DNA from: a virus
UHGV virus genome: UHGV-1359874
Direction: 5' to 3' (one strand)
Length of the DNA: 64,000 nt
In this document: one piece after another, positions 1 through 64,000 of the stretch
Position numbering within the stretch: position 1 is the first letter of the stretch
Layout: the number at the start of each line of letters is the position of its first letter
Translations under genes and position numbers: made by a program
Notes under the pieces: generated by a model
Databases searched by the model: none
What the model saw: the letters and a program-made list of their open reading frames with translations, nothing else
Told to the model about the DNA's origin: nothing

Positions 1-26
1 GAAATTTTAAACAGTCAGTAATTTGC

Positions 27-236
27 ATGGAAGAATGTGCAGAACTTACCAAGGCAATTTCTAAAATGTTGCGCGGAAATGATGGGTATTATACTAATTT
101 GGTTGAAGAAATGGCGGATGTACTTATTAGCATCGAGATGCTAAAGCAAATTTACCATGTTGATGAAAGTGATCTTGAAGGCTGGGTAAATTTTAAAGTA
201 AACCGCAATTATGAAAAAGTGCTTGCCGCAAAATAA
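27..236 (+). CDS. hypothetical protein (69 aa)
   Basis: ORF track; first gene of the + early block. Confidence 0.4.
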   Translation: MEECAELTKAISKMLRGNDGYYTNLVEEMADVLISIEMLKQIYHVDESDLEGWVNFKVNRNYEKVLAAK

Positions 237-254
237 AAAAGAAGGTGAGGATTC

Positions 255-632
255 ATGTCAGAAAATCTAATAATTATTGGAACAGTGTTGTTTGCTTTAG
301 TAATAATCTTTTTAGCAAGTTATTTTATGAATAATTATGATAAACCTACAAGTTATTTAGGTATTAAGGTAAAACCTGTTTTACTAAATTATAAAACTTT
401 CAAAGAGGATTATGATAAAAATTCAGAAAAGTATTCTCTTTTTTCTGGTTCAGTATTTGTCTTCAATAATAAACAGCTAGAATATGAAATTTATTTTTCA
501 AATATTATAGATTATTATAAATATCAGATTTTTTATTATAAGACAAAAATGTTAAAGTGGCAAAGAAAAAGAAAAATGGAAATTAAAGAAAATACTAAAG
601 ATTTTTTGAATTTTATTTCTAAAAGGGATTAA
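255..632 (+). CDS. hypothetical membrane protein (N-terminal TM helix)
   Basis: RBS aaggtgagg 7 nt upstream; hydrophobic N-terminus LIIIGTVLFALVIIFLASYF. Confidence 0.55.
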   Translation: MSENLIIIGTVLFALVIIFLASYFMNNYDKPTSYLGIKVKPVLLNYKTFKEDYDKNSEKYSLFSGSVFVFNNKQLEYEIYFSNIIDYYKYQIFYYKTKMLKWQRKRKMEIKENTKDFLNFISKRD

Positions 633-641
633 AGGTAAAAT

Positions 642-1202
642 ATGGACGTTTTAAAAATTTCTTTGATTTGTATTTTTAGTGGATTAAGTATTGTTATTTT
701 TTTTGTTTTAATTATGTTCCACTCTGATATGAGAGTTATTAACCGCAAGCGATTTAATAATTTTAATGAATGCCACATAATAGGTGTTGGTTCAGAAGTG
801 TTTCTTACTTTTGAGGAATTTATGAATTATTATTCACTCGCGCCTGATAAGTATGTTGGTGAATATGACAACAACAAGCCTAGTTTACGCTTTTGTTGTT
901 ATATGCCTGAAGCTGAACAGAATAAAATTTTTCCAAAAAAGATTCAGATTGGTTTTAAAACTCTTAAGGATTATAAGCAATATGCGAAATGGATTCGTGA
1001 AGTTGAAATCTTTGATGAAAAATTAAAGAAGCAAAAGGAAACCACAGAATTTTTGAATTATGTGCAGGATGATATTAATGCTTTGCGGAAACAAAGTGCA
1101 GATGAAATGCGGGTTGCTACAGATTCTATACAGCAGATTATTACGCAACAGAATGCTGAAAAATCTTTAGAGGATTTTTTAAATAAAGAAAAAACTTTAT
1201 GA
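642..1202 (+). CDS. hypothetical membrane/coiled-coil protein
   Basis: ORF track; N-terminal TM segment, charged coiled-coil C-terminus. Confidence 0.55.
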   Translation: MDVLKISLICIFSGLSIVIFFVLIMFHSDMRVINRKRFNNFNECHIIGVGSEVFLTFEEFMNYYSLAPDKYVGEYDNNKPSLRFCCYMPEAEQNKIFPKKIQIGFKTLKDYKQYAKWIREVEIFDEKLKKQKETTEFLNYVQDDINALRKQSADEMRVATDSIQQIITQQNAEKSLEDFLNKEKTL

Positions 1203-1518
1203 GGTTGATTTAAAAAGTTATAGAACAGAACAAGATGCTAGAGATAATAGAGAGAAATGGCATGAAGTTTTTATTAAAGATGAAAAATTTTTCGAGAAGG
1301 AATTTTAAAAAAGCTATTCTCTTAGTAATTTGAAATTAAAATTATTCTTAGATATTCTTTTAGTAATTTGAAATTAAAAATGCTCTTAAAGAGGGAAATG
1401 TCCAGACAAACCCATTTTTAAAAATCAAATCTGAATTTTCCCAAAACCCTACCCCCCGGTTTTATTTTCATCTCACCTAATACACATACAAACACTCCGT
1501 AGTCACGCTGTTTCTCCT

Positions 1519-1558
1519 CGGGGCGTGAGCTATTCACACGCCCCGTCTTTCTCTTTTT
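1519..1558 (+). terminator. rho-independent terminator (9-bp GC stem cggggcgtg/cacgccccg + T-run)
   Basis: perfect inverted repeat followed by tctttctcttttt. Confidence 0.7.
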
Positions 1559-1599
1559 GTATATATTGCACAAATTTTTTCTAAAATTTTTGTTAAAAA

Positions 1600-1740
1600 T
1601 GACAAATCAGTTCGATCCTGAATCCACTTCAACCCTTTAAAGCATCACACTTTAACAGTGTAAAGCATAACACTTCACTCATTTAATGTATTACACTTCA
1701 ACAGTGTGAAGTATTACAGTTCGACCCTTTAAAGCGGCGA
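1600..1740. repeat. cluster of direct repeats (cagttcgaYcc, ccctttaaagc) and imperfect palindrome acttcaacagtgtgaagt
   Basis: read directly; units at 1608/1717, 1633/1726, palindrome 1695-1712; no ORF. Confidence 0.6.
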
Positions 1741-2137
1741 AGATTGTTAAAGATTTAACGCACTCTATTCATCGCATCACCGCAGGACTTCTAACAAAAA
1801 CCTTTTTAAAAGATGTCTTTTATCTAAGTCTTTTGTAAAACACTTTTATTAAAGTAATTAGTGAAAGACTTCTAACAACAACCTGTTTTAAACAAATCTT
1901 TTACAAAAGTTCTTGTCGTATGTCAAGAGTTAGTGTAATAATGTATAACTTTACCTAATTAGTGTTATGGTAAATTAACTGGTAAAAACTGTAAGAACTG
2001 GTAAAGACTGGTAGAAAGCGCAAGGTGTGAAACACAAGCTCAACAATAGCACAACCAAACGTTGTAAGTCTACAACAAAACGTTGTTGTACATTTAATGT
2101 ATTATGTGTTATAGTATAGATACAGTAAAGGGAAAGG

Positions 2138-2428
2138 ATGTGTAATAGTATGGTAAACATTCAGGTAACGCTGTTTGATGTTAATGGCAAGTACAGACCT
2201 ATTAGCACTATTGTTCAGGCTGAAAGCGTAGAGACATACACCGCAAACAAAAGCAAGTATCATGTGAGAGCTATTCAAAAGATGTGCGCTCAGAGATGCA
2301 GGACATGGACTAGCTTGAAAGCGGATGGGTATCAAAAGATGAAAGCTAGAATCTACGATAAAGAAAAGATTCAAGCGGAGAATGCAGAACGGTATGAACG
2401 CATTAAGAAAGAAAGGGGCTGGAACTGA
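2138..2428 (+). CDS. hypothetical basic protein (96 aa)
   Basis: ORF track; RBS gggaaagga upstream. Confidence 0.45.
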   Translation: MCNSMVNIQVTLFDVNGKYRPISTIVQAESVETYTANKSKYHVRAIQKMCAQRCRTWTSLKADGYQKMKARIYDKEKIQAENAERYERIKKERGWN

Positions 2429-2709
2429 TGCATGACTATATTGTTAAGGTAGACCTTACAGAGACTGGAAAAGATATGAATTTCGTCGAATTAAACGACA
2501 TCACTGAATGGTGGACTGACATAAAAACGTGCTTGCGTTCTGTGAAAGGTTGGTTAGAAATACCTGATTCCTTTAAGTGTATCTCTATCATAGATGATGA
2601 AACAGGCGTTCTAATGGCACAGTTCTCACCTCTTGGAAGTCTTACCTATGCAGACGATGATTTTTACAAAGTTTTCTTTTTTGAATATCTTTCTCAGTTA
2701 TTGGAATGA
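2428..2709 (+). CDS. hypothetical protein (93 aa)
   Basis: ORF track; followed by terminator 2711-2744. Confidence 0.5.
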   Translation: MHDYIVKVDLTETGKDMNFVELNDITEWWTDIKTCLRSVKGWLEIPDSFKCISIIDDETGVLMAQFSPLGSLTYADDDFYKVFFFEYLSQLLE

Positions 2710-2710
2710 A

Positions 2711-2744
2711 AAAGAAGTGAGCTTTAAGCTCACTTCTTTCTTTA
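2711..2744 (+). terminator. rho-independent terminator
   Basis: aaagaagtgagc/gctcacttcttt hairpin + T-run. Confidence 0.7.
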
Positions 2745-2930
2745 TCACTTCTATAAAAAATATTGTTAAAAGATGTGGCAAAGTGTACAATAAGCGGTGA
2801 TGTGTTTTGTGCAAAAGGTAGAACACGAGAAAAATTGAAAATAATGCTTGCTTTTTAGCTTGCACTGTCTTATAATAATAATCGTAAGGAACAGGTGCTA
2901 AACTTAATAAATAAAAAGGATGTATGAACT

Positions 2931-3167
2931 ATGAAAAAGACTTTTAACAAAACTGACATGAACGCTATCAACAGAACTCTGAATATTGTGAATGACTTGC
3001 TCAACAATGAATGGAATACACCTACTATTGGTATTGAACTTAGAGATGAAAATGTTGAGTTTACCAAAGATGAGCTTAACAGAACTTGGCTTGCCCTTGT
3101 TCGTCTTAAGATTGTTGCGGGAGATAGCATCGCCACTAAAACCCCTATGACTGAAATCGATGGTTAA
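2931..3167 (+). CDS. hypothetical protein (78 aa)
   Basis: ORF track; RBS aaaaggatg; terminator 3224-3251 downstream. Confidence 0.55.
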   Translation: MKKTFNKTDMNAINRTLNIVNDLLNNEWNTPTIGIELRDENVEFTKDELNRTWLALVRLKIVAGDSIATKTPMTEIDG

Positions 3168-3223
3168 AAAGATGCACGCTACTGCTATTGTTAGACAGGA
3201 ACTGTAAAAAATTTAAATTAGAA

Positions 3224-3251
3224 GAGGCGGAGAAAAAATCCGCCTTTTTCT
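3224..3251 (+). terminator. rho-independent terminator
   Basis: gaggcgga...tccgcctttttcttt. Confidence 0.7.
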
Positions 3252-3520
3252 TTACACATTTTTATCAAAGACTTTTATAAAAGTTATCTACGAAAGTGCC
3301 CCGAAAAAATTATACCACATATTCATGCCATTTGTCAAGAGGAAAAATAAAAAAATATTACACAAAAGAATATCCTAAAACTTGTACAAAATGCGGCGAT
3401 ACTTTTCATACAAAATGACGAAGGCAAAATGAAAAATAATGCTTGCAATTCTATAATATTCTGATATAATAATAAATGTAAATGGAAACCGCGAAACCTA
3501 CTTGAAAGGATGTATAAATA

Positions 3521-3769
3521 ATGAAAAAGATTTTCACTGAAAAAGACATTATCACTCTGAAAAATGCGGAATATCTGCTCCGCGGTATTGTTCAGCAGGA
3601 TTGGACAACCGACTATGCAGGTGACGATGCTATGATTGATAGCTTGGACTTATGGAAACGTGAAGAGCTGGATGAAATGTATTATTACCTGAGAAGTCTT
3701 ATCTGTACCGCTAAAGAATGTATTGAAAAGGGATTACCTTTCAAGAATATGGAATACAAAAATGACTGA
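3521..3769 (+). CDS. hypothetical protein (82 aa)
   Basis: ORF track; RBS gaaaggatg; terminator 3773-3806. Confidence 0.55.
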   Translation: MKKIFTEKDIITLKNAEYLLRGIVQQDWTTDYAGDDAMIDSLDLWKREELDEMYYYLRSLICTAKECIEKGLPFKNMEYKND

Positions 3770-3825
3770 ATGAAAAGTGATAGTTTAACTATCACTTTTC
3801 ATTTCTAAAAAATTTTAAAAAGCCC

Positions 3826-3854
3826 TTGACAAATAAATAAAATGGTATTATAAT
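3826..3854 (+). promoter_or_regulatory. sigma-70-like early promoter (TTGACA-17-TATAAT)
   Basis: ttgaca 3826-3831, tataat 3849-3854, 17-nt spacer; drives small ORF at 3887. Confidence 0.6.
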
Positions 3855-3886
3855 AAAGACAGAAAACAAGAGAGGAGCACTTCAAA

Positions 3887-4027
3887 ATGTATGAATTTGA
3901 AATCCGCAATAAGCTGACAGACGAAACCTCTTTTCTGTTCGGTTATAGCTGGGACAACGCTTTCAGCCGCCATCCTGACATGAATCCCGCCGAATGGACG
4001 GAAGTTTTTAGTGAATACGTTGATTGA
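3887..4027 (+). CDS. small hypothetical protein (~46 aa; not in ORF track because under 60 aa)
   Basis: ATG with RBS agaggag, promoter upstream, terminator hairpin gttgattgactc/gtcaatcaac downstream. Confidence 0.35.
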   Translation: MYEFEIRNKLTDETSFLFGYSWDNAFSRHPDMNPAEWTEVFSEYVD

Positions 4028-4062
4028 CTCAAAGCGTCAATCAACCAATAAAATAAAGGGAT

Positions 4063-4335
4063 GTGTTAAAAATGAAAATTTCTGAATTTAAGAGTAAGCG
4101 CTTTCAATTCACAGAAGATGAAAGAGATTCTTTCATCCTTGTATTTAATCTCATGCAAGAAATTTATGAGAATACTCAAGAAATGGGAATGGATACTTTT
4201 CTAATTCACAGTAAAGAATCTAATACAACCATTGACGATGAAGATTTTACGACTGCGCTTGACTCATTTTCTCAAGTGGCTGATTTGTTTGATACCCCTG
4301 ACTATGCGGACGGCGTTACTTTGGATGTAACATAA
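4063..4335 (+). CDS. hypothetical acidic protein (90 aa; GTG start likely)
   Basis: ORF track; terminator 4337-4364 follows. Confidence 0.5.
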   Translation: MLKMKISEFKSKRFQFTEDERDSFILVFNLMQEIYENTQEMGMDTFLIHSKESNTTIDDEDFTTALDSFSQVADLFDTPDYADGVTLDVT

Positions 4336-4336
4336 A

Positions 4337-4364
4337 GAAAAGCGGTTAAACCGCTTTTCTTTTT
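4337..4364 (+). terminator. rho-independent terminator
   Basis: gaaaagcggtt/aaccgcttttc + T-run. Confidence 0.7.
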
Positions 4365-4656
4365 ACTTTTATAAAAGTCTTTCATTGAAGCGCCCCCGAA
4401 AAATTTTAGCACACCCGCCGCATAAAATCAATAGGTAAAATAGACAAAATAAAATGAAAATTCATATCCCATTTTGTATGATTTTGTATTGACAGATACA
4501 ATAAATTTTGATATACTTAATACAGAAATTAAGAAAGAAACAAATTTCTGAAAGGATGTAATTTTTATGAAAAAGTTCGCTATGGAGTTTGCCGCATTTA
4601 CATTTTTTGTTTTTGCCCCGCTGGTAACTATGTGGATTATTAAAGGGGGAATCTAA

Positions 4657-5124
4657 ATGAATATCAAGTTCATTATCATCTTTTCTCTGCTGTCTCTTGT
4701 GAATGTGATTTTTGCCACATTCAAAAGCCTTGTAACCATTAAAGGCGGGAAATGGGCGGCAGCTCTAGCTAATGCAGGATATTTCGCATTCTATAATATC
4801 ATGTTGATTTTTACTGTTGCGGATTTCCCTATGTGGGTGAAGTGCATCATTACTTTTGGCTCAAACCTTATCGGCGTTTTGCTGGTCAAGTTCATTGAAG
4901 AAAAGAGCGCAAAAGAAAAGTTGTGGAAATTTGAAGCAACTTTCGCAATAGAAAATCTTGACAACATCAATCATCTTTTGAAAGAAATTCCACATAATTA
5001 CATTGAAGTTGGTAAGTGGGTCATTTTCAATATTTACTGCGCTACTTGTGAACAGAGTGAATCTATTACTGAAATTTGTAAGTTGTATCATGGAAAATAT
5101 TTCGTAACTGAAACCAAAATGTGA
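4657..5124 (+). CDS. hypothetical multi-pass membrane protein
   Basis: ORF track; several hydrophobic segments; RBS aagggggaatc. Confidence 0.55.
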   Translation: MNIKFIIIFSLLSLVNVIFATFKSLVTIKGGKWAAALANAGYFAFYNIMLIFTVADFPMWVKCIITFGSNLIGVLLVKFIEEKSAKEKLWKFEATFAIENLDNINHLLKEIPHNYIEVGKWVIFNIYCATCEQSESITEICKLYHGKYFVTETKM

Positions 5125-5158
5125 AAAAAATCTTTCCCGCCTATTTTTAAAAAACCTC

Positions 5159-5187
5159 TTGACAATTCTCTTTTTTCATGTTATAAT
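5159..5187 (+). promoter_or_regulatory. sigma-70-like early promoter
   Basis: ttgaca 5159-5164, 17-nt spacer, tataat 5182-5187. Confidence 0.6.
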
Positions 5188-5219
5188 CAAGTCACAAAAG
5201 AAAGAGAGGCAGAGACACC

Positions 5220-5381
5220 ATGAGAGAGAACCTGATAGACCACATGATTAGAATCTACGGCTTTGAGCATCCTGTCGTTATCCAGTTTATTGAATTGTGT
5301 GAACGTATGGCAGACACTGAATATAATAATAAAGCTTTAATGACACTTGTAAAAGCTCATGAAGAAAATCCTGCTTTTTAA
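5220..5381 (+). CDS. small hypothetical protein (~53 aa)
   Basis: ATG after promoter 5159-5187, RBS agagaggcagag; under ORF-track size cut-off. Confidence 0.35.
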   Translation: MRENLIDHMIRIYGFEHPVVIQFIELCERMADTEYNNKALMTLVKAHEENPAF

Positions 5382-5444
5382 GGAGAAAATACTTGACAAG
5401 CTACCCAAAGCATGATATAATAAAAACACAATAAAGGAAAGGAA

Positions 5445-5660
5445 TTGATAATTATGAAGTCTTTTATTGATTGGTACAAAACTATAAGAGGTGAAGAACC
5501 TCCTCGCGGAAAAATTTCGTATAACTGGTTTAGAGAAAATGGGTTCCCCATGATAGTTGAATGTAATAGTTGTGAAGGTACTATGCTACTGTTCAACTCT
5601 TGTATTGATGAAAATGGTTATGTTTTTTGCCCGAGGTGTGCAGGAATTGAAGAAAATTAA
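5445..5660 (+). CDS. small zinc-ribbon protein (CxxC...CxxC)
   Basis: ORF track; CNSCEG...CPRCAG motifs; promoter ttgaca 5393/tataat 5416; terminator 5675-5707. Confidence 0.5.
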   Translation: MIIMKSFIDWYKTIRGEEPPRGKISYNWFRENGFPMIVECNSCEGTMLLFNSCIDENGYVFCPRCAGIEEN

Positions 5661-5674
5661 AAATAAATAATTAA

Positions 5675-5707
5675 AATGAGAGAGTAAAACTCTCTCATTT
5701 TTTTTTG
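5675..5707 (+). terminator. rho-independent terminator
   Basis: aatgagagag/ctctctcatt + T9. Confidence 0.7.
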
Positions 5708-6032
5708 AGCTTGATAAAACTGTGGCGACTTCTAACAAAAACCTTTTTAATAGTAGACTTTTATAAAAGACTTTAGTAAAACATAGCATCCCCGCCGAAA
5801 AATTATACCACATAACCCCGCAGTTTGTCAAGACTAATTTGCGAAAAATTTGCACAAAAATCCTATCCTGAAACTGTGCAAAATACCAAATACCAATTTT
5901 CGTCAAAAGTGGAAACAACTGGTAAAACCGCATCCAGTAATTTACATTTTCGTCATTTTACACAAACTTGCAATTTTGCTATTGACTGCCGCAATTTTTT
6001 GTGCTATACTTTAGTCACAATTTAAAAAGGAC

Positions 6033-6734
6033 GTGTTACAAATGGAAAATAAGATTGACCGCCGTATTAAATATGTTATTGTGCTGGACACTGAAACCGC
6101 CCCCATGGACAAGGACGTGCAAGAGGTTGACCCTTATAATATGCTTGTTTATGATGTGGGTTTCGCGGTTTGCGATAAGCGCGGAAACGTCTATGAGACT
6201 TTTTCTTTTGTTAATTATGACGTGTATGTTTGTGAAAAGTCTCTTATGAAGTCCGCTTATTATGCAAATAAAATTCCCCTGTATGAAAAGCAGATTGCAA
6301 GCGGTGAGCGCAAACTGGTAAAGTTTTTCACCATCCGTAAAGTGCTGAATGAAGTTATTCAAAAGTATGGAATTACTAAAATTTATGCACATAACCATCG
6401 TTTTGACCTTGGAGCGCTCAACAATACAGAACGTTGGCTCACTAAATCTAAATATCGATATTTCTATCCCCGTTATGTAGAAATTTACGATACTTTGAAA
6501 ATGTCCCGCCAAATTCTGGGAAAACAAAAGGCATACAAAGAATATTGTATTGCTAACGGTTACATGACCAAAAACAATCAATGCCGTTTTACCGCTGAAA
6601 TTATTTACCGCTACATCACCGGAAACAAAGAATTCACAGAAGAACATCAGGGCTTACAAGATGTTTTGATTGAAAAGGAAATTCTTTCCTATTGTGTAAG
6701 CAGACACAAGAAAATGGACGGAAAACTTTTTTAA
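6033..6734 (+). CDS. DEDDh-type 3'-5' exonuclease (DnaQ/RNase T-like); real start probably ATG at ~6042
   Basis: VLDTETAP (Exo I-like) and YAHNHRFDLGAL (Exo III H-x4-D) motifs; promoter ttgact 5983/tatact 6005. Confidence 0.6.
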   Translation: MLQMENKIDRRIKYVIVLDTETAPMDKDVQEVDPYNMLVYDVGFAVCDKRGNVYETFSFVNYDVYVCEKSLMKSAYYANKIPLYEKQIASGERKLVKFFTIRKVLNEVIQKYGITKIYAHNHRFDLGALNNTERWLTKSKYRYFYPRYVEIYDTLKMSRQILGKQKAYKEYCIANGYMTKNNQCRFTAEIIYRYITGNKEFTEEHQGLQDVLIEKEILSYCVSRHKKMDGKLF

Positions 6735-6753
6735 AGAAATTCGCGGGCGGGGG

Positions 6754-7272
6754 TTGACAAGTCCCCGCCCTTCTGTTATACTATACTCAGAAAGACAAGA
6801 GGAAGTGAATCAAATGAAAAAATCTTTAGTGTTCGACTGTGATGGTACTTTGTGTGACTTTTACGGCGTTCACAGTTGGCTGGAATATTTGGAGCAGTCT
6901 AACCCTTATCCCTATGAAGTAGCGAAACCGCTTTATAATATGGACATTTTACGGGAAGTGTTGGAACTGCTCAAAGCTCAGGGCTGGAAAATTATTGTAA
7001 CTAGTTGGCTTGCAAAAAACAGTACCCCGGAATTTAAGGATAGCACCCGAAAAGCAAAGCGGGAATGGCTGGAAAAATACCGTTTCCCCTATGATGAAAT
7101 TCATCTGGTGCAATACGGAACCACAAAAGCGAATTGCACACGGAAAAGTGGCGGATTCCAGATTCTGGTAGATGATAATGCGGCGGTGCGTAGCGGTTGG
7201 CATTTAGGCTCAACCATTGATGCAAACCGCGATATTATCCCTGAGTTAATGCGAATTGCGGCGGGGAATTAA
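6754..7272 (+). CDS. HAD-superfamily phosphatase, probably 5'(3')-deoxyribonucleotidase-like; real start probably ATG at ~6814 (MKKSLVFDCDGTL)
   Basis: DxDGT motif FDCDGTLCDF; promoter ttgaca 6754/tatact 6777 lies inside the listed ORF; flanked by GC inverted repeats. Confidence 0.6.
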   Translation: MTSPRPSVILYSERQEEVNQMKKSLVFDCDGTLCDFYGVHSWLEYLEQSNPYPYEVAKPLYNMDILREVLELLKAQGWKIIVTSWLAKNSTPEFKDSTRKAKREWLEKYRFPYDEIHLVQYGTTKANCTRKSGGFQILVDDNAAVRSGWHLGSTIDANRDIIPELMRIAAGN

Positions 7273-7307
7273 CCCCGCCCCACGCAAAAATAATTTCAAA
7301 TTCACTA

Positions 7308-7336
7308 TTGACAAACCAGCAAAAGCATGATATACT
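7308..7336 (+). promoter_or_regulatory. sigma-70-like early promoter with conserved downstream TACTTAATACAGAAA
   Basis: ttgaca 7308-7313, tatact 7331-7336; same extended motif at ~4495 and ~9000. Confidence 0.6.
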
Positions 7337-7568
7337 TAATACAGAAAATAACAAGGGGGTTCAATCAATGAGTATTCCGAAAGAATTTAAGCGTATTGCC
7401 GATGAACTTGATAAGTTGTCCACAGAAATCGCAAGACGGGCTTTCGCATGTCAGGATAGAGCAGACAAGGAAGAAATGGCTAAACTGAGCGATGAAATTT
7501 TTTCTATTCAGTCTAAATTGCGGTATGAGCTTTACAATGATGCAACGTATTTTTTCGATGAAGATTGA
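7308..7568 (+). CDS. hypothetical protein; real start probably ATG ~7369 (about 66 aa)
   Basis: ORF track; 5' part overlaps promoter; RBS caaggggg before 7369. Confidence 0.45.
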   Translation: MTNQQKHDILNTENNKGVQSMSIPKEFKRIADELDKLSTEIARRAFACQDRADKEEMAKLSDEIFSIQSKLRYELYNDATYFFDED

Positions 7569-7757
7569 AAAAACTCTTGACAGCCTTGCAAAAGTATGTT
7601 ATAATCATTATAGAAAATGAAGGAAGGGGCTGGAGCCTATGAATGTAAATTAACCAGTCAACAAAAAAAAGTGTTGACAAAAGAAAAAAGCTATGATATA
7701 ATAAAGACAATCCAAAGGAAAACAAAAATTTTTAAAAAACAAAAGGAGAAATGATTT

Positions 7758-8186
7758 ATGTCTACTATCACTAAGAAGATTATGTTCGCCGCTATCGCCA
7801 ATTATTTTGACAACTGCGATGACAGTATAATTTTCATCCCCGAGGATCTGGTCACTGAGAACATGGAAAACCCGATTTCCGTCAAGGATGTTATCAAGTT
7901 CCTAAATCATGAAATGGAGCTGGTTTCTCGCAAGCGCTCTACTGGTAACTCTAAGCCCACTGCAAAGCAGGCAGAGCAGGACGCCATGCGCGAAAAGATT
8001 CTTGCTTTCCTGCGTGAGAATGGCACTTCTACCGCAACCGATATTCAGAACGCGCTTTCCATTTCTAACCAGCGTGTGAATGGTCTGATGCGCCCGCTGG
8101 TCAAGTCTGGTGAGATTATCCGCACCGAGGACAAGAAGAAGGCTTATTTCTCTGTTGCGGTTTCCGAGTCTGAGAACGAGGACTAA
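7758..8186 (+). CDS. winged-helix DNA-binding protein (paralog of 10854..11258)
   Basis: shared pattern FLNHE..L..RKRS..SKPTAKQ...TATDI.N.L...NQRVN.L...KAYF with 10854 ORF; two tandem TTGACA/TATAAT promoters at ~7575 and ~7675. Confidence 0.6.
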   Translation: MSTITKKIMFAAIANYFDNCDDSIIFIPEDLVTENMENPISVKDVIKFLNHEMELVSRKRSTGNSKPTAKQAEQDAMREKILAFLRENGTSTATDIQNALSISNQRVNGLMRPLVKSGEIIRTEDKKKAYFSVAVSESENED

Positions 8187-8292
8187 ACCATTTAGGGGAC
8201 GTGGTAAAAAAATCCCCGTCCCCGCATAAAAAAGTATTGACAGCCCCAGCAAAGTGTGATATACTTTAGATAATCTCAAAGGGGGTTATTAA

Positions 8293-8649
8293 ATGGCAAA
8301 AGTAAAAGATAAGGAAACGCTGATTGCTCAGATTATAAAAGAGGCGGCGGCAGATGGTGAACCCGTTACCCGTGAAGAGGCTGAGGAAATGGCGGAAATG
8401 GAAATCAAGGCGCAGGGCGTGAAAATCTATGCCAAATCCGAGGAAAGCTCTAGCAAGCCCCGCAAAAAGCGAGAAGTGAAAACTGACCCGGACAAGCTGG
8501 AACTGATGGGCGTTTTGAGTGATGCTATTATGGGGTTCGGTTTGGACGCTGTTACAATCAATCCACAACGTGAAATTTCTTTCGATTGGCATGAAATGAA
8601 TTATTCCGTAGTTCTTACTCAGCACCGAAAGAAGAAGGCAGGGGACTAA
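8293..8649 (+). CDS. hypothetical protein (118 aa)
   Basis: ORF track; promoter ttgacagccccagcaaagtgtgatatact upstream; hairpin 8638-8659 downstream. Confidence 0.5.
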   Translation: MAKVKDKETLIAQIIKEAAADGEPVTREEAEEMAEMEIKAQGVKIYAKSEESSSKPRKKREVKTDPDKLELMGVLSDAIMGFGLDAVTINPQREISFDWHEMNYSVVLTQHRKKKAGD

Positions 8650-8689
8650 AGTCCCCTGCTTATCAAATCAAAAGGATGTGTGCTAAAAT

Positions 8690-8968
8690 ATGGAATTGAA
8701 AATTGACGGCATGGGAATGGAAAGTTCTCTCAGTAAAATGACAGATGAGGAACTGTGTAAAATTAAAGATACTGTGAGCCAAATTTTGGAAACCCGCTAT
8801 TTCCAGAAAAAGGAAGAAGCTTGGCTGACAGTAAAAGATGCCATTACTAACTATTGTAAAAACTATGGAAGCATTGATATTTTTATTCGTGGGGATGATG
8901 ATATTCTTGCCCTTGATTCTACGGATGATTTTTCTACCCTTGGAGAAATTTATTTTAAAAAACTTTAA
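8690..8968 (+). CDS. hypothetical protein (92 aa)
   Basis: ORF track; RBS aaaaggatg. Confidence 0.5.
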   Translation: MELKIDGMGMESSLSKMTDEELCKIKDTVSQILETRYFQKKEEAWLTVKDAITNYCKNYGSIDIFIRGDDDILALDSTDDFSTLGEIYFKKL

Positions 8969-9029
8969 AATAAATCTTGACAACAGGTCAAAAGCATGGT
9001 ATACTTAATACAGAAATTAAGAAAAGGAA

Positions 9030-9443
9030 GTGTTTCACATGACCCCTGAAAGAATGGAATTTCTGGAAAATGAATGGGTGAAGTATTTTAACGAAAATAC
9101 TGAGCACAAATCGCTTAATGAACTGTTCAATGATTTCGCAAATATCTACTCCGCAACTTATGAGGAATATAATGATATTTGGAATATTATTACCAAAGCA
9201 CAAGAGGAAATAGTGCAGAAACGGCTGAGCGATTTGGCTTTGACTACTGCGGCGGCGTATAACAAGAAATGGGAAGAACATCGTGCAGACCCTGAGAATT
9301 TCCTGCTGGAAGTTGAGACTGAAATGCTTGTAAGAGTAGTTAATGAGCTGGAACACCTGAACCCGCACCCCTACAATTTCAAGTATAACACCATGTATCA
9401 GAATCAGAATGATTATGGAAACTTACAGGAAAAGCGGTTTTAA
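9030..9443 (+). CDS. hypothetical protein; likely start ATG ~9039
   Basis: ORF track; promoter ttgacaacagg...tatact 8990-9012; terminator 9430-9459. Confidence 0.5.
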   Translation: MFHMTPERMEFLENEWVKYFNENTEHKSLNELFNDFANIYSATYEEYNDIWNIITKAQEEIVQKRLSDLALTTAAAYNKKWEEHRADPENFLLEVETEMLVRVVNELEHLNPHPYNFKYNTMYQNQNDYGNLQEKRF

Positions 9444-9459
9444 ACCGCTTTTCTTTTTT
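9430..9459 (+). terminator. rho-independent terminator
   Basis: aaaagcggttt/aaaccgctttt + T-run. Confidence 0.7.
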
Positions 9460-9637
9460 GCACAAATTCATAGCAGAATTTCTGTTTAAAATGACAAAAA
9501 TATTTTCAAGACCCTTTTCTACATAATGCACAAAAATTTTAAATTCACCCGCCCATTTTTTATATACTTTACCTATTGACAAAAAATATCAATAGTCAAA
9601 ATGTACAAAAAAATTTGAAAAAATTTGTACAAAATGC

Positions 9638-9712
9638 CTATTGACAAAATTCGGGGTTGACAATTTTTCGTCGGCGCGCTTGCGATTGTAGCGCGCCGTC
9701 ATTTTGTCAATA
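9638..9712. repeat. 75-bp nested palindrome (tattgacaaaat ... ggcgcgc-N11-gcgcgcc ... attttgtcaata) overlapping -35/-10 elements
   Basis: read directly; embedded in 600-bp ORF-free region 9460-10060 with tgtacaaaa and ttgacaaaa repeats. Confidence 0.6.
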
Positions 9713-10064
9713 TATATAATGCACAAATTTTTCACTAAAATTTTGTATATTTTGACGAATCCAAATTTTCCCAAAACTTATAGAAAAACTTTTGTAAAAG
9801 TCTTTTATATAACTATTTTGCAGAAACTTCTATAAACAATATGATATAAACAAGTTTTTTATAAAAGTCCTTTCTTGAAGTTTACTGGTAAAATTTGTAA
9901 ATTTTTCTTCCAGTTTTTACCATAAAATTTTCCAGAAATAAGGAAACCGCATTTCCATAAAAATCCATATAAAAAATTCTTGACATAACCGCCTTTATAT
10001 GCTATACTAATGATGTTCTCAAGAGGGAATGAACATTGAAAATTAAAAAAGGATGTGGTAAAAT

Positions 10065-10670
10065 ATGGCAAAAAAGTCAATGGCGGATTGCGTTTATGAT
10101 CTGGATTTTGAGGAAGCATATTCCAGATGGAAAGATACCTCTGCCCGCTGGAAAGGTGAATGGTATGCGGTTTGTGAAACCATTTATTCAAAAGCGAAAG
10201 AATGGTCACAAAAATATATCCTTGACCCTATCAGCCGCACTATTAAAAAAATCACCAGCATTAAAGAGATTTTCGCCGCAAAAGTAAAGAATACAAATAT
10301 TCTTATTGCGGATGACTGTCCAGAATGGAATAATTCTAGCGGGATTGAAAAGTGCTATCTTATTGAGTTCTTCAATGAAAAGTTTGAAAGTATTGCGTCA
10401 AAAGTTGGTACAACTGTCAGAACTGTTCAGACTCGTATTCGAGAAGAACTAAAATCCAAAACTTACCAGAATATGGGCGCAAAATATTGCGTGATTCATC
10501 GGGTGTATAATTGTGGAGACATTCCCGCTGAAGGTGCTGAAAGTCTGTTTCGTGCGGAGTATATTAAACGGTATCCCGCCAGCTTTTGCAAGAATGACCG
10601 CTTTATTAAAGAACATTTTGACTATGCAGAAGCCGATAAAATCTTTAAAAATTATATCGAAAAGGCTTGA
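10065..10670 (+). CDS. hypothetical protein with sigma-70 region-4-like HTH
   Basis: segment KFESIASKVGTTVRTVQTRIREEL resembles sigma/LuxR-type HTH; promoter ttgacataaccgcctttatatgctatact upstream. Confidence 0.5.
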   Translation: MAKKSMADCVYDLDFEEAYSRWKDTSARWKGEWYAVCETIYSKAKEWSQKYILDPISRTIKKITSIKEIFAAKVKNTNILIADDCPEWNNSSGIEKCYLIEFFNEKFESIASKVGTTVRTVQTRIREELKSKTYQNMGAKYCVIHRVYNCGDIPAEGAESLFRAEYIKRYPASFCKNDRFIKEHFDYAEADKIFKNYIEKA

Positions 10671-10853
10671 CAACAGCCCCGCAAAGTGCTATAATCAATA
10701 ATGTCAAGAGGGGATGGAAGTCAGACAGGCTTGTTCCTAAAGAAAGGCAAAATTCCCTCTTGACAAACCCCACAAGCTGTGATACAATAAAGATGCTCCA
10801 AGAGAGAGCAACAACAAATCGACCGCCGAAAAGGCAAGAAAGGAAAATGTTTT

Positions 10854-11258
10854 ATGACTAAGAAGGAAATGTTCGCCGCTATCATCAACGCCGTTGAGGG
10901 CAAGCCCACTGAGACCACCGCCACCGAGATGGTGGAGTTTCTGAACCACGAAATCGACCTGCTGAACCGCAAGCGTTCTTCCAAGTCCTCTAAGCCCACC
11001 GCGAAGCAGATGGAGAACGAGACCATCAAGGAGCGCATTATGGAGATTCTCTCCCATTCTCTGGAAGGTCTCACCGCCACCGACATTATGAATGAGCTGG
11101 AAGCGGTTTCCATTACCGCATCTAACCAGAAGGTGAACGCTCTGGTGAAGCAGCTCATTTCCGCGGAGCTGGTAGACCGGAAGGAAGTCAAGGGTAAGGC
11201 TTATTTCTTCCGTCCCGATGTGGTGGAAGATAAGGCCGAGGAAGGGGATGAGGGCTAA
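10854..11258 (+). CDS. winged-helix DNA-binding protein (paralog of 7758..8186)
   Basis: conserved blocks with 7758 ORF; again two tandem promoters (ttgaca ~10667 and ~10757). Confidence 0.6.
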   Translation: MTKKEMFAAIINAVEGKPTETTATEMVEFLNHEIDLLNRKRSSKSSKPTAKQMENETIKERIMEILSHSLEGLTATDIMNELEAVSITASNQKVNALVKQLISAELVDRKEVKGKAYFFRPDVVEDKAEEGDEG

Positions 11259-11290
11259 AGCCCTCTCCCCTACAAAAGGAAGGTGACTAA

Positions 11291-11653
11291 ATGGAAAAAT
11301 CTTTCTGTGAGGACTGTGCAGAACTGGAAAGAACTACCTGTAAGAAGTGCGGGCTTGCTTATCATCTAGTAACGGATTGCCCGGAAGGCTTTACACAAGA
11401 GGAAGTGAATCAAGCGGCAACCCCCGTTAAAATCAAGCTAGGGGCTAGGGCTGAAAGCAGTAAGCCCAGAAAACCGCGCACAACGCCGCAAAATCCGGAA
11501 AAAATTTCCATTATCCAGGAATTGGCAGAGTTTTTGACTAAAAAAGGTTACAAAAACGTCGAAATTACCAATGAATCCAAGCTGATTGAGTTCAATTTTG
11601 GTAAAAACTACTATAAATTAGATTTAATTTGCAAGCGAAAACCCAAAAATTAA
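11291..11653 (+). CDS. basic zinc-ribbon protein
   Basis: CEDC...CKKC N-terminus, Lys/Arg-rich middle; terminator 11658-11695. Confidence 0.5.
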   Translation: MEKSFCEDCAELERTTCKKCGLAYHLVTDCPEGFTQEEVNQAATPVKIKLGARAESSKPRKPRTTPQNPEKISIIQELAEFLTKKGYKNVEITNESKLIEFNFGKNYYKLDLICKRKPKN

Positions 11654-11657
11654 CAGA

Positions 11658-11695
11658 AATCCTCCCATTTTTTGGGAGGATTTTTTATTTTTGTG
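11658..11695 (+). terminator. rho-independent terminator
   Basis: aatcctccca/tgggaggatt + T-run. Confidence 0.7.
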
Positions 11696-12241
11696 TAATT
11701 TTAACGAAATTTTTATATAATTTTTGTGCATTTTGCTTATTGACAGCGGGCGAGCTAGGTGGTATAATTGTCGGCCCGCGAGCTATCGCGCTGGGCCGTT
11801 TCCCACATTCTGGCTATATATGGCATTTTTTTCTAGTTGTTTGACTCTCATTACCTAATCCCCTAGAATCCCGAAACCCGCACCTCTTTAATATATGGCC
11901 AAATTCTGTAGTTGTTTGATCTAATATGAAATCTCTCTTTGACATTATATAAAAATTATGATATAATATATATACAAAAGAAGAAAGGAGTTTATATTTA
12001 AAATACCAACCGCCATCCTGGAGTGACGCAGGCGGGTTATAAATATGGGCCGAGAACACTTAATCTGCATAAAAATATTATCCGCAAAATAAAAACAAAG
12101 CCCGCGAGAAACCCAACAGTTGTTAAGCTCTCACGGGTAATTTGTTAGAAAATATGCTTAAAAATACGAGACGCGACTTCTTACCTACTCATTATTGTCA
12201 CAAGAGGAAAAGATAACTTAAAATGAACGCTGCGTTTACAT

Positions 12242-13093
12242 TTAATGATTCTTAGTGGTTGACATAATATCTTGCGCCTTCTTAATAATCTTATCCGCAA
12301 TTTTTCCAAGCACTTCCTCATTATTAAGAAGATATACTTGGATAGCTTTAGAACTAACTATCTGCAAATAATCTCCCGCTAAATTCATTAAATCAACGAG
12401 ATCTAATTGCATTGCCGCCATTATCCGCACTCTAATAATTTCTTTATCTATCTTTTGACTTAGAGCTTTCTGCGCATAATCCAACATCTTATCTTCAATA
12501 TCAACTTCATTATATGTCTGAACCATCTTCAGCTCTTCTTTTTCAAAAGCAGAAAGATACTCTTGCATACCAGTCTCATTATTAATACATCTAATTAGAA
12601 TTCTATCACTAATTCCATCTGTCTGCCAATCGCTAGCTTTAAGCTCCTTAGAAAAAGAATTAGAATAACTAAGGGCATAAAGCCCAAATCTATCCATGAC
12701 AATCATAATATCCTGACAAGGTAATGTGCGGCTAGCTACACATATACGTTTAGCTAGACTATCTTTTCTTACCCCAGTAGTTGACATTACTGAATGCCAA
12801 TAGAACGAATCAGGGTTAAATGGCTTATCCGCAATATACTTCTCTAGGTCTGTTAAAGTATCTTCAACCGCAATACTACTATCTCTTGCGCGCTTCTTAT
12901 AAATTGGATTATACACCTTTTTAATTAGAACTGTACGTCCATTATCTTTAACCTCGAAGTCTGCGTACTCTTTTAGTTCTTCGAGCTTCTTGCTTTTCGC
13001 ATTACTGAAACTCTTATATGATAGACCGAACCAATCTGCGAGATCTTGATTATGATATAGCTGATTCTCACATAAAGCTAAAATAACGACCAC
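12242..13093 (-). CDS. hypothetical protein (283 aa)
   Basis: ORF track; first gene of minus block; extended -10 motif (reverse) at ~13095-13130. Confidence 0.55.
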   Translation of the reverse strand: MVVILALCENQLYHNQDLADWFGLSYKSFSNAKSKKLEELKEYADFEVKDNGRTVLIKKVYNPIYKKRARDSSIAVEDTLTDLEKYIADKPFNPDSFYWHSVMSTTGVRKDSLAKRICVASRTLPCQDIMIVMDRFGLYALSYSNSFSKELKASDWQTDGISDRILIRCINNETGMQEYLSAFEKEELKMVQTYNEVDIEDKMLDYAQKALSQKIDKEIIRVRIMAAMQLDLVDLMNLAGDYLQIVSSKAIQVYLLNNEEVLGKIADKIIKKAQDIMSTTKNH

Positions 13094-13405
13094 CCCCTTT
13101 TTCTATATATATTATATAATAATTTTTATTAAAAATCAAGAGAAAAGATAGTAATGTGCGGCAATACTTTATATAAGAATTAACATAAGGAGCACAACAA
13201 TTTTAAACAAGAAACTGCTGTGCTCCCCATTCTAATATAAATATTTATACTGGAATTTTGAAATGAAATTTTTTAAAAAAGAATTATTATTTTCATATGA
13301 AATTTTGGAATGTTCCTTCTGAGTATGGGTGTAAGTTAAAGTTAAAAGAAGAGATACCGGTATTGGAAAAGTTTGAAAATTTTTCGTACACCCCCTCCCC
13401 CTATT

Positions 13406-14113
13406 TCAACCCTTGTCACCGATTTTTTCCACTTTTTCCATATAATCTTTCATCTCTTTATCTGTTTTCTTCCGCCAATAAGCATATCTCACTAAAAACT
13501 TTCCATGATGACGCATTTTAAACGTGTCCAAAGCCGCACCAAACGCATCCTTATAACATTGTAATTCAGCTTGACCACCTAACGTTTCCGCATTAGCAAA
13601 AGCATTAAACACAGTATCTTTATTAATCTGCGCTATACTTAATAGTTGTCGCCATTCATTAACAATATCTTCAGGAGCTGGCTCATATCCTCTCTTATGC
13701 GGATTATACCAACACCAGCAATACTTCTCTTGAACACCATGCTTATTCATAAGCGGGCTTACATAACTTCTTAAAACAGACTCAACCGAATGATGACCAA
13801 ACTTAGCTTCACCAAAACTTTCAAGTGCATCTGCGGCAACCTCATATTTAGTTAAAATCTCCGCTTCTTCTGGAAGATAATCTTGAACAAATTGCTCATA
13901 TTCTTTCATTCTTTCTTTCTTACAGCTCTTCTTTGGCATTTTAGGAATATTTTCAGGTACTTTATCTACTTCATAAAAATATCTTCCATTCCTAACAATC
14001 TCACGGATTTCCATATATTCAGCTAAATAACTTAATACTTGGTCTTTCTTTCTTAGCCAATCATTCTTACTAATATTACATAACTTACTTATTTCAGTTC
14101 TAGATAATTCCAC
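13406..14113 (-). CDS. hypothetical protein, paralog of 15796..16473 (MELSRTEISKLCNISKNDW...)
   Basis: N-terminal 40 aa nearly collinear with the + strand paralog. Confidence 0.55.
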   Translation of the reverse strand: MELSRTEISKLCNISKNDWLRKKDQVLSYLAEYMEIREIVRNGRYFYEVDKVPENIPKMPKKSCKKERMKEYEQFVQDYLPEEAEILTKYEVAADALESFGEAKFGHHSVESVLRSYVSPLMNKHGVQEKYCWCWYNPHKRGYEPAPEDIVNEWRQLLSIAQINKDTVFNAFANAETLGGQAELQCYKDAFGAALDTFKMRHHGKFLVRYAYWRKKTDKEMKDYMEKVEKIGDKG

Positions 14114-14183
14114 TATCTATTTCACCTCCTCTCATCTATATATAAAAAACATTGATGCTAAACTAACAATCTTTGTCCAGAAA

Positions 14184-14320
14184 TTTTAGCATCAATTTTA
14201 TGCAGATGAGGGGGTCTAATAAATGTGTATAAAATGGGTAACAAAACACACAAAACGATCCTATTTATACACATTTGCTACCTAAGTAATGTGCTAGTTT
14301 AGCATCAATTTTATGCAGAC
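14184..14320. repeat. direct repeats tttagcatcaattttatgcaga (x2) plus inverted repeats (aaatgtgtataaa/tttatacacattt)
   Basis: copies at ~14184-14206 and ~14297-14319; ORF-free 14114-14534. Confidence 0.6.
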
Positions 14321-14534
14321 CCCGGTATATATATGGGTCTGAAAAAAAATGATGCTAAAGTAATAAAAATGCAAGGCCGCGACATCCCTATTTTGGTCTA
14401 GCTACTATACACCCGCCACTTTAATATAGTGAATTTTGTAACTTTCTTTTCGACTCTTATATAATATAGTGTCGAAATAAAAATGACAAAATTTAGTGTG
14501 TTAAAAAAGGGACGGATTTTACCCGTCCCTTATC

Positions 14535-15209
14535 TTACTGCCTCAGCAACTCATCAATCTGGTCAATAAGGCTCTTATTCTCCGCGCAATCAACCTTCTT
14601 ATCCTTCTTATCGCACTTGCACTCCTTCTTAGTGTCTCCAAACAAAGTATCAAGCAACGGTTCAAAATTAGGATCAGAAATACCAGAACTTGCGGCGGTC
14701 CCCTTAAAGAACTTATTAAAACCCCCAGTTCCTCCCTTAAAGAACTTATTAAACTCCTTCATATTATCAATTACCTTTTCCTCAGCAAGGAATGCCTTCT
14801 CCAATTCCTGAATATTCAATTCCTGAATATCCTTCTTCTCAACCCAACCACAATCAAGAGCATACTGAATAGAAGCTTCAATCAACTTAGTGCGTGCGGC
14901 GTCCCGCTTAGCGATCTTCTCCTTCTCGTCATTTGCGGTCTTCTTCTTAGCCTCTTCTTCAGCCTTAATACGAGCCTCAATCTTCTCAATCTCAGACATA
15001 ATCTCCGCAGAGCTAGCACCCCCGCGAATCAGACTCTCAACAATATTAACATCATTCTTAGACATAGCCATATATATTATATCTCCCATCAATCCAACTA
15101 TCCAGCAGCAGAGCTGTTGTCTATAATTGTTATTTTTTACTAACAGTTTTCCACTGTCTTTTCTTCTTTTGTCTATATATATTATATAATAAATAATAAA
15201 AAATGTCAA
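14535..15209 (-). CDS. hypothetical coiled-coil protein; true start probably MAMSKND (~15071)
   Basis: ORF track; Glu/Lys-rich heptads; 5' part of listed ORF is low-complexity and overlaps promoter motif. Confidence 0.5.
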   Translation of the reverse strand: MTFFIIYYIIYIDKRRKDSGKLLVKNNNYRQQLCCWIVGLMGDIIYMAMSKNDVNIVESLIRGGASSAEIMSEIEKIEARIKAEEEAKKKTANDEKEKIAKRDAARTKLIEASIQYALDCGWVEKKDIQELNIQELEKAFLAEEKVIDNMKEFNKFFKGGTGGFNKFFKGTAASSGISDPNFEPLLDTLFGDTKKECKCDKKDKKVDCAENKSLIDQIDELLRQ

Positions 15210-15504
15210 AAGTAAAAATATCCAAGTATCTTATTCAATTATCAAATCGGCTTATTGGCGAAATCAACCGAGCGCAGCGAGAGTTGATTACCCCATAAGT
15301 CCGATTTGGTCATCCCCTGAGCGAGCGACCGCAAGGGAGCAAGCGAAGAGGGACGGGAGGGAGCGTGGCAAAGCCACGCAACTATCTTATTATTAATGCG
15401 GCAACATTTTTATTAACCTTAGCAATTCTGCTAAGCATCACCGCCCTGTTTCATTTGCTCTTGTTTATAAAAGTAACAATCTACTTTAACACATTTTGCT
15501 TCAA

Positions 15505-15571
15505 CAAAAGTTGCCCCATTTTTCTGTACATAATAGATATACTGAACGTCAGAATTTTGGGGCAACTTTTG
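15505..15571. repeat. inverted repeat caaaagttgcccca ... tggggcaacttttg (arms followed by T-runs on both strands)
   Basis: read directly; shares core ccccaaaat with second IR. Confidence 0.6.
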
Positions 15572-15608
15572 CTATAATAAAAATGCTACCTAACAAATCT
15601 CTTAAATT

Positions 15609-15661
15609 AGCCCCAAAATTCTCCTGGTAATATATATATAGAATAGGAGAATTTTGGGGCT
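15609..15661. repeat. perfect 16-bp inverted repeat agccccaaaattctcc / ggagaattttggggct, 21-nt AT spacer
   Basis: read directly. Confidence 0.65.
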
Positions 15662-15795
15662 AAAATAGCACTTTTCTTAGTCTATAGATTCTCTTAAAAA
15701 ATTTTTACTCGCGGCGGTGCCAATTTTGATAAATTAATCCCAAACATTTTTTATATTATAATGTAAGAGATAAACAATAGAAAGGAAATGATTAA

Positions 15796-16473
15796 ATGGA
15801 ACTAAATCGTACACAATTAAATAAATTATATAATTTAAATAAACATAATTGGGAACGCCGCCATGATGAAGTATTAGACTATCTTTCAGGTTATATGTCT
15901 ATTGAAGAAATATATCAAAAAAATAATAGATATATTTATATCATAAATGATGATGCTCCAACTGATATTCCTTCATTTAAAGAATTCTCTGCTCAACAGC
16001 GAGATGCAGATTTCAGAGCTTTTGTCAAAGAAAACTTATCAGAAGATTTTCAATATGAAAGTTATTCTCATATGGCTAGACAAGCCATTAAGAAATTTGC
16101 TAAAGAAAAATATAAATATCGTAGTTCAGAATATTTAGCTAAAAAAATTATTAAACCAATCATGTTAGAAGAAGGTATCGCAACAGAAGAGAAATATTGG
16201 GCTATTCTTAATACAAATATTGACGAATACCTTGAACCAACAAAAGAACAAATAGCTGGATGGTTTAAAATTCTTGAAAAAAATAAGTTCACCGCACTCG
16301 AAGCACAAAATGCTATTATTCAAACTTATCAAACCAAGAATTATGAAGCGGTTGATGAACAGCTAAACCGCTACAAATCTGCTCTTGAGGAATGGCAAAA
16401 TGAATATGGTTTAAATCTTATTCCAATTCATATTAAGAAATGGAAAGAAGATGGAACACCAGTAATTGGATAA
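15796..16473 (+). CDS. hypothetical protein, paralog of 13406..14113
   Basis: MELNRTQLNKLYNLNKHNWERRHDEVLDYLSGYMSIEEI vs MELSRTEISKLCNISKNDWLRKKDQVLSYLAEYMEIREI. Confidence 0.55.
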   Translation: MELNRTQLNKLYNLNKHNWERRHDEVLDYLSGYMSIEEIYQKNNRYIYIINDDAPTDIPSFKEFSAQQRDADFRAFVKENLSEDFQYESYSHMARQAIKKFAKEKYKYRSSEYLAKKIIKPIMLEEGIATEEKYWAILNTNIDEYLEPTKEQIAGWFKILEKNKFTALEAQNAIIQTYQTKNYEAVDEQLNRYKSALEEWQNEYGLNLIPIHIKKWKEDGTPVIG

Positions 16474-16501
16474 TAAGCTGGCTTTGCCAGCTTATTCATC
16501 C

Positions 16502-16738
16502 TTATTCATCAAAAGAAATATCTTCCATCCCGTCTCCCATTAACTCAATCGAACTAACATCACCGCAATCATCCATCTGAATCTCCATATTATGAGTCCA
16601 AAGCAATGCGGAAATCTTCTGCTCATCAACCGCCATAATATAACCAATAGGTTGACCATAAATAGTAATGGGCATATCAACCGCGCTAGATGTTAAATCA
16701 ATTTCATTTGGAATCAAAATACCAATACAATTTTTCAT
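16502..16738 (-). CDS. hypothetical acidic protein
   Basis: ORF track; tightly packed in minus operon. Confidence 0.4.
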   Translation of the reverse strand: MKNCIGILIPNEIDLTSSAVDMPITIYGQPIGYIMAVDEQKISALLWTHNMEIQMDDCGDVSSIELMGDGMEDISFDE

Positions 16739-16741
16739 TTC

Positions 16742-17254
16742 TTACTCTTGACTTACCCCTACAAATGCCACTTTAACAGGCTTTCCAGTTGCGGTTTCTA
16801 CAAATAAAACATCATCATATGCGGGATCCAGCTCAAAACGATACAAGGGTCTAGTTACAAACTTCGTTGTATCGGACTCCCGCATCAACCTATAATATAC
16901 AGTAGCATATCTAAAATAATTCTTAGTCAGCTGAATCGTTTCAGCTTTACATTTATCAGTGAAAATAATCTGATTATAGGAATCTATAAAATCTAATTTA
17001 AATGCAAAAGTAATTCGTGCATTCTGCATCAAAAGACTAATTTTACTCTTGTCAATTTTCTGACTAGTAAAATTATCAATTATCATTGCATTATATTCAA
17101 CTTGAGCATCTGAACAAAAATGTAGATCAATCAAAGATGAATTATAATCTTCAATAAATGCCGCAACCGTCTCATTATAATCCTCTTGATTCTCGCACAT
17201 AACAAGAATATTGGGACAAAGAATATTAATAATATCAGTATATTTATTATCCAA
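16742..17254 (-). CDS. hypothetical protein (170 aa)
   Basis: ORF track. Confidence 0.5.
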   Translation of the reverse strand: MDNKYTDIINILCPNILVMCENQEDYNETVAAFIEDYNSSLIDLHFCSDAQVEYNAMIIDNFTSQKIDKSKISLLMQNARITFAFKLDFIDSYNQIIFTDKCKAETIQLTKNYFRYATVYYRLMRESDTTKFVTRPLYRFELDPAYDDVLFVETATGKPVKVAFVGVSQE

Positions 17255-17316
17255 TTACCTAAACCTCCGAATCTTAAACTTGCGGCGACCGTTTCTATTC
17301 GTCACCGTATTCTCAA

Positions 17317-17547
17317 TCATAGACACTCTTGAAACGCCCATTTTTGGGGAAAGTCGTAATACATCTTATTTCTATTAATCGGAAAATAAAAATAATAAGT
17401 AACTATATATTTATCGCTGCACCGCCACTGAATCTCGTTTCCTTTTGAACCAGTCTTTTCAACAGGACTAATTTCATTTAGAGTAGATAAATTCAAAACC
17501 ATTTCTCTATCAATTTCATCAAAATTATAATATATATATTGATTCAT
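17317..17547 (-). CDS. hypothetical protein (76 aa)
   Basis: ORF track. Confidence 0.4.
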   Translation of the reverse strand: MNQYIYYNFDEIDREMVLNLSTLNEISPVEKTGSKGNEIQWRCSDKYIVTYYFYFPINRNKMYYDFPQKWAFQECL

Positions 17548-17924
17548 TTTATTAACCCTAGCGTTTTATAAAATTTACAATTTATATTTTCATTTGCTAT
17601 TGATTTATTCAACACGGCAACAGCTTCATCTGTAATATCAAAAGCATTAAAAGCTATAATAAACTCAGCTTTATCTTGCGGCAATGCCTGATTAGTAACC
17701 CAATTAATAAAATTATCTTGTAGGGTATTTAATAAATCCTCTTGAGTATTACAAAAAACAATAGAACTATCTACATCAATTTTATCATATTTATCAAAAG
17801 TAACCCAACGATACAAATTATCGGTGACACGGTTTAGCTTTTCTGCTGGATACAATCTGACTTTAAAATTTTCTAATATGGCATTTTTATCTGCGGTATC
17901 CGCATAATAAAACATATAAAGCAT
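17544..17924 (-). CDS. hypothetical protein (126 aa)
   Basis: ORF track; 4-nt overlap with downstream gene. Confidence 0.5.
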   Translation of the reverse strand: MLYMFYYADTADKNAILENFKVRLYPAEKLNRVTDNLYRWVTFDKYDKIDVDSSIVFCNTQEDLLNTLQDNFINWVTNQALPQDKAEFIIAFNAFDITDEAVAVLNKSIANENINCKFYKTLGLIK

Positions 17925-17926
17925 CC

Positions 17927-18364
17927 TTATAAAGTCTCCATATATTCATCAAAACTGATCTGATGCGGCGTTTCATTTTCCATGTAAAATGTATCCGCCT
18001 TCTCCGCATAAAATGTCTTGTAAATTTCGTGATCTTTAATCTTAATTACATAACAATTATTACCACACCCCGTTTTAACAAGAGCTGGAATAGCTATCAA
18101 TTCAACTACATCTTTTGAAATACCAGGTTCAAGAAAAACCTGCGTAGCAACTCGTCCTTTTGCATTACCATTTGGCTTGACAAAAGTAACAGTAATCATA
18201 CCATTTGTACAAATTGTACTTACTGTATTACTTCTGCGGCAAGTATATTCCATACCATGTGAATGAAACTTCTCAATAATAAATTCCCAAACCGCATCAA
18301 AGAATTCTTGTGTCTGATAAAATACTACAATTCTATTATTCAATAAACTTTCGAGCATCAGCAT
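17927..18364 (-). CDS. hypothetical protein (145 aa)
   Basis: ORF track. Confidence 0.5.
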   Translation of the reverse strand: MLMLESLLNNRIVVFYQTQEFFDAVWEFIIEKFHSHGMEYTCRRSNTVSTICTNGMITVTFVKPNGNAKGRVATQVFLEPGISKDVVELIAIPALVKTGCGNNCYVIKIKDHEIYKTFYAEKADTFYMENETPHQISFDEYMETL

Positions 18365-18764
18365 TTCTTCTATTCAATCCTTTATAATAATCATCTGCAG
18401 TAACAATACCGTCTAAAGCTATAGGATAAACAAAATATTCAATCTCTGGATTTTTACTCTTGATAAATTCATAATCTTCAAGAGAAACAAAAGGACTTAG
18501 ATAAATCATATCAATATGCTCATTATCAAAAGGAAGATAACCAATAGGAGAAAAGTTTCCTTTACACTTTTGCATATTAACCCCAGCATATTCATTTTTA
18601 TTGGTGCGGATAATCCAAGAAAAAGAATTGAAAAAAGCGCTATACAGAATTTCATCCTTATCTTGATTATAATCTGCATGAGTCTTATAAAGAAATCTTG
18701 TAAAACTATCTAGTCTCTGAGTTTCATTTGTCGCAATATATCCAATTCGCTCAATTTTATCCAT
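18336..18764 (-). CDS. hypothetical protein (142 aa)
   Basis: ORF track. Confidence 0.5.
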   Translation of the reverse strand: MDKIERIGYIATNETQRLDSFTRFLYKTHADYNQDKDEILYSAFFNSFSWIIRTNKNEYAGVNMQKCKGNFSPIGYLPFDNEHIDMIYLSPFVSLEDYEFIKSKNPEIEYFVYPIALDGIVTADDYYKGLNRRNADARKFIE

Positions 18765-18809
18765 TATATTTTACTCCAAATAAATTTACCGTTAATAATT
18801 TTGTTACTC

Positions 18810-19223
18810 TCACAACTCATATGGAATTTCATTCACATTATGAATAATAGCTAAAATATTATCCTTTGGAGAATCTTCATCAAAAAGATAGAACTCCTTC
18901 TCTAGACAAACATCCATCCCACATTCTAGATCATATTTAATTTGTTCAATTTGATTATATGGTCTAATAGTATTCGGGTCAACTGGCACTCTTTCAAGAC
19001 CAAGATCAGAAGCTCCACCGCAGATGCCACCACTGCCATACCTATTAGAATACATCCAATAAGTCCACTCTGTTTCTGGAGAATACCATGGCTCTTCAAT
19101 AACAATCCAGCCAATAACAGATTTACCTCCAAAATCTTTTGCTATAAACTGATAATTTTCTTGCTTATTTGTCTTATCAAAAATTCTAACTGAAGTAGCA
19201 CGCATATACATCTCTCCATACAT
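18810..19223 (-). CDS. hypothetical protein (137 aa)
   Basis: ORF track. Confidence 0.5.
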   Translation of the reverse strand: MYGEMYMRATSVRIFDKTNKQENYQFIAKDFGGKSVIGWIVIEEPWYSPETEWTYWMYSNRYGSGGICGGASDLGLERVPVDPNTIRPYNQIEQIKYDLECGMDVCLEKEFYLFDEDSPKDNILAIIHNVNEIPYEL

Positions 19224-19276
19224 AATAGTACAAATAATTTACCATATTACAAGGCTTAAAAGCTACTGTAAAATAA

Positions 19277-19543
19277 TTAATTGTTATGTTTTTTATCAAT
19301 CACTGATCTATATGCCATACATCTACCAAACAATTTAGTTTTACAAGTTTTTTCATAGATACATCCATAACACTTTGGATTATCAACTGTTGTAAAATCA
19401 ATTTGATCTCCAAGTGTAATATCTTCCACATCCGCAAGATTTTCTGCAAATTTATTAACAGCTTCTTCAATAATTTCTGGATGCTCCTTAATATACTTAT
19501 CAATTTTTTCTAATGCTGTATCAAACTGTTCTGGTGTTATCAC
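19277..19543 (-). CDS. hypothetical protein (88 aa)
   Basis: ORF track. Confidence 0.45.
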   Translation of the reverse strand: MITPEQFDTALEKIDKYIKEHPEIIEEAVNKFAENLADVEDITLGDQIDFTTVDNPKCYGCIYEKTCKTKLFGRCMAYRSVIDKKHNN

Positions 19544-19555
19544 AATAATTTTACC

Positions 19556-19780
19556 TCAAATCCATATATACGGCCTAACATCATCTGCTTTAACTAGTAC
19601 AAGATTTTGATATATATCATCTGGCTGAACAATATAATAAAGTCTTACGCCTGTTATCAGATAATCAATTATTTCTCCTGACTCAATCCCATGCTGACTT
19701 CTTTGCCATTCAACCATCGTGCCAAGCATAATATCATCTTTATCAATATAACGCTTTATACTCATAATTATTATTAACAA
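19556..19780 (-). CDS. hypothetical protein (74 aa)
   Basis: ORF track. Confidence 0.45.
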   Translation of the reverse strand: MLIIIMSIKRYIDKDDIMLGTMVEWQRSQHGIESGEIIDYLITGVRLYYIVQPDDIYQNLVLVKADDVRPYIWI

Positions 19781-20085
19781 TACTCTTTTTTGTAAAATTC
19801 TTTAATTTTTTCGCAATCATCATGACAAGACTTACATCCTTGAGGAGAAACCATACCCCAACCAACTTCACAAGTTGTACAAGGATATACATTTACACCA
19901 TATATAATTGGTAATTCTCCTTTTTCTTCAAGATCTTCATAAAAGGCAAGTTTTTCATAAATTTCTTCAAGAGTTGGACAATCCGTGTTTTCTGAATAGC
20001 AATATTTATAATCATATTTGCAATTATCGCCGCATCCAAATACTGCTACTTGACCATTAGAAAGTCTTTCTGTTAATCTTTTCAT
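19774..20085 (-). CDS. hypothetical Cys-rich protein (11 Cys in 103 aa)
   Basis: CGDNC...CTTCE...CKSCHDDC patterns. Confidence 0.5.
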   Translation of the reverse strand: MKRLTERLSNGQVAVFGCGDNCKYDYKYCYSENTDCPTLEEIYEKLAFYEDLEEKGELPIIYGVNVYPCTTCEVGWGMVSPQGCKSCHDDCEKIKEFYKKEYC

Positions 20086-20495
20086 TAATCGACACCTACT
20101 CGGATAGGGGTTGCACCTGATCCAGAATCATCTAAATAACTATAAATAGAAATCTTATCGCTCATTTGTTCAATCTTTTTAATCAAAAAATTCATGTCAT
20201 CATCATCAAGATTTTCATCAAGATAAACTACATGAAGATTTTCAGGAAACTTAGAAAAATTCTGATTCTTTTCACTCCACAATTCACAATAACTAGTGTA
20301 CCAATTTAAATGTTCATCCATCGGTTTTTCTTCACGGAGAACCCAACTAGTATTAGTAAATGCCGCGACCTGAGAATCATCAGCCTGCATAAAAGCAGTA
20401 TGTCCAGTAAACATACCAATAAACCACTCTTTAAAAGTGGAAAAGTCTTTAGTAATGAAAAGGCGGCTTACTTTTTCCATATTAATGCTCCTCAT
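20085..20495 (-). CDS. hypothetical protein (136 aa)
   Basis: ORF track. Confidence 0.5.
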   Translation of the reverse strand: MRSINMEKVSRLFITKDFSTFKEWFIGMFTGHTAFMQADDSQVAAFTNTSWVLREEKPMDEHLNWYTSYCELWSEKNQNFSKFPENLHVVYLDENLDDDDMNFLIKKIEQMSDKISIYSYLDDSGSGATPIRVGVD

Positions 20496-20904
20496 GTTCA
20501 GCGGTAATATTCTTATAAGTGAATTTCAGACCCGGAAAAGTTTTCATGATAAGTCTATCCGCATCTTCGTTAATATTAAACTTACTCAACATCTCAAGTT
20601 CACACAGAATATCTTCTCTATCATGCCCACCAATATAAAAGTTAATACCCTCAATCAGTTCTTCTGCATCTTTAACATCCATATCATTTTTCATATCAAC
20701 AGAAAAACCAATAATTCGTTCATTCCAACAACGATTTTTAATAGCCCAAACATCTCCATGTACAGTCAGACTAGTAACAGTACTAACATACTTATCAAGA
20801 GCATGGTGCATAGCTTCGCGGGACATTTGCTTATTAGGAAAAACCTTAACAATAAGATACATAGAAAAACCCTTCCTTTCTTTTCTTTCTTTTCTTTTAT
20901 ACAT
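20482..20904 (-). CDS. hypothetical protein (140 aa)
   Basis: ORF track; extended -10 motif on minus strand at ~20905-20940. Confidence 0.5.
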   Translation of the reverse strand: MYKRKERKERKGFSMYLIVKVFPNKQMSREAMHHALDKYVSTVTSLTVHGDVWAIKNRCWNERIIGFSVDMKNDMDVKDAEELIEGINFYIGGHDREDILCELEMLSKFNINEDADRLIMKTFPGLKFTYKNITAEHEEH

Positions 20905-20921
20905 ATATTATAACAAATTTT

Positions 20922-21266
20922 TTAGTCACTGTCAAGATTTGCGGCAACAGTTCCGCTATCTTGTTTCTTTTCCTCTTGATTTTCTGAAACAGACGATGAA
21001 GAAGTCACAGCCTCAGAATCCGTAGCTTCTACATTACTTCTTGCTCTTGAGGTTTGCTTCTCAGAGCACAGCTCCGCATCCAAAATAGGCGGTTTCAGCG
21101 CAAGACCTAACAATACAGGATCGAATTGAGGCTGACCCGTTGCTAAGTTTATAACTAGAGATGCCGCAACTGTACACACGCCCGCCGCATTACAATCAAT
21201 CCATTTCTTCATACACTTAGAGTCTTGATTATAAGGACAGATAATAAGTTTACAGGTAGTTAGCAT
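20922..21266 (-). CDS. hypothetical Cys-containing protein
   Basis: ORF track. Confidence 0.45.
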   Translation of the reverse strand: MLTTCKLIICPYNQDSKCMKKWIDCNAAGVCTVAASLVINLATGQPQFDPVLLGLALKPPILDAELCSEKQTSRARSNVEATDSEAVTSSSSVSENQEEKKQDSGTVAANLDSD

Positions 21267-21597
21267 CTCTTAACATATCCTCCAACTCATAAATACTGTT
21301 GAATACAAAAGGAACAACATTAGGATTAGCAATTTTTAAAGCGGCTCTACCCGCAGAAGGAAAATTGTTATCATAAAAGATAACATCTGCGTTATCATAT
21401 ACCGAAACAATTCTATCATAAAAAGTATAAATGATAGGATTATCATCACCATATTTAAAACCCTGAAAAGTTGCTTCTTTTAAATCTTGCCAGTCAACAG
21501 AGCCATCATAGCGATAAACACTTTCTCTATGGTTATCAAGCATATAACCAATACTACCATAAATACTTCTCTGGCTGCAATAGAAAGCAATTCTCAT
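21250..21597 (-). CDS. hypothetical protein (115 aa); first gene of minus operon
   Basis: ORF track; extended -10 motif (reverse) at ~21620-21650. Confidence 0.5.
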   Translation of the reverse strand: MRIAFYCSQRSIYGSIGYMLDNHRESVYRYDGSVDWQDLKEATFQGFKYGDDNPIIYTFYDRIVSVYDNADVIFYDNNFPSAGRAALKIANPNVVPFVFNSIYELEDMLRDANYL

Positions 21598-21742
21598 TAA
21601 TAGTTCCTCTTTCTTTTATTTTTTTATGAATATATTATAACAAATTTTTTTAATTTTGTCAAAATAGCATCGCCGCATTGGACATTATAAAAATTTTATC
21701 ATATAATAAATACATAAAAATTAAACAAAAGGAGAAATCAAC

Positions 21743-21943
21743 ATGAAAATTTCGTGGGGCGCTATTATTACTTTCATTTCACTTTTGATTATTACTGTTT
21801 CTGCACTTGTAGGAATTTTTACTATTCTTAATATTTTGTTTACACTACCTTTGCTTGCAGATGTTGTGCTAACCGCAATTATTGGATGCGGACTCCCTAC
21901 ACTTTCTTTTGTAATGATTCTTATTGAAGAAGGTAAACATTAA
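21743..21943 (+). CDS. small membrane protein (2 TM)
   Basis: ORF track; RBS aaggagaaatcaac. Confidence 0.45.
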   Translation: MKISWGAIITFISLLIITVSALVGIFTILNILFTLPLLADVVLTAIIGCGLPTLSFVMILIEEGKH

Positions 21944-22146
21944 TGAAGAATATAATCATTATTATTGTTTCTATTTGTCTAGCTCTTGGAATTACTATGC
22001 TAGATTATTTAGGAATCATGTTAATTATAAGCTTTACACCGCTTAATTTTGTGCAAGGATTTTTTATTAGTTCATCTATTATCTTCGCACTTCTAGTTAT
22101 ATTGATTCTCTTGGCGGTTTGCGATTTTAATATCAAAGGGCAGTAA
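21943..22146 (+). CDS. small membrane protein (2 TM)
   Basis: ORF track; terminator 22132-22164 overlaps stop. Confidence 0.45.
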   Translation: MKNIIIIIVSICLALGITMLDYLGIMLIISFTPLNFVQGFFISSSIIFALLVILILLAVCDFNIKGQ

Positions 22147-22164
22147 AACCGCCCTTTGATTTTT
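22132..22164 (+). terminator. rho-independent terminator
   Basis: caaagggc...gccctttgattttttg. Confidence 0.7.
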
Positions 22165-22247
22165 TGTAAATATTATTTTATAATGTATATACATTTAATA
22201 TTTATAATAATAAGATTGGTCATCAAGAGCAAGGAGGTATCATTGCA

Positions 22248-23138
22248 ATGATAGATTTGGAAAAGTATCGTCACAAAATTTTGGATGGCAAGCAGACTGC
22301 GGCGTCTTTGCGGGCTGAGCTAAAAAAGGATATTGAGGAGTTCGCTGAAAAGCGCAATCGCCGCCCACCTAGATTGATTATTTTTCAGGTAGGTAACAAC
22401 CCCGCATCGAATACTTATGTACAGAATAAGATTAAGGCGTGTGAAGAAGTCGGTATTAAAGCTCGTTTAATGAAACTAGAGAGTTCAATTACTGAAGATG
22501 AACTTATTCAGTTAATTCGTGAAGTTAATTCTCGAACAAATGAAAGCATATATAATGGAGTATTTGTTCAGTTGCCGCTTCCTGAACATATTGATGAAAA
22601 TCGTATTATTCAGATGATTAATCCAAATCAAGACGTAGATGGATTTTCTATTGAAAATGTTGGTACCCTTATGCTGAAGCATCCTAAGATTGATGCTTTT
22701 ATGCCTTGCACTGCATGGGGTATCATTAATCTTCTGCAAGAGTATGATATTCCTATTGCAGGTAAACATTGTGTAATCGTAAACCGTAGTGCTATTGTAG
22801 GTAAACCGCTTGCAATGATGCTACTCCAAAAAGATGCAACTGTAACTATTTGTCATACTAAGACAGAAAATCTTAAAGAGATTTGTCAACAGGCAGATAT
22901 TCTTATTACTGCTATTGGTAAGCCTAAGTTCTTTACTAAGGATTATGTTAAACAGGATGCTATTGTTATTGATGTTGGTATGAACAGAGATGAAAATGGT
23001 AAGCTTTGCGGTGATGTTGATTTTGATGATGTAATTGATAAGATTGCCGCAATTACGCCAGTTCCTGGTGGCATTGGTCCCATGACTGTTACAATTCTGC
23101 TTTATAATGTTTATAAAGCTTGGACGCAGTATAATTAA
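22248..23138 (+). CDS. folD: bifunctional 5,10-methylene-tetrahydrofolate dehydrogenase/cyclohydrolase
   Basis: 296 aa; hallmark VGNNPASNTYVQNKIKACEEVGI and NADP-binding GxSxxxG region (VNRSAIVGKPLA); typical FolD length. Confidence 0.9.
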   Translation: MIDLEKYRHKILDGKQTAASLRAELKKDIEEFAEKRNRRPPRLIIFQVGNNPASNTYVQNKIKACEEVGIKARLMKLESSITEDELIQLIREVNSRTNESIYNGVFVQLPLPEHIDENRIIQMINPNQDVDGFSIENVGTLMLKHPKIDAFMPCTAWGIINLLQEYDIPIAGKHCVIVNRSAIVGKPLAMMLLQKDATVTICHTKTENLKEICQQADILITAIGKPKFFTKDYVKQDAIVIDVGMNRDENGKLCGDVDFDDVIDKIAAITPVPGGIGPMTVTILLYNVYKAWTQYN

Positions 23139-23154
23139 TTAAAAGGAGAGCTAA

Positions 23155-23424
23155 ATGAAATATCATACTAAAGTAGGCATTATTTCAATCATTATTATTT
23201 TGCTTTTGATGGTCATTTCACTCATTATGTCTCTTAGTGGTTATTTTCCTCTTGCTTATGAAATTTACACTAAAGGATTTTCTGGATTAGGCTTTATTTT
23301 TATTGGTGATATAGTTTATAAATGGTTGACTTATGGCGGCAAGAGCAAATCTAAAAAGGCGATGTCCCAGTTGGAAGACGGAGAAAAGCCAGCTCCTCCA
23401 TCGTTTAAACCTGAAAAGTTCTAA
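23155..23424 (+). CDS. hypothetical membrane protein
   Basis: ORF track; N-terminal TM. Confidence 0.45.
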   Translation: MKYHTKVGIISIIIILLLMVISLIMSLSGYFPLAYEIYTKGFSGLGFIFIGDIVYKWLTYGGKSKSKKAMSQLEDGEKPAPPSFKPEKF

Positions 23425-23558
23425 ATCTTAATTAAATCAATGCTTGTTTAGACACAATTCTGCCCGCAAGCATTGATTTTTTTTATATTTTTTGATATAA
23501 TATAATAAAGAAAAAATAAAAGAGAATAAAAAAATATAGAGGTACAAGGAGGATTATC

Positions 23559-24149
23559 ATGATTAGTCAGCTTTATGAGCCATTTCAGCATTGGGCTGAA
23601 AATGGTACGGTTTGGCTATTTAGTGACCCGCATTTCGATGACGCACAGATTGCGGGTGGTATGCAAAATAGACCTAACTCTCAGGAAATTGTTAATATTC
23701 TTAATAAACAGGTTGGCGGTTGTGATACGCTGATTTGTCTGGGTGATGTAGGTAACTGTGATTGGATGAAGCAGATTCGACCCAAAGCTCATAAGGTACT
23801 AATCATGGGTAATCATGATGATAGAGGTCGAGCTTATTATCTGAACTATTTCGATGAAGTATATGATGGTCCAGTTATTATTTCTAAGAATGTTATTCTT
23901 TCTCATGAACCTATGCTGCAATTTGATTTTATGTTTAACATCCATGGTCATGTACATAAACCGCATTATAAGAATGCCGCAAATGAGTTGAATATCTGTA
24001 TTGATGCTCTTAATAAAGTTGAGCCTATTAATCTTAATAAAATGTTTAAGAGAGGCGGTTTTAGCACGCTTATCAAGAAGGATATTCATAGAGCCACGAT
24101 TGATAAAGCAATCAAGAGAAAGAAAAATCGAGAGGTGAAAAATGGTTGA
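23559..24149 (+). CDS. calcineurin-like metallophosphoesterase
   Basis: motifs LFSDPHFDD, GDVGNCDW, IMGNHDD, HGHVH. Confidence 0.7.
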   Translation: MISQLYEPFQHWAENGTVWLFSDPHFDDAQIAGGMQNRPNSQEIVNILNKQVGGCDTLICLGDVGNCDWMKQIRPKAHKVLIMGNHDDRGRAYYLNYFDEVYDGPVIISKNVILSHEPMLQFDFMFNIHGHVHKPHYKNAANELNICIDALNKVEPINLNKMFKRGGFSTLIKKDIHRATIDKAIKRKKNREVKNG

Positions 24150-24844
24150 CTTTAGATAAAATTCTTGAGTCTGTTAAAGACTTTGATTTTACAAATTTTT
24201 GTAAAGATAATGATTATGCTTTAGATAATCTATTGCCGCACGAAGAAGGTCTTGCAACTTTTGAAGGTGCAACGAAATTTGTAATTGATTATCCATCTCT
24301 TGATTATGTAATTAAAATTCCTTTTAGAGGTTATAATGATTATTTTGGTAATGAAGATCCATCCTATGATACTGATCCTAATCATTATATATGGGAACCT
24401 TTTGAAGGTGCTAATAATAATAATTATAAACTTAGTGAATGGGATTATTGTGAAGCAGAATCATCTACTTATGATGATATTGCTTATTTTGAGAATGATT
24501 ATATTAAGCAATTTTTTGCAAAAACTTCTCGTATTAAATGTTCTTTTATTAATTACCCTATTTACACTCAAGAGAAGTGTGAATTAATGCAGTATCCTAA
24601 TAGAATTCCCCATGCAGAAGTGCTTACTACTCAGAAGATTTATGAGAAAACTACTAAGAATCATTATGCTATGGATATGCGTTGGTTTACTCTTGTAAGA
24701 GAACAGTATGGTGAAGAAATTCTCAAAGAACTTTTCCAAGTTTTGGAAACTTACAATATTAGAGATTTACACGGTGAAAACGTAGGCTTCCGTAAAAATG
24801 GTGGCGGTTTGGTGATTTTCGATTACAGTTCTTACTTTGATTAA
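24146..24844 (+). CDS. hypothetical protein (232 aa)
   Basis: ORF track; 4-nt overlap with upstream gene. Confidence 0.5.
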   Translation: MTLDKILESVKDFDFTNFCKDNDYALDNLLPHEEGLATFEGATKFVIDYPSLDYVIKIPFRGYNDYFGNEDPSYDTDPNHYIWEPFEGANNNNYKLSEWDYCEAESSTYDDIAYFENDYIKQFFAKTSRIKCSFINYPIYTQEKCELMQYPNRIPHAEVLTTQKIYEKTTKNHYAMDMRWFTLVREQYGEEILKELFQVLETYNIRDLHGENVGFRKNGGGLVIFDYSSYFD

Positions 24845-24938
24845 AAACATTTTATATTTAAAATGACCGCCGCATCCTTTGATTTTTATAAAAAAATATA
24901 TTATAATATATATGTAAAAAGGAAAGGGGAAATCAAAT

Positions 24939-25190
24939 ATGGAAATGTTTTATTATGAATATGCTCTTGAAGTTTATGACCCTGATGAAAATGAGATGGT
25001 AATCCGTCAAGGTGTTGTTGCAGCTCATGATATGGCTGAAGCAATGAGACTCGCCGCAGATTATTATGGTGAAGATTGTATTGCTGATGTTCATAAGCTC
25101 TTCTGTTGCAGTGATGTGAGCATTTATGAATTCAATGGCCCTGACAATAGCTATCGAGTGGATGTGTGTGAGGAGGATGATTGTAAGTGA
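24939..25190 (+). CDS. hypothetical acidic protein
   Basis: ORF track; extended -10 motif at ~24895. Confidence 0.45.
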   Translation: MEMFYYEYALEVYDPDENEMVIRQGVVAAHDMAEAMRLAADYYGEDCIADVHKLFCCSDVSIYEFNGPDNSYRVDVCEEDDCK

Positions 25191-25426
25191 TTAGAGTTGG
25201 TGACCCTCAGTTCATGTATATGAATGAGATGGAAAAGAAGCACAAGGCTAATGAAGCTAAGCATAATAGACAGCGAGCTATTAATTCTGTTATCGAGGAA
25301 ATTAAGGACAATTATGCAGGAACCTCTATTACACAGGATGAGCTTGGTGAAGTGATGTATAAGTACGGACTTGAGGAAGTTAGTCAGTCTGAATGGACGT
25401 ATATGCTTCGTGAGATTGCGAAGTAA
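25187..25426 (+). CDS. hypothetical protein
   Basis: ORF track. Confidence 0.45.
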   Translation: MIRVGDPQFMYMNEMEKKHKANEAKHNRQRAINSVIEEIKDNYAGTSITQDELGEVMYKYGLEEVSQSEWTYMLREIAK

Positions 25427-25477
25427 GGAATAAAAGAACTAGGCGGAGGGTGGACGCAGCTCTCCGCCTAATGTGAT

Positions 25478-26290
25478 ATGGGGGTAAATATGATTTTTGC
25501 TATGCAATACCGTGATTTGCGGGATGAAAACAAAAGTATTTATGATGAGCTAGGTGAAATTATTATTAATTATGATTCAAAAGATATAACTCTACCTAGA
25601 TTTATTAAAAAGCATCAGAATCAATCTATTGTAATTAATATCGGTACTGGCTCTGCGTCTGATGAAGATGTAAAACGTTTTATTGATTTTAATGATAAAT
25701 ATCATAATATTAAGTTGCGGATTTCTCATAATGATTCTTATTTCGAGCAGATGATTAAGGATAAGATTCCTTATTTTTTTAATGATTGCTATTGCGGTGA
25801 TTGGGATATGCTGAATAGTTTGCTTGATGCACCCAATAGTAATGTTAGCGATATTTATATCAGCAGCTCTCTTGGTTTTGACATTCAAAAGGTAGCTAAT
25901 AGAATACATGACGCTGGTAAGCAACTTCGTTTGATTCCAGATATTGCCAGTGTTAATTCTTTTGTTGATATTGCTCATGGGATTACTAGCTTTTTTGTTA
26001 GACCTAATGATATTGAATATTATAGAGGAATTGTAGATGTAATGGAAATCCTTGGTGGACCTATTAATTATCAAGCTTATAAGAAGCAGAATTGGTTTGG
26101 TCCTTTGAATGAAATTATTACTAATCTAGATTCTAATATTGACAACCGCGCAATTCTTTCTGTTTTTGGTTCTGCTCGAATGCAGTGTCAGAAGCGTTGT
26201 GGACAAGGAAGTTCTTGTAAAATTTGTAAAAATATAGAACAGCTTTCTGATACTATGCTTAGTATGAATTATATCTTTAAGGAGGATTAA
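25478..26290 (+). CDS. hypothetical protein with C-terminal 4-Cys cluster (CQKRCGQGSSCKICKN)
   Basis: ORF track; Cys cluster resembles Fe-S motif of U32-family proteins (unverified). Confidence 0.5.
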   Translation: MGVNMIFAMQYRDLRDENKSIYDELGEIIINYDSKDITLPRFIKKHQNQSIVINIGTGSASDEDVKRFIDFNDKYHNIKLRISHNDSYFEQMIKDKIPYFFNDCYCGDWDMLNSLLDAPNSNVSDIYISSSLGFDIQKVANRIHDAGKQLRLIPDIASVNSFVDIAHGITSFFVRPNDIEYYRGIVDVMEILGGPINYQAYKKQNWFGPLNEIITNLDSNIDNRAILSVFGSARMQCQKRCGQGSSCKICKNIEQLSDTMLSMNYIFKED

Positions 26291-26292
26291 TT

Positions 26293-26805
26293 ATGGGTAG
26301 AGATATTTATATGTATATTCTTGATGAAGATAATAACGTTATAGCTAGACCTTTTTGTGGCGGCTACCGCAATTATGAGTTTTTTGGTCAGCTAAATGGG
26401 GAAGGTCAGGAAGAATATTATAATTATCTTCCTACTAAATATATTACTGTTAATGAACTTCCTGAAGCTATCAAAAAAGATTATGGTGATGGCGATTGTC
26501 GTTATGGTTTGCAAGAGATGAATTTAACTGAATTTGTGGAATGGGCTAGATGTTATCGTCCTTGGATTCAGGCAGGGTGGGTTCATAAGAAAGATGCTTG
26601 GCTTTACAAGAATAAAGAAATTTATCCAGAAGAATATCAAAATAGGCTTTATGCTGATGATATTCTTGAAGATATGGAATTTATTGAATTTATCGACAAA
26701 AGTAATGGTTTCCTTGAGCTAATTGATTTCCTTAATCATCAGGTGTGGTTTTCATATATACCAGATATTTCTAAATATCGTATAGTTTATTACTTTGATA
26801 CTTGA
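26293..26805 (+). CDS. hypothetical protein (170 aa)
   Basis: ORF track. Confidence 0.5.
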   Translation: MGRDIYMYILDEDNNVIARPFCGGYRNYEFFGQLNGEGQEEYYNYLPTKYITVNELPEAIKKDYGDGDCRYGLQEMNLTEFVEWARCYRPWIQAGWVHKKDAWLYKNKEIYPEEYQNRLYADDILEDMEFIEFIDKSNGFLELIDFLNHQVWFSYIPDISKYRIVYYFDT

Positions 26806-26865
26806 TAAAAAATAAAAATTTTGTTATAATATATACATAAAGAAAAACAAAAGGAGAAATGAACT

Positions 26866-27183
26866 ATGGCAGCTAAGGGTAGTATTGCTAAGGTTGATAT
26901 TTTTAAGAAGATTCTTGATACTTTTGATGGCTCTTTCATGAATGGTGAAAAGGAGTTGCGGATTCCCTGGGTTGAGAATGGCGAGCAGCTGGAGATCAAG
27001 GTTACTCTGACCGCAGCTAAGGATATTCTTGGCGACGGTGATGCTAAGTCTCAGGTAAACCCTACTCATGCGGAGTCAGCGAGTACCTCGATCCCGATGA
27101 GTACCCAGACAGTGGATGCCCCTTCTGAGCCAACTGAGGAGGAGAAGGAACGCGTTGCAAAGCTGGTCGCCGCAATGTTTTAA
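26866..27183 (+). CDS. hypothetical protein (105 aa)
   Basis: ORF track; extended -10 motif at ~26815. Confidence 0.45.
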   Translation: MAAKGSIAKVDIFKKILDTFDGSFMNGEKELRIPWVENGEQLEIKVTLTAAKDILGDGDAKSQVNPTHAESASTSIPMSTQTVDAPSEPTEEEKERVAKLVAAMF

Positions 27184-27204
27184 ATAATTAAAAGGAGTGA
27201 GATT

Positions 27205-27495
27205 ATGCACCTGTATCGTTGTACTGAATGGGAAGATGCAACTGGTAATTGGTTGGTTAATGATACCACAAGTATGACTTCTATTGCTGTTAAATGGTGG
27301 GTTCCTATACGGATGTTGAATCTCACTCCTGAAAATTATATTCATCTATTGAAGGATAAGTTTCATGTAAATTATATGAAGTATATTAAAGATGCGGATT
27401 TGCTTATTTTTTCTTTTACTACTCAGGAAGCCGCAAGAAAATATAAAAATTGGATAAATAAGGAAGCTCGTAATCGCAATTATATTATTGATTAA
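27205..27495 (+). CDS. hypothetical protein (96 aa)
   Basis: ORF track; RBS aaaggagtgag. Confidence 0.45.
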   Translation: MHLYRCTEWEDATGNWLVNDTTSMTSIAVKWWVPIRMLNLTPENYIHLLKDKFHVNYMKYIKDADLLIFSFTTQEAARKYKNWINKEARNRNYIID

Positions 27496-27510
27496 GGATG
27501 TGTATTTTAT

Positions 27511-27822
27511 ATGAAATGTTTGATTTATGCCTATGATGCTATGTATGGTGGACTTCATGGTATGTATGACTGGACTATTGAAGATGTTGAACCGTCCGAA
27601 GCTGAGGATATTGGCTATCAAATGTCTGTTGATATAATTGAATCCTATTCTTATACTCACGATATGCCAGAAGATTGTGATTCTGAAGAATATGATGAAT
27701 GGCTAGATTCTATGGTTTCATATGAGATTTATCCTATTAAGGAAGAGTATCAGAATCAGACTTTGGAAATTGAAGAAAATTCGGATATTGAAGAAATCAT
27801 TAACCGCTATTGTTGTCATTAA
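27511..27822 (+). CDS. hypothetical acidic protein
   Basis: ORF track. Confidence 0.45.
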   Translation: MKCLIYAYDAMYGGLHGMYDWTIEDVEPSEAEDIGYQMSVDIIESYSYTHDMPEDCDSEEYDEWLDSMVSYEIYPIKEEYQNQTLEIEENSDIEEIINRYCCH

Positions 27823-28107
27823 TTGACTTTTAATAAAATATATAGTATAATATATATGTAAATAAGAAATGACAATGTTGAACTTGTGAAGTTCAGTTTT
27901 CTATTGGCCAGTAGAGAACAGCGCAGGGACTGAACAAGAGATGGCCGCTCAAGTGGTGAGTCCTTAAAAACTGCTAAAGGATAGCATTCTAGATAGTAAG
28001 GAGCCGGAAGTCATTTTTTCGGAGTAATTAAATTACAATGTTATCGGGATAAGACATTGTAAGTACTGGCAAGTCTAAATCTATAAGTCTAGATAAATTT
28101 AGATACT

Positions 28108-28211
28108 ACCAGAGAAGCGGTAGTTTAAGAGGAAAAAACGCTAGCTGGGTAATTAGCAGCAGAATTACGGGTTCGAGGTCCCGTCCGCTTCGCCATTTAA
28201 ATCAATAGGAG
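28108..28211 (+). ncRNA. tRNA-like element ending in G-CCA (7-bp acceptor gaagcgg/ccgcttc, D-arm gttt/aaac, T-arm-like hairpin; anticodon and T loops 8 nt)
   Basis: folded by hand; sits at 3' end of 350-nt ORF-free, promoter-driven region 27860-28211. Confidence 0.4.
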
Positions 28212-28218
28212 GTAAATT

Positions 28219-28806
28219 ATGTATCTCAATATTGATCGTACAAATATGTATTATCTTTTTCATAATAATGAATGTATATATTTGGGTGATAAAGAAGATT
28301 TAATTGAATATCTTGTTGCTCATTGGCGGCGTTCTTATGTACTTCTTGTAGATAAACTTCATAGTGGAGTTCTTGAAGGTGCATATAAATGGTATAATGT
28401 TGTCTTTGAGAATTATTCTATGGAAATGGGAGATTCTTCAAAATACGTTATTATAGATGGTTTGCATAGAATTATTAATATTGATAACTATTATGAACAG
28501 ACATTTCGGGTAGCAAGAGAAGAAAAGGACAAAGATAATTCATTTACATATCCTGAAAATCATAATAAATATGGCATATATAGGTGTACACCTGTGCCTA
28601 ATACCAGGAAATATCGCGGCGGTCCATCCCAAAAGGTTCGTAAGACTGCGCGAATTTATAAACTGTATGCAGACCCTGAACAGAAAGAATATAATCGGGG
28701 GTCATGCCGCGGTATTCCTAGTTGGTGGGATGATTTTTCTTTCCGTCGTCCTCAAAAAAGCTGGAAGGAACAAAGTAAACGCTCTCATCAATGGAAAGAG
28801 AAGTGA
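28219..28806 (+). CDS. hypothetical protein, basic C-terminus
   Basis: ORF track; RBS aataggaggt. Confidence 0.5.
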   Translation: MYLNIDRTNMYYLFHNNECIYLGDKEDLIEYLVAHWRRSYVLLVDKLHSGVLEGAYKWYNVVFENYSMEMGDSSKYVIIDGLHRIINIDNYYEQTFRVAREEKDKDNSFTYPENHNKYGIYRCTPVPNTRKYRGGPSQKVRKTARIYKLYADPEQKEYNRGSCRGIPSWWDDFSFRRPQKSWKEQSKRSHQWKEK

Positions 28807-28841
28807 TTATTATGTAATATTCTTTTAAGGAGGTTTACATA

Positions 28842-29108
28842 ATGAGTCATTCATACAAAAAATTTTATATATGCAGACAAGATAAAGAAGATTATCATTA
28901 TCTGAACCGGCAACTCAGACACGATAAACTTAGGGAAATCCCCAAAGGTGCTCATTATCGCAAAGTAAATCCTAAATGGCGGGAATGGCAATATCTTTGG
29001 ACCGAAGAACAAGCGATGCGGCAGTATGAGAATGATGTAAGGTTACAATCTCGATATTCATATTTAGAATGGATGCAATACTGGGCGAGACACATCCAAC
29101 GTAAATAA
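28842..29108 (+). CDS. hypothetical basic protein
   Basis: ORF track; RBS aaggaggt. Confidence 0.45.
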   Translation: MSHSYKKFYICRQDKEDYHYLNRQLRHDKLREIPKGAHYRKVNPKWREWQYLWTEEQAMRQYENDVRLQSRYSYLEWMQYWARHIQRK

Positions 29109-29172
29109 TGCGTTGGATGTGGCATCATACCGAAAATGATTTTAATTTAATTATTTTCAAACGTTCTTTGAA

Positions 29173-29982
29173 ATGTTTTGTGATTTTCCACGAACACTAA
29201 AAGAAAGGCGAGAAAAGAAATTGAACAAATTTACAAAGTTTATTGCCGCAATAGGAATTTGCGGCTGTTTTATTATGCCAGCGCTAGCCGCTGAGCCGGA
29301 AGAGGTGGACTATAAGGCGTTTTTCGACGCGACCGCCGCAACAATTACAGAAGTTGATACCTCAGACATTGATAGCTCTTGGGTTGTAAGAAATGAAAAA
29401 GAAGAGCTTCTTTTTATTACTGATGTAATAAACGAAGTTCAGTATGTTGATGGTTATGTGAATCTACGAGCTGTTCCTACAATAGATTCAGAACCTGTTG
29501 ATATACTCTGCCCCAATGATACAGTCACAAGAGTTGGTGAGTCTGAGTATGGTTGGGCTATTGTTAAAGTAAATGATGAATATTATTTTATGTGGAATGA
29601 ATATTTACTTGATGAACCTATTCCAGAACCCGAACCTGTAAAAAAGGCGGTGTCCCAGTCGAAAACTGCATCCAGCGAGTTCTATGCAGATAACATCTCT
29701 GCAGATTATTCGGCAAGTTACTTCAAGCGCATGGGCGTTATTAATTGGGGTGGATATAGATGGACTTGGTATAGTAGTAAAATTTTGCCAGGTGGAGGCT
29801 TGAATATCCCAGGCCGTCACAGTAATGATTCTGGTTATATTTGCGATGAAAATGGATATATTTGCTTAGCTTCAAATGATTTAGCTAAAGGTACAGTAGT
29901 GAGTACACCTTTTGGCTCAGCTGGAAAAATTTATGACTGCGGAGTAGCATCAGATACTTTAGATGTTTATGTCGCATGGTGA
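29173..29982 (+). CDS. secreted cell-wall-binding protein, SH3b-like + C-terminal 3D-like domain (candidate peptidoglycan hydrolase)
   Basis: signal/TM FIAAIGICGCFIMPALAA; SH3b-like VNLRAVPT...GWAIVKVNDEYYFMW; C-terminus TPFGSAGKIYDCGVASDTLDVYV resembles 3D domain. Confidence 0.55.
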   Translation: MFCDFPRTLKERREKKLNKFTKFIAAIGICGCFIMPALAAEPEEVDYKAFFDATAATITEVDTSDIDSSWVVRNEKEELLFITDVINEVQYVDGYVNLRAVPTIDSEPVDILCPNDTVTRVGESEYGWAIVKVNDEYYFMWNEYLLDEPIPEPEPVKKAVSQSKTASSEFYADNISADYSASYFKRMGVINWGGYRWTWYSSKILPGGGLNIPGRHSNDSGYICDENGYICLASNDLAKGTVVSTPFGSAGKIYDCGVASDTLDVYVAW

Positions 29983-30079
29983 GACCTGCGCATTGATTTT
30001 TGACAATTTAATAATTTTATGATATAATAATTATACAAAAAATAAAGGTAATAAATTTATTATATCAGGAGGATGCTTC

Positions 30080-30991
30080 ATGGAAGAATTTATTGACTTG
30101 GAAGGCTTGGAAGATGAGAGCTTGGCTGAACTGGACAATAGAACAGAGGATGAAGCATCCTCTTTTTCTGTCTCTAGTTTGAAGCAATATTTGAAGAATA
30201 TTGGTTCGATCAATCTATTGACACCTGATGAGGAGATGCGGCTTGCGATCCAAGTCAAAGCAGGAGATAGCGCCGCCCGCGATAAGTTGGTAGAAGCAAA
30301 TCTACGTCTTGTAGTTTCTATTGCAAAGAAATATCAAAATATTGGAGTTCCGCTTCTCGATTTGATTCAAGAGGGTAATTTAGGTTTGATGCGAGCAGCA
30401 GATAAATTTGAACCTGATAAAGGTTATAAATTTTCTACTTATGCTACATATTGGATTAGGCAGTTTATTGGTAGAGCTATTGCTGACCAGGGTAGAACTA
30501 TTCGTGTTCCTGTTCACATGATTGATTCTATCAATAGTATGAAAAAGAAAGAGAATGAATTTGTTGTTGAGCATGGTAGAAAGCCTACTGATAAAGAACT
30601 TGCGGCAGTGCTAGGCGTAACCGCCAAAGAGGTTAAGGCTATGAAGAATTATTCCCAGAAGTCTTCTAGTCTTGATGTTCAGATTGGTGATGATGAGGAT
30701 ACATCTCTTGGTTCTTTGATCGAGGACGATATGTTTGACACGCCGGAAGCAGCATATAATAAAGTTGAAATTGTCAATACACTTAAATCTGTATTGAGTA
30801 CTCTTGATGAAAGAGAAGCGACTATTATTAAGATGCGGTTTGGCCTTGATGGTAAAGGGCCTAGAACTCTTGGTGAAGTAGGCGAAATTTTAAATCTTTC
30901 TAAGGAACGTATTAGACAGCTTGAAGCTAAGGCTTTGCGTAAACTGCGCCATCCTAGTAGAGCAAAAAAACTTCGTGACTTTATTGCTTAA
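30080..30991 (+). CDS. RNA polymerase sigma-70 family factor (regions 2, 3, 4)
   Basis: region 2 [35 protein letters not shown], region 4 [27 protein letters not shown]. Confidence 0.85.
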
Positions 30992-31008
30992 TTGATTTAT
31001 TAAAAAAT

Positions 31009-31037
31009 AAATGTTATAATATATACATAAGAAAGAG
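31009..31037 (+). promoter_or_regulatory. conserved extended -10 promoter element (TnTGTTATAATATATACATAAGAAAGAG); one of more than 20 copies
   Basis: near-identical copies at ~24895, 26815, 27835, 31389, 32310, 35035, 35835, 36875, 37355, 46360, 49482, 54025, 54235, 60480, 62808, 63243 (+) and ~13100, 15170, 20910, 21625 (-). Confidence 0.65.
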
Positions 31038-31079
31038 ATAAGAAATAAAAAATTCAAAACTTTTTCTTATGTATTATAT

Positions 31080-31156
31080 TCCCGTCTAGCTCAACTGGTT
31101 AGAGCATCCGACTTATAATCGGAAGGTTCGGTGTTCAAGTCACCGGGCGGGAACCA
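31080..31156 (+). tRNA. tRNA-Ile (anticodon UAU), CCA encoded
   Basis: hand-folded cloverleaf: acceptor tcccgtc/ggcggga, D gctc/gagc, loop cttataa, T cggtg-ttcaagt-caccg. Confidence 0.7.
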
Positions 31157-31264
31157 TAACTCTTAACATGGATTTTGCTGGTTTAAACTACTCCCGGCAC
31201 TTAGGTGATATGGAGCTTAATGGAAAAGAGTATAATAAGAAGCAAAGTAAAACCAGCTTTTAAT

Positions 31265-31351
31265 GCGGAGATAGTGTAACTGGTCAACACGCATCCCTTA
31301 CAAGGATGAGACATTTGCATTGTCAGGGTTCGAGTCCCTGTCCCCGCACCA
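31265..31351 (+). tRNA. class-II (long variable arm) tRNA; anticodon reads UAC as parsed; isotype uncertain
   Basis: acceptor gcggaga/tccccgc (1 mismatch), AC stem catcc/ggatg, loop cttacaa, 15-17-nt variable arm, T caggg-ttcgagt-ccctg, CCA. Confidence 0.5.
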
Positions 31352-31661
31352 CTAATTATAATATTTACTTTTTGACAATTTAAAAAATAAATGTTATAAT
31401 ATATACATAAGAAAGAGAAAGGAGCTTCTAAATGTATTACGAAAGTTATGCTTGTGAAATTCAGTCTGATGAAATTGCTAGTGTTTGGGCAGATTTTTAT
31501 AATGATATGGAGGCTTTTTTCAATGAAAATGAACAAAAGTGACAGAAAGAAATGCGACGACGAATTGCAAGAATATCTTCAGTTTAGACGTTGCGGATTT
31601 CAGGTAAAACCTAAAAAGGGACGAGGTTCTTATACTCGTAAAATTAAGCATAAATAAATAT

Positions 31662-31736
31662 GGCCCCATCTTCTAATGGTTAGGAAGCCGGCCTTTCACG
31701 CCGGCAATGCTGGTTCGAGTCCTGCTGGGGTCACCA
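31662..31736 (+). tRNA. tRNA-Glu (UUC)
   Basis: acceptor ggcccca/tggggtc, AC ccggc-ctttcac-gccgg, T-loop ttcgagt, CCA. Confidence 0.7.
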
Positions 31737-32066
31737 TGTACATTGTACTCTGAATTTAATCCGAGGCTGACAACGATTGAATTTAGAATGGTTTGTTTAG
31801 GAAACTACCATTTTAATAAGTATCCTTCTTGTTTCACTTGAATGTCCCTAACAAGTAAAAGAATGGCGATGTTCACCAAACCCAAGGTTAGAGGGTTGAC
31901 TTTCTGGACGAGGTCTTTACTCTCCATGGTTTTTAAGAAGAAAACCTAAAAAATAGAAAAGATAAGTTTGTAAGGCAAGGGTTAGATCGAAACTCTTCCA
32001 GCGGGTCTGGGTTTGTAGCTTTACCCCACTTCCCGCCAAAAGCTACAATTTCATATTGCGCTGGTG

Positions 32067-32140
32067 GAGCAATGGTAGCTCGCCGCTTTCATAGGGCGGA
32101 GACGAAGTTCAAATCTTTCCGGGCGCAACCATTGGGACAT
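32067..32140 (+). tRNA. tRNA-Met/Ile2 type (CAU)
   Basis: D gagc/gctc, AC ccgct-ttcatag-ggcgg; acceptor and T stems each carry one mismatch. Confidence 0.5.
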
Positions 32141-33029
32141 TTTGTCTCACCTTTTAATGAGTTTTAGTGAGCCTTCTCGGGGATATGGCTCCTGGTTGAA
32201 AAATTGCTTCTACCTGAACCCCGCTAACCTTTTTTAACGGAGACTAAAGAATATAGTTCAAATGTTTTATAACAGAACGCCGTTTATATACAAAGTCTTT
32301 TGATTTCTTAAAAAATATATGATATAATATATATGTAATCAAGAGATAAGCAACTGATATTAGCCGCCCTCCGCTGAATAAGCCTGGCAGTTGCGATTTC
32401 GACTAAGAGCTATGTTGAACCTTGAAAATTTCTGTAACTCAGTGAAGAACGCACACCAGCGTGCTGAGAATCCGACCCTGCTTACGGGTTTCCAAGAGTT
32501 TCTTATTTAGAAGGATACTTCTAAATGGGATAGAGTTAAATGCGGTGACGTATTTAAACTCCATCAAACGGTGGACTTGGAAGGGTGGATGTGCAGATAT
32601 TATCGCAATCAAAGGCAGTTGTCTTATCGCGGTCATAATAGAAAGTTCGTTTAACAGACGGGCCGAATCCTAGTTAGGTAGGAGCTGGTTACTCTTACAA
32701 TCCTAGGAAATACCAACAAGATCGTTTGCTGTGATGTTAAAGTAATTTAACTATAAGATAAGGTCAGACGTACAAGTAGCTCAAGGCATTTGAAGATGGT
32801 TTCATACTAAATTAGCTGATAATGAATTATTATAAGAATAATTTTCTGAATGGTGAGTGAAAGTTGCTCGTAGTCAGTCGAGTACAGGATTTGACGAGTT
32901 ATCGTTGGAATAAGAAGTTAGGGGTCATGACCCGAAGCTCAGACTTATTTCCCTGTTAGCCTAATATGATTGAAGATAATTATTTGTAGGGTGAAGGCCC
33001 ACAGAGTTTTTTGGTTCAGTTGAATATAT

Positions 33030-33341
33030 GCCGCGGTGGCGAAATTGGTAAACGCAATGGACTTTTGACTTAGCAAACGTTAAAAGAGAGTGCCTAGAAG
33101 GAAACTTTTAGAGTAGAAACTGGCTAAAACGGCGAATGGCTAAGAGAACGCCGTGCTAAATTTCAAGAGTAATCTTGAATAAATGTGTAGAGAGCATACA
33201 CCAGTTGCCTAAGTTCTTATGAATATGGTAAAGACGTGCTCCAGACTACAACGTATCTTTTGATACGGCCATGGTGACATGGAGTAGTAAGAAAATCCAT
33301 CGGCTTCGGCCTTGGGGGTTCGACTCCCCTCTGCGGCACCA
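33030..33341 (+). tRNA. tRNA-Leu (UAA) interrupted by a 227-nt group-I-like intron (33065-33291) between anticodon-loop positions 34 and 35
   Basis: 5' half: acceptor gccgcgg, D-arm, AC stem atgga + ctt. 3' half: aaaa + tccat, class-II variable hairpin ggcttcggcc, T ggggg-ttcgact-cccct, acceptor ctgcggc, A-CCA. Intron has R-like element CAGACTACAACG, P8-like hairpin ccatg-gtga-catgg, ends in G. Confidence 0.7.
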
Positions 33342-33559
33342 CCAAATTAAAATAATCAAGGAAATTAAAGCCATTTTGTAAAGGAACGTACAAAGGTCGA
33401 GTCGTAAGAAAAACAAAAGTAGTCCGTAAGGAATGGTAAACTTGATATGACCAAGTAAGTTATTGCCAGTTGATTATTTTAATTTTTTACTTATCTATCC
33501 AAGAGTAGAATAAGCTGAATCTGCGGCGAGGCGGATGTAAACAATACCTCGTTAAATAT

Positions 33560-33635
33560 TGCCTTGTAGTCCAGTTGGTAGAACGGCGGACTGTTAATCC
33601 GTATGTCGTGGGTTCGAGTCCCACCGGGGCAGCCA
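33560..33635 (+). tRNA. tRNA-Asn (GUU)
   Basis: acceptor tgccttg/cggggca, AC loop ctgttaa, T gtggg-ttcgagt-cccac, CCA. Confidence 0.7.
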
Positions 33636-33664
33636 TAAATCTTTTTAAATTAGGAGGTGAAAAA

Positions 33665-33901
33665 TTGAAGATTCGTAATCTAAAGGACATTAATTCTTTT
33701 AAAAATGCTATTGCGCAGTGTCATGGAGAAGTCTGGCTTGAATCTGTATATGGTGATAAGTATAATTTAAAGTCTGAACTTTCTCAGTATGTTGCTATGG
33801 CGGATTTGCTAAGAGATAAGAAAGAGAATTTAGAATTGTTTGCTAGACTTCCTGAAGATCAAGCTATTCTAATGGATTTTCTTAGAACTCTTGAAGATTA
33901 A
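33665..33901 (+). CDS. small hypothetical protein (~78 aa, TTG start); listed ORF 33575..33901 overlaps tRNA-Asn so its 5' part is not coding
   Basis: RBS aggaggtg 7 nt before TTG at ~33665. Confidence 0.4.
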   Translation: MKIRNLKDINSFKNAIAQCHGEVWLESVYGDKYNLKSELSQYVAMADLLRDKKENLELFARLPEDQAILMDFLRTLED

Positions 33902-33913
33902 TTTCTTCAATAT

Positions 33914-34052
33914 GCGTTTATAGCTCAGTTGGTAGAGCACCGCACTTGTTAGGATAGTTTAAAGAAAAATCTCTTTGAGGATATAAGTTCAAATCTTATT
34001 TCTAACTCCATTAATGCGATGGTCGGGAGTTCGAGTCTCCCTAAGCGCACCA
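33914..34052 (+). tRNA. tRNA (probably Lys, UUU) carrying a 63-nt tRNA-like minihelix insert (33948-34010) in the anticodon loop
   Basis: outer: acceptor gcgttta/taagcgc, canonical D-arm tagctcagttggtagagc, AC stem ccgca/tgcga, T gggag-ttcgagt-ctccc, A-CCA. Removing 33948-34010 gives loop cttttaa. Insert: stem gttagga/ttctaac (7 bp, perfect), T-arm ataag-ttcaaat-cttat, T-CCA. Confidence 0.55.
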
Positions 34053-34246
34053 TTAAAATCTTATATAGACACATACAGCAATGAATATTTTAATAGCTTT
34101 TAAAAAATATTCACTTTTTACTGTGATTTTTATATTGATGGTTTGTTTTTATTCTTTCATTTTGTTTGACCCCTCCTTTCATTACAAATTTGTTTGAGTG
34201 TCTAGTTTAAAAAATAAAAAAGTAAGTATAATATAAAAGAAAAAAT

Positions 34247-34331
34247 GAGCGAGTGTTGGAATAGGAATACAACTCTGCCTTAGAAGCAGAGGTCGAAAGG
34301 CATAAGGGTTCGAGTCCCTTCTCGTTCACCA
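34247..34331 (+). tRNA. tRNA-Leu (UAG)
   Basis: acceptor gagcgag/ctcgttc, AC tctgc-cttagaa-gcaga, long variable arm, T aaggg-ttcgagt-ccctt, CCA. Confidence 0.7.
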
Positions 34332-34386
34332 ACTGTGAAAATCATGCGTGTTTATTTCACTAAACACATTGTAATAGCCAAATTAT

Positions 34387-34477
34387 CTTGAGGTACCCAA
34401 GTGGTTGAAGGGGGCGCATTGCTAATGCGCTAGTAGGGTAACACCTAGCGAGAGTTCAAATCTCTCCCTCAAGGCCA
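34387..34477 (+). tRNA. tRNA-Ser (GCU)
   Basis: acceptor cttgagg/cctcaag perfect, AC gcgca-ttgctaa-tgcgc, long variable arm, T gagag-ttcaaat-ctctc, G-CCA. Confidence 0.7.
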
Positions 34478-34506
34478 TAACTTTTATCAAAAGGAGAATT
34501 ACGCCA

Positions 34507-34647
34507 ATGTTTACTATTGAACAGTCTATTGCTGCTAAGAAGAATCGTCTGAATAAATTGATTGGACGCGGCGATCGTAATGTTAAGTGTCCTGGAGTTA
34601 TTCGTAAGTTGCGGCGAGAAATTCGCAATCTTGAAACTCAGCGTTAA
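34507..34647 (+). CDS. small basic protein (~46 aa) inside tRNA island
   Basis: ATG with RBS aaaaggagaa; under ORF-track size cut-off. Confidence 0.35.
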   Translation: MFTIEQSIAAKKNRLNKLIGRGDRNVKCPGVIRKLRREIRNLETQR

Positions 34648-34660
34648 TCGCTGAGAATAT

Positions 34661-34755
34661 GCGTCCGTACCGAAATGGTTATAACGGCCTAGCCTTGAAA
34701 GCTTGTGTGTCAGCTTGTATCTGACATGGGGGTCCGAATCCCTCCGGGCGCGCCA
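34661..34755 (+). tRNA. tRNA-Ser (UGA)
   Basis: acceptor gcgtccg/cgggcgc, loop cttgaaa, long variable hairpin gtcag/ctgac, unusual T-loop tccgaat. Confidence 0.55.
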
Positions 34756-34780
34756 TTTAGACCTTTACAGCAATTATTTT

Positions 34781-34833
34781 TTCTAAGAAGAATTGGGTTC
34801 CATGTGTCGGTGATTCGAGTTCATCCTAGAAGG
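34781..34833 (+). ncRNA. free-standing mini tRNA-like element (terminal stem ttctaag/cctagaa 6/7 bp + T-arm ggtga-ttcgagt-tcatc; no D or anticodon arm)
   Basis: hand fold; preceded by recurrent leader motif acagcaatt. Confidence 0.35.
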
Positions 34834-34839
34834 TAAAAC

Positions 34840-34920
34840 TTCTTGTAGCTCAGTTGGTAGAGCAATGATTATTTAGAACTTATGGGTCTAGTTAAATATG
34901 GGCGGGACGCTGCCCATTAT
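34840..34920 (+). pseudogene. truncated tRNA (5' acceptor cttcttg + canonical D-arm tagctcagttggtagagc; no matching 3' half)
   Basis: D-arm identical to that of 33914 tRNA; no complementary acceptor strand before tRNA-Pro. Confidence 0.4.
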
Positions 34921-34996
34921 CCGGGTGTAGCGCAGTTGATAGCGCACAGGTTTTGGGTACCTGGGGTCGTGAGTTTAAGTCTCACCACTCGGACCA
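34921..34996 (+). tRNA. tRNA-Pro (UGG)
   Basis: acceptor ccgggtg/cactcgg, AC caggt-tttgggt-acctg, T gtgag-tttaagt-ctcac, A-CCA. Confidence 0.7.
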
Positions 34997-35102
34997 TCTA
35001 GGTGAATCCACATTTCACATATTTTATTGACAAAATTAAAAAAATTTGTTATAATATATATAGAAAAAACAAAGAAAGTAATTTTGTTAATGGAGAAAAG
35101 TT

Positions 35103-35288
35103 ATGTATATTTGTCCAACTTGTAACAAAAGTTTTGATACTGAGGAAAGAATCCAAAAGCATTTCTTAAAGTGTTGGAAAGAAAAAAATCCTTATTATCA
35201 GTCTAAGCCAGCTCCTAGAAGTGAAGATGTTGAGACTGTTGAAATTAATGATGATGTAGCAAACTTTTTTAATTCTTTAATGCGGTGA
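35103..35288 (+). CDS. small C2H2-like zinc-finger protein
   Basis: CPTC...HFLKC pattern; extended -10 motif at ~35035. Confidence 0.45.
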   Translation: MYICPTCNKSFDTEERIQKHFLKCWKEKNPYYQSKPAPRSEDVETVEINDDVANFFNSLMR

Positions 35289-35294
35289 TGTAAA

Positions 35295-35648
35295 ATGCAG
35301 GAAGTAAAAATTAAAACACATTTAATAATTACCTCAATTCATAATGAATTTAATATGAACTGGTGTGGTAAGATTATTAATACCAAACCTAAGTTTGAAA
35401 ATAATAAACCTGTATTTGTCATTATTGGAAGTCTTGGACGAATGGAAGTAAATACTGTTGACATGAAATATCTTGAGGAATGTGCTAAGAAACTCACATA
35501 TCCAAGAGGTAGACAAGCAGTTACCACTGATAAAGCAAGAATTTATATTGTTGAAGAAGATGGTAAAGAAACTTTGATGGGTGTTTTAACTCATAATAAT
35601 GTTAAGCAGTATGCGCCAATGTTTGATCCAGTCGGATACAGGAATTAA
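35295..35648 (+). CDS. hypothetical protein (117 aa)
   Basis: ORF track. Confidence 0.5.
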   Translation: MQEVKIKTHLIITSIHNEFNMNWCGKIINTKPKFENNKPVFVIIGSLGRMEVNTVDMKYLEECAKKLTYPRGRQAVTTDKARIYIVEEDGKETLMGVLTHNNVKQYAPMFDPVGYRN

Positions 35649-35657
35649 TCTTTTTAT

Positions 35658-35803
35658 AGGGTAATAGCCAAGTGGTAAGGCATGGGACTTTCAAGATTTA
35701 GTATAAAGAAGTATTTCTATTATGAATAGAAGGTATTGGTTCAAATCCAATAATCTTGACTAGACTCCCAGATGCGTTGGTTCAAATCCAACTTACCCTG
35801 CCA
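35658..35803 (+). tRNA. tRNA (Gln UUG or Glu UUC after excision) carrying a ~71-nt tRNA-like minihelix insert (35692-35762) in the anticodon loop
   Basis: outer: acceptor agggtaa/ttaccct perfect, D gcc/ggc, AC stem tggga/tccca, T gttgg-ttcaaat-ccaac, G-CCA. Insert: stem caagatt/aatcttg (7 bp perfect), tagtataaagaag..., T-arm attgg-ttcaaat-ccaat, A-CUA; homologous to insert at 33948. Confidence 0.55.
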
Positions 35804-35984
35804 TATAAAAAATAAACAAAAAAAATGATTTTTATTAAAATTTTTGATATAATATATATATAAGATAAAGAAAGACACTCACAGCAATTTTTTTATGGTT
35901 TACAAAAAATTCTGCAAAAATTTTTTAAGAAGGTTCGATTCCTTTAAATAATGTGTCTTGGTTATTTAATATATGCGCGAGTGT

Positions 35985-36070
35985 CGGAATGGTAGACGAG
36001 GTGGTCTCAAAAACCACTGCGATAATTCGCATAAGGGTTCGAGTCCCTTCTTGCGCACCAGCGGGAACCC
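35985..36070 (+). tRNA. tRNA-Leu (CAA)
   Basis: acceptor gcgcgag/cttgcgc, AC gtggt-ctcaaaa-accac, long variable arm tgcgataattcgcat, T aaggg-ttcgagt-ccctt, A-CCA. Confidence 0.7.
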
Positions 36071-36130
36071 GCAACAATTAAAAACATTATTTTGGAAGTC
36101 ATTTTAACCTTCCAAAAAAATCGTAAATAT

Positions 36131-36205
36131 GCCGAGTTAGTTTAATGGGAAAACAATCCTCGTTTGCGGATTATGATAAGTTCGATTCTTATCACACGGC
36201 CATGT
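36131..36205 (+). tRNA. irregular tRNA or tRNA-like (possible UUU anticodon in an 8-nt loop; one acceptor mismatch)
   Basis: D gttt/aaac, AC aatcc-tcgtttgc-ggatt, T ataag-ttcgatt-cttat, no encoded CCA. Confidence 0.35.
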
Positions 36206-36301
36206 ATGATTCGGATAGTATAATGGAATTACAATCGGTTGTAGACCGGAAGATACCAGTTCGATTCTGGTGAAGAATCTTTAAATTGATTTTTTTAAAA
36301 G

Positions 36302-36347
<46 letters not shown>

Positions 36348-36405
36348 AGACAAACAGCAATATAATATTTTTAACTGGCTATTGTTAAAAAGTCTCTTGT
36401 AACTC

Positions 36406-36480
36406 GCTAGTGTGGCGCAACGGTGGCGCAGTCGATTTGTAATCGAAGGGCTGGAGGTTCAATCCCTCTCACTAGCTCCA
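36406..36480 (+). tRNA. tRNA-Thr (UGU)
   Basis: acceptor gctagtg/cactagc perfect, D gcgc/gcgc, loop tttgtaa, T ggagg-ttcaatc-cctct, T-CCA. Confidence 0.7.
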
Positions 36481-36821
36481 GCTTTCATAAACACATCTTT
36501 TAAAATTAAATTAGACCCCAACAGCAATTTTAAGCTCTGATAAAGCAGTGATTATGGGTTCAAATCCTATTGTAACAATTTTTGTTATATAGCATAATGG
36601 TAATGCACTAAAAAGGGGTCTAGATATGCACCTATCGTATAACAGTTAATATAGAAGCCTTCCAAGCTTCGGACGCGAGGGCGGTACTCGCTAGGTGCTC
36701 CATAAGACGTAAACCGCAACTTTTTAAAAATAATAAGATTTCAAGCATTTGAGAAGTATTGAAAAAAGATTTCTTCCTAAGATACGTCTTGAAAAAATAA
36801 TATTATAGAGATCTTTTTAAA

Positions 36822-36858
36822 GCCCATTAGCGAAAAGTAGCTAACGGGCAATTTTTTT
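36822..36858 (+). terminator. rho-independent terminator closing the tRNA island
   Basis: gcccattagc...gctaacgggc + T7. Confidence 0.6.
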
Positions 36859-36919
36859 ATATATTGATTTTTTATTAAATTTTTGTTATAATATTAATAG
36901 AAGAGAGAGGGGATTTTAA

Positions 36920-37255
36920 ATGAAACTTTGGATTGATGATGTGCGGCAGCCGCCTGATGAGTCTTGGACCTGGGTAAAAAGTGTGGATGAAGCTAAGATT
37001 TATTATACTCAATGCACCCGTCCTTATCATAATGTGTATGTTACACCTGCTATTACTGAAATTTCTCTTGACCATGATGCTGGTGATTATGCTAGTATGG
37101 GTGGCGATTATATTCGTTTTTTAGACTGGCTTGAGAAAAAGGCGATTATTAAGAATTATCAGATTGATACACTTTTTACTATTCATTCTAGAAATCCAGT
37201 GGGAAAATATAATATGGAAAATATTATCCGCAAAAATCATTGGAGGTATATGTAA
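36920..37255 (+). CDS. hypothetical protein (111 aa; MKLWIDDVRQPP...ISLDHDAG motif)
   Basis: ORF track; RBS agagagggg; followed by possible 27-aa TM peptide ORF 37257-37340. Confidence 0.5.
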   Translation: MKLWIDDVRQPPDESWTWVKSVDEAKIYYTQCTRPYHNVYVTPAITEISLDHDAGDYASMGGDYIRFLDWLEKKAIIKNYQIDTLFTIHSRNPVGKYNMENIIRKNHWRYM

Positions 37256-37439
37256 AATGACTGAGTTTGTTATTGGTGTTTGGGTTGGTGTAGCCTGTTA
37301 TGGGGTTTGGCGAATTATTTATGAAATTTTTTTTCATTGATTTTTAAAAAAATTTTTGTTATAATATATAATATAAAAACAAGAGATAAGAATCAATAAA
37401 AGGTTATGAAAATAACCATCTCAGTAAAGGAGAAAATAT

Positions 37440-46961: not shown

Positions 46962-47719
46962 TGATGATTAATGATAAAGAGATTATGAATACTCTCCAAA
47001 ATTATTATAATGTTGCAGCTTGTGATTATAATGTATTCGGGGTTTTCCTATATGGTAGCCAGAACTATGGCTTAAGTACTCAATATTCTGATGTTGATGC
47101 TGTTGCTATTGTATTTCCTACTTATAGAAATCTTATTTTTAAAGAAAAGGATATTTATAAAGAGGTTACTGGCGGCAATGGTAATTTTCATTATCAAGAT
47201 GTGAGAGATTTCTTTAATCAGCTTCGCAAAGGCAATCCTAATGCGATTGAAATTCTTACTACTGATTATTATATTATTAATCCTGATTATACTTATTATT
47301 GGAATAGTATAAGAAATAATAAGAATGTTATTTGGCAGGCTAATCCTAGTGCAACTTTTAAAGCTCTTGAAGGAATGTATAATTCTTATATGAAGAAATT
47401 TGATTCTGATAATAAACCTAAAAATTTTATTGGAGCTTGCCGCATTCTTATGTTAGCTGACCAGTTTGTTGATTTTATTCAGTGGGGAAATGAAGAACCT
47501 TCTTTTATGCTGGAAGTCTGTGATAGCTGGGAACTAATTGGTTATAAACTTGGTAAATTGGAAATTTTAAATAGTACCATTCAAATTAAGAAAGAAAAGG
47601 CTAAGTCTCTCTTTCATGAATGTTTAGATAATTACGAAAATCCTGAAGCAATCAATATTCTTAGTCTTCAGGATGGCATTATGATTCGGTATCTAAAGGA
47701 GGTAGTTGATAATGCTTAA
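46961..47719 (+). CDS. predicted nucleotidyltransferase (GS-x9-SDVD motif)
   Basis: FGVFLYGSQNYGLSTQYSDVDAVAIVFPT. Confidence 0.55.
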   Translation: MMINDKEIMNTLQNYYNVAACDYNVFGVFLYGSQNYGLSTQYSDVDAVAIVFPTYRNLIFKEKDIYKEVTGGNGNFHYQDVRDFFNQLRKGNPNAIEILTTDYYIINPDYTYYWNSIRNNKNVIWQANPSATFKALEGMYNSYMKKFDSDNKPKNFIGACRILMLADQFVDFIQWGNEEPSFMLEVCDSWELIGYKLGKLEILNSTIQIKKEKAKSLFHECLDNYENPEAINILSLQDGIMIRYLKEVVDNA

Positions 47720-48953
47720 TTCTAATGGAACTCGCGAGCTAGTGTACGTCGTGAAAATTGATGAAATTAAACCAATCGCAGGACGAGATCGGGTAGAGTG
47801 CGCAGTTGTAGGCGGATGGACTGTTATGGTTCGCAAAAACGAGCTGAAGGTGGGAGATTACGCCGTTTATTTTGAGATTGATTCTAAGTTGCCTGAGTGC
47901 GCACCTTTTGAATTTCTCGCGGCGAAGCATTATAAGATTAAGACTCAGCGCTATAAGACTCCTGATGGGCCTTTTTATTCTCAGGGTCTAGTTATGTCTT
48001 TTAAGGATTTCGTTGATGCCTCTGGCCGTGTTCCCACATGGCTAGCTGAAATCAATGCTCGTATCGCAAGTGGCGAAGATGTAACTCATACTTTCTTGAC
48101 TGAAGTTCTAGGTGTTACCTATGCAGATCCTGCAGATAATACCCGTAAAGCTAAGTCTGTAGATAAATATACTAAAATGACTCAGCGTCACCCCGAATTG
48201 TTCAAGAAGCCTTGGGCTAAGTGGATGATGCGGCGTTCCTGGGGCCGCAAGGTAATGTTTGTTTTCTTTGGCAAGAAAAAGGACAAGAAGAATGGCTGGC
48301 CGGTTGGCAAGTTCCCTGGTGTAGCAAAAACCGATCAGGAACGAGTTGAGAATATGACCTGGGTCCTGAATGATAAAACCCCGTTTATTGTTACCCAGAA
48401 ATGCGATGGTTCTAGCGGAACTTATATTCTTGAAAAGAAGCGTTTTGGATATGAATTTTATGTATGTAGCCGCAATGTCCGCATGGTTAATGAAAATCAG
48501 GATTGCTTCTATTCTACTAACTATTATTGGGAAGTTGCAAAGAAGTATGATATTGAAAACAAAATGAAAGATTGGTTGAAGAAAAATCCAAAAGCAACTT
48601 TTGTTTGTTGGCAGGGTGAAATCTGTGGCCCCAATATCCAGAAGAATCCTCAGCATCTTTCTCATACCCATTTCTTCTGTTTCCATTGGACTGATAGTAT
48701 TAATGGTCGCCTTGATATTCGTGAAGCCGCAAAGCTTTGGAAGAATTATCAGATGACTGTTGTTCCTATTGTTGGAACTGTTGTATTTCCTGATACTCTA
48801 GAAGAACTAAAAGAAGCTGCTGATGGAACTTATGATTCTTCTGTTTGTGAGGGTAATACTAACTGTAAACGAGAAGGTCTAGTTTACTATAAAACTACTG
48901 AACCTACTTTTAGCTTCAAGAATGTTAGTCGAGAATATCTTATGAATCATTAA
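47706..48953 (+). CDS. ATP-dependent polynucleotide (probably RNA) ligase
   Basis: motif I VTQKCDGSS (KxDG), motif IV-like EGLVYYK; adjacent kinase and phosphoesterase genes imply RNA repair. Confidence 0.6.
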   Translation: MIMLNSNGTRELVYVVKIDEIKPIAGRDRVECAVVGGWTVMVRKNELKVGDYAVYFEIDSKLPECAPFEFLAAKHYKIKTQRYKTPDGPFYSQGLVMSFKDFVDASGRVPTWLAEINARIASGEDVTHTFLTEVLGVTYADPADNTRKAKSVDKYTKMTQRHPELFKKPWAKWMMRRSWGRKVMFVFFGKKKDKKNGWPVGKFPGVAKTDQERVENMTWVLNDKTPFIVTQKCDGSSGTYILEKKRFGYEFYVCSRNVRMVNENQDCFYSTNYYWEVAKKYDIENKMKDWLKKNPKATFVCWQGEICGPNIQKNPQHLSHTHFFCFHWTDSINGRLDIREAAKLWKNYQMTVVPIVGTVVFPDTLEELKEAADGTYDSSVCEGNTNCKREGLVYYKTTEPTFSFKNVSREYLMNH

Positions 48954-49021
48954 AAAATAATTATAAAATTCATTATATAATAAAAATTTTTCTATATAAA
49001 ATAAGAAAGAGAGATAAATAA

Positions 49022-49234
49022 ATGGGACAAAAGTATTGCATTGAGGGGCTGCTTAACGGAAATTGCAGGCTTGCTCAGGAAAATAGTAGTTGTAACAGTT
49101 TTTTAAAGATGATTTTTCTATTTGCAAAATACATCCGAAAGTATCCGATTGTTAATATTCAGTTTCGGAATGGATATTGTGAATGTGACAAGTGTATTCA
49201 TGAGCAGCCTTTATGTTACCATAAGGAGGATTGA
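49022..49234 (+). CDS. small Cys-rich hypothetical protein
   Basis: ORF track. Confidence 0.35.
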   Translation: MGQKYCIEGLLNGNCRLAQENSSCNSFLKMIFLFAKYIRKYPIVNIQFRNGYCECDKCIHEQPLCYHKED

Positions 49235-49237
49235 ATA

Positions 49238-49399
49238 ATGATTGAATATGGAGCTTGTAGTAAAGCAGAATTAATTGAAGTGATTGAAGCTCTAGCTTAT
49301 AATGTTTTACACTATGAGCATCCTATGAGTGGTGAAATTACCGAAGAAGAAGTTTTTAATTTTTTAAAGGATGAAGGACTTCCACTTATTGAATTTTAA
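49238..49399 (+). CDS. small acidic protein (~53 aa)
   Basis: strong RBS aaggaggattgaataATG; terminator 49438-49474 follows; under ORF-track cut-off. Confidence 0.4.
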   Translation: MIEYGACSKAELIEVIEALAYNVLHYEHPMSGEITEEEVFNFLKDEGLPLIEF

Positions 49400-49437
49400 A
49401 ATAAGACAATAAAATAAAAATTTAGTAAAAGTTACCA

Positions 49438-49474
49438 AAAAGAGGAAGTTTTATAACTTCCTCTTTACTTTTTA
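49438..49474 (+). terminator. rho-independent terminator
   Basis: aaagaggaagtt/aacttcctcttt + T-run. Confidence 0.7.
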
Positions 49475-49523
49475 TAAAAATAATGTTATAATATATATAT
49501 CAAAAGGAAATAGGTGATAAATT

Positions 49524-49886
49524 GTGAAGCACAAAACTAATGCAAGCCGCATTGCAATTTCTGATTTTTATTGTACAAAATGCGGCAATAAGGGAATTAT
49601 GGTAGCTAGACCGCATAACTGCTATCGTGAAGGCGGACACCTGAAAAAGCTATATTGTCTTACTTGTAAAGAAGAAACTAATCATTGTGAGATTCGTCCA
49701 TTTGGTCAGTACACTCTAGCTGATTTTCGGGAAGAGTTCGAGCTTGGACGCTTTGTTGACGGCAACCGCATTCCTACCAATGAGCTTTTGAAATGTTCCA
49801 AGAGTGAATGTAAATATAATAAAGGTGGTCGTTGCTGGAATAGTAATCATTCTTTTGATTGTGAATATAGGCCAAAGGAGGGCTAA
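49524..49886 (+). CDS. zinc-ribbon protein
   Basis: CTKCGNKG...CLTCKEE; extended -10 motif at ~49482. Confidence 0.5.
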   Translation: MKHKTNASRIAISDFYCTKCGNKGIMVARPHNCYREGGHLKKLYCLTCKEETNHCEIRPFGQYTLADFREEFELGRFVDGNRIPTNELLKCSKSECKYNKGGRCWNSNHSFDCEYRPKEG

Positions 49887-49889
49887 CTT

Positions 49890-50405
49890 ATGAAAATGAA
49901 TAATCGACTGATTCTCATGATGGGTGTTCCTGGATGCGGCAAATCTTATTTTGCAGCTAAGCTCGCTAAGTGGATCCCTAATACGGAGATTATTTCCCGG
50001 GATGAGATTCGTTTCAAGATGCTTCAGTCTAGCGATGAATATTTTAAGCATGAGAAACAGGTTTTTCAGGCTTTTATTCTTGCTATTAATGAAAGTCTTG
50101 AGGCTGGTCATAACGTAATTGTAGACGCGACCCATATCAATCGTCAGTCTCGGTCCAAGGTTCTCCGTGAAATTAACCATGATTATTATAATCGCTGTGA
50201 TATTTTCTATATGCGTACTCCTATTGGTAGATGTATTGCTCAGAATAATCTGCGTGAAGGTCGAGCAAAAGTCCCTGAGAAGGTAGTTAAGGATTTCTGG
50301 AATCGTAAAAAGACTCCTATCCTTGATGAAGGTTTTAATAATATTTATTATGTTTTTGATTGTGAGCGGATCTCGCTCGCGCAGGGAAAGGATGAGGCAA
50401 TTTGA
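49890..50405 (+). CDS. P-loop polynucleotide kinase (Pnk-like)
   Basis: Walker A MMGVPGCGKSYF; IISRDEIRFKM; VIVDATHINRQSR. Confidence 0.7.
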   Translation: MKMNNRLILMMGVPGCGKSYFAAKLAKWIPNTEIISRDEIRFKMLQSSDEYFKHEKQVFQAFILAINESLEAGHNVIVDATHINRQSRSKVLREINHDYYNRCDIFYMRTPIGRCIAQNNLREGRAKVPEKVVKDFWNRKKTPILDEGFNNIYYVFDCERISLAQGKDEAI

Positions 50406-50950
50406 GTAATGTATTCATAACTTCCGATCTCCATCTAGGTCATGACAAGGAATTCATTTGGCGCCCGCGTGGATTCAATTCTGTTGAAGAGATGAATGAA
50501 GCTATTGTTGCTCGTTGGAACGCAGTAGTGCCGCATGAAGGTTTGGTTTATGTTCTCGGAGATATTATGCTCGGCAATAATGAAGCTGGAATCAAGCTAT
50601 TTAACCAGCTAAATGGGGAAAAGATTATTATACTTGGAAATCATGATAGTAAAAACCGCATTGAACTTTATCAAGAGTGCGGTTATGAAACTGATTGGGC
50701 AAAAGTGATTAAGTATAATGGTTATACTTTTTATCTTTCTCATTATCCTACTCTTTGTTCTAATCTAGATAATGCAAAGAAGGGTTTGAAAGGTCGAGTA
50801 ATTAATCTATGCGGTCATTCCCATGTAATTAATCCTTATGCGGATGAGGATAAAGGTTTGATCTATCATGTTGAAGTAGATGCTCATGACTGTTATCCCA
50901 TAAATCTTGATAATGTAATTCTTGATATTCGTAACACTTATAATCTGTAA
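50402..50950 (+). CDS. calcineurin-like metallophosphoesterase (candidate RNA-end 2',3'-phosphatase)
   Basis: ITSDLHLGHD, GDIMLGNNE, ILGNHDS, GHSH motifs; 4-nt overlap with kinase gene. Confidence 0.7.
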   Translation: MSNVFITSDLHLGHDKEFIWRPRGFNSVEEMNEAIVARWNAVVPHEGLVYVLGDIMLGNNEAGIKLFNQLNGEKIIILGNHDSKNRIELYQECGYETDWAKVIKYNGYTFYLSHYPTLCSNLDNAKKGLKGRVINLCGHSHVINPYADEDKGLIYHVEVDAHDCYPINLDNVILDIRNTYNL

Positions 50951-51395
50951 TAAATCAAAAGGAGAAATAAATATGAATACTCTGAACACTAATTCTCGAC
51001 GTCGCCATATGCTTTCTCGTTACCATAATTTTAGTAAGAAATCTTATGCTATATTCATGACTGAACTGGGTACGTTCACTGCTAGTGCTACAACTAATCC
51101 AATAGATACTTCATCTGAAGATATTGGCATTACTATTGCTGAGCAGCGAGCTACTATTAAGTATTGGCAGGCGGTTAAATATAAAACTCGTATTGAGCTG
51201 AATGCTTTGATGGATATGTACTCTGGCATTCAGGATATGCGGGACTTCAATTATGATAGCCTTGAGGCTCGTCGTATGCGTCGTGCCATTTATGAGAAGG
51301 AAGATGACATTAAGCAGATTAGAAAAAATATCGAGGAATGTCGCAAGATTATTCATGATGTTCTAGCTGATTGGGAAAAAATCTGTTCTCTTTAA
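50922..51395 (+). CDS. hypothetical protein; likely start ATG ~50977
   Basis: RBS aaaggagaaataaatATG. Confidence 0.5.
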   Translation: MIFVTLIICNKSKGEINMNTLNTNSRRRHMLSRYHNFSKKSYAIFMTELGTFTASATTNPIDTSSEDIGITIAEQRATIKYWQAVKYKTRIELNALMDMYSGIQDMRDFNYDSLEARRMRRAIYEKEDDIKQIRKNIEECRKIIHDVLADWEKICSL

Positions 51396-51476
51396 ATAAA
51401 ATGGACAAAAATAGCTAATTTGATAACTTTATTTTTCAAATTTCTATGATAATTAAAACAAGTAAGGGGAAATTGC

Positions 51477-51710
51477 ATGAAAAATTTTATCAAAGGTATG
51501 CTATTTGTGGCGGCAATTATTCCGCTAATAGATGGATTCCTTGGCTTGTTTAATCAAATTCTTGAATATGTATGTTCTAAGATTGCGGTTGCTACTTACA
51601 ACCTGAAAAAAGGACTACTAGACGAGGATGGCGAGGAAGATGATGAGACCTCTCATGTAGTAGGCTTCACTCTTCCCCAGATTGAGACGGAACCCGCAGA
51701 AGAGGAGTAA
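51477..51710 (+). CDS. small membrane protein with acidic tail
   Basis: ORF track. Confidence 0.4.
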   Translation: MKNFIKGMLFVAAIIPLIDGFLGLFNQILEYVCSKIAVATYNLKKGLLDEDGEEDDETSHVVGFTLPQIETEPAEEE

Positions 51711-51718
51711 TACGATAT

Positions 51719-52966
51719 ATGAAATTTTATGATACTTGTAGTCTATTGAATTTGCAGGAGAAAGCTTTTGAACCTTTTAAAGAATTTGCCATTAGCACTA
51801 TTACACTTCAAGAGCTAGAAAACATTAAAACTTCTGCACATAAGGATGCGGAAACCAAGTATAAAGCCCGCAAATTGACAAGATTGTTGGCTGAAAATGA
51901 AAAAACATATACTGTATTTCCTTATGATGCTAACGTTAAATATGCTCAACAGTTACTTGGATTTGATGATAGTAATGATACCCGTATTATTTCAACAGTA
52001 AAAGAAGCAACTAGTAATGGCAAGCATGATTTACTGTTTGTAACTGACGATATTTGCTGCTATCACTTAGCTAAAATCGCGGGAATTCAGGTGAAATTGG
52101 GAAGTAGCGAGCCTGAAGAGGATTATACTGGGTTTAAAATTGTGCGGCTAAGTGAAGATAAGCTTGCTGATTTTTATACTAACTATTTTAGTGAAGCCTA
52201 TATTGATTTTATGATGGTTCCTAATGAATATCTTATTATTCAGGATGCAACAACTGGTGAATATATTGACCAGTATAAACTTAATAAAGAGTATCAATTT
52301 GAAGAAGTTCCTTACCCAGTATTCAACAGTGAAATGTTCGGTATGATTAAGCCAAAAGATGTATTCCAGCGATGTGCAATGGATTCAATTAAGTCTAATC
52401 AGGTTACTATGCTTGGAGGGCCTGCGGGTTCAGGTAAAACCGCATTAGCTCTAGCTTATATGTTTGAACAACTCGAAAAAGGTAAGTTTGATAAGTTAGT
52501 TCTTTTTTGTAATCCTATCGGAGCTAAAAACTGCGCGAAGCTTGGCTATTATCCCGGTACTGTCTTAGATAAGGTATTGTCAACTCAGGCAGGCCACGTT
52601 TTGTCAAGCAAGTTAGGTAGCGAAACAGAAGTAGAAAGACTTATTGCGGAAAATAAGTTAGAAATTATTCCCGCAGTTGACGCTCGTGGTTATGAAGTAC
52701 CTTCTCATTGTGGTTGTTATGTTCTTGAGGCTCAGAACCTTACCAGTGATACACTTCGTCTATTGCTGCAACGTGTCGCCGCAGATACAAAAGTCATTGT
52801 AGATGGTGATAGAGTTGAGCAACTTGATATGGAAATTTATAATGAAGATAATGGCATGAAAAAAATGTCAAAAGTATTCAAAGGTACTTCTGTTTACGGT
52901 CAGATTGATCTACAAAATATTTACCGCTCTGAAATTGCTAACATTGCGGAACAGATGAAATATTAA
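51719..52966 (+). CDS. phoH: PIN-domain + PhoH-like ATPase
   Basis: Walker A GGPAGSGKTALALAY; N-terminal PIN-like MKFYDTCSLLNL...FVTDD. Confidence 0.85.
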   Translation: MKFYDTCSLLNLQEKAFEPFKEFAISTITLQELENIKTSAHKDAETKYKARKLTRLLAENEKTYTVFPYDANVKYAQQLLGFDDSNDTRIISTVKEATSNGKHDLLFVTDDICCYHLAKIAGIQVKLGSSEPEEDYTGFKIVRLSEDKLADFYTNYFSEAYIDFMMVPNEYLIIQDATTGEYIDQYKLNKEYQFEEVPYPVFNSEMFGMIKPKDVFQRCAMDSIKSNQVTMLGGPAGSGKTALALAYMFEQLEKGKFDKLVLFCNPIGAKNCAKLGYYPGTVLDKVLSTQAGHVLSSKLGSETEVERLIAENKLEIIPAVDARGYEVPSHCGCYVLEAQNLTSDTLRLLLQRVAADTKVIVDGDRVEQLDMEIYNEDNGMKKMSKVFKGTSVYGQIDLQNIYRSEIANIAEQMKY

Positions 52967-53037
52967 TTAAAATGGACAGTTCTGTTTAATCGGGATTGTC
53001 CATTTTTTATATCTATTACAAAAGGAGATGAATACCA

Positions 53038-53493
53038 ATGTCTCTATCTAAGAAAGCAGAAAGATTACAGCGTCAAGAGCAAGAATGGCAAAAAGAGAAA
53101 GAAATTTTAGAAAAACAATATTCTCTCCAAGAAGATAAAAAATCTTTCTCAGAACAACATCGCCGCAAAAAATTAACAACTAGCAAAAAGTTAATTGCTT
53201 TTCTATTTATTAATTGCACTGTAATTGAATTATTTGTTTTATATATTACTATTAGAAGTATGATTCTAGCAGAAACTATTATGCTCAGTCCTGATTTTAC
53301 ACCTTTAGTTACTCTTGTTGGAGCAATAGTAAGTGAAGTAATAGGATATGCTGTTTACGCAATAAAAGCTGCTAAAGAAAATTGCGCTAATGGTATTACT
53401 TACATGAAAGTGCAACATGAATTAGCGGCGGGTCCAGTAAATACTCCTCAAGATGAGGACATACCTGAAGATGACGAGACCCCGCAAGGATAA
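53038..53493 (+). CDS. hypothetical membrane protein
   Basis: ORF track; two TM segments. Confidence 0.5.
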   Translation: MSLSKKAERLQRQEQEWQKEKEILEKQYSLQEDKKSFSEQHRRKKLTTSKKLIAFLFINCTVIELFVLYITIRSMILAETIMLSPDFTPLVTLVGAIVSEVIGYAVYAIKAAKENCANGITYMKVQHELAAGPVNTPQDEDIPEDDETPQG

Positions 53494-53508
53494 AGAAGGA
53501 GACTCTAT

Positions 53509-53922
53509 ATGGATTTTTTAATTAATTATTGGTGGACTATTGTAGTTGGTATTGCCGCCATTGCAGTAGTAGTTTATGCTATTTACGCTTTTGCTAAACG
53601 TCCCACTTCTGAACAGATTCAAAAGGTAAAAGAATGGTTGTTGTATGCAGTGACCGAAGCTGAGAAAGAACTTGGCGGTGGTACTGGTCAGATTAAATTG
53701 CGCTATGTATATGATATGTTTCTTAGCAAATTTCCATTTTTAACTAAGGTAATTTCTTTCGATATGTTTAGCACTCTTGTTGATGAGGTTTTGGAGAAAT
53801 TCCGTACACTACTTGAAACGAATCCTAAATTGAAAGATTACGTTGAATCCGGTAAAAAGGACACAGCCACAAAAGACGATCAAACTCAGGCTGTCTCACC
53901 CGCAACTGAACAGCATAGCTAA
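53509..53922 (+). CDS. hypothetical membrane protein
   Basis: ORF track; terminator 53967-54002. Confidence 0.5.
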   Translation: MDFLINYWWTIVVGIAAIAVVVYAIYAFAKRPTSEQIQKVKEWLLYAVTEAEKELGGGTGQIKLRYVYDMFLSKFPFLTKVISFDMFSTLVDEVLEKFRTLLETNPKLKDYVESGKKDTATKDDQTQAVSPATEQHS

Positions 53923-53966
53923 ACTTTGCTCTTAATGACCAACCATAATATATAATATTTTTATTA

Positions 53967-54002
53967 AGGAGTAGCTATTAATTTAGCTACTCCTTTTTTT
54001 TA
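53967..54002 (+). terminator. rho-independent terminator
   Basis: aggagtagcta/tagctactcct + T9. Confidence 0.7.
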
Positions 54003-54291
54003 TTTATATTGATTTATTATAACAAATATGTTATAATGAATATATAAAGAAGAAAGAAAAAACTTTTATTTAGATTTATATACAATTTATTGTAGCATAT
54101 TTTTTCTCTATTGTCAAATGCGGCAATCATTTAGTTAGCCATTTACAGATAATTTGTTAGATTCTACGCTTAAAAAGATGAAGATTGACAAATACCGCAT
54201 TTCTGTAAAAAATTTTGACTTTAAAGAAAAAATATGTTATAATATTATAAGAAGAAAGAAAAGAATAAAAAATATAATTGGAGGTTAATAG

Positions 54292-56217
54292 ATGGATAAA
54301 AAGAATCTCTATACAGAAGATTCCATTGAGTCTCTTGACCCTCTGGCATTTACACGACTTAGACCTCAAGTATATTGTGGTTCTACTGAGTATTCTACGC
54401 AGCTTTTGGTTGAGATTGTGTCTAATGCGATTGATGAATACAATCTTGGAAATGGTTCAACTATTGATGTTGAAATTCTCGACAATGAGATTAAAGTACG
54501 AGATTATGGACAGGGTTTTATTGTGAATAGTTTTCGGGATGATGGCAAAACTATTCTTGAAGCAGCATTTAGTGTATTAAATACTTCTGGTAAATATCGT
54601 CAGGATGGAACCTACCAAGGGACGTCTTTGGGGTCATTTGGTATCGGTAGTAAGCTAGCTAATTATTTGTCACATTATCTGGATGTAAGAACCGTAAGAG
54701 ACGGAATGTATGAATATATTCATTTTGTTGAAGGCGTTTTTGATTCTCGTAAGGTTGGTAAATCTACTGAACATAGTGGTACTTATGTATCTTGGCAGCC
54801 AAGTGAAGAATTTTTTACTCATACAGAAGTAGAAATTTCTAAAGTAAAAGATTTGTTTAAAACAATTACTTGTCTCTGTAAAGGTCTAACTATTAATCTT
54901 ACTTATCAAGGGAAAACTGAAACTTATTATTCTAATAATGGTCTTAGTGATCTTGTTGATGATGCGGTTAGTAATAAGGAAATTATTAAAAATAGATGTG
55001 AGATTTATGATGTAAATGGTAAAGATAAAATTGATTTTATTCTTACTTATACTTCTAGCTATACTTCTACTATCGTTCCTTATGTAAATACTGGTCTTAC
55101 TGAAAAAGGCCCGCATATTACTCAGATTAAAACCATTCTTACTAGAGAATTTAATAAATTCTTTAGAGAGAAAAAATGGTTGAAAGATAAAGATGAAAAC
55201 CTTTCTGGTGATGATATTCAGGAAGGTATGTATATCGTATTCAATCTTACTGCTCCTAATGTCGCTTATAATGCGCAGGTCAAGAGTACAGTTACTAAGA
55301 TTGATATGAGTTCTTTTAATGCGGCTATTGTTGTGGGTTTACAGAATTGGTTTATTAGTAATGAAAAAGAAGTAAAAGTAATTGCTGATAAAGCTATTTC
55401 TGCAAGAAAAGCAAGAGAAGCGGCTAAGAAAGCTAGAGATGCGGCGCGCCAGCCGAAAGGTAAGAAAAAGGCTAAGCTCGCAAATCTTCCGACTAAACTT
55501 GTTGATTGTTCTTGCTCAGACCGTTCCAAGGCTGAGTTGGTACTTTGCGAGGGTGATTCGGCTGCATCGGGATTGGTTGCAGCTAGAGATGCAGAAACCC
55601 AGGCTATTTTCGGACTTCGCGGAAAAATGATTAATTCTTTTAAAAATAACTCTGAAAAAGTTATGGTTAATGCGGAGATTGTTAATCTTATTAAAGCTTT
55701 GGGACTAGACCTCAAGCCGAATGGTAAGCTAGATTATAATATTGATAAACTCAGATATGGGAAGATTATTGCCGCAACTGATGGTGATCCAGATGGAGCT
55801 AATATTCGTATGCTGATCACGGTTAATCTTTGGAATCTTTGCCCAGAGCTTATTTTGAACGGGCATTTCTATATTGCATATGCTCCATTGTTTAGAATTA
55901 CAACTAGCAAAAATGAATATATTTATTTAAGAGATGATGCGGCATTGCAAGAATATCGAACTAACCACCAGGGGGAGAAGTATCTCGTGTCTCGCTCTAA
56001 GGGACTTGGTGAGAGTGATTCTGATGAACTGGAAGCTGTGCTGCTCAATCCTGAAACCCGCAATGTTAAGCAAGTTGTTGTTAAAAATGCAACAGAAGCT
56101 GGTAATCATCTTGAAATGTTAATGGGTACAAGTGTTGTTGGCCGTCGTCAATTCTTACTTGAAAATGGCGATAAAGCTAACAGTCTTTATGAAACAAAGG
56201 AGGAGTTAGATGGTTGA
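54292..56217 (+). CDS. type II DNA topoisomerase ATPase/TOPRIM subunit (GyrB/ParE-like)
   Basis: Bergerat ATPase LLVEIVSNAIDE; TOPRIM LVLCEGDSAASG and IIAATDGDPDGANIRMLI. Confidence 0.9.
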   Translation: MDKKNLYTEDSIESLDPLAFTRLRPQVYCGSTEYSTQLLVEIVSNAIDEYNLGNGSTIDVEILDNEIKVRDYGQGFIVNSFRDDGKTILEAAFSVLNTSGKYRQDGTYQGTSLGSFGIGSKLANYLSHYLDVRTVRDGMYEYIHFVEGVFDSRKVGKSTEHSGTYVSWQPSEEFFTHTEVEISKVKDLFKTITCLCKGLTINLTYQGKTETYYSNNGLSDLVDDAVSNKEIIKNRCEIYDVNGKDKIDFILTYTSSYTSTIVPYVNTGLTEKGPHITQIKTILTREFNKFFREKKWLKDKDENLSGDDIQEGMYIVFNLTAPNVAYNAQVKSTVTKIDMSSFNAAIVVGLQNWFISNEKEVKVIADKAISARKAREAAKKARDAARQPKGKKKAKLANLPTKLVDCSCSDRSKAELVLCEGDSAASGLVAARDAETQAIFGLRGKMINSFKNNSEKVMVNAEIVNLIKALGLDLKPNGKLDYNIDKLRYGKIIAATDGDPDGANIRMLITVNLWNLCPELILNGHFYIAYAPLFRITTSKNEYIYLRDDAALQEYRTNHQGEKYLVSRSKGLGESDSDELEAVLLNPETRNVKQVVVKNATEAGNHLEMLMGTSVVGRRQFLLENGDKANSLYETKEELDG

Positions 56218-58537
56218 TTTTGTTGAGGAAATGTCACAGGATTTTCTGGACTATTGCTATCAGACAAATGCAGAACGAGCTTTTCCCGCAATTGATGGAC
56301 TGAAACCTGGTCAGCGAGCCTGTCTCTACGAAATGTATCGAAAAAATTATCTTCCTACTAAGCCTCATGTTAAGTCAGCAAAAGTTGATGGCGGTGTCGT
56401 TGCAGAACTTTGGCCTCATGGTAATACAGCAATCTATGAGACTTTTGCGCGTATGGCTCAGCCTTTTACTAACAATGTCCCGCTTTGTGAGTTTCATGGT
56501 TCTTGCGGCAATCAGATTATTCCTGAACCTGCCGCAGACCGTTATACTGAGGTAAGACTTAGTAAGATGGGCCTTTCAATGTTTGAAGGAATTAAGAAAA
56601 AGAATGTTCCTTTTATTCTTAACTTCGATGAGACTCTTGAGTGGCCAGAAGTTCTTCCTTCAACGCTACCTTGGCTGATGATTAATGGTAGTGAAGGTAT
56701 CGGTACTACTATTAGTCAGCATTGGCTTTGTTACGATTTAGCAGAGGTTTCAAATGCTTACAAACAGTATTTGACTGAAGGAACTCTTGATTATACTCTT
56801 GCACCTTCTTTTCCATCTGGTGGTACAATTATTAACAAGAATGATTTGCCTACTATTCTTAAAACTGGTAAGGGTAAAGCAATTCTTCGAGCAAAAGCAA
56901 GTATTAACAAAAATGTAATTTCTATTACTGAAATTTGCTATCAAACCTGTGTCCGTGATTTGATGGAAGAATTTAAAAAACTTTATGAAGCAGACGAGCT
57001 TGAGGGTGTTGAAGATATTCAAAATGTATCTGGTAAAAAAGGTATCAACATCCAAATTATTTGTGAAAAGAATGCAAACCCCGATAAAGTGCTAAGTATG
57101 CTTTATCGCAAGACTAATTTGCAAAAGAGTTATTCAGCAAATCAAAATATCCTTATTGATAAAATTCCCCAAATGGTTAATATGGAGCAGTATTTTCAGC
57201 TTTTGAAAAAGCATAATGAAAGCTGTCTTATTAAAGAATGTGAATTTGATTTTAATAAGGACATGAAACGTAAAGAGGAATGTGAAGGTTTGATTATTGC
57301 TATTGCGGATATTGATAATATTATTAATATTGTTCGTAATAGTGAAGATAAAATTACTGCTCAGATTGCTCTTATTAAGAAGTATAATTTTACTGAGTTA
57401 CAGGCTAATACTATTCTTAAAATGACTATTGGTCAGCTAACTAAGCTAGATGGCAGTAAAATTGAGAAAGAACTTGAAACTCTTAAAGGTGAAATCAAAA
57501 AACTTAAATTCATTATGAATAATGAATCTGAGCAGTTAAGGATTATCGTTGACAGAATTGAAAGTCTTGTTAAAACTTATAAGGGTAAAAGAACTACTGA
57601 GGTCACTCAGATTGATATAACTCCTGAAGCAAAAGAAATTGAAGCTGTAACACCCGAGGATGTTGTTGTGGTTTTGTCTCGCACCGGTGAGATTAAGCGG
57701 GTCCCCGCAAAATCTTTCAAAGTTCAGCGTAAGAATGGTAAAGGTGCTAAATCTGCGGATGATGCAATCCTTGACATTATTTCAACTAACACTATTGATA
57801 CTCTAATGCTCTTTACTAATAAAGGTAGAATGTTTAGAATGTTAGTTGATACCATTCCTTCTTCTACTAATGCGGGAAAGGGTGTGCGAGTAGGCTCGCT
57901 TATTAGTCTGGAATCTAATGAGTCAGTTATGGCTATTACATCACTTTATCGTAAGAGTACGGCTAAGTACGTTGTGTTCTTTACTAAGAATGGAACAATT
58001 AAGAAAACCGCATTGGAAGAATATACCAAAATGAAAAAGAGCACTGGTGTTCCTGCAATTAAACTTGCAGATGGAGATGCTATTGCAAATGTTACATTCC
58101 TTAATGACGAGGAAGTAATTCTTCTAACTAAGGGCGGCATGGCAATTCATTTTAATACAGCCTCTATTGCCGCGATTGGTCGAGTAACTGTTGGTGTGAG
58201 GGCCATTAAGCTTATGGATGGAGATGAAGTTCTGGTTGGACTTCCTGTTCATAAGAGTACAGATTGTGTTGCCGTATTCACTCAGGATGGAATGGCAAAG
58301 AAGATGCGGATTCAAGACTTTACATTGCAGGCCCGAGGAGGTAAGGGTGTAAAGTATTGTAAGGTTGATGATATTATTGTCGGTGCGGCAATGGTATCTG
58401 ATGAAGATAATTTGCTATTGATTGGAAAACCTAATACAATTTGCATTTCCGCGAAGGATATTCCTACCTATGATAGATTAGCGGGCGGTAATGTAATGAT
58501 TAAAAATAGCACAATCAATAGTGTAGTAAAGTTGTAA
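56210..58537 (+). CDS. type II DNA topoisomerase breakage-reunion subunit (GyrA/ParC-like)
   Basis: AFPAIDGLKPGQRACLYEM (GyrA N-terminal signature); 775 aa; overlaps B subunit by 8 nt. Confidence 0.9.
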   Translation: MVDFVEEMSQDFLDYCYQTNAERAFPAIDGLKPGQRACLYEMYRKNYLPTKPHVKSAKVDGGVVAELWPHGNTAIYETFARMAQPFTNNVPLCEFHGSCGNQIIPEPAADRYTEVRLSKMGLSMFEGIKKKNVPFILNFDETLEWPEVLPSTLPWLMINGSEGIGTTISQHWLCYDLAEVSNAYKQYLTEGTLDYTLAPSFPSGGTIINKNDLPTILKTGKGKAILRAKASINKNVISITEICYQTCVRDLMEEFKKLYEADELEGVEDIQNVSGKKGINIQIICEKNANPDKVLSMLYRKTNLQKSYSANQNILIDKIPQMVNMEQYFQLLKKHNESCLIKECEFDFNKDMKRKEECEGLIIAIADIDNIINIVRNSEDKITAQIALIKKYNFTELQANTILKMTIGQLTKLDGSKIEKELETLKGEIKKLKFIMNNESEQLRIIVDRIESLVKTYKGKRTTEVTQIDITPEAKEIEAVTPEDVVVVLSRTGEIKRVPAKSFKVQRKNGKGAKSADDAILDIISTNTIDTLMLFTNKGRMFRMLVDTIPSSTNAGKGVRVGSLISLESNESVMAITSLYRKSTAKYVVFFTKNGTIKKTALEEYTKMKKSTGVPAIKLADGDAIANVTFLNDEEVILLTKGGMAIHFNTASIAAIGRVTVGVRAIKLMDGDEVLVGLPVHKSTDCVAVFTQDGMAKKMRIQDFTLQARGGKGVKYCKVDDIIVGAAMVSDEDNLLLIGKPNTICISAKDIPTYDRLAGGNVMIKNSTINSVVKL

Positions 58538-58546
58538 GGAGATAAA

Positions 58547-60469
58547 ATGTTGGATACATTACGAGAAATGAGAGAACTCATTGAAAAACTTAACAACTAT
58601 ACTAAAGCTTATGATGCGGGTACCCCGTTGATTTCTGATAAAGAGTGGGATAATCTTTATTTCAGACTGAAAAAGATTGAGGAGAACTCCGGGATTATTC
58701 TCGGAGATTCTCCCACTCAGAGTATTCCTTTTACTCAGGTCTCTGCACTGAAAAAGGTTCAGCACAATCATCTAATGCTTTCACTCGATAAGACGAAAAG
58801 TATCGAGGACATCCGCAAATTCGCTAAGCAACCTCTTATCGCAATGTGTAAAATGGATGGTCTCACCTGTTCTCTTCTTTATCGAGACGGTAAGTTGGTA
58901 AGAGCTGAGACCCGCGGCAATGGCGAAGTAGGAGAGGATATTACTCATAATGCTTTGCAGATTAAATCTATTCCTAAGTCTATTGCTTATCCAAAAGAGC
59001 TAGTTGTAGATGGCGAAGTTATTTGTACATATAAAGATTTTGAACCCTTTGCAAGTGAATATAAGAATCCTCGGAATTTTGCTTCTGGTAGTATTAGACT
59101 TCTTAATTCAAAAGAAAGTGCAAGTCGTAATCTAACTTTTGTTGCATGGGATTGTATCACTGATTTGGCGGGATGCCAGACTCTTTCCGTAAAGCTTCAG
59201 TCCCTTCATGTAATGGGGTTCACTGTGGTTCCTTATACTAGCGGAGACCCGCGAGATTGTATCAATGAAATTAAGGAATGCGCTGAACAAGCTAGTTATC
59301 CTATTGATGGTGTAGTATTCAAGTATAATAACTGTGAATATTATGCTGCTCAAGGTATGACTGGTCATCATGCAAAGGGTGGAATTGCTTATAAGTTTTA
59401 TGATGAAGTATATCCAACTAAGTTGTTGGGTATTGATTATAATGTTAGCCGCAATGGTGTGCTGACTCCAGTTGCATTATTTGAGCCAGTCGAAATTGAA
59501 GGTTCTATTGTGGGTAGGTCTTCTCTTCATAACTTCAGTGTATTGAAAAATCTCTGTGCTGGGCCTATTCATGTTGGTGATTCGATTGGAGTTTACAAAG
59601 CCAATCTTATCATTCCTCAGATTCTAATTTGGGAGAATAATGGAACTGGTTCTGAAATTACACCACCTAAGATCTGTCCGGCTTGTGGCGCCGCAACAGA
59701 AATGATTGAAAGTGATACAGGGGTATTGGAACTTCATTGTACTAATCCTGATTGTTCTTGTCGTTTAATTAATAAGCTTGACCATTTTGCTAGTCGCAAA
59801 GCAATGGATATTAAAGGATTGTCAAAAGCAACTCTTGAAAAGCTTATTAATTGGGGTTGGGTTGATAGTCTTTATGATATTTACAGACTTAGTGAACATT
59901 CTAGTGAATGGAAGCATAAGCCCGGATTTGGTGTCGCATCTGTAAATAAAATTCTTGAAGCTATTGAGAAAAGTAAAGATTGTACTTTAGATAGATTTAT
60001 TACAGCTATTGATATTCCGCTTATTGGTTCTACTATTGCTAAAGATTTGATGAAGCATTTTCATACTTGGCAAGAGTTCAGAAATGCTGTTAAGGAAGAT
60101 TATTCATTCTGGAAACTTCCAGGTTTTGGCGTGGAGATGGATGCTGCCATTACAAGTTTTGATTTTACAGAAGCGGATAGGCTTGCAGAGTTGATGAATT
60201 TCAATAGTGAAGAAACTGTTGAAGTTGAAAGCACTCTTGCGGGAATGAATATTTGTATTACTGGTAAGTTAAAAGAATTTAAGAATAGAGATAGTTTCAT
60301 TGCAGCGGTTGAGGCTCATGGTGGTAAAGTAACTGGGTCTGTATCACGCAAAACCGCAATATTAGTTAATAATGATTCTGAGTCTGAATCTTCAAAAAAT
60401 AAAACCGCAAAATCTTATAATATTCCTATTTTAACTGAGCAAGAATTCATTAAAAAATATTTGAAGTAA
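58547..60469 (+). CDS. ligA: NAD-dependent DNA ligase
   Basis: adenylation motif MCKMDGLTC (KxDG), EGVVFK, Cys4 zinc finger CPACGAA...C..C, C-terminal BRCT. Confidence 0.9.
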   Translation: MLDTLREMRELIEKLNNYTKAYDAGTPLISDKEWDNLYFRLKKIEENSGIILGDSPTQSIPFTQVSALKKVQHNHLMLSLDKTKSIEDIRKFAKQPLIAMCKMDGLTCSLLYRDGKLVRAETRGNGEVGEDITHNALQIKSIPKSIAYPKELVVDGEVICTYKDFEPFASEYKNPRNFASGSIRLLNSKESASRNLTFVAWDCITDLAGCQTLSVKLQSLHVMGFTVVPYTSGDPRDCINEIKECAEQASYPIDGVVFKYNNCEYYAAQGMTGHHAKGGIAYKFYDEVYPTKLLGIDYNVSRNGVLTPVALFEPVEIEGSIVGRSSLHNFSVLKNLCAGPIHVGDSIGVYKANLIIPQILIWENNGTGSEITPPKICPACGAATEMIESDTGVLELHCTNPDCSCRLINKLDHFASRKAMDIKGLSKATLEKLINWGWVDSLYDIYRLSEHSSEWKHKPGFGVASVNKILEAIEKSKDCTLDRFITAIDIPLIGSTIAKDLMKHFHTWQEFRNAVKEDYSFWKLPGFGVEMDAAITSFDFTEADRLAELMNFNSEETVEVESTLAGMNICITGKLKEFKNRDSFIAAVEAHGGKVTGSVSRKTAILVNNDSESESSKNKTAKSYNIPILTEQEFIKKYLK

Positions 60470-60494
60470 TAAATATTTTATGATATAATAAGTT

Positions 60495-60680
60495 ATGAAG
60501 AAAGAAAAGAAGCTAGAAAAAATAGCTAAGAAAATTGCAGAGTTAGAAAATAAAATGGCTACTGGAAAAGATACTGAATTGTGTGAAAATCAGATTATGG
60601 AGCTATCTAAAAATCTAACACTGGAAGAAATGCTTGCGATTGATGATTATATTATGTCTAAACGACTTGTAAAAAGATAA
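60495..60680 (+). CDS. small coiled-coil protein
   Basis: ORF track. Confidence 0.4.
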   Translation: MKKEKKLEKIAKKIAELENKMATGKDTELCENQIMELSKNLTLEEMLAIDDYIMSKRLVKR

Positions 60681-60796
60681 TTTAATTAATTTGAAAGTTA
60701 TAAAATTTTATGATATAAGAAATCATCAATCAAATGATAATAAATCATTTATCGAAAAAATAAATTTTATATATATTTAAAGGAGTTTTATTTATT

Positions 60797-61096
60797 ATGG
60801 CACTGAAGGAAAATGCTCGTCTGGTTTACAATTTTGTTATGAAGCACGATGGTGAGAATTTCACCGCTAATGATATTGCTGAGGCCACTGGTCTGGGTAT
60901 TAAGAGCGTGAATGGTATTGTTACTTCCGCTTTCCAGCGTAAGGGTCTAATGGAGCGCGTTCCCGCTGAGATTGAGGTTGAGGATGCTGAGGGTAATGTG
61001 AGTCATAAGGCTGTTAAGTTTATTCGTGGTACCGAGGCTCTGAAGTCCTTCGATCCCGATGCTGAGCCTGTGAAGCCCGCTAAGGACGAGGAGTAA
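60797..61096 (+). CDS. small winged-helix-like DNA-binding protein
   Basis: TANDIAEATGLGIKSVNGIVTS HTH-like; terminator 61116-61146. Confidence 0.5.
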   Translation: MALKENARLVYNFVMKHDGENFTANDIAEATGLGIKSVNGIVTSAFQRKGLMERVPAEIEVEDAEGNVSHKAVKFIRGTEALKSFDPDAEPVKPAKDEE

Positions 61097-61115
61097 TTTA
61101 ACTCTTAAACATACA

Positions 61116-61146
61116 ATGAGCTAGGCTTCGGTCTAGCTCATTTTTC
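61116..61146 (+). terminator. rho-independent terminator
   Basis: tgagctaggc-ttcg-gtctagctca + T5. Confidence 0.7.
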
Positions 61147-61164
61147 ATATGAGGACTTTGAAAA

Positions 61165-62127
61165 ATGAATATTCAAACAATTATTATGGGAATTATTGAT
61201 GCGGCGGTTCTGCTTTGCAGTTTTTTTATTCTGTGGAAAGCAAAAAGTATTAAAATAGAAAAGAATACACAAATTACAGAGGAAAAAGCGGAACTTGAAA
61301 AAATTTTAACTCAAAAAGCCGACGCCGCAGAGACTGTAAAAAGTCTAAATAAAGAAATATCTGAATTAGATATTTCAAGAGCTAATAAGTTAAAAGGACT
61401 TACAGAAGATTATCAGCAGCAACAAGAGAAAATGCGACAAAGTTTAAAACTTTATCAAGATTCATTAGATTCTAATAAGTCTAGTTATATTGATAGAGTG
61501 GAATCGGCTTATTCTCAAACTGAGTCTAGATACCAGCAATGGGTAAAAAATATTCAATCTCAACAAGATATTTATCAGAAACAGCTAGATTCAATCCGTG
61601 CAACAGTGACTGCCGCAAATCAAGCAATTCAAAGAGCTAATGAAGATAAACTTAAAAAGAGTAAGTATATGCTTCAAGTAAGTGATAAATCACTTAAAGA
61701 GATTAACATTATTCGTTCTGTTGAAGATAAACTTACTGATCCTAGACCTTTACGGATGATTATCTGGTCTACCTATTTCTCTAAACCTGCAAATGATTTA
61801 TGTACAAGAGTATTAGGTAAAAATACTATAATGGGTATTTATAAGATTACGAATAATATTACAAATATGACTTATATTGGTCAGTCAAAAGATATAAAGA
61901 CTAGATGGCGTGATCATATGAAATGCGGTTTAGGTATTGATACACCTGCGGGTAATAAGTTATATGCCGCAATGATACAAGATGGAATTGAGAATTTTAC
62001 TTTTGAATTGTTAGAAACTTGTTTATCAAATGAATTAGATGAAAAAGAAAAATTATATATTGAATTATATGATTCTTATAATTTTGGATACAATTTAACA
62101 AAAGGTAATTCAAAGAAGGAGAAATAA
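61165..62127 (+). CDS. membrane-anchored coiled-coil protein with C-terminal GIY-YIG nuclease domain
   Basis: N-terminal TM IIMGIIDAAVLLCSFFILW; ~170 aa coiled coil; GIYKITNNITNMTYIGQSKDIKTRWRDH...GN.LY. Confidence 0.6.
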   Translation: MNIQTIIMGIIDAAVLLCSFFILWKAKSIKIEKNTQITEEKAELEKILTQKADAAETVKSLNKEISELDISRANKLKGLTEDYQQQQEKMRQSLKLYQDSLDSNKSSYIDRVESAYSQTESRYQQWVKNIQSQQDIYQKQLDSIRATVTAANQAIQRANEDKLKKSKYMLQVSDKSLKEINIIRSVEDKLTDPRPLRMIIWSTYFSKPANDLCTRVLGKNTIMGIYKITNNITNMTYIGQSKDIKTRWRDHMKCGLGIDTPAGNKLYAAMIQDGIENFTFELLETCLSNELDEKEKLYIELYDSYNFGYNLTKGNSKKEK

Positions 62128-62128
62128 T

Positions 62129-62800
62129 ATGGGTAAAATTACTATTTGTAAAGAAACAACAAAAAATCCTCTAGTTGCTATGGGCTTCTATTCTGGCGTT
62201 TGTTATGGTTCAGATATTTCAAATGAAGAAAAGAACAAAAAGCGGGGTATTCAATGTCTAAAAGATAATCACGGAAGAACTTTAGAAATTCCTCAAGTAT
62301 ATTTAATTATTGATGGATATTCAGCAAGGTTACTTCGACAGATTTACACTCATATAGCTGGGTCTCCAACTCGCCTTCAGGCTTCAACTCGTTATATCCC
62401 TTATGAAGGATTTGAATATATTATTCCTCCTGCTATTGAAAAAAATCAATCCGCAAAAGAAGAATATATTATTGCAATGAGCAATATTCAAGAGGCATAT
62501 GAAACTTTACTTGACCAAGGAATTAGTAAAGAAGATGTAGCAAATCTATTGCCGCTAGGTATGAAATCTAAAATGGTTCTTCGTACCAATGCTCGTCATC
62601 TAATTGATATGAGTCATCAGCGACTTTGTACTAGAGCTTATTGGGAATATCGTGAATTTATGAAAGATTTAATGGAAGCTTTAAGTAATTATTCAGAAGA
62701 ATGGAAATACATTGTTGATAATTATTTCATTCCTAAGTGCGAGCTTTATGGCTATTGTACAGAACATAATTCTTGCGGGCGGAAACCAAAGTTTGATTGA
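62129..62800 (+). CDS. thyX: flavin-dependent thymidylate synthase (ThyX-like, non-canonical RHR motif)
   Basis: ThyX-like blocks YSARLLRQIYTHIAGSPTRLQASTRY and MVLRTNARHLIDMSHQRLCTRA; canonical RHR appears replaced by THI. Confidence 0.7.
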   Translation: MGKITICKETTKNPLVAMGFYSGVCYGSDISNEEKNKKRGIQCLKDNHGRTLEIPQVYLIIDGYSARLLRQIYTHIAGSPTRLQASTRYIPYEGFEYIIPPAIEKNQSAKEEYIIAMSNIQEAYETLLDQGISKEDVANLLPLGMKSKMVLRTNARHLIDMSHQRLCTRAYWEYREFMKDLMEALSNYSEEWKYIVDNYFIPKCELYGYCTEHNSCGRKPKFD

Positions 62801-62862
62801 TTTTATATTAAAATTATGATATAATATCCATAGAAGATAAGAAGAAAGGTTTAACATTTTAT

Positions 62863-63240
62863 ATGACAAAGAAGGATAAGTTCATTCAGAATATAAATGA
62901 ACTCATTAACCGCAACAAAGAATCTTTTATGGAACAATGTGGTTCAGATTTTGAAGATGTAATGAGCTATTTTGCAGATATTCAAAAATCTAAAGGTTCG
63001 GTAGGAATTACCGAACAAGGTAAGAAAGTCCTTCAGTTTATGCAAGAGCAATGTGTAGCCATGAATAATGATTTTACTTCATCTGCTATTGCTCAAGGAT
63101 TGTTTACTAGTGGACGCTCTATTGCGGGTTCTACTAGAAAATTAATTACTGATGGATATGTAGAAAAGACTACTGCTGAAAATGATAAAGTTCATTATCA
63201 TTTAACAGAATTTGGAAAAAATCTTACATTTGAAGATTAA
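62863..63240 (+). CDS. small MarR-like winged-helix protein
   Basis: FTSSAIAQGLFTSGRSIAGSTRKLITDGYVEK. Confidence 0.5.
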   Translation: MTKKDKFIQNINELINRNKESFMEQCGSDFEDVMSYFADIQKSKGSVGITEQGKKVLQFMQEQCVAMNNDFTSSAIAQGLFTSGRSIAGSTRKLITDGYVEKTTAENDKVHYHLTEFGKNLTFED

Positions 63241-63319
63241 ATAAAAATATGATATAATAAAATATAAATATTGATGATAATTAATAAGAATTGTAAAATT
63301 AAAGGAGTTTATATAAAAT

Positions 63320-64000
63320 ATGCGTGATAATGCTAATAGTGTAAAGATTATCGGTTATCTCTATGATATTTCTAAGATGTCTCTGCGTACTTCTGGTCCT
63401 GACTCCAAGCATCCTGGTACTGAGTATATTAAGGGTGAAATGAATATTGCGGTGGATGAGAAGGGTTTAAATGTTATTCCTGTTCGTTTTAATTATATGA
63501 CTGCATTTTATGGTAAGAAGGACAAGAACGGAAATCCCAAGCCTAATCGGACTTTTGCGACTATTAAAAAGATGATCGAGGAGCCTAAGACTTGGTTGAA
63601 GGATGGTAAGGATGGCGCTTATAAGGTCGAGATTAGTGGTTCTCTTGACTTGAACGATTTTATTTCTAGTGATAATAAGCGCGTTAGTGCTCCTTGTGTA
63701 AGTGGTAGTTTTCTAGATGTAGTTCAGCAGATTGATCCTGATGAAAGCGCTCGTAATAAATTTGTTGCTGATATGGTTATTACCCGCGTGAATCATGTTG
63801 ATGCTGATCCTGAAAAGAATATTGAAAAGGATTACACTACTATTGGAGGTGCAGTGTTTAGTTATTACAAGGCGCTGCTGCCCATGGAATTTAAGGTAAC
63901 TAATCCCGCAGGTATGAATTTGTTTGAAGATATGGATATTTCTAACAGTGAACCTGTTTACATCAAGGTATGGGGTCATATTTATAATACTACTATTAAG
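63320..64000 (+). CDS. hypothetical protein, 3'-truncated by window end
   Basis: RBS aaaggagtttatataaaatATG; open frame to window end; absent from ORF track because no stop in window. Confidence 0.45.
   Translation, partial: MRDNANSVKIIGYLYDISKMSLRTSGPDSKHPGTEYIKGEMNIAVDEKGLNVIPVRFNYMTAFYGKKDKNGNPKPNRTFATIKKMIEEPKTWLKDGKDGAYKVEISGSLDLNDFISSDNKRVSAPCVSGSFLDVVQQIDPDESARNKFVADMVITRVNHVDADPEKNIEKDYTTIGGAVFSYYKALLPMEFKVTNPAGMNLFEDMDISNSEPVYIKVWGHIYNTTIK

Follow-up and report, generated by a model that had tools for sequence, protein, structure and literature searches.

The genome of the virus UHGV-1359874 contains non-coding DNA that begins at a strong predicted promoter, ends in a tRNA-like fold carrying CCA and runs directly into a ribosome binding site and a protein gene, which raises the question whether the fold is a working tRNA, part of a regulatory RNA, a relic or a signal for RNA processing. 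We addressed this question in a 64,000-nt stretch, hereafter the window, of an AT-rich phage genome of ~130 kb, the relatives of which (~128-130 kb) come from metagenomes, those of the gut included. Gyrase A and B, an NAD ligase and an RpoD-like sigma factor are encoded in the window; the sigma gene (30080-30991) lies ~1.9 kb downstream of the leader/cloverleaf unit, and the window also carries a tRNA array (31080-36480) and a ROOL RNA identified with Rfam (32414-33017). The unit is composed of the following elements.

27823..27851, + strand: sigma-70-type promoter (-35 TTGACT at 27823-27828, 17-nt spacer, -10 TATAAT at 27846-27851)
27858..28113, + strand: ORF-free leader, 256 nt, its 5' end placed at the predicted transcription start
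28114..28195, + strand: tRNA-derived, predicted non-decoding tRNA-like element (ARAGORN and fold)
28114-28120 / 28185-28191, + strand: acceptor stem, 7 bp, GAAGCGG/CCGCTTC, then TA (U8)
28123-28139, + strand: D arm, GTTT-AAGAGGAAA-AAAC, with GG in the loop
28141-28162, + strand: anticodon-like arm, 6-bp bulged stem, 9-nt loop
28167-28184, + strand: T arm, stem ACGGG/CCCGT, 8-nt loop TTCGAGGT
28192 and 28193-28195, + strand: discriminator G and CCA
28196..28218, + strand: spacer, 23 nt, TTTAAATCAATAGGAGGTAAATT, with RBS AGGAGG at 28207-28212
28219..28806, + strand: 195-aa gene, phrog_12793-like, with a basic C-terminal half, apparently co-transcribed with the cloverleaf

Loci of relatives were fetched through the downstream 195-aa protein and the sigma factor. 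Clade A (L003/L004, L022-24, L025 and L058-61) shares 93-98% DNA identity; in clades B (L017) and C (L021) the downstream protein is ~50% identical, and a second subfamily of the protein (L062, L064-69) is ~30% identical. A scan of metagenome contigs with a profile of the 195-aa protein added one new locus, L025, while the same scan of genome contigs and viral contigs gave no locus. The cloverleaf element had no blastn match among the INPHARED phages, scanning IMG/VR for the exact pattern of the T arm returned only chance matches in GC-rich coding DNA, and of the 25 loci obtained in a scan with the conserved 5' motif the known relative alone was real.

The promoter and the ORF-free leader

The promoter matches 11 of the 12 sigma-70 consensus positions, is thus near-consensus, and is common to clades A, B and C. 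About thirty promoters of the same class occur in the window, and ROOL and tRNAs are served by promoters of this class. The first-pass annotation had described an extended -10 promoter, which does not apply to the window, where AG and not TG precedes the -10 box at 27846-27851; the copies in L017 and L021 do carry TG at this place. From its sequence, the promoter at 27823-27851 is predicted to be transcribed, with a start at about 27858.

The stretch behind the promoter had been described as free of reading frames, and indeed no plus-strand ORF of at least 20 aa lies within 27827-28218; L025 and L058 carry a frame-shift in a 6-codon mini-ORF at 27869. Both hairpins named earlier (TGAACTT-GTG-AAGTTCA at 27880-27896, and GGCCA...TGGCC) exist, and the leader hairpins occupy 27880-27896, 27896-27919, 28003-28021, 28033-28062 and 28066-28112. 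The whole leader folds marginally better than shuffled sequence (z = -1.8, with 10 of 200 shuffles equally stable), the corresponding z values being -0.1 in clade B (L017) and -0.5 in clade C (L021). Homology of the leader between clade A and clades B and C is not detectable past the first ~19 nt, the leader shows no covariation, it has no paralogs inside the window, and an nhmmer profile comparison with the 155-nt structured leader of the L062-like phages gave no match. With inter-clade homology confined to those first nucleotides, no covariation and these folding scores, the suggestion of an independent structured regulatory RNA was not upheld; the leader may yet be a structured or functional RNA.

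Even the shared first ~19 nt resemble a purine-rich promoter-proximal motif: the 5' end of the leader, AAATAAGAAATG, is similar to AGAGATAAG(AAAT), found after other promoters of non-coding RNAs and tRNAs. The window holds four copies of AGAGATAAG where 0.8 are expected, every one of them downstream of a promoter-like -10 box; those at 31034, 32342 and 37382 have a near-consensus promoter ~13-16 nt away and the one at 33812 has a weaker promoter match (10/12) ~46 nt away. One copy follows the promoter upstream of ROOL. As the motif stands after several promoters of the window, it is not specific to this RNA. Furthermore, positions 28002-28132 are invariant across 6-8 close relatives of clade A. 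Because the low divergence reaches into the upstream gene, mosaic recombination could mimic constraint at these positions, and the divergence profile is confounded by mosaicism.

A tRNA-derived cloverleaf and its variation

The tRNA-like fold had been placed at 28108-28211; ARAGORN confirmed it with a tighter span, 28114-28195, reporting "tRNA-???" with the 4-base anticodon gggt. The element shares with canonical tRNAs the 7-bp acceptor stem, U8, a D arm with G18-G19, and the discriminator followed by CCA. It lacks a conserved anticodon and the canonical anticodon arm (5-bp stem, 7-nt loop with U33 and purine 37), and the T loop on its 5-bp T stem has 8 nt in place of the 7-nt T-psi-C loop. 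The Rfam tRNA model (RF00005, gathering threshold 29 bits) misses the window copy even at E<=10, and the L025 ortholog scores 49.7 bits against the same model, with an 11-nt "anticodon loop", and is labelled tRNA-Thr(ggt) by ARAGORN. We built a covariance model, R1, from five clade-A variants, and it retrieved genuine tRNAs (Ala, Lys, Gly, Asn and others) in the related loci with 30-47 bits (E 1e-6 to 1e-10), including the syntenic tRNA-Gly of L065 with 41.7 bits, the T arm of which is almost identical to the T arm in the window. Since R1 recovers ordinary tRNAs, the cloverleaf at 28114-28195 is tRNA-derived.

Within clade A, all 22 base pairs are kept in each of the 7 distinct sequences, with one compensatory pair, a C-G to U-A change at columns 323/344 that affects the outer pair of the anticodon stem. 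The variable columns, ~13 by manual reading of alignment A5 and not from the output of a tool, lie in loops or preserve pairing. A C-G pair of the T stem is replaced by U.G with pairing retained, D-loop length differs among the copies, the bulged A of the anticodon arm is missing in L025, and one base of the variable loop differs. In the anticodon loop, GG is replaced by TA in L058-61, giving GTAT instead of GGGT. The T loop is TTCGAGGT in the window and TTCGAGAC in L003, 8 nt long in the window, L003 and L022, and it is the canonical TTCGAAT in L025 and L058-61. Between genomes that are ~95-98% identical, the discriminator is G or A, and the 3' end reads CCA or, as in L022, TCA. Thus the cloverleaf has evolved in a structure-preserving manner within a clade that is 2-7% diverged, with a single compensatory event, and it appears, from this pattern of substitutions, to be under selection. 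At this low divergence the comparative support is slight, and mosaic recombination could mimic constraint here too. Homologs were to decide whether the fold is real: in clade A they support it throughout, and in the distant clades only partly.

Two loops of 8 nt had been proposed. The T loop of the window has this length; an 8-nt anticodon loop arises in one register alone, that of ARAGORN (5-bp stem), and the relatives favour a 6-bp bulged stem, CT(A)GCTG/CAGCAG, with a 9-nt loop, because of the compensatory change and because the deletion in L025 also breaks the ARAGORN stem. Non-canonical loops, and a putative anticodon that differs between near-identical genomes, lead to the prediction that the cloverleaf is non-decoding.

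The gene junction in the distant clades

The RBS AGGAGG starts 12 nt past CCA, and no terminator was found between the cloverleaf and the 195-aa gene. The product of this gene gave nothing informative in Pfam, NCBIfam, PADLOC and PDB searches, and its AlphaFold model (pLDDT 51) was unusable. The junction, CCATTTA and RBS, is common to clades A, B and C. Moreover, wherever homologs of the gene were found in other phages, a tRNA or tRNA-like element lies upstream. In L062, L065, L067, L068 and L069 this upstream element is a tRNA-Gly(UCC), 65-73 nt from the homologous gene, and an inserted GIY-YIG homing endonuclease separates the tRNA-Gly from the gene in L064 and L066. The tRNA-Gly(UCC) of this subfamily is canonical and rapidly covarying.

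L017 and L021 carry two tRNA-like modules, the first of them ~220-230 nt from the promoter, a distance similar to the 256 nt of the window. Module 1 is decayed (33 bits with R1 in L017, 26 bits in L021); it retains the D arm (TAGTTTAAG..AAAAC) and the T arm, and the loop of its anticodon hairpin measures 5 nt in L021 and 17 nt in L017. ARAGORN names the L021 copy tRNA-Gly(ccc), and in L017 the acceptor stem has decayed and CCA is absent. Module 2 directly adjoins the CCATTTA-RBS-gene junction and has a perfect 7-bp acceptor stem, GTAGCTCAA...GAGC, and NCCA; its D and T arms carry large insertions, and it is called tRNA-like by manual reading and MFE folding only, with no detection by covariance models. 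Rfam at E<=10 reported nothing but tRNA in L021 and L065. In all three clades, then, it is the gene-proximal module that retains acceptor stem and NCCA. A tRNA beside a gene within a tRNA island may nonetheless reflect mere neighbourhood and not functional coupling.

A candidate processing signal and its alternatives

The earlier view of a promoter-driven non-coding unit with a terminal tRNA-like CCA cloverleaf was borne out, and among the three readings offered with it, a tRNA-like regulatory RNA, a Y RNA-like regulatory RNA, or a tRNA(-like) element with a long processed leader, the last fits best. We give a probability of roughly 0.5 to the reading that the cloverleaf is a decayed tRNA kept as a punctuation signal for RNase P and 3' processing, its ancestor plausibly being a tRNA-Gly(UCC) like the one found at the same place in related phages. 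The strong host-type promoter, the 256-nt leader, the cloverleaf, the RBS and the 195-aa gene would form one transcription unit. RNase P would cut at G28114 and free the leader, a second cut, on the 3' side of the discriminator or of CCA, would yield an 82-nt tRNA-like RNA, and the downstream mRNA would be left with a short, defined 5' end. For recognition, RNase P relies on the acceptor/T-stem stack, the elbow and RCCA; the anticodon arm is dispensable (review: PMC4919913). The window element retains these determinants: a 7-bp acceptor stem on a 5-bp T stem, an elbow of D-loop GG and T-loop TTCGA, and a 3' NCCA. As in a punctuation element, acceptor/T stack, elbow and NCCA are kept, the anticodon arm is variable and the position is that of a junction. 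Besides these retained determinants, the structure-preserving evolution, the synteny and an anticodon arm that drifts freely speak for the processing reading. The cleavages at both ends of 28114-28195 we infer from sequence, as we do any contribution to fitness by the leader or the tRNA-like RNA after release, and the 8-nt T loop could impair formation of the elbow. The processing reading gives the 256-nt leader no function.

If it holds, the sole purpose for which the phage keeps this dead tRNA is to mark a site of RNA cutting, the MALAT1/mascRNA logic has a counterpart in a virus of bacteria, and the tRNA genes in phage tRNA islands need not be lost but can acquire a new use. For annotators, the "tRNA-???" with a 4-base anticodon reported by ARAGORN here, or the "tRNA-Thr(ggt)" of L025, should not be taken as a suppressor or a Thr tRNA.

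Known systems offer close parallels. The E. coli thrU-tyrU-glyT-thrT-tufB operon and the tRNA cluster of phage T4, with its stable RNAs and ORFs, are co-transcription units. As in such tRNA-mRNA operons, a single promoter serves a tRNA or tRNA-like element upstream of an ORF without an intervening terminator, and related phages hold a genuine tRNA-Gly at this position. There, RNase P and 3' processing part the tRNA from the mRNA, a step that is proposed here; unlike these tRNAs, the phage cloverleaf cannot, judging from its 8-nt T loop and 9- or 8-nt anticodon loop, decode, and it has its own 256-nt leader. The leader/cloverleaf unit is a modest variant of known co-transcription of tRNAs and genes. 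In the mascRNA/MEN-beta RNAs of MALAT1 and NEAT1 (RF01684), too, a cloverleaf with an abnormal anticodon arm ends a longer non-coding RNA; it is used solely as a cleavage signal for RNase P and RNase Z and receives CCA, the cleavage in the phage being putative. These RNAs are eukaryotic and nuclear, whereas in the phage a protein-coding mRNA comes next, and RF01684 matched the L025 ortholog with 14 bits and E=5.4 only. Phage tRNA islands are described as canonical tRNAs with ROOL/GOLLD RNAs nearby (PMC12286853). The cloverleaf shares with canonical phage tRNAs the neighbourhood, the promoter class, the encoded CCA and the ancestry, and differs from them in that it fails the Rfam tRNA model, departs from the usual loop sizes and has a non-conserved anticodon.

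The strongest competitor, which we still regard as unlikely, is a decaying tRNA pseudogene, for example a former tRNA-Gly, next to a functionless spacer, neither of them under selection. The non-canonical T and anticodon loops are what decay would leave, the tRNA-like segment changes faster than the leader (8 differences in 82 nt against 0-1 in 130 nt, compared with L058), in module 1 of L017 the acceptor stem is broken and CCA is absent, and the leaders are non-homologous between clades and, in L017 and L021, fold no better than shuffled sequence. Less easily reconciled with decay are helices that all remain intact in seven distinct sequences while loops, discriminator and CCA vary, and the gene-adjoining module that always keeps its acceptor and NCCA. 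All clades have retained a strong promoter belonging to the class that serves ROOL and tRNAs, and ~400 nt of non-coding DNA are retained in a dense genome, across clades in which the flanking protein is only ~50% identical.

More doubtful is a broader form of the processing reading, in which the cloverleaf would be a dedicated non-decoding excision cassette, cut out by RNase P and a 3' enzyme, that both frees a 256-nt non-coding RNA and matures the mRNA, within a lineage-wide habit of tRNA-like processing modules that includes inserts in tRNA-Lys(UUU) and tRNA-Gln(UUG). Enzymes of tRNA processing would have to take the inserts out, and the two halves would be joined again, perhaps through the RNA ligase and kinase of the phage. 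A direct family link between the cloverleaf and the inserts is unsupported at present because R1 does not detect the inserts. The RNA-repair genes in the window are the following.

47706-48953: RNA ligase
49890-50405: PNK-like kinase
50402-50950: phosphoesterase

This RNA-repair set, together with the tRNA array, points to a conflict over tRNA integrity. It would also suit a free-standing mimic of tRNA, released from the transcript and acting as decoy or sponge for a defence nuclease with which the host attacks tRNAs, for a modification enzyme or for some other factor that binds tRNA. A decoy evolving in an arms race might look like this element, with its intact tRNA body and hypervariable anticodon arm. 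We hold such a mimic to be improbable: the case is purely circumstantial and has no known target, the loop variation amounts to two or three events only, and the leader and the tight junction with the gene are left unexplained.

Still less credit is due to a cis-regulatory leader that, with or without the cloverleaf, would sense a signal or switch structure to control the 195-aa gene. A 13-nt direct repeat, AAATGACAATGTT / AAATTACAATGTT (27867-27879 and 28030-28042), could compete for a partner at 28054-28062, and the invariance of 28002-28132 in close relatives, noted above, would be in keeping with such a role. Against this, Rfam at E<=10 gave no riboswitch or leader match, neither a terminator nor an RBS-sequestering helix was found, and conservation of the repeat and of the leader sequence does not extend to L017 or L021.

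Decoding can hardly be maintained. Frameshift-suppressor tRNAs of the sufJ type have an 8-nt anticodon loop in an otherwise canonical tRNA with a conserved anticodon, and one fold of the phage element does give the loop CU-GGGU-AA, containing the Thr anticodon GGU, in line with the gggt and tRNA-Thr(ggt) calls of ARAGORN, so that a +1 suppressor with GGGU reading ACCC can be imagined. This reading fails because the "anticodon" is not conserved, being GTAT in L058-61; moreover, the loop is variable, the compensatory change and the indel favour the 9-nt register, the T loop is aberrant, the discriminator differs among copies and Rfam tRNA misses the window copy.

Equally implausible is that the element is a tmRNA-like RNA, or a Y RNA-like or YrlA RNA working with a Ro-like protein: T-arm and D-arm features in a tRNA-like module are a hallmark of YrlA and bacterial Y RNAs (RF02553) and the window encodes a DUF2828/DUF7788 protein (37440-39639), of a family that we take to be TROVE/vWA-like, but Rfam at E<=10 over 27700-28350 gave no Y_RNA, YrlA or tmRNA match, the element has a normal open acceptor end in place of a permuted module closed at the acceptor, has no terminal Ro-binding stem and no rsr (Ro) gene next to it (the DUF2828 gene lies 9 kb away, and neither a PDB sequence search nor the literature confirmed its link to Ro), and ARAGORN detected no tmRNA, in which a tRNA-Ala-like domain is split around a tag frame and pseudoknots. 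The Y RNA option proposed in the first-pass annotation was accordingly dropped, and the sub-threshold YrlA-like match of the window sits elsewhere, at 34801-34868.

That match is the sole YrlA-like signal in the window and belongs to a tRNA island with further peculiarities. The tRNA-Leu(UAA) at 33030-33341 contains a 225-nt insert that scores 26 bits against a group I intron model. In tRNA-Lys(UUU) (33914-34052) and tRNA-Gln(UUG) (35658-35803) the anticodon is split by a tRNA-like insert of 63-71 nt. The anticodon-splitting inserts, the group-I-like intron and the possible YrlA seem more unusual than the leader/cloverleaf unit itself, and exact in-silico removal of the inserts restores a canonical tRNA-Lys and a canonical tRNA-Gln.

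A tRNA-Lys gene interrupted within its anticodon

The window contains a tRNA-Lys(UUU)-like gene whose anticodon is interrupted after C32 U33 U34 by an insert of 63 nt, which is itself tRNA-like but has no anticodon arm and terminates 3' in T-CCA. Once the insert was removed exactly, ARAGORN called a canonical tRNA-Lys(ttt). Interrupted versions of the gene are also present in L004 and L022, two close relatives within clade A, the latter carrying at the same insertion site a different tRNA-like insert of 76 nt; in the clade B phage L017 the tRNA-Lys gene is uninterrupted.

Interrupted tRNA-Lys(UUU)-like genes
33914-34052 (window), tRNA-Lys(UUU)-like gene
33948-34010 (window), tRNA-like insert within it (Rfam tRNA, 37 bits)
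12307-12445 (L004), interrupted gene
11511-11662 (L022), interrupted gene

The window also encodes an RNA-repair-type gene set (47706-50950 and the region 51719-52966), with a PIN-PhoH protein nearby.

RNA-repair-type gene set
RNA ligase, PHA02142 OB domain and RNA_ligase
kinase, AAA_33 / Pnkp-like
phosphoesterase, Metallophos_2

The split tRNA-Lys gene and the phage-encoded RNA ligase and PNK-like kinase suggest that the insert is excised by tRNA-processing enzymes and the tRNA subsequently re-ligated. A full-text literature search returned no description of such an arrangement.

Further interrupted and tRNA-like elements

A second nested case lies at 35658-35803, where an outer tRNA holds in its anticodon loop an AT-rich 69-nt element that ARAGORN called "tRNA-His(atg)"; cutting out the insert (35692-35762) restores tRNA-Gln(ttg), and the nested arrangement recurs in L004 (14830-14975). 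Just 3' of the ROOL RNA, a tRNA-Leu(UAA)-like gene (33030-33341) carries an insertion of 225 nt in its anticodon loop. Against the Rfam Intron_gpI model this insertion scored 26.2 bits across the full model, with E=7.6e-5 in a local search, under the gathering score. In L022 the tRNA-Leu(taa) is uninterrupted, and additional tRNA genes with insertions of 450-830 nt were found in relatives.

Between tRNA-Ser and tRNA-Pro, the region 34801-34868 gave a sub-threshold match to Rfam YrlA, a Y RNA-like family, scoring 30.5 bits where the gathering score is 69, with E=6e-4 over the 2.9 kb searched. The match takes in the family's permuted tRNA-like module of T arm, hairpin and D arm. A DUF2828 and DUF7788 protein (37440-39639) is apparently split into two ORFs by a homing-endonuclease ORF; DUF2828 may be Ro/TROVE-like, and a PDB sequence search returned no match. 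In the clade B phage, a small ORF of the tRNA island (L017 9121-9264) matches Pfam ArfA, the alternative ribosome-rescue factor A.

Parts of the DUF2828/DUF7788 gene
37440-37883, first ORF part
37867-38520, GIY-YIG/NUMOD3 homing-endonuclease ORF
38527-39639, second ORF part

Sigma factor, promoters and a promoter-proximal motif

The phage encodes a full-length RpoD-like sigma factor (30080-30991) with regions 1.2, 2, 3 and 4, without region 1.1, sharing 52-55% identity with RpoD of Bacilli and Clostridia; a perfect TTGACA-17-TGnTATAAT promoter lies ahead of it, at 30000. The motif AGAGATAAG occurs four times in the window (31034, 32342, 33812, 37382) against 0.8 expected, a count reached in 0 of 100 shuffles, and every copy has a promoter-like -10 box upstream of it. 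For three copies the box is ~13-16 nt away and belongs to a near-consensus promoter (at 30992, at 32300 ahead of the ROOL RNA, and at 37337); the remaining copy is ~46 nt from a weaker match (10/12) at 33738. The predicted transcript start of the promoter-leader-tRNA-like unit, AAATAAGAAATG, is related to AGAGATAAG.

Another related phage, L026 (5656-5895), has ~130 nt of leader between a promoter and a canonical tRNA-Trp(cca), with a second promoter and the sigma-factor gene after the tRNA; the promoter-leader-tRNA layout therefore recurs.

A conserved element upstream of tRNA-Gly(UCC)

In L062-like phages, whose downstream protein belongs to a second, ~30%-identical subfamily, a conserved non-coding element of ~155 nt without a match in Rfam lies directly upstream of tRNA-Gly(UCC).

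Copies of the element
2690-2853 (L065)
1852-2018 (L066)
2690-2854 (L067)
956-1115 (L068)
1-149 (L062)

Its 14-bp closing stem (GTAGGTATTGCT / AGCAATACCTAC) shows one G-C to A-U compensation, its 40-nt core (TTGCTAACAAGGCAAACCCCAGATAAGTCCGAGGTTACTAG) is invariant, and the element is more conserved than the adjoining tRNA.

Follow-up and report, generated by a model that had tools for sequence, protein, structure and literature searches.

Closed cages made without protein are known for only a few natural RNAs, ROOL among them. RNA-only octamers have been described for the ROOLs of env-120, E. faecalis and Firmicutes CAG:227, and hexamers for that of L. salivarius (PMC12286853, PMC12990946, PMC12515178). 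Within each half-shell the subunits are tied together by contacts that include intermolecular base pairs between loop L8 and an adjacent junction (B4) (PMC12286853, PMC12990946), and one half-shell is linked to the other by a symmetric kissing loop (B6), namely L18 or, in another numbering, L15 (PMC12286853, PMC12990946, PMC12515178). According to the account given in PMC12515178 of the work of Ling et al., the octamer is undisturbed when RNAs, a tRNA precursor among them, are fused to the 3′ end, and the fused RNAs are arrayed radially. The E. faecalis RNA also occurs in vitro as monomer and tetramer (PMC12990946), and the ROOL of L. salivarius is very abundant, yet non-essential (PMC12286853, PMC5643018).

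An earlier note on the virus genome UHGV-1359874, made from the letters alone, pointed to an ORF-free and promoter-driven stretch within a tRNA island (32345-33029) as a candidate large structured non-coding RNA of the ROOL or GOLLD type. Here, we have analyzed this stretch in the context of the 64,000 nt available for the genome (hereafter the window) and of its relatives. The stretch is a full-length ROOL, which is otherwise an ordinary member of the family save for a hairpin at its 5′ side and for its L18 loop.

Genomic context and relatives

The genes of the window include those for both subunits of a type II topoisomerase, an NAD-dependent ligase, PhoH, an RNA ligase and tail-fibre-like proteins. 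A sigma-70-family factor gene is located at 30080-30991, and ∼17 tRNA genes occupy 31080-36700. No match to 32300-33030 was found among GenBank phages by blastn, and the topoisomerase subunit was at most ∼33% identical to anything in these phages; thus, the genome belongs to a large, low-GC, uncultured phage, known from assemblies only. The exact sigma gene was found in two Logan assemblies. The window also contains a DUF2828/DUF7788 'RNA-binding protein' gene that had no sequence relative in the PDB. As a separate observation, a weak YrlA-like match was seen, and a Ro60-like reading of the DUF2828/DUF7788 gene was considered alongside it.

Because blastn gave no relatives, these were retrieved by scans with a 19-base motif of the ROOL core, which yielded 72 viral, at least 120 metagenomic and 22 genomic loci. 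Among them were two sister contigs, L022 (130.6 kb, IMG/VR) and L116 (128 kb, ENA), both ∼94% identical to the window over the island. All 10 relatives tested with Rfam carried a full-length ROOL in a tRNA island (282-363 bits), and one of the relatives (L009) had both ROOL and GOLLD.

Identification of a full-length ROOL RNA

An Rfam covariance-model scan of the whole window identified RF03087 (ROOL) on the plus strand with 322.9 bits (E ∼1e-74), compared with a gathering score of 99.1. The match spans 604 nt and covers model positions 1-574 of 574, with neither end truncated. It was the sole non-tRNA match at gathering thresholds in the whole window, and a permissive scan of 31000-37000 again returned ROOL without a competing family. 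An artefactual Rfam match is not plausible at such a score. None of the models for GOLLD (RF02032), HEARO, group II intron, RNase P and tmRNA reached its gathering score anywhere in the window. At E<=1 the only trace of any of these in 31000-37000 was a 15-nt tmRNA fragment match inside the T-arm of tRNA-Leu.

The suggestion of a large structured RNA beside the tRNA cluster was therefore borne out, and the search with RF03087 that had been proposed for it was strongly positive over the full length of the model. Positions 32345-33029 enclose the whole unit, that is, a 5′ accessory element, the ROOL core and a 12-nt spacer (Table 1). The earlier claim that no ORF exceeds 70 aa also agrees with our results, the longest between 31700 and 33400 being of 70 aa (32461-32673, plus strand) and 65 aa (32439-32636, minus strand). 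Two hairpins had been quoted as examples of local structure, and both correspond to real ROOL helices: cctag...cctagg is an outer stem, and ggggtcatgaccc is the terminal P18/L18 hairpin.

Table 1. Features of the ROOL-tRNA unit and its upstream flank (positions in the window)
Feature	Position	Strand	Remarks
Terminator-like hairpin	32133-32149	+	TGGGACATTTTGTCTCA then CCTTTTAATG; directly after tRNA-Met; consensus scan
Sigma-70-type promoter, extended -10	32300-32328	+	-35 TTGATT 32300-32305; TG 32320-32321; -10 TATAAT 32323-32328; 17 nt between -35 and -10
5′ accessory element	32350-32407	+	58 nt; directly 5′ of ROOL core, outside RF03087
Outer stem of element	32350-32356 with 32388-32394	+	7 bp
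Inner hairpin of element	32370-32387	+	GCU-GAAUA-AGC flanked by CC/GG
Tail of element	32395-32406	+	GAUUUCGACUAA; conserved, single-stranded
ROOL core	32414-33017	+	RF03087
Invariant GUG	32442-32444	+	24 copies
Invariant GAUA	32514-32517	+	24 copies
Invariant AAUAG	32637-32641	+	24 copies
Apical stem-loop, P7 (Kretsch) or P10 (Wang)	32645-32663	+	GUUCGU/ACGGGC; 7-nt loop; read from sequence
Outer stem of cctag...cctagg hairpin	32668-32673 with 32703-32708	+	
B4 motif	32686-32689 and 32712-32715	+	L8 UGGU; junction ACCA; motif present in sequence
Invariant UAUAA	32752-32756	+	24 copies
Invariant AGUAGC	32775-32780	+	24 copies
Variable A/U-rich linker loop	32785-32852	+	large hairpin loop of the model, with insertion
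Invariant UUCUGAAUG	32844-32852	+	24 copies
Invariant GUGAAAGUUG	32857-32866	+	24 copies
P18/L18 hairpin	32921-32933	+	GGGG-UCAUG-ACCC; mapped via PMC12286853 supplement and covariance-model alignment
Invariant CUCAG	32938-32942	+	24 copies
Spacer between ROOL and tRNA	33018-33029	+	12 nt; 12/12 identical in sister
tRNA-Leu(UAA)	33030-33341	+	exon 1 33030-33064; intron 33065-33291; exon 2 33292-33341

Promoter, tRNA-Leu and neighbouring gaps

The extended -10 promoter that had been placed upstream of the stretch could be confirmed (Table 1). Its type, TTGAnn-N14-16-TGnTAnAAT, has 30 matches in the window, the box before ROOL among them, compared with a chance expectation of less than one by our own estimate from composition. 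All 39 positions of this box are identical in the sister L022, whereas the 165 nt upstream of it are only 78% identical. The predicted start of transcription is near 32335. The hairpin behind tRNA-Met may end the preceding transcription unit, although the terminator-like sites of the region do not exceed shuffle expectation in number.

As had also been noticed earlier, the stretch terminates at an intron-containing tRNA-Leu; the split tRNA begins 12 nt beyond the ROOL core. No terminator between them was detected by the consensus scan. In seven related loci a tRNA likewise begins 8-12 nt beyond ROOL, and an intron is present in several of these tRNAs too. The short spacer without terminator and the similar distance in relatives suggest that ROOL and tRNA are co-transcribed. 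In all of 25 related loci examined, the tRNAs had the same orientation as ROOL. RNase P generally cuts tRNA precursors at the 5′ end of the tRNA, and by analogy the 3′ end of ROOL would be made by such a cut at 33029/33030.

On the basis of in-silico splicing followed by ARAGORN, tRNA-Leu is interrupted between U34 and A35 and its CCA end is encoded. It should be noted that enumeration of splice junctions with ARAGORN was ambiguous, and the junction was set by a direct test of the canonical one. The intron of 227 nt matched the full group I intron model (RF00028) with 26.2 bits, below the gathering score of 50 (E 8e-5 on 371 nt), and is 99% identical in the sister.

The gaps at 31740-32060 and 32140-32300 had been described as non-coding, which is consistent with the absence of ORFs longer than 44 aa. 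A permissive Rfam scan found no match in either of them, folding stability showed no excess (z = -0.89 and +0.91), and identity to the sister was lower (90% and 78%) than that of ROOL (93%). Given these three results, nothing indicates a structured RNA in the gaps, and we rejected them as candidates.

Fold and covariation of the ROOL core

Among the 151 mapped model pairs with both residues present, 124 are standard pairs in the window. For a test of the fold independent of the covariance model, the Rfam structure of the window was projected onto MAFFT alignments made without regard to structure, the first with 11 distinct copies and the second with 24. In the controls, the 3′ partners were slid by 1-3 columns. 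Standard pairs were formed in 68.6% (11 copies) and 73.6% (24 copies) of the cells, compared with 39-50% in the controls, and none of 500 shuffles reached the observed values. Both sides had changed in 99 of 151 pairs (11 copies) and in 117 of 155 pairs (24 copies). Thus, the conservation and covariation in related genomes that had been proposed as a check were both found. The minimum free energy of 32350-33029 also indicated unusual stability (z = -2.69), with 0 of 20 dinucleotide shuffles folding as stably.

Several segments are invariant in all 24 copies (Table 1). In contrast, agreement with the Rfam consensus is poor in this clade for P1 and for the helices at 32597-32616/32960-32983, where 18-53% of the cells pair; this could reflect a partly different structure or an alignment error. 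Two differences between the window and its sisters are compensated (32887:32953, GC to UA; 32910:32949, AU to GC), and most of the others are located in the variable linker. As these changes either preserve pairing or fall in the linker, they suggest selection on structure within the lineage. The linker is the segment most divergent between window and sisters, indels included. Only its final segment, UUCUGAAUG, is conserved, the unconserved part of the loop being 32785-32843. In published ROOL structures, the equivalent linker is a disordered loop inside the cage.

Motifs for predicted subunit contacts and the L18 loop

The B4 motif is present in the window, and across the 24 copies 93.8% of the cells pair, including the compensatory variants UGGA/UCCA, UGGC/GCCA and UGAC/GUCA. 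That the pairing would take place between neighbouring chains is carried over from the published structure (PMC12286853), an intramolecular pairing being expected to leave the same pattern in the sequences.

The apical stem of the window has 6 bp and is of the 'long' rather than the 'ultrashort' form. In the sister L022, U at position 32647 is replaced by C, which turns a U·G pair into C:G. An 'ultrashort' apical stem has been linked to the L. salivarius hexamer (PMC12990946). From this one stem length and a review statement, an octamer appears more likely than a hexamer for the ROOL of the window.

P18/L18 is the terminal hairpin of the last long arm. In the covariation table for env-120, P18 corresponds to 557-574 ... 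562-568 and L18 to 563-567, closed by 562-568; according to the authors, L18 was too conserved for a covariation test (PMC12286853). We surveyed the loop in 164 copies and found UCGCU in 127, GACG in 18, UAGCU in 9 and UCGCG(A) in one, whereas UCAUG(A) occurred only in the window. Both sisters have UCGCU, and a search of IMG/VR did not return the variant of the window. All the 5-nt loops have a self-complementary dinucleotide at their centre (GC; AU in the window). Moreover, all departures at position 2 or 5 create complementarity between these two positions of different chains (A/U, C/G, C/G). The window has C and G there, and its change thus keeps and even extends the self-complementarity of the loop. 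Within a single chain, loop bases that are neighbours or nearly so are unable to pair, and this is hence the pattern that an intermolecular L18:L18 helix predicts. The chance of such a pattern is ∼1 in 135, by a rough estimate that ignores phylogeny and is based on few independent events. The variant, a single sequence from one assembly, is compatible with kissing and arguably supports it. An assembly error at this loop is formally conceivable, and the compensated changes in the same arm count against it.

A 5′ accessory element

Directly upstream of the core lies an element outside RF03087 that consists of an outer stem, an inner hairpin and a single-stranded tail (Table 1), with a linker of 15 nt on the 5′ side only. 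Among relatives, the outer stem has 6-7 bp and at least 8 different sequences, every one perfectly complementary. The inner 3-bp stem also covaries beneath the GAAUA loop (GCU/AGC, GGC/GCC, GGU/ACC and UCC/GGA). The tail is invariant in 10 of the 11 class-1 copies compared, the remaining one (L009) departing at two positions, and in relatives it is followed by 5-12 variable nucleotides before P1.

Both the sisters and more distant relatives possess the element, downstream of a promoter in some and of a tRNA 3′ end in others; in L207, L080 and L176 it immediately follows a tRNA. Its place is constant with respect to ROOL but not with respect to the promoter. When IMG/VR was scanned with a pattern of the element only, six contigs were returned, three of them new, and ROOL followed within ∼10 nt in all six. 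A looser DNA pattern gave 52 loci, among which only those already known were confirmed by the covariance model described below, the remainder being chance matches.

As MAFFT placed the outer stem out of register, a covariance model (R1) was built from six in-register copies. R1 had a single match in the window (83.3 bits) and scored 56-64 bits on copies outside the training set, with weaker copies at 24-25 bits; beside prophage-type ROOLs it had no match. In the alignment fitted to R1, 97.9% of the cells pair, compared with 23-50% in slid controls, a figure that is inflated by the fitting itself, and 9 of 12 pairs change on both sides. Perfect 6-bp stems were also recovered by a structure-blind search, independent of this alignment. 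With permissive filters, Rfam returned nothing for 32329-32425 even at E<=10, and neither ARAGORN nor the Rfam tRNA model detected the element.

Two possible pairing partners were considered and rejected. For the tail, k-mer complementarity across 11 clade members yielded only GCGAU/AUCGC, which is not convincing, given that AUCGC occurs commonly in element-free ROOLs as well. The minimum free energy fold pairs UUCGACU with AGUUGAA just 3′ of ROOL, and this 3′ sequence is absent in other element-bearing relatives.

Since P1 brings both RNA ends together and 3′ fusions are arrayed radially, the element would be external to the shell, with one copy per subunit. It may be a surface handle for a partner, a processing or stabilizing signal, or a boxB-boxA-like antitermination or folding signal. 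In the descriptions of published ROOL constructs that we consulted, as distinct from their sequences, the constructs start at P1 and no such element is mentioned.

Proposed role and alternative explanations

We consider it very probable that the locus encodes a ROOL RNA with a strong sigma-70-type promoter of its own, and that this RNA leads a ROOL-tRNA transcription unit in the tRNA island of a large uncultured phage. In the mechanism proposed here, the primary transcript would begin near 32335, and cutting by RNase P at the 5′ end of tRNA-Leu would free the 3′ end of ROOL near 33029. The resulting RNA of ∼680 nt would fold to the flat ROOL monomer and self-assemble, without protein, into a closed homo-oligomeric shell, in which half-shells would be tied through B4-type contacts and joined via L18:L18 kissing. 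The 5′ element would then be exposed on the exterior, once on each subunit, as a possible handle for a partner. By analogy with the ROOLs studied so far, the copy of the window would be expected to form such a cage. Our best guess is that the particle serves as a container or multivalent scaffold, produced in infected cells along with the phage tRNAs.

As a further member of the family, the ROOL of the window adds little to the family as such. What it does offer is a ROOL at the start of a tRNA operon, behind a strong and well-defined promoter, in a large, lytic-looking phage; it also suggests that the ROOL-3′-tRNA fusion engineered in vitro is used in nature. In addition, a covarying 5′ domain, which would be on the cage surface, is apparently omitted by current models and constructs, and the change from one palindrome to another in L18 is the type of evidence that has been missing for the half-shell contact, the loop being otherwise too conserved. 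Both of these observations, the 5′ element and the L18 variant, are of modest weight and might be of use to specialists on the cages.

Two more specific ideas could be added. ROOLs of this clade might be two-part particles, in which a core cage would carry, on each subunit, an outer hairpin with a GNRNA-type pentaloop and the 12-nt tail, and these would recruit a partner such as RNA polymerase, antitermination factors, some other protein or an additional RNA. Independently of this, the L18 palindrome might serve as an assembly 'address', so that half-shells would join only RNAs sharing the same palindrome (CAUG in the window; GC or AGCU elsewhere). If the latter were true, cages of related co-infecting phages would be kept separate, and the loop would provide the natural covariation for B6 that the structural papers could not find. 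Taken jointly, we regard these two ideas as rather doubtful.

Somewhat less likely still, and improbable in our judgement, is that ROOL acts mainly as a monomer, for example as a ribozyme or a factor that processes or protects tRNAs, and that the 5′ element is a mere processing or stabilizing signal that is removed or inert. In that case, RNase P or RNase Z could cleave the element as a minihelix resembling a tRNA, or the element could protect the 5′ end from decay as a hairpin. ROOL was indeed first suspected of 'sophisticated biochemistry' (PMC5737381), and the E. faecalis RNA is partly monomeric or tetrameric in vitro (PMC12990946). The element resembles an acceptor plus T-arm, with a 7-bp outer and a 5-bp inner stem, abutting 3′ strands and a linker entirely on the 5′ side, and its occurrence directly after a tRNA in three relatives would fit such a role. 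However, B4 and L18, both contacts between subunits, are conserved or covarying, which is hard to reconcile with a monomer. The inner hairpin is bulged and has the 5-nt GAAUA loop, not a T-loop, the tRNA-finding tools were blind to the element, and a mere processing signal would leave the conserved 12-nt tail unexplained.

We find it very improbable that the locus is a decaying, non-functional ROOL remnant left in the tRNA island. Such a reading could draw on the poor fit of P1 and the two internal helices to the consensus and on an L18 loop that is off the family consensus. On the other hand, the score of the window falls within the range of its relatives, the differences from the sisters are compensatory or in the linker, and the change in L18 keeps its self-complementarity. 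Furthermore, the promoter box and the 12-nt junction are 100% conserved, compared with 78-90% in neighbouring spacers.

The probability that the stretch belongs to another large RNA class (GOLLD, group II intron, HEARO/OMEGA RNA, RNase P RNA or tmRNA) is negligible, as none of these was found in the Rfam scans of the window beyond the tmRNA fragment mentioned above, even though the earlier note had listed such classes for checking and GOLLD shares the phage and tRNA context and accompanies ROOL in one relative. Equally negligible is the possibility that small proteins (from the 70-aa GTG ORF or the 65-aa minus-strand ORF) are encoded and the RNA structure is incidental: both ORFs exist, but they are an ordinary by-product of 600 nt of non-coding sequence, and the full-length model match together with substitutions in relatives that preserve base pairs across 600 nt, inside the ORFs too, effectively refutes this reading.

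Comparison with known systems

The inner hairpin of the 5′ element may resemble the boxB hairpins of phages lambda and P22 and the boxB-boxA antitermination signals of rrn leaders, in that a short stem is closed by a pentaloop of the G-N-R-N-A type, here GAAUA. The likeness would extend to the conserved single-stranded 12-mer that comes next, early in what would be a long transcript without translation, although this tail does not appear to fit the boxA consensus. The likeness is a lead, and the place of the element tracks ROOL and not the promoter. The pRNA of phi29 is another phage RNA that forms homo-oligomers through intermolecular loop-loop pairs, with loop complementarity setting the specificity for partners. 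It has ∼120-170 nt, forms rings on the portal and has a role in DNA packaging. No relation in sequence or structure exists between pRNA, whose oligomers have been mentioned together with those of ROOL (PMC12990946), and ROOL itself.

The intron of tRNA-Leu shares with the group I introns in tRNA-Leu(UAA) genes of cyanobacteria, plastids and some phages the site between U34 and A35, the final U of the 5′ exon and the final G of the intron; it differs from them in a score below the gathering threshold of RF00028 (26.2 vs 50), and self-splicing is putative. GOLLD (RF02032) is, like ROOL, a large ornate phage RNA that is found beside tRNAs and forms RNA-only cages (PMC12286853); it has no sequence or structure match in the window, and its fold and stoichiometry differ.

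The closest systems are the ROOLs of E. faecalis, L. salivarius and rumen env-120 that have been studied by cryo-EM, with which the window shares the same full-length model, its helices being present and covarying. The islands UUCUGAAUG...GUGAAAGUUG, GCUCAGAC, AAUAGA and UAUAAGA, the variable linker, the contact between L8 and the junction, and the phage and tRNA context are likewise common to the family, and the tRNA at the 3′ end resembles the engineered 3′ fusions. In contrast to them, the ROOL of the window resides in a large, lytic-looking phage with a sigma factor gene of its own, and not in a prophage or megaplasmid. It also departs from the consensus by the poor fit of P1 and the helices near 32597-32616, by an L18 loop with UCAUG(A) instead of UCGCU or UAGCU, and by the addition to RF03087 of a 58-nt covarying element at the 5′ side.

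Variation within ROOL and its 5′ element

The P17–P18 arm (32884-32960) of ROOL, the large structured RNA of the tRNA island, carried approximately 10 differences from both sister contigs, which were mutually identical across it. Divergence from the sisters was ∼14% in this arm versus 3–4% elsewhere in the ROOL core, and all stem changes in the arm of the window were compensated. Such a pattern could mean either that this patch was acquired by recombination or that the arm and its L18 loop have co-evolved rapidly.

Paired changes were also found in the 58-nt hairpin element directly 5′ of ROOL. Immediately below the inner hairpin, positions 32373 and 32385 (columns 24 and 36 of alignment A5) lie opposite one another and changed in concert, with the same base on both sides: most copies have C/C, one sister (L022) and a related locus (L207) have U/U, and another (L009) has A/A. 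This joint change is suggestive of a homo-base pair or of a third partner common to both positions.

Composition of the tRNA island

Features of the window and of two related contigs are listed in the table below. The split tRNA-Leu(UAA) 3′ of ROOL is interrupted at the canonical U34/A35 site, and its intron matched the Rfam group I model over the full length, at a sub-threshold score (26.2 vs 50 bits). In three related loci (L015, L150 and L217), ROOL was likewise followed, after 8–11 nt, by an intron-containing tRNA. Several tRNA predictions in the window were unusual: ARAGORN called one with a 4-base anticodon outside the island, and made no call at the short or weak tRNA-like matches found by Rfam. 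The island is mosaic, because the sisters depart from the window in two places, one near tRNA-Asn (33560-33635) and the other at 34008-34331, which includes the tRNA-Leu at 34247-34331.

Extended -10 promoter boxes (TTGAnn-N14-16-TGnTAnAAT), often followed by atatat, formed a very abundant and nearly uniform family with 30 sites in the window. The same box was present 5′ of ROOL in distant relatives, for example, L150, L105, L154 and L118.

Features of the window and of two related contigs
Contig	Feature	Coordinates	Remarks
Window	tRNA, 4-base anticodon (gggt)	28114-28195	ARAGORN; outside island
Window	Sigma-70-family protein	30080-30991	phage-encoded
Window	Promoter boxes (examples)	30992-31020; 31372-31400; 35027-35055; 36864-36892; 37337-37365	
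Window	tRNA-Leu(UAA), split	33030-33341	intron 33065-33291, 227 nt, group I-like
Window	Short tRNA-like match	33948-34007	Rfam only; 60 nt, 37 bits
Window	YrlA (Y RNA-like) match, weak	34801-34868	30.5 bits vs gathering score 69; E 0.0013
Window	Weak tRNA-like matches	36132-36200; 36216-36271; 36628-36699	Rfam only; 34.4; 44.2; 23.6 bits
Window	GIY-YIG + NUMOD3 homing-endonuclease-like gene	37867-38520	end of island
Window	DUF2828 + DUF7788 gene	38527-39639	PHROGs: 'RNA-binding protein'
Window	HNH endonuclease-like gene	46404-46961	beyond GIY-YIG + NUMOD3 gene
L009	ROOL; GOLLD; drum RNA	7558-8229; 12269-12780; 2541-2667	
L043	ROOL; tmRNA	779-1392; 3426-3737	

Other structured RNAs

Among related viral contigs, L009 combined ROOL, GOLLD and drum RNA in one tRNA island, and L043 carried ROOL and tmRNA. 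A partial OLE match in L015 (10084-10167; model positions 439-592; 53.5 bits vs a threshold of 50) is probably spurious.

In the window, the weak YrlA-like match was flanked by tRNA-Ser and tRNA-Pro. The DUF2828/DUF7788 gene lies ∼3.7 kb downstream of this match; a search of the PDB for a sequence relative of its protein found none. Together, the match and the gene may represent a Ro/Y-RNA-like pair.

Follow-up and report, generated by a model that had tools for sequence, protein, structure and literature searches.

Interrupted tRNA genes in phages have been described before, in the Lak megaphages, where the introns were called 'enigmatic' and left unexplained (Devoto et al. 2019, Nat Microbiol; PMC6784885, Fig. 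4, Supplementary Table 6). There the anticodon loops are interrupted by inserts of ~80-115 nt, intron-less alleles are found, conservation is higher in the intron than around it, and the authors wrote that the intron of a tRNA-Thr 'itself may encode a tRNA' (PMC6784885). The Lak introns were assigned to position 37/38 by the eukaryotic setting of tRNAscan, and no boundary rule or mechanism was proposed (PMC6784885). The sequences of the four listed introns (Tyr, Phe, Thr and Gly) were re-read here, and all four end in an inner acceptor stem, a T-arm, the acceptor 3′ strand and a tail of 1-3 nt. An additional stretch of ~25-30 nt, with a 5′ hairpin (TACAxx...) and a AAATTAAA linker, precedes this inner tRNA-like part, and a CCA tail is absent. 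The general phenomenon is already published; what is described here is a boundary rule and a CCA-ended form, in which the insert comprises just an inner tRNA-like sequence, from +1 to a 3′ end that is usually CCA76.

Group I introns share with this form a location in the anticodon loop of bacterial-type tRNA genes, mobility and presence/absence polymorphism, but they are >200 nt in length, whereas the inserts described here are 50-85 nt and have no catalytic core. The bulge-helix-bulge (BHB) introns are also small, non-self-splicing introns of the anticodon loop, removed by protein enzymes (EndA/Sen), with the exons rejoined by an RNA ligase (RtcB or Trl1). In yeast and plants the enzymes include a kinase, a phosphoesterase and an ATP-dependent ligase, similar to those encoded in the window. 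BHB splice sites lie in two 3-nt bulges with a 4-bp helix between them, canonically at 37/38. In contrast, a bulge-helix-bulge is absent from the present family, whose two junctions adjoin one and the same end of the inner acceptor stem. The site is at 34/35 to 36/37, inside the anticodon, and the recognition element would be the intron's own tRNA shape. To our knowledge, there is no known splicing endonuclease in bacteria or their phages. In mascRNA/MALAT1, mitochondrial tRNA punctuation and RNase P minihelix substrates, a tRNA-shaped module within a longer transcript directs RNase P and RNase Z to cut precisely at the +1 and the 3′ end of the module. The flanks there are not re-ligated, whereas here they are the halves of another tRNA. 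In the T4 Pnkp/Rnl1 system a tRNA with a break in its anticodon loop, classically tRNA-Lys(UUU), is rejoined by a phage RNA ligase; however, the PrrC break is damage by a host defence nuclease, and here the break would be programmed by the phage's own intron.

The window analyzed is a 64,000 nt stretch of the viral genome UHGV-1359874. Its only tRNA-Lys and tRNA-Gln genes, as detected by ARAGORN within the DNA seen, are the two nested genes of Table 1. The initial annotation had proposed this nested architecture, and its coordinates and sequences proved correct; it had also proposed that removal of the inserts restores Lys(UUU) and Gln(UUG) tRNAs. With the inserts removed in silico, ARAGORN calls tRNA-Lys(ttt) of 76 nt and tRNA-Gln(ttg) of 75 nt. 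Without the insert, both outer genes are canonical tRNAs with a cloverleaf, a 7-nt loop, U33, a purine at 37 and CCA, and the outer Gln body fits the tRNA-Gln type, with a GCCAAGYGGTAAGGCA D-arm and G73. The insertion site is 34/35, inside the anticodon, in the Lys gene and one nt away, at 35/36, in the Gln gene. The Lys spliced-junction 25-mer is found exact and uninterrupted in tRNA-Lys genes of 11 other IMG/VR contigs, and the Gln 25-mer is uninterrupted on 38 other IMG/VR contigs. The tRNA cluster lies among other tRNA-like ncRNAs, i.e., YrlA-like permuted tRNA-like units and ROOL, and is adjoined by a gene for a DUF2828/vWA RNA-binding protein.

Table 1. Nested tRNA genes, an uninterrupted tRNA gene and RNA-repair-type genes of the window
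Feature	Position	Strand	Evidence
tRNA-Ile(UAU), uninterrupted, empty-site allele	31080..31156	+	ARAGORN; side-by-side comparison with L001
tRNA-Lys(UUU), whole interrupted gene, 139 nt	33914-34052		
5′ exon of tRNA-Lys(UUU): acceptor 5′ strand to loop nt 32-34 (CTT), including D-arm and anticodon-stem 5′ strand	33914..33947	+	sequence; ARAGORN on spliced form; structural parse
Insert 1, tRNA-like, 63 nt	33948..34010	+	Rfam tRNA; fold; covariance model; covariation
Insert 1, acceptor pairing	33948-33954 with 34000-34006		
Insert 1, D-arm	33957-33970		
Insert 1, mini-hairpin CTC-TTT-GAG (3 bp, 3-nt loop) at anticodon-arm position	33971-33979		
Insert 1, T-arm, loop TTCAAAT	33983-33999		
Insert 1, tail TCCA	34007-34010		
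3′ exon of tRNA-Lys(UUU): loop nt 35-38 (TTAA) to ACCA, including anticodon-stem 3′ strand, variable loop, T-arm and acceptor 3′ strand	34011..34052	+	sequence; ARAGORN; structural parse
tRNA-Gln(UUG), whole interrupted gene, 146 nt	35658-35803		
5′ exon of tRNA-Gln(UUG), ending in loop nt 32-35 (CTTT)	35658..35691	+	sequence; ARAGORN on spliced form; structural parse
Insert 2, tRNA-like, 71 nt	35692..35762	+	Rfam tRNA; ARAGORN; precursor fold; homologs
Insert 2, acceptor pairing	35692-35698 with 35752-35758		
Insert 2, D-arm	35701-35714		
Insert 2, anticodon-like arm, loop TTATGAA	35715-35731		
Insert 2, T-arm	35735-35751		
Insert 2, tail ACTA	35759-35762		
3′ exon of tRNA-Gln(UUG): loop nt 36-38 (GAC) to GCCA	35763..35803	+	sequence; ARAGORN; structural parse
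RlaP-like Pol-beta nucleotidyltransferase, adjoining the ligase; probable part of an RNA-repair cassette	46961..47719	+	Pfam RlaP; PHROG 388
ATP-dependent RNA ligase, N-terminal OB domain, Rnl5-like; candidate exon-sealing enzyme	47706..48953	+	Pfam; PHROG 968; solved relative
P-loop polynucleotide-kinase-like gene	49890-50405	+	PHROG 505 polynucleotide kinase; Pfam AAA_33
Metallophosphoesterase gene	50402-50950	+	PHROG 547 phosphoesterase; Pfam Metallophos_2
PIN-PhoH protein, endoRNase and RNA helicase; speculative 3′-junction cutter	51719..52966	+	Pfam PIN_4 and PhoH; PHROG 2765

Both inserts are tRNA-like: they exceed the gathering score of the Rfam tRNA family RF00005 (29 bits), with 37 bits over 33948-34007 for insert 1 and 45.1 bits over 35692-35759 for insert 2, and they have acceptor, D and T helices with covariation support. 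Insert 1 scores 66.6 bits with covariance model R1. The earlier reading of the inserts as minihelices holds for the terminal stem and the T-arm, but a bare minihelix is wrong, as a D-arm is also present. Likewise, the block ta-gtWtaaagaa noted as shared by the two inserts is real, but it is the inner D-arm, and the inserts therefore exceed minihelices.

A structural scan of ~2.7 Mb of fetched phage loci (numbered L001 etc.) yielded 37 nested tRNAs, with 32 well-supported distinct inserts and 9 anticodon types, against none in a reversed-sequence control, which is more than chance would give. The inserts thus form a distinct element family, as initially proposed. Of 120 loci from bacterial and archaeal genome collections picked up by the two-T-loop seed pattern of the scan, none could be parsed as a nested tRNA, and by this comparison the family is specific to phages. 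Two nested tRNAs each are present in L126, L187, L211, L235, L246, L259 and L261, and three in L001. In L001, L126, L182 and L204, the DUF2828/vWA gene is no more than a few kb away from nested tRNAs.

For the boundary test, the insert start was set at the inner +1 and the outer loop was fixed at 7 nt; the tail is what is left over and was not imposed by the search. The tail is NCCA (N73-CCA) in 24 of the 32 distinct inserts, with ACCA the dominant form, and is one substitution from NCCA in 5 more, the ACTA of the window among them. The boundaries of the insert are thus those of a mature inner tRNA-like RNA, +1 on the 5′ side and, in these 24, the CCA 3′ end. The outer insertion site is after position 34, 35 or 36, and removal of the insert gives a tRNA in every case (32/32). 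The restored loop always has 7 nt, with U33 and a purine at 37, and its anticodon agrees with the tRNA body. The base that precedes the 5′ cut, N(-1), is U in 27/32, and a pyrimidine precedes the insertion site in 31/32. Bacterial RNase P prefers U at -1. It should be noted that the 3′ boundary is not uniform: it follows N73 in the Asn inserts and N74 in L004, L005 and L007, with ACTA, ACAA and ACCG tails elsewhere.

The family of CCA-terminated tRNA-like introns is defined by an insert that begins at inner +1, extends through N73 and a CCA-type tail, is located after outer nt 34, 35 or 36, and leaves a 7-nt loop on removal. Both window inserts belong to it, with TCCA at 34/35 and ACTA at 35/36, the latter reading ACCA in the homologs from L246 and L259. 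They are not Lak-type introns, as nothing precedes their inner +1 and their tails are TCCA and ACTA. They are also not decoding tRNAs. Insert 1 has only a 3-bp/3-nt hairpin in place of an anticodon arm, and no tRNA is called in it by ARAGORN. Insert 2 is called as tRNA-His(atg), with an anticodon AUG that is odd because of A34. Across the family, ARAGORN calls just 5/32 inserts as tRNAs; the remaining 27/32 have no usable anticodon arm, this arm being degenerate, unlike the acceptor, D and T parts.

The compensatory changes reported initially for the stems were confirmed, as all three inner helices covary across the family. Pairing is found in 96.8% of cells (acceptor 97.4%, D 95.0%, T 97.1%), compared with 63.5% in shuffles and at most 48% with partners slid, and both-side changes are seen in 15 of the 16 inner pairs; the D-stem played no part in selecting the sequences. 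The conserved parts of the inserts are those read by end-processing enzymes. The outer genes display the same type of change: between the Gln gene of the window and those of L246 and L259, which have a homologous intron, the outer acceptor, anticodon and T stems differ by compensatory pairs and the loop remnants CTTT and GAC are unchanged. By these alignments, the outer tRNAs are kept intact over evolutionary time. The inserts have a GC content of 25-27%, versus 49-60% in the ordinary tRNAs of the phage, which looks like relaxed constraint outside the stems.

Thermodynamic folding agrees with the pairings first proposed in the isolated inserts and in the whole Gln precursor, whose MFE structure is a cloverleaf within a cloverleaf, but not fully in the whole Lys precursor, where the MFE structure has the inner T-arm and lacks the inner acceptor stem. 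The z-scores are weak, -0.47 and -1.14 for the isolated inserts (not significant) and -2.15 and -2.50 for the composites; the inserts are AU-rich. Whole-precursor folds computed for the Gln gene, L001 Ile and L006 place the two junctions in a single internal loop, flanked by the anticodon stem of the outer tRNA and the acceptor stem of the inner one. This arrangement, together with sites at 34/35 and 35/36 and not 37/38, excludes an archaeal/eukaryal BHB intron, and no Pfam match to an EndA/Sen splicing endonuclease was detected among the selected window ORFs scanned. A group I intron is excluded as well, in agreement with the initial annotation: there is no RF00028 match, and the inserts are 63 and 71 nt as opposed to more than ~200 nt. 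An Rfam scan of 27000-38000 revealed no ribozyme or intron family at E<=1.

Empty and filled alleles can be compared directly at the tRNA-Ile(UAU) gene. In L001, a 97%-related phage, the ortholog (4535-4671) has exons identical to those of the uninterrupted window copy and carries a 60 nt insert, GCCTAGG...TCTAGGC-TCCA, exactly between nt 34 and 35. No target-site duplication is found when this insert is compared with the empty site of the window. In addition, an identical 55-nt intron body is present in the L004, L005 and L007 genes, which have differing 3′ exons. Because of this presence/absence polymorphism and the identical intron bodies in diverged genes, the element behaves like a mobile or selfish intron.

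The window also encodes RNA-repair-type proteins. The ligase ORF is, by its domains, an RNA ligase-family nucleotidyltransferase (PF09414, 64 bits, cut-off 27; OB domain PF21189, 67 bits) and matches PHROG 968 (RNA ligase); its best solved relative is the Naegleria gruberi RNA ligase (E=8e-27). That enzyme, Rnl5, acts preferentially on nicks within duplexes and not on breaks in loops, which counts against the proposed sealing role. The adjoining ORF has a Pfam RlaP score of 18.4 bits, under the cut-off of 23, and matches PHROG 388 nucleotidyltransferase at 7.9e-18. The kinase-like protein and the phosphoesterase may serve as end-healing enzymes that allow heal-and-seal ligation. An association of RlaP with ligase has been described, and the gene kit of phage RNA-repair cassettes (ligase, RlaP, kinase and phosphoesterase) is the same as that of the window (PMC7824862). 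Co-occurrence of nested tRNAs with an RNA ligase was confirmed in the window and L001 only.

We consider that the inserts are tRNA-like introns taken out by RNase P and an RNase Z/E-type enzyme, with the exons sealed by the phage RNA ligase, and assign this a probability of about 0.5. The splicing itself, the nucleases that cut and the joining of exons by the phage ligase are what we infer. A single precursor transcript would present a small tRNA-like RNA within the anticodon of a normal tRNA, and the inner acceptor, T-arm and elbow would be recognized by the general tRNA-trimming enzymes. RNase P would cut directly 5′ of the inner +1 and leave a 5′ exon with a 3′-OH; a 3′-end endonuclease, of the RNase Z class or RNase E-like, would cut directly after the inner tail, i.e., after CCA where present and otherwise after N73 or N74, and leave a 3′ exon with a 5′-phosphate. 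The acceptor, D, T and anticodon stems of the outer tRNA would keep the exons together as a tRNA nicked inside the anticodon, and the ATP-dependent RNA ligase could seal the nick. The products would be mature tRNA-Lys(UUU) or tRNA-Gln(UUG) and a free tRNA-like RNA of 63 or 71 nt. Cuts of the RNase P/Z type followed by sealing, the route offered as speculation in the initial annotation, predict boundaries at the inner mature ends, as are seen.

Enzymes with the necessary 3′ cutting behavior are known. Archaeal RNase Z cuts CCA-containing precursors after the CCA and those that lack it after N73 (PMC7479834), the tRNase Z of T. maritima behaves in the same way (PMC3161902), and E. coli RNase E cuts exactly after CCA at proK/L/M (PMC5291269). 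RNase Z of the B. subtilis type, however, is strongly inhibited by CCA (PMC7479834), which counts against the model. The varied 3′ boundary is not obviously explained by one enzyme with one ruler, and RNase P alone cannot explain the Lak branch, with its extra 5′ nt.

A less probable alternative is that splicing occurs by a dedicated heal-and-seal pathway and not by host RNase P/Z. An endoribonuclease, either the PIN-PhoH protein or one that is anticodon-nuclease-like, would cut both junctions; if the ends were a 2′,3′-cyclic phosphate and a 5′-OH, the phage kinase and phosphoesterase would heal them and the ligase would seal, as in yeast/plant tRNA splicing or T4 Pnkp/Rnl1. This variant is possible because a kinase-like protein and a phosphoesterase are encoded next to the ligase, and with the nucleotidyltransferase and PIN-PhoH genes the window has a complete kit. 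The sites, after nt 34-36 and past a pyrimidine in nearly all inserts, agree with the positions at which known anticodon nucleases cut, but the outer-loop site shifts among 34, 35 and 36. Varied tail lengths are easier to accommodate with a cut whose position does not depend on the distance to the inner elbow; on the other hand, a 5′ end that is always the inner +1 and a 3′ end that is mostly exactly CCA76 are signatures of tRNA end maturation and not of a nuclease that reads the outer loop, and the conservation of the inner D/T elbow is left without an explanation. Mycobacterial PhoH2 prefers dsRNA with an overhang ending in AC[A/U][A/U][G/C] (PMC7390352), and the Gln junction of the window, ACUA|G, is in line with this, but the dominant tail ACCA does not fit this motif.

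Still less likely is that no splicing takes place and the precursor is a delivery vehicle, from which RNase P and 3′ processing would free the inner RNA and two tRNA halves as the functional products, or, left intact, a decoy or substrate for anticodon nucleases of the host or for a Ro-like/Y-RNA-like RNA quality-control system of the phage. The inner element of L006 is a full, canonical-looking tRNA-Lys(UUU) with CCA, so that inner RNAs can be genes themselves; however, most inserts lack a usable anticodon arm, and their low GC resembles relaxed constraint. The setting among YrlA-like units and ROOL, beside a DUF2828/vWA gene that recurs near nested tRNAs in four other loci, also suits such a role. 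Against it, for all 9 anticodon types and all 3 insertion positions the loop remnants add up to exactly 7 nt and give the cognate anticodon, the outer anticodon stems stay paired via compensatory change, and the window has no Lys or Gln tRNA other than the nested genes.

The least probable explanation is that a selfish tRNA-derived element has inactivated the tRNA genes and that the copies are recent pseudogenes, possibly after a mature tRNA-like RNA had been ligated into an anticodon loop opened by a nuclease and the product copied back into DNA. An insert that is a mature tRNA-like RNA from +1 to CCA-3′ is as expected from ligation of a processed RNA, the polymorphism between 97%-related phages and the 55-nt body shared by genes with different 3′ exons fit, and codon usage (AAA 248 vs AAG 222; CAA 59 vs CAG 102) gives no sign of a special need of the phage for these tRNAs. 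However, all outer genes are perfect tRNAs after insert removal, outer tRNAs with homologous introns have diverged solely by compensatory changes, several phages carry two nested tRNAs and L001 three, and no reverse transcriptase was found among the ORFs examined, which counts against a copy-back.

Many uncultured phages have the nested design, which suggests a splicing route not described so far, via ordinary tRNA-trimming enzymes and an RNA ligase. Tentatively, such elements could join group I and BHB introns as a third class of tRNA intron, one that is tRNA-shaped, has the ends of a mature tRNA, is excised by the universal end-maturation enzymes and has its exons rejoined by a phage RNA-repair ligase. 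If true, tRNA splicing by enzymes would exist in the bacterial/phage world. With the 5′-phosphate and CCA-3′-OH expected on it, the excised intron could be inserted again by the same ligase, into anticodon loops that defence nucleases have cut. Such re-insertion would be a spread between tRNA genes at the RNA level.

Both nested genes have the architecture described in the initial annotation, with sequences exactly as given there: an outer tRNA whose anticodon loop holds a tRNA-like insert, of 63 nt (33948-34010) in tRNA-Lys(UUU) and of 71 nt (35692-35762) in tRNA-Gln(UUG). Removal of the inserts had been said to restore the two tRNAs, and ARAGORN calls the in-silico spliced sequences tRNA-Lys(ttt) and tRNA-Gln(ttg). 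On the window itself, standard ARAGORN overlooks both outer tRNAs and reports the second insert as 'tRNA-His(atg)'; its intron mode wrongly calls the two genes Asn and Glu, with a shifted intron position. The Gln assignment is secure, as both the D-arm (GCCAAGYGGTAAGGCA) and G73 of the tRNA body are those of tRNA-Gln. The proposed exon junctions read ...GCACCGCACTT/TTAATGCGATGG for Lys and ...GCATGGGACTTT/GACTCCCAGATG for Gln, and 25-mers across them are found uninterrupted on other viral contigs, in tRNA-Lys on 11 and in tRNA-Gln on 38. The nested genes are the sole Lys and Gln tRNAs within the window; codon usage gives no special support for use of the outer tRNAs.

Insert 1 consists of an acceptor stem (GTTAGGA/TTCTAAC), a D-arm (GTTT-AAAGAA-AAAT), a T-arm (ATAAG-TTCAAAT-CTTAT) and the tail TCCA, with a 3-bp/3-nt stub in place of the anticodon arm. 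Insert 2 has the acceptor stem CAAGATT/AATCTTG, the D-arm GTAT-AAAGAA-GTAT, the T-arm ATTGG-TTCAAAT-CCAAT and the tail ACTA, and here a 5-bp arm with the loop TTATGAA is present. The sequence block noticed earlier as common to both inserts is real and represents the D-arm of the inner structure. The inserts had been termed minihelices; the acceptor stem and T-arm are present, but these are not bare minihelices, since there is a D-arm and the Rfam tRNA threshold is exceeded (37 and 45.1 bits against a gathering score of 29). The GC content of the inserts is 25-27%, compared with 49-60% in the ordinary tRNAs of the phage. When a covariance model of the inserts was run on the window, ordinary tRNAs scored 15-38 bits and no further insert copies were found.

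Relatives were collected in three ways: through a neighbouring ORF, by a scan for insert-bearing tRNA-Gln, and by a scan for pairs of T-loops separated by only 25-45 nt, a spacing absent from ordinary tandem tRNAs. ARAGORN intron mode, tried as a family finder, gave 226 calls on all fetched loci. Because these were mostly implausible and the window genes were mis-assigned, a structural parser with a reversed-sequence control was adopted. For the inner part, it looks for a T-arm with, immediately 3′ of it, a 7-nt strand able to pair with an upstream 7-mer; for the outer part, the anticodon stem, T-arm and acceptor stem must all be paired, with 7 loop nt in total, U33 and a purine at 37. Applied to both strands of 295 loci and the window (2.7 Mb), the parser detects 37 nested tRNAs (34 distinct inserts), compared with 0 in the reversed sequences, in agreement with the distinct element family that had been claimed. 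A scan anchored on the common D-arm and T-loop was discarded; it returned mainly tRNA-like 5′ and 3′ parts around unrelated sequence, some with ACAGCAAT, and only 2-3 true nested tRNAs. Among the matches listed, 120 viral loci with the two-T-loop pattern provided at least the greater part of the 37 nested tRNAs, whereas 0 of 120 matches listed from a bacterial/archaeal genome collection parse as nested. Therefore the architecture appears to be phage-specific in these samples, among the matches listed.

Removal of 4 doubtful parser matches left 32 distinct inserts, with the outer anticodons UUU (9), UUG (8), UAU (6), GUU, UGG and UCC (2 each), and UCU, UGU and UUC (1 each). All 32 spliced outer sequences are called as canonical tRNAs, compared with 5 of the 32 inserts. 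The tail that separates the inner acceptor stem from the 3′ exon is NCCA in 24 inserts (ACCA 13, TCCA 6, GCCA 4, CCCA 1), one substitution away from NCCA in five (ACTA 2, in the window Gln insert and its ortholog in the close relative L001; ACAA 2; ACCG 1) and shorter in three (T, CC, TC). A further variant, TA, was spotted by eye in the viral loci L002 and L007 and is outside the 32. The NCCA tail did not form part of the parser requirements, except as a tie-breaker among equally scoring parses, and homologs of the window ACTA insert in the viral loci L246 and L259 read ACCA. Since the leftover tails are mostly NCCA, the insert is an inner tRNA-like RNA that extends from its own +1 to, mostly, a CCA end. 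The insertion site in the outer loop varies (after nt 34 in 13 inserts, 35 in 12 and 36 in 7). A pyrimidine precedes the insert in 31 of 32, and the first nucleotide of the 3′ exon is T in 15, A in 9, G in 8 and never C. In the viral locus L006 (13624-13775), nt 34 and 35 of a tRNA-Gln(UUG) are separated by a complete, canonical-looking tRNA-Lys(UUU) with an ACCA end. This is the clearest case of a tRNA inside a tRNA that was found.

In minimum-free-energy folds the proposed pairings are recovered in both isolated inserts and in the Gln precursor, which folds as a cloverleaf within a cloverleaf, a form also seen in two relatives; in the Lys precursor the inner T-arm is recovered but the inner acceptor stem is not. 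The z-scores of the isolated AU-rich inserts (-0.47 and -1.14) are not significant. Thus thermodynamics alone is weak evidence, and the argument is carried by covariation. An alignment of 28 inserts was scored on the acceptor, D and T helices, and standard pairs occupy 96.8% of cells, compared with 63.5 ± 1.6% in shuffles (0 of 500 reach the observed value); the covariation score is 0.92 against 0.26. Sliding the 3′ partners by 1-3 columns lowers pairing to 41-48%. Compensatory base change, proposed at first from the two window inserts, extends to 15 of 16 pairs, which have changed on both sides. Pairing in the acceptor and T stems is partly circular because both stems served in sequence selection; the D-stem, unused in selection, has 95% of its cells paired, and each of its four pairs shows double changes. 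Two acceptor pairs of the window Gln insert are replaced in its L246 homolog by pairs that differ in both bases (A-U to G-C; U-A to A-U). The structural interpretation of the initial annotation is correct: the nested tRNAs are real, non-random and part of a widespread family that is phage-restricted among the matches listed. The probability that these are a genuine family of tRNA-like inserts is put at more than 0.95.

An empty and a filled site can be compared in tRNA-Ile(UAU). The window gene (31080-31156) is uninterrupted, with the loop CTTATAA, and the L001 ortholog has identical exons with a 60-nt sequence, GCCTAGG...TCTAGGC-TCCA, exactly between CTT and ATAA; target nucleotides are neither duplicated nor lost. 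The neighbouring L001 protein is 97% identical to that of the window. The intron-less Lys and Gln genes of the viral locus L003 have diverged too far for an empty-site comparison with the window genes, and the Ile pair was used instead. An identical intron body is found in three tRNA-Gln genes (see table), where variation is confined to the 2-nt tail (CC, TC or TA). Intron lineages mostly keep to one tRNA type and site (GATGRAR in Lys at 34, CAAGRWT in Gln at 35, GTTTTAG in Ile at 36), and unrelated introns at different sites can occupy the same tRNA type. As far as sequence comparison can tell, this distribution is that of a mobile or homing intron.

With respect to the outer tRNAs, the loop remnants always add up to 7 nt with the cognate anticodon. 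Outer tRNAs with a homologous intron (window compared with L246 and L259) show compensatory pair changes in the acceptor, anticodon and T stems, and their loop remnants CTTT and GAC are identical. Two nested tRNAs are retained in several phages, and three in L001. These comparisons suggest that the inserts are probably removed at the RNA level, giving working tRNAs.

The table lists features of the window and of related loci. The GC content of the window is 35%, and its + strand carries a phage cluster of tRNA and non-coding-RNA genes at 28-37 kb, with 13 tRNAs called by ARAGORN. The remaining genes are typical of a large phage: a sigma factor, gyrase A and B, NAD-dependent DNA ligase, ThyX, tail genes and homing endonucleases. 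Neither BLAST nor a gyrase A protein search found a close relative among deposited phages, and the gyrase A search likewise found no close cultured phage. BLAST with the window region and both whole genes found no insert-bearing relatives in deposited phage genomes; thus no cultured experimental system was identified.

Features of the window and of related viral loci
Feature	Coordinates	Strand	Description
Nested tRNA-Lys, locus 1	33914-34052		GCGTTTA-TA-GCTC-AGTTGGTA-GAGC-A-CCGCA-CTT / 63-nt insert / TTAA-TGCGA-TGGTC-GGGAG-TTCGAGT-CTCCC-TAAGCGC-A-CCA
Nested tRNA-Gln, locus 2	35658-35803		AGGGTAA-TA-GCC-AAGTGGTAAG-GGC-A-TGGGA-CTTT / 71-nt insert / GAC-TCCCA-GATGC-GTTGG-TTCAAAT-CCAAC-TTACCCT-G-CCA
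tRNA-like gene, 8-nt anticodon loop	28114-28195	+	ARAGORN 'tRNA-??? anticodon gggt'; conserved at L001 1537-1617
ROOL RNA, full-length, 604 nt	32414-33017	+	Rfam RF03087, 322.9 bits; mid tRNA cluster
Five small-RNA-like units	34068-34200, 34757-34895, 35870-35960, 36346-36400, 36517-36627	+	each opens with approximately AGAC..ACAGCAAT
Two degenerate AT-rich tRNA-like genes	36132-36203, 36206-36282	+	Rfam tRNA 23.6 bits; 34.4 bits (partial match)
Perfect (TA)n run, ~40 nt	36306-36345		after the degenerate tRNA-like pair
DUF2828/DUF7788/vWA gene	37440-37883, 37867-38520, 38527-39639	+	PHROG 850, 'RNA-binding protein'; split in two by GIY-YIG/NUMOD3 homing-endonuclease ORF
HNH endonuclease ORF	46404-46961		just upstream of RNA-repair cassette
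RNA-repair cassette	46961-52966	+	RlaP-like NTase, Rnl5-like RNA ligase, P-loop polynucleotide-kinase-like protein, metallophosphoesterase, PIN-PhoH
RNA ligase	47706-48953		PF09414 and N-terminal OB domain; closest solved relative Naegleria gruberi RNA ligase, 8e-27
PIN-PhoH protein	51719-52966		in RNA-repair cassette
Identical 55-nt intron body in three tRNA-Gln genes	L004 ~1295-1424; L005 2093-2221; L007 6232-6363	- (L004, L007)	3′ exons different

The ROOL RNA has orthologs in L001 and L003. In L003 six uninterrupted tRNA genes (Lys, Ser, Ser, Thr, Gln, Ile; 4366-4861) with spacers of 3 nt adjoin it and also adjoin a short tmRNA-like Rfam match (7793-7873). The tRNA-like gene with the 8-nt anticodon loop may encode a tRNA with a four-base anticodon, or else a tRNA-like RNA without a decoding role; the anticodon loops of the two degenerate tRNA-like genes are abnormal. 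In the small-RNA-like units ACAGCAAT is found at 34075, 34767, 35881, 36354 and 36521, i.e., five of the seven window copies are inside 2.5 kb on one strand, and TTGACA/TATAAT-like promoters precede several units. A complementary ..GTCT 3′ arm closes the three units that were read through (34757-34895, 36346-36400 and 36517-36627), and the first and last of these each contain a tRNA-like module in circular permutation (T-arm, loop-capped acceptor stem, D-arm). The unit at 34757-34895 shows a weak match to YrlA (Y-RNA-like), with 30.5 bits, below the gathering score of 69. ACAGCAAT is also present inside tRNA-like genes of the unrelated phage loci L049 and L126. The L001 counterpart of the split DUF2828/vWA gene is a single intact 502-aa ORF (12788-14296), and relatives of the gene sit a few kb from nested tRNAs in the viral loci L126, L182 and L204. 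No Rfam match to a group I intron was detected around the GIY-YIG ORF, and a sequence search of solved structures gave no match of the DUF2828/vWA protein to Ro60.

The inserts are not group I introns, as had been argued from their small size, and they match no Rfam intron or ribozyme family at E<=1. Nor are they bulge-helix-bulge introns, since both junctions are at the same end of a single helix, at positions inside the anticodon. The closest published case is that of the Lak megaphages, in which 'enigmatic' tRNA introns, one possibly encoding a tRNA, were reported together with intron-less alleles and with no proposed mechanism (PMC6784885). In each of the four Lak introns compared (Tyr, Phe, Thr and Gly), the 3′ part consists of an inner acceptor, a T-arm, the acceptor 3′ strand and a short tail; unlike the window family, they have an extra 5′ hairpin and an A-rich linker and are without CCA (PMC6784885). 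Judged by these four, the Lak introns seem to be related to the window family yet separate from it, and their 5′ exon cannot be released by RNase P alone. In the literature after Devoto et al. 2019, the searchable part being incomplete, no description of the CCA-terminated family or its boundary rule was found.

Conservation in the inserts falls on the acceptor/T-arm stack, the D/T elbow and the 3′ NCCA, all features recognised by RNase P, RNase Z and other end-processing enzymes; the decoding-only part has decayed. The 5′ junction is always at the predicted RNase P site, and N(-1) is U, the preferred -1 base of RNase P, in 27 of 32. In the proposed mechanism RNase P would cut the 5′ junction at the inner +1, and a Z/E-type endonuclease would cut the 3′ junction exactly after CCA, or after N73 where CCA is absent. 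Archaeal RNase Z makes an endonucleolytic cut after CCA, or after N73 without CCA (PMC7479834); the 3′ cut is likewise documented for T. maritima tRNase Z, and a chloroplast enzyme cuts after C74 (PMC3161902). E. coli RNase E cuts at proline tRNAs after CCA (PMC5291269). This dual rule fits the N73 ends of the Asn inserts and the CCA ends of most inserts; the fit is poorer for N74 ends and for tails of ACTA or ACAA. Since cleavage by either RNase P or RNase Z leaves a 3′-OH and a 5′-phosphate, the product would be a tRNA nicked within the anticodon and held by its own stems. Such a nicked tRNA would be the type of substrate used by ATP-dependent RNA ligases, and the phage ligase would seal the exons. 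Ligase, NTase, kinase and phosphoesterase together are a known phage RNA-repair kit (PMC7824862). Relatives of the window ligase are found on 47 IMG/VR contigs, L001 being the only nested-tRNA contig among them, in a count that covers close relatives only and short loci. The route from RNase P through a Z/E-type cut to the phage ligase, first suggested as speculation, is the one that the comparative data favour, and its chances are considered about even.

A heal-and-seal route via 2′,3′-cyclic phosphate and 5′-OH ends may also be considered, because healing enzymes (the kinase-like protein and the metallophosphoesterase) are encoded in the window. More speculatively, PIN-PhoH might make the 3′ cut, as PhoH2 prefers double-stranded RNA with an overhang ending AC[A/U][A/U][G/C] (PMC7390352) and the window Gln junction reads ACUA/G.

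If the mechanism of RNase P, Z/E-type cut and ligase holds, the family would be a new class of tRNA intron. The general view is that introns in the tRNA genes of bacteria and their phages are all self-splicing, and that tRNA splicing by proteins is characteristic of archaea and eukaryotes. Nested genes are missed or wrongly labelled by standard tRNA finders, so that phage tRNA repertoires are under-counted. If the mechanism is true, ordinary tRNA-trimming enzymes and an RNA-repair ligase would suffice for splicing, and phage RNA ligases and repair cassettes would serve a housekeeping purpose as well as counter anticodon nucleases. It would also provide a candidate explanation for the 'enigmatic' megaphage tRNA introns of 2019, and a living model for the origin of protein-spliced tRNA introns and of split and nested tRNA genes.
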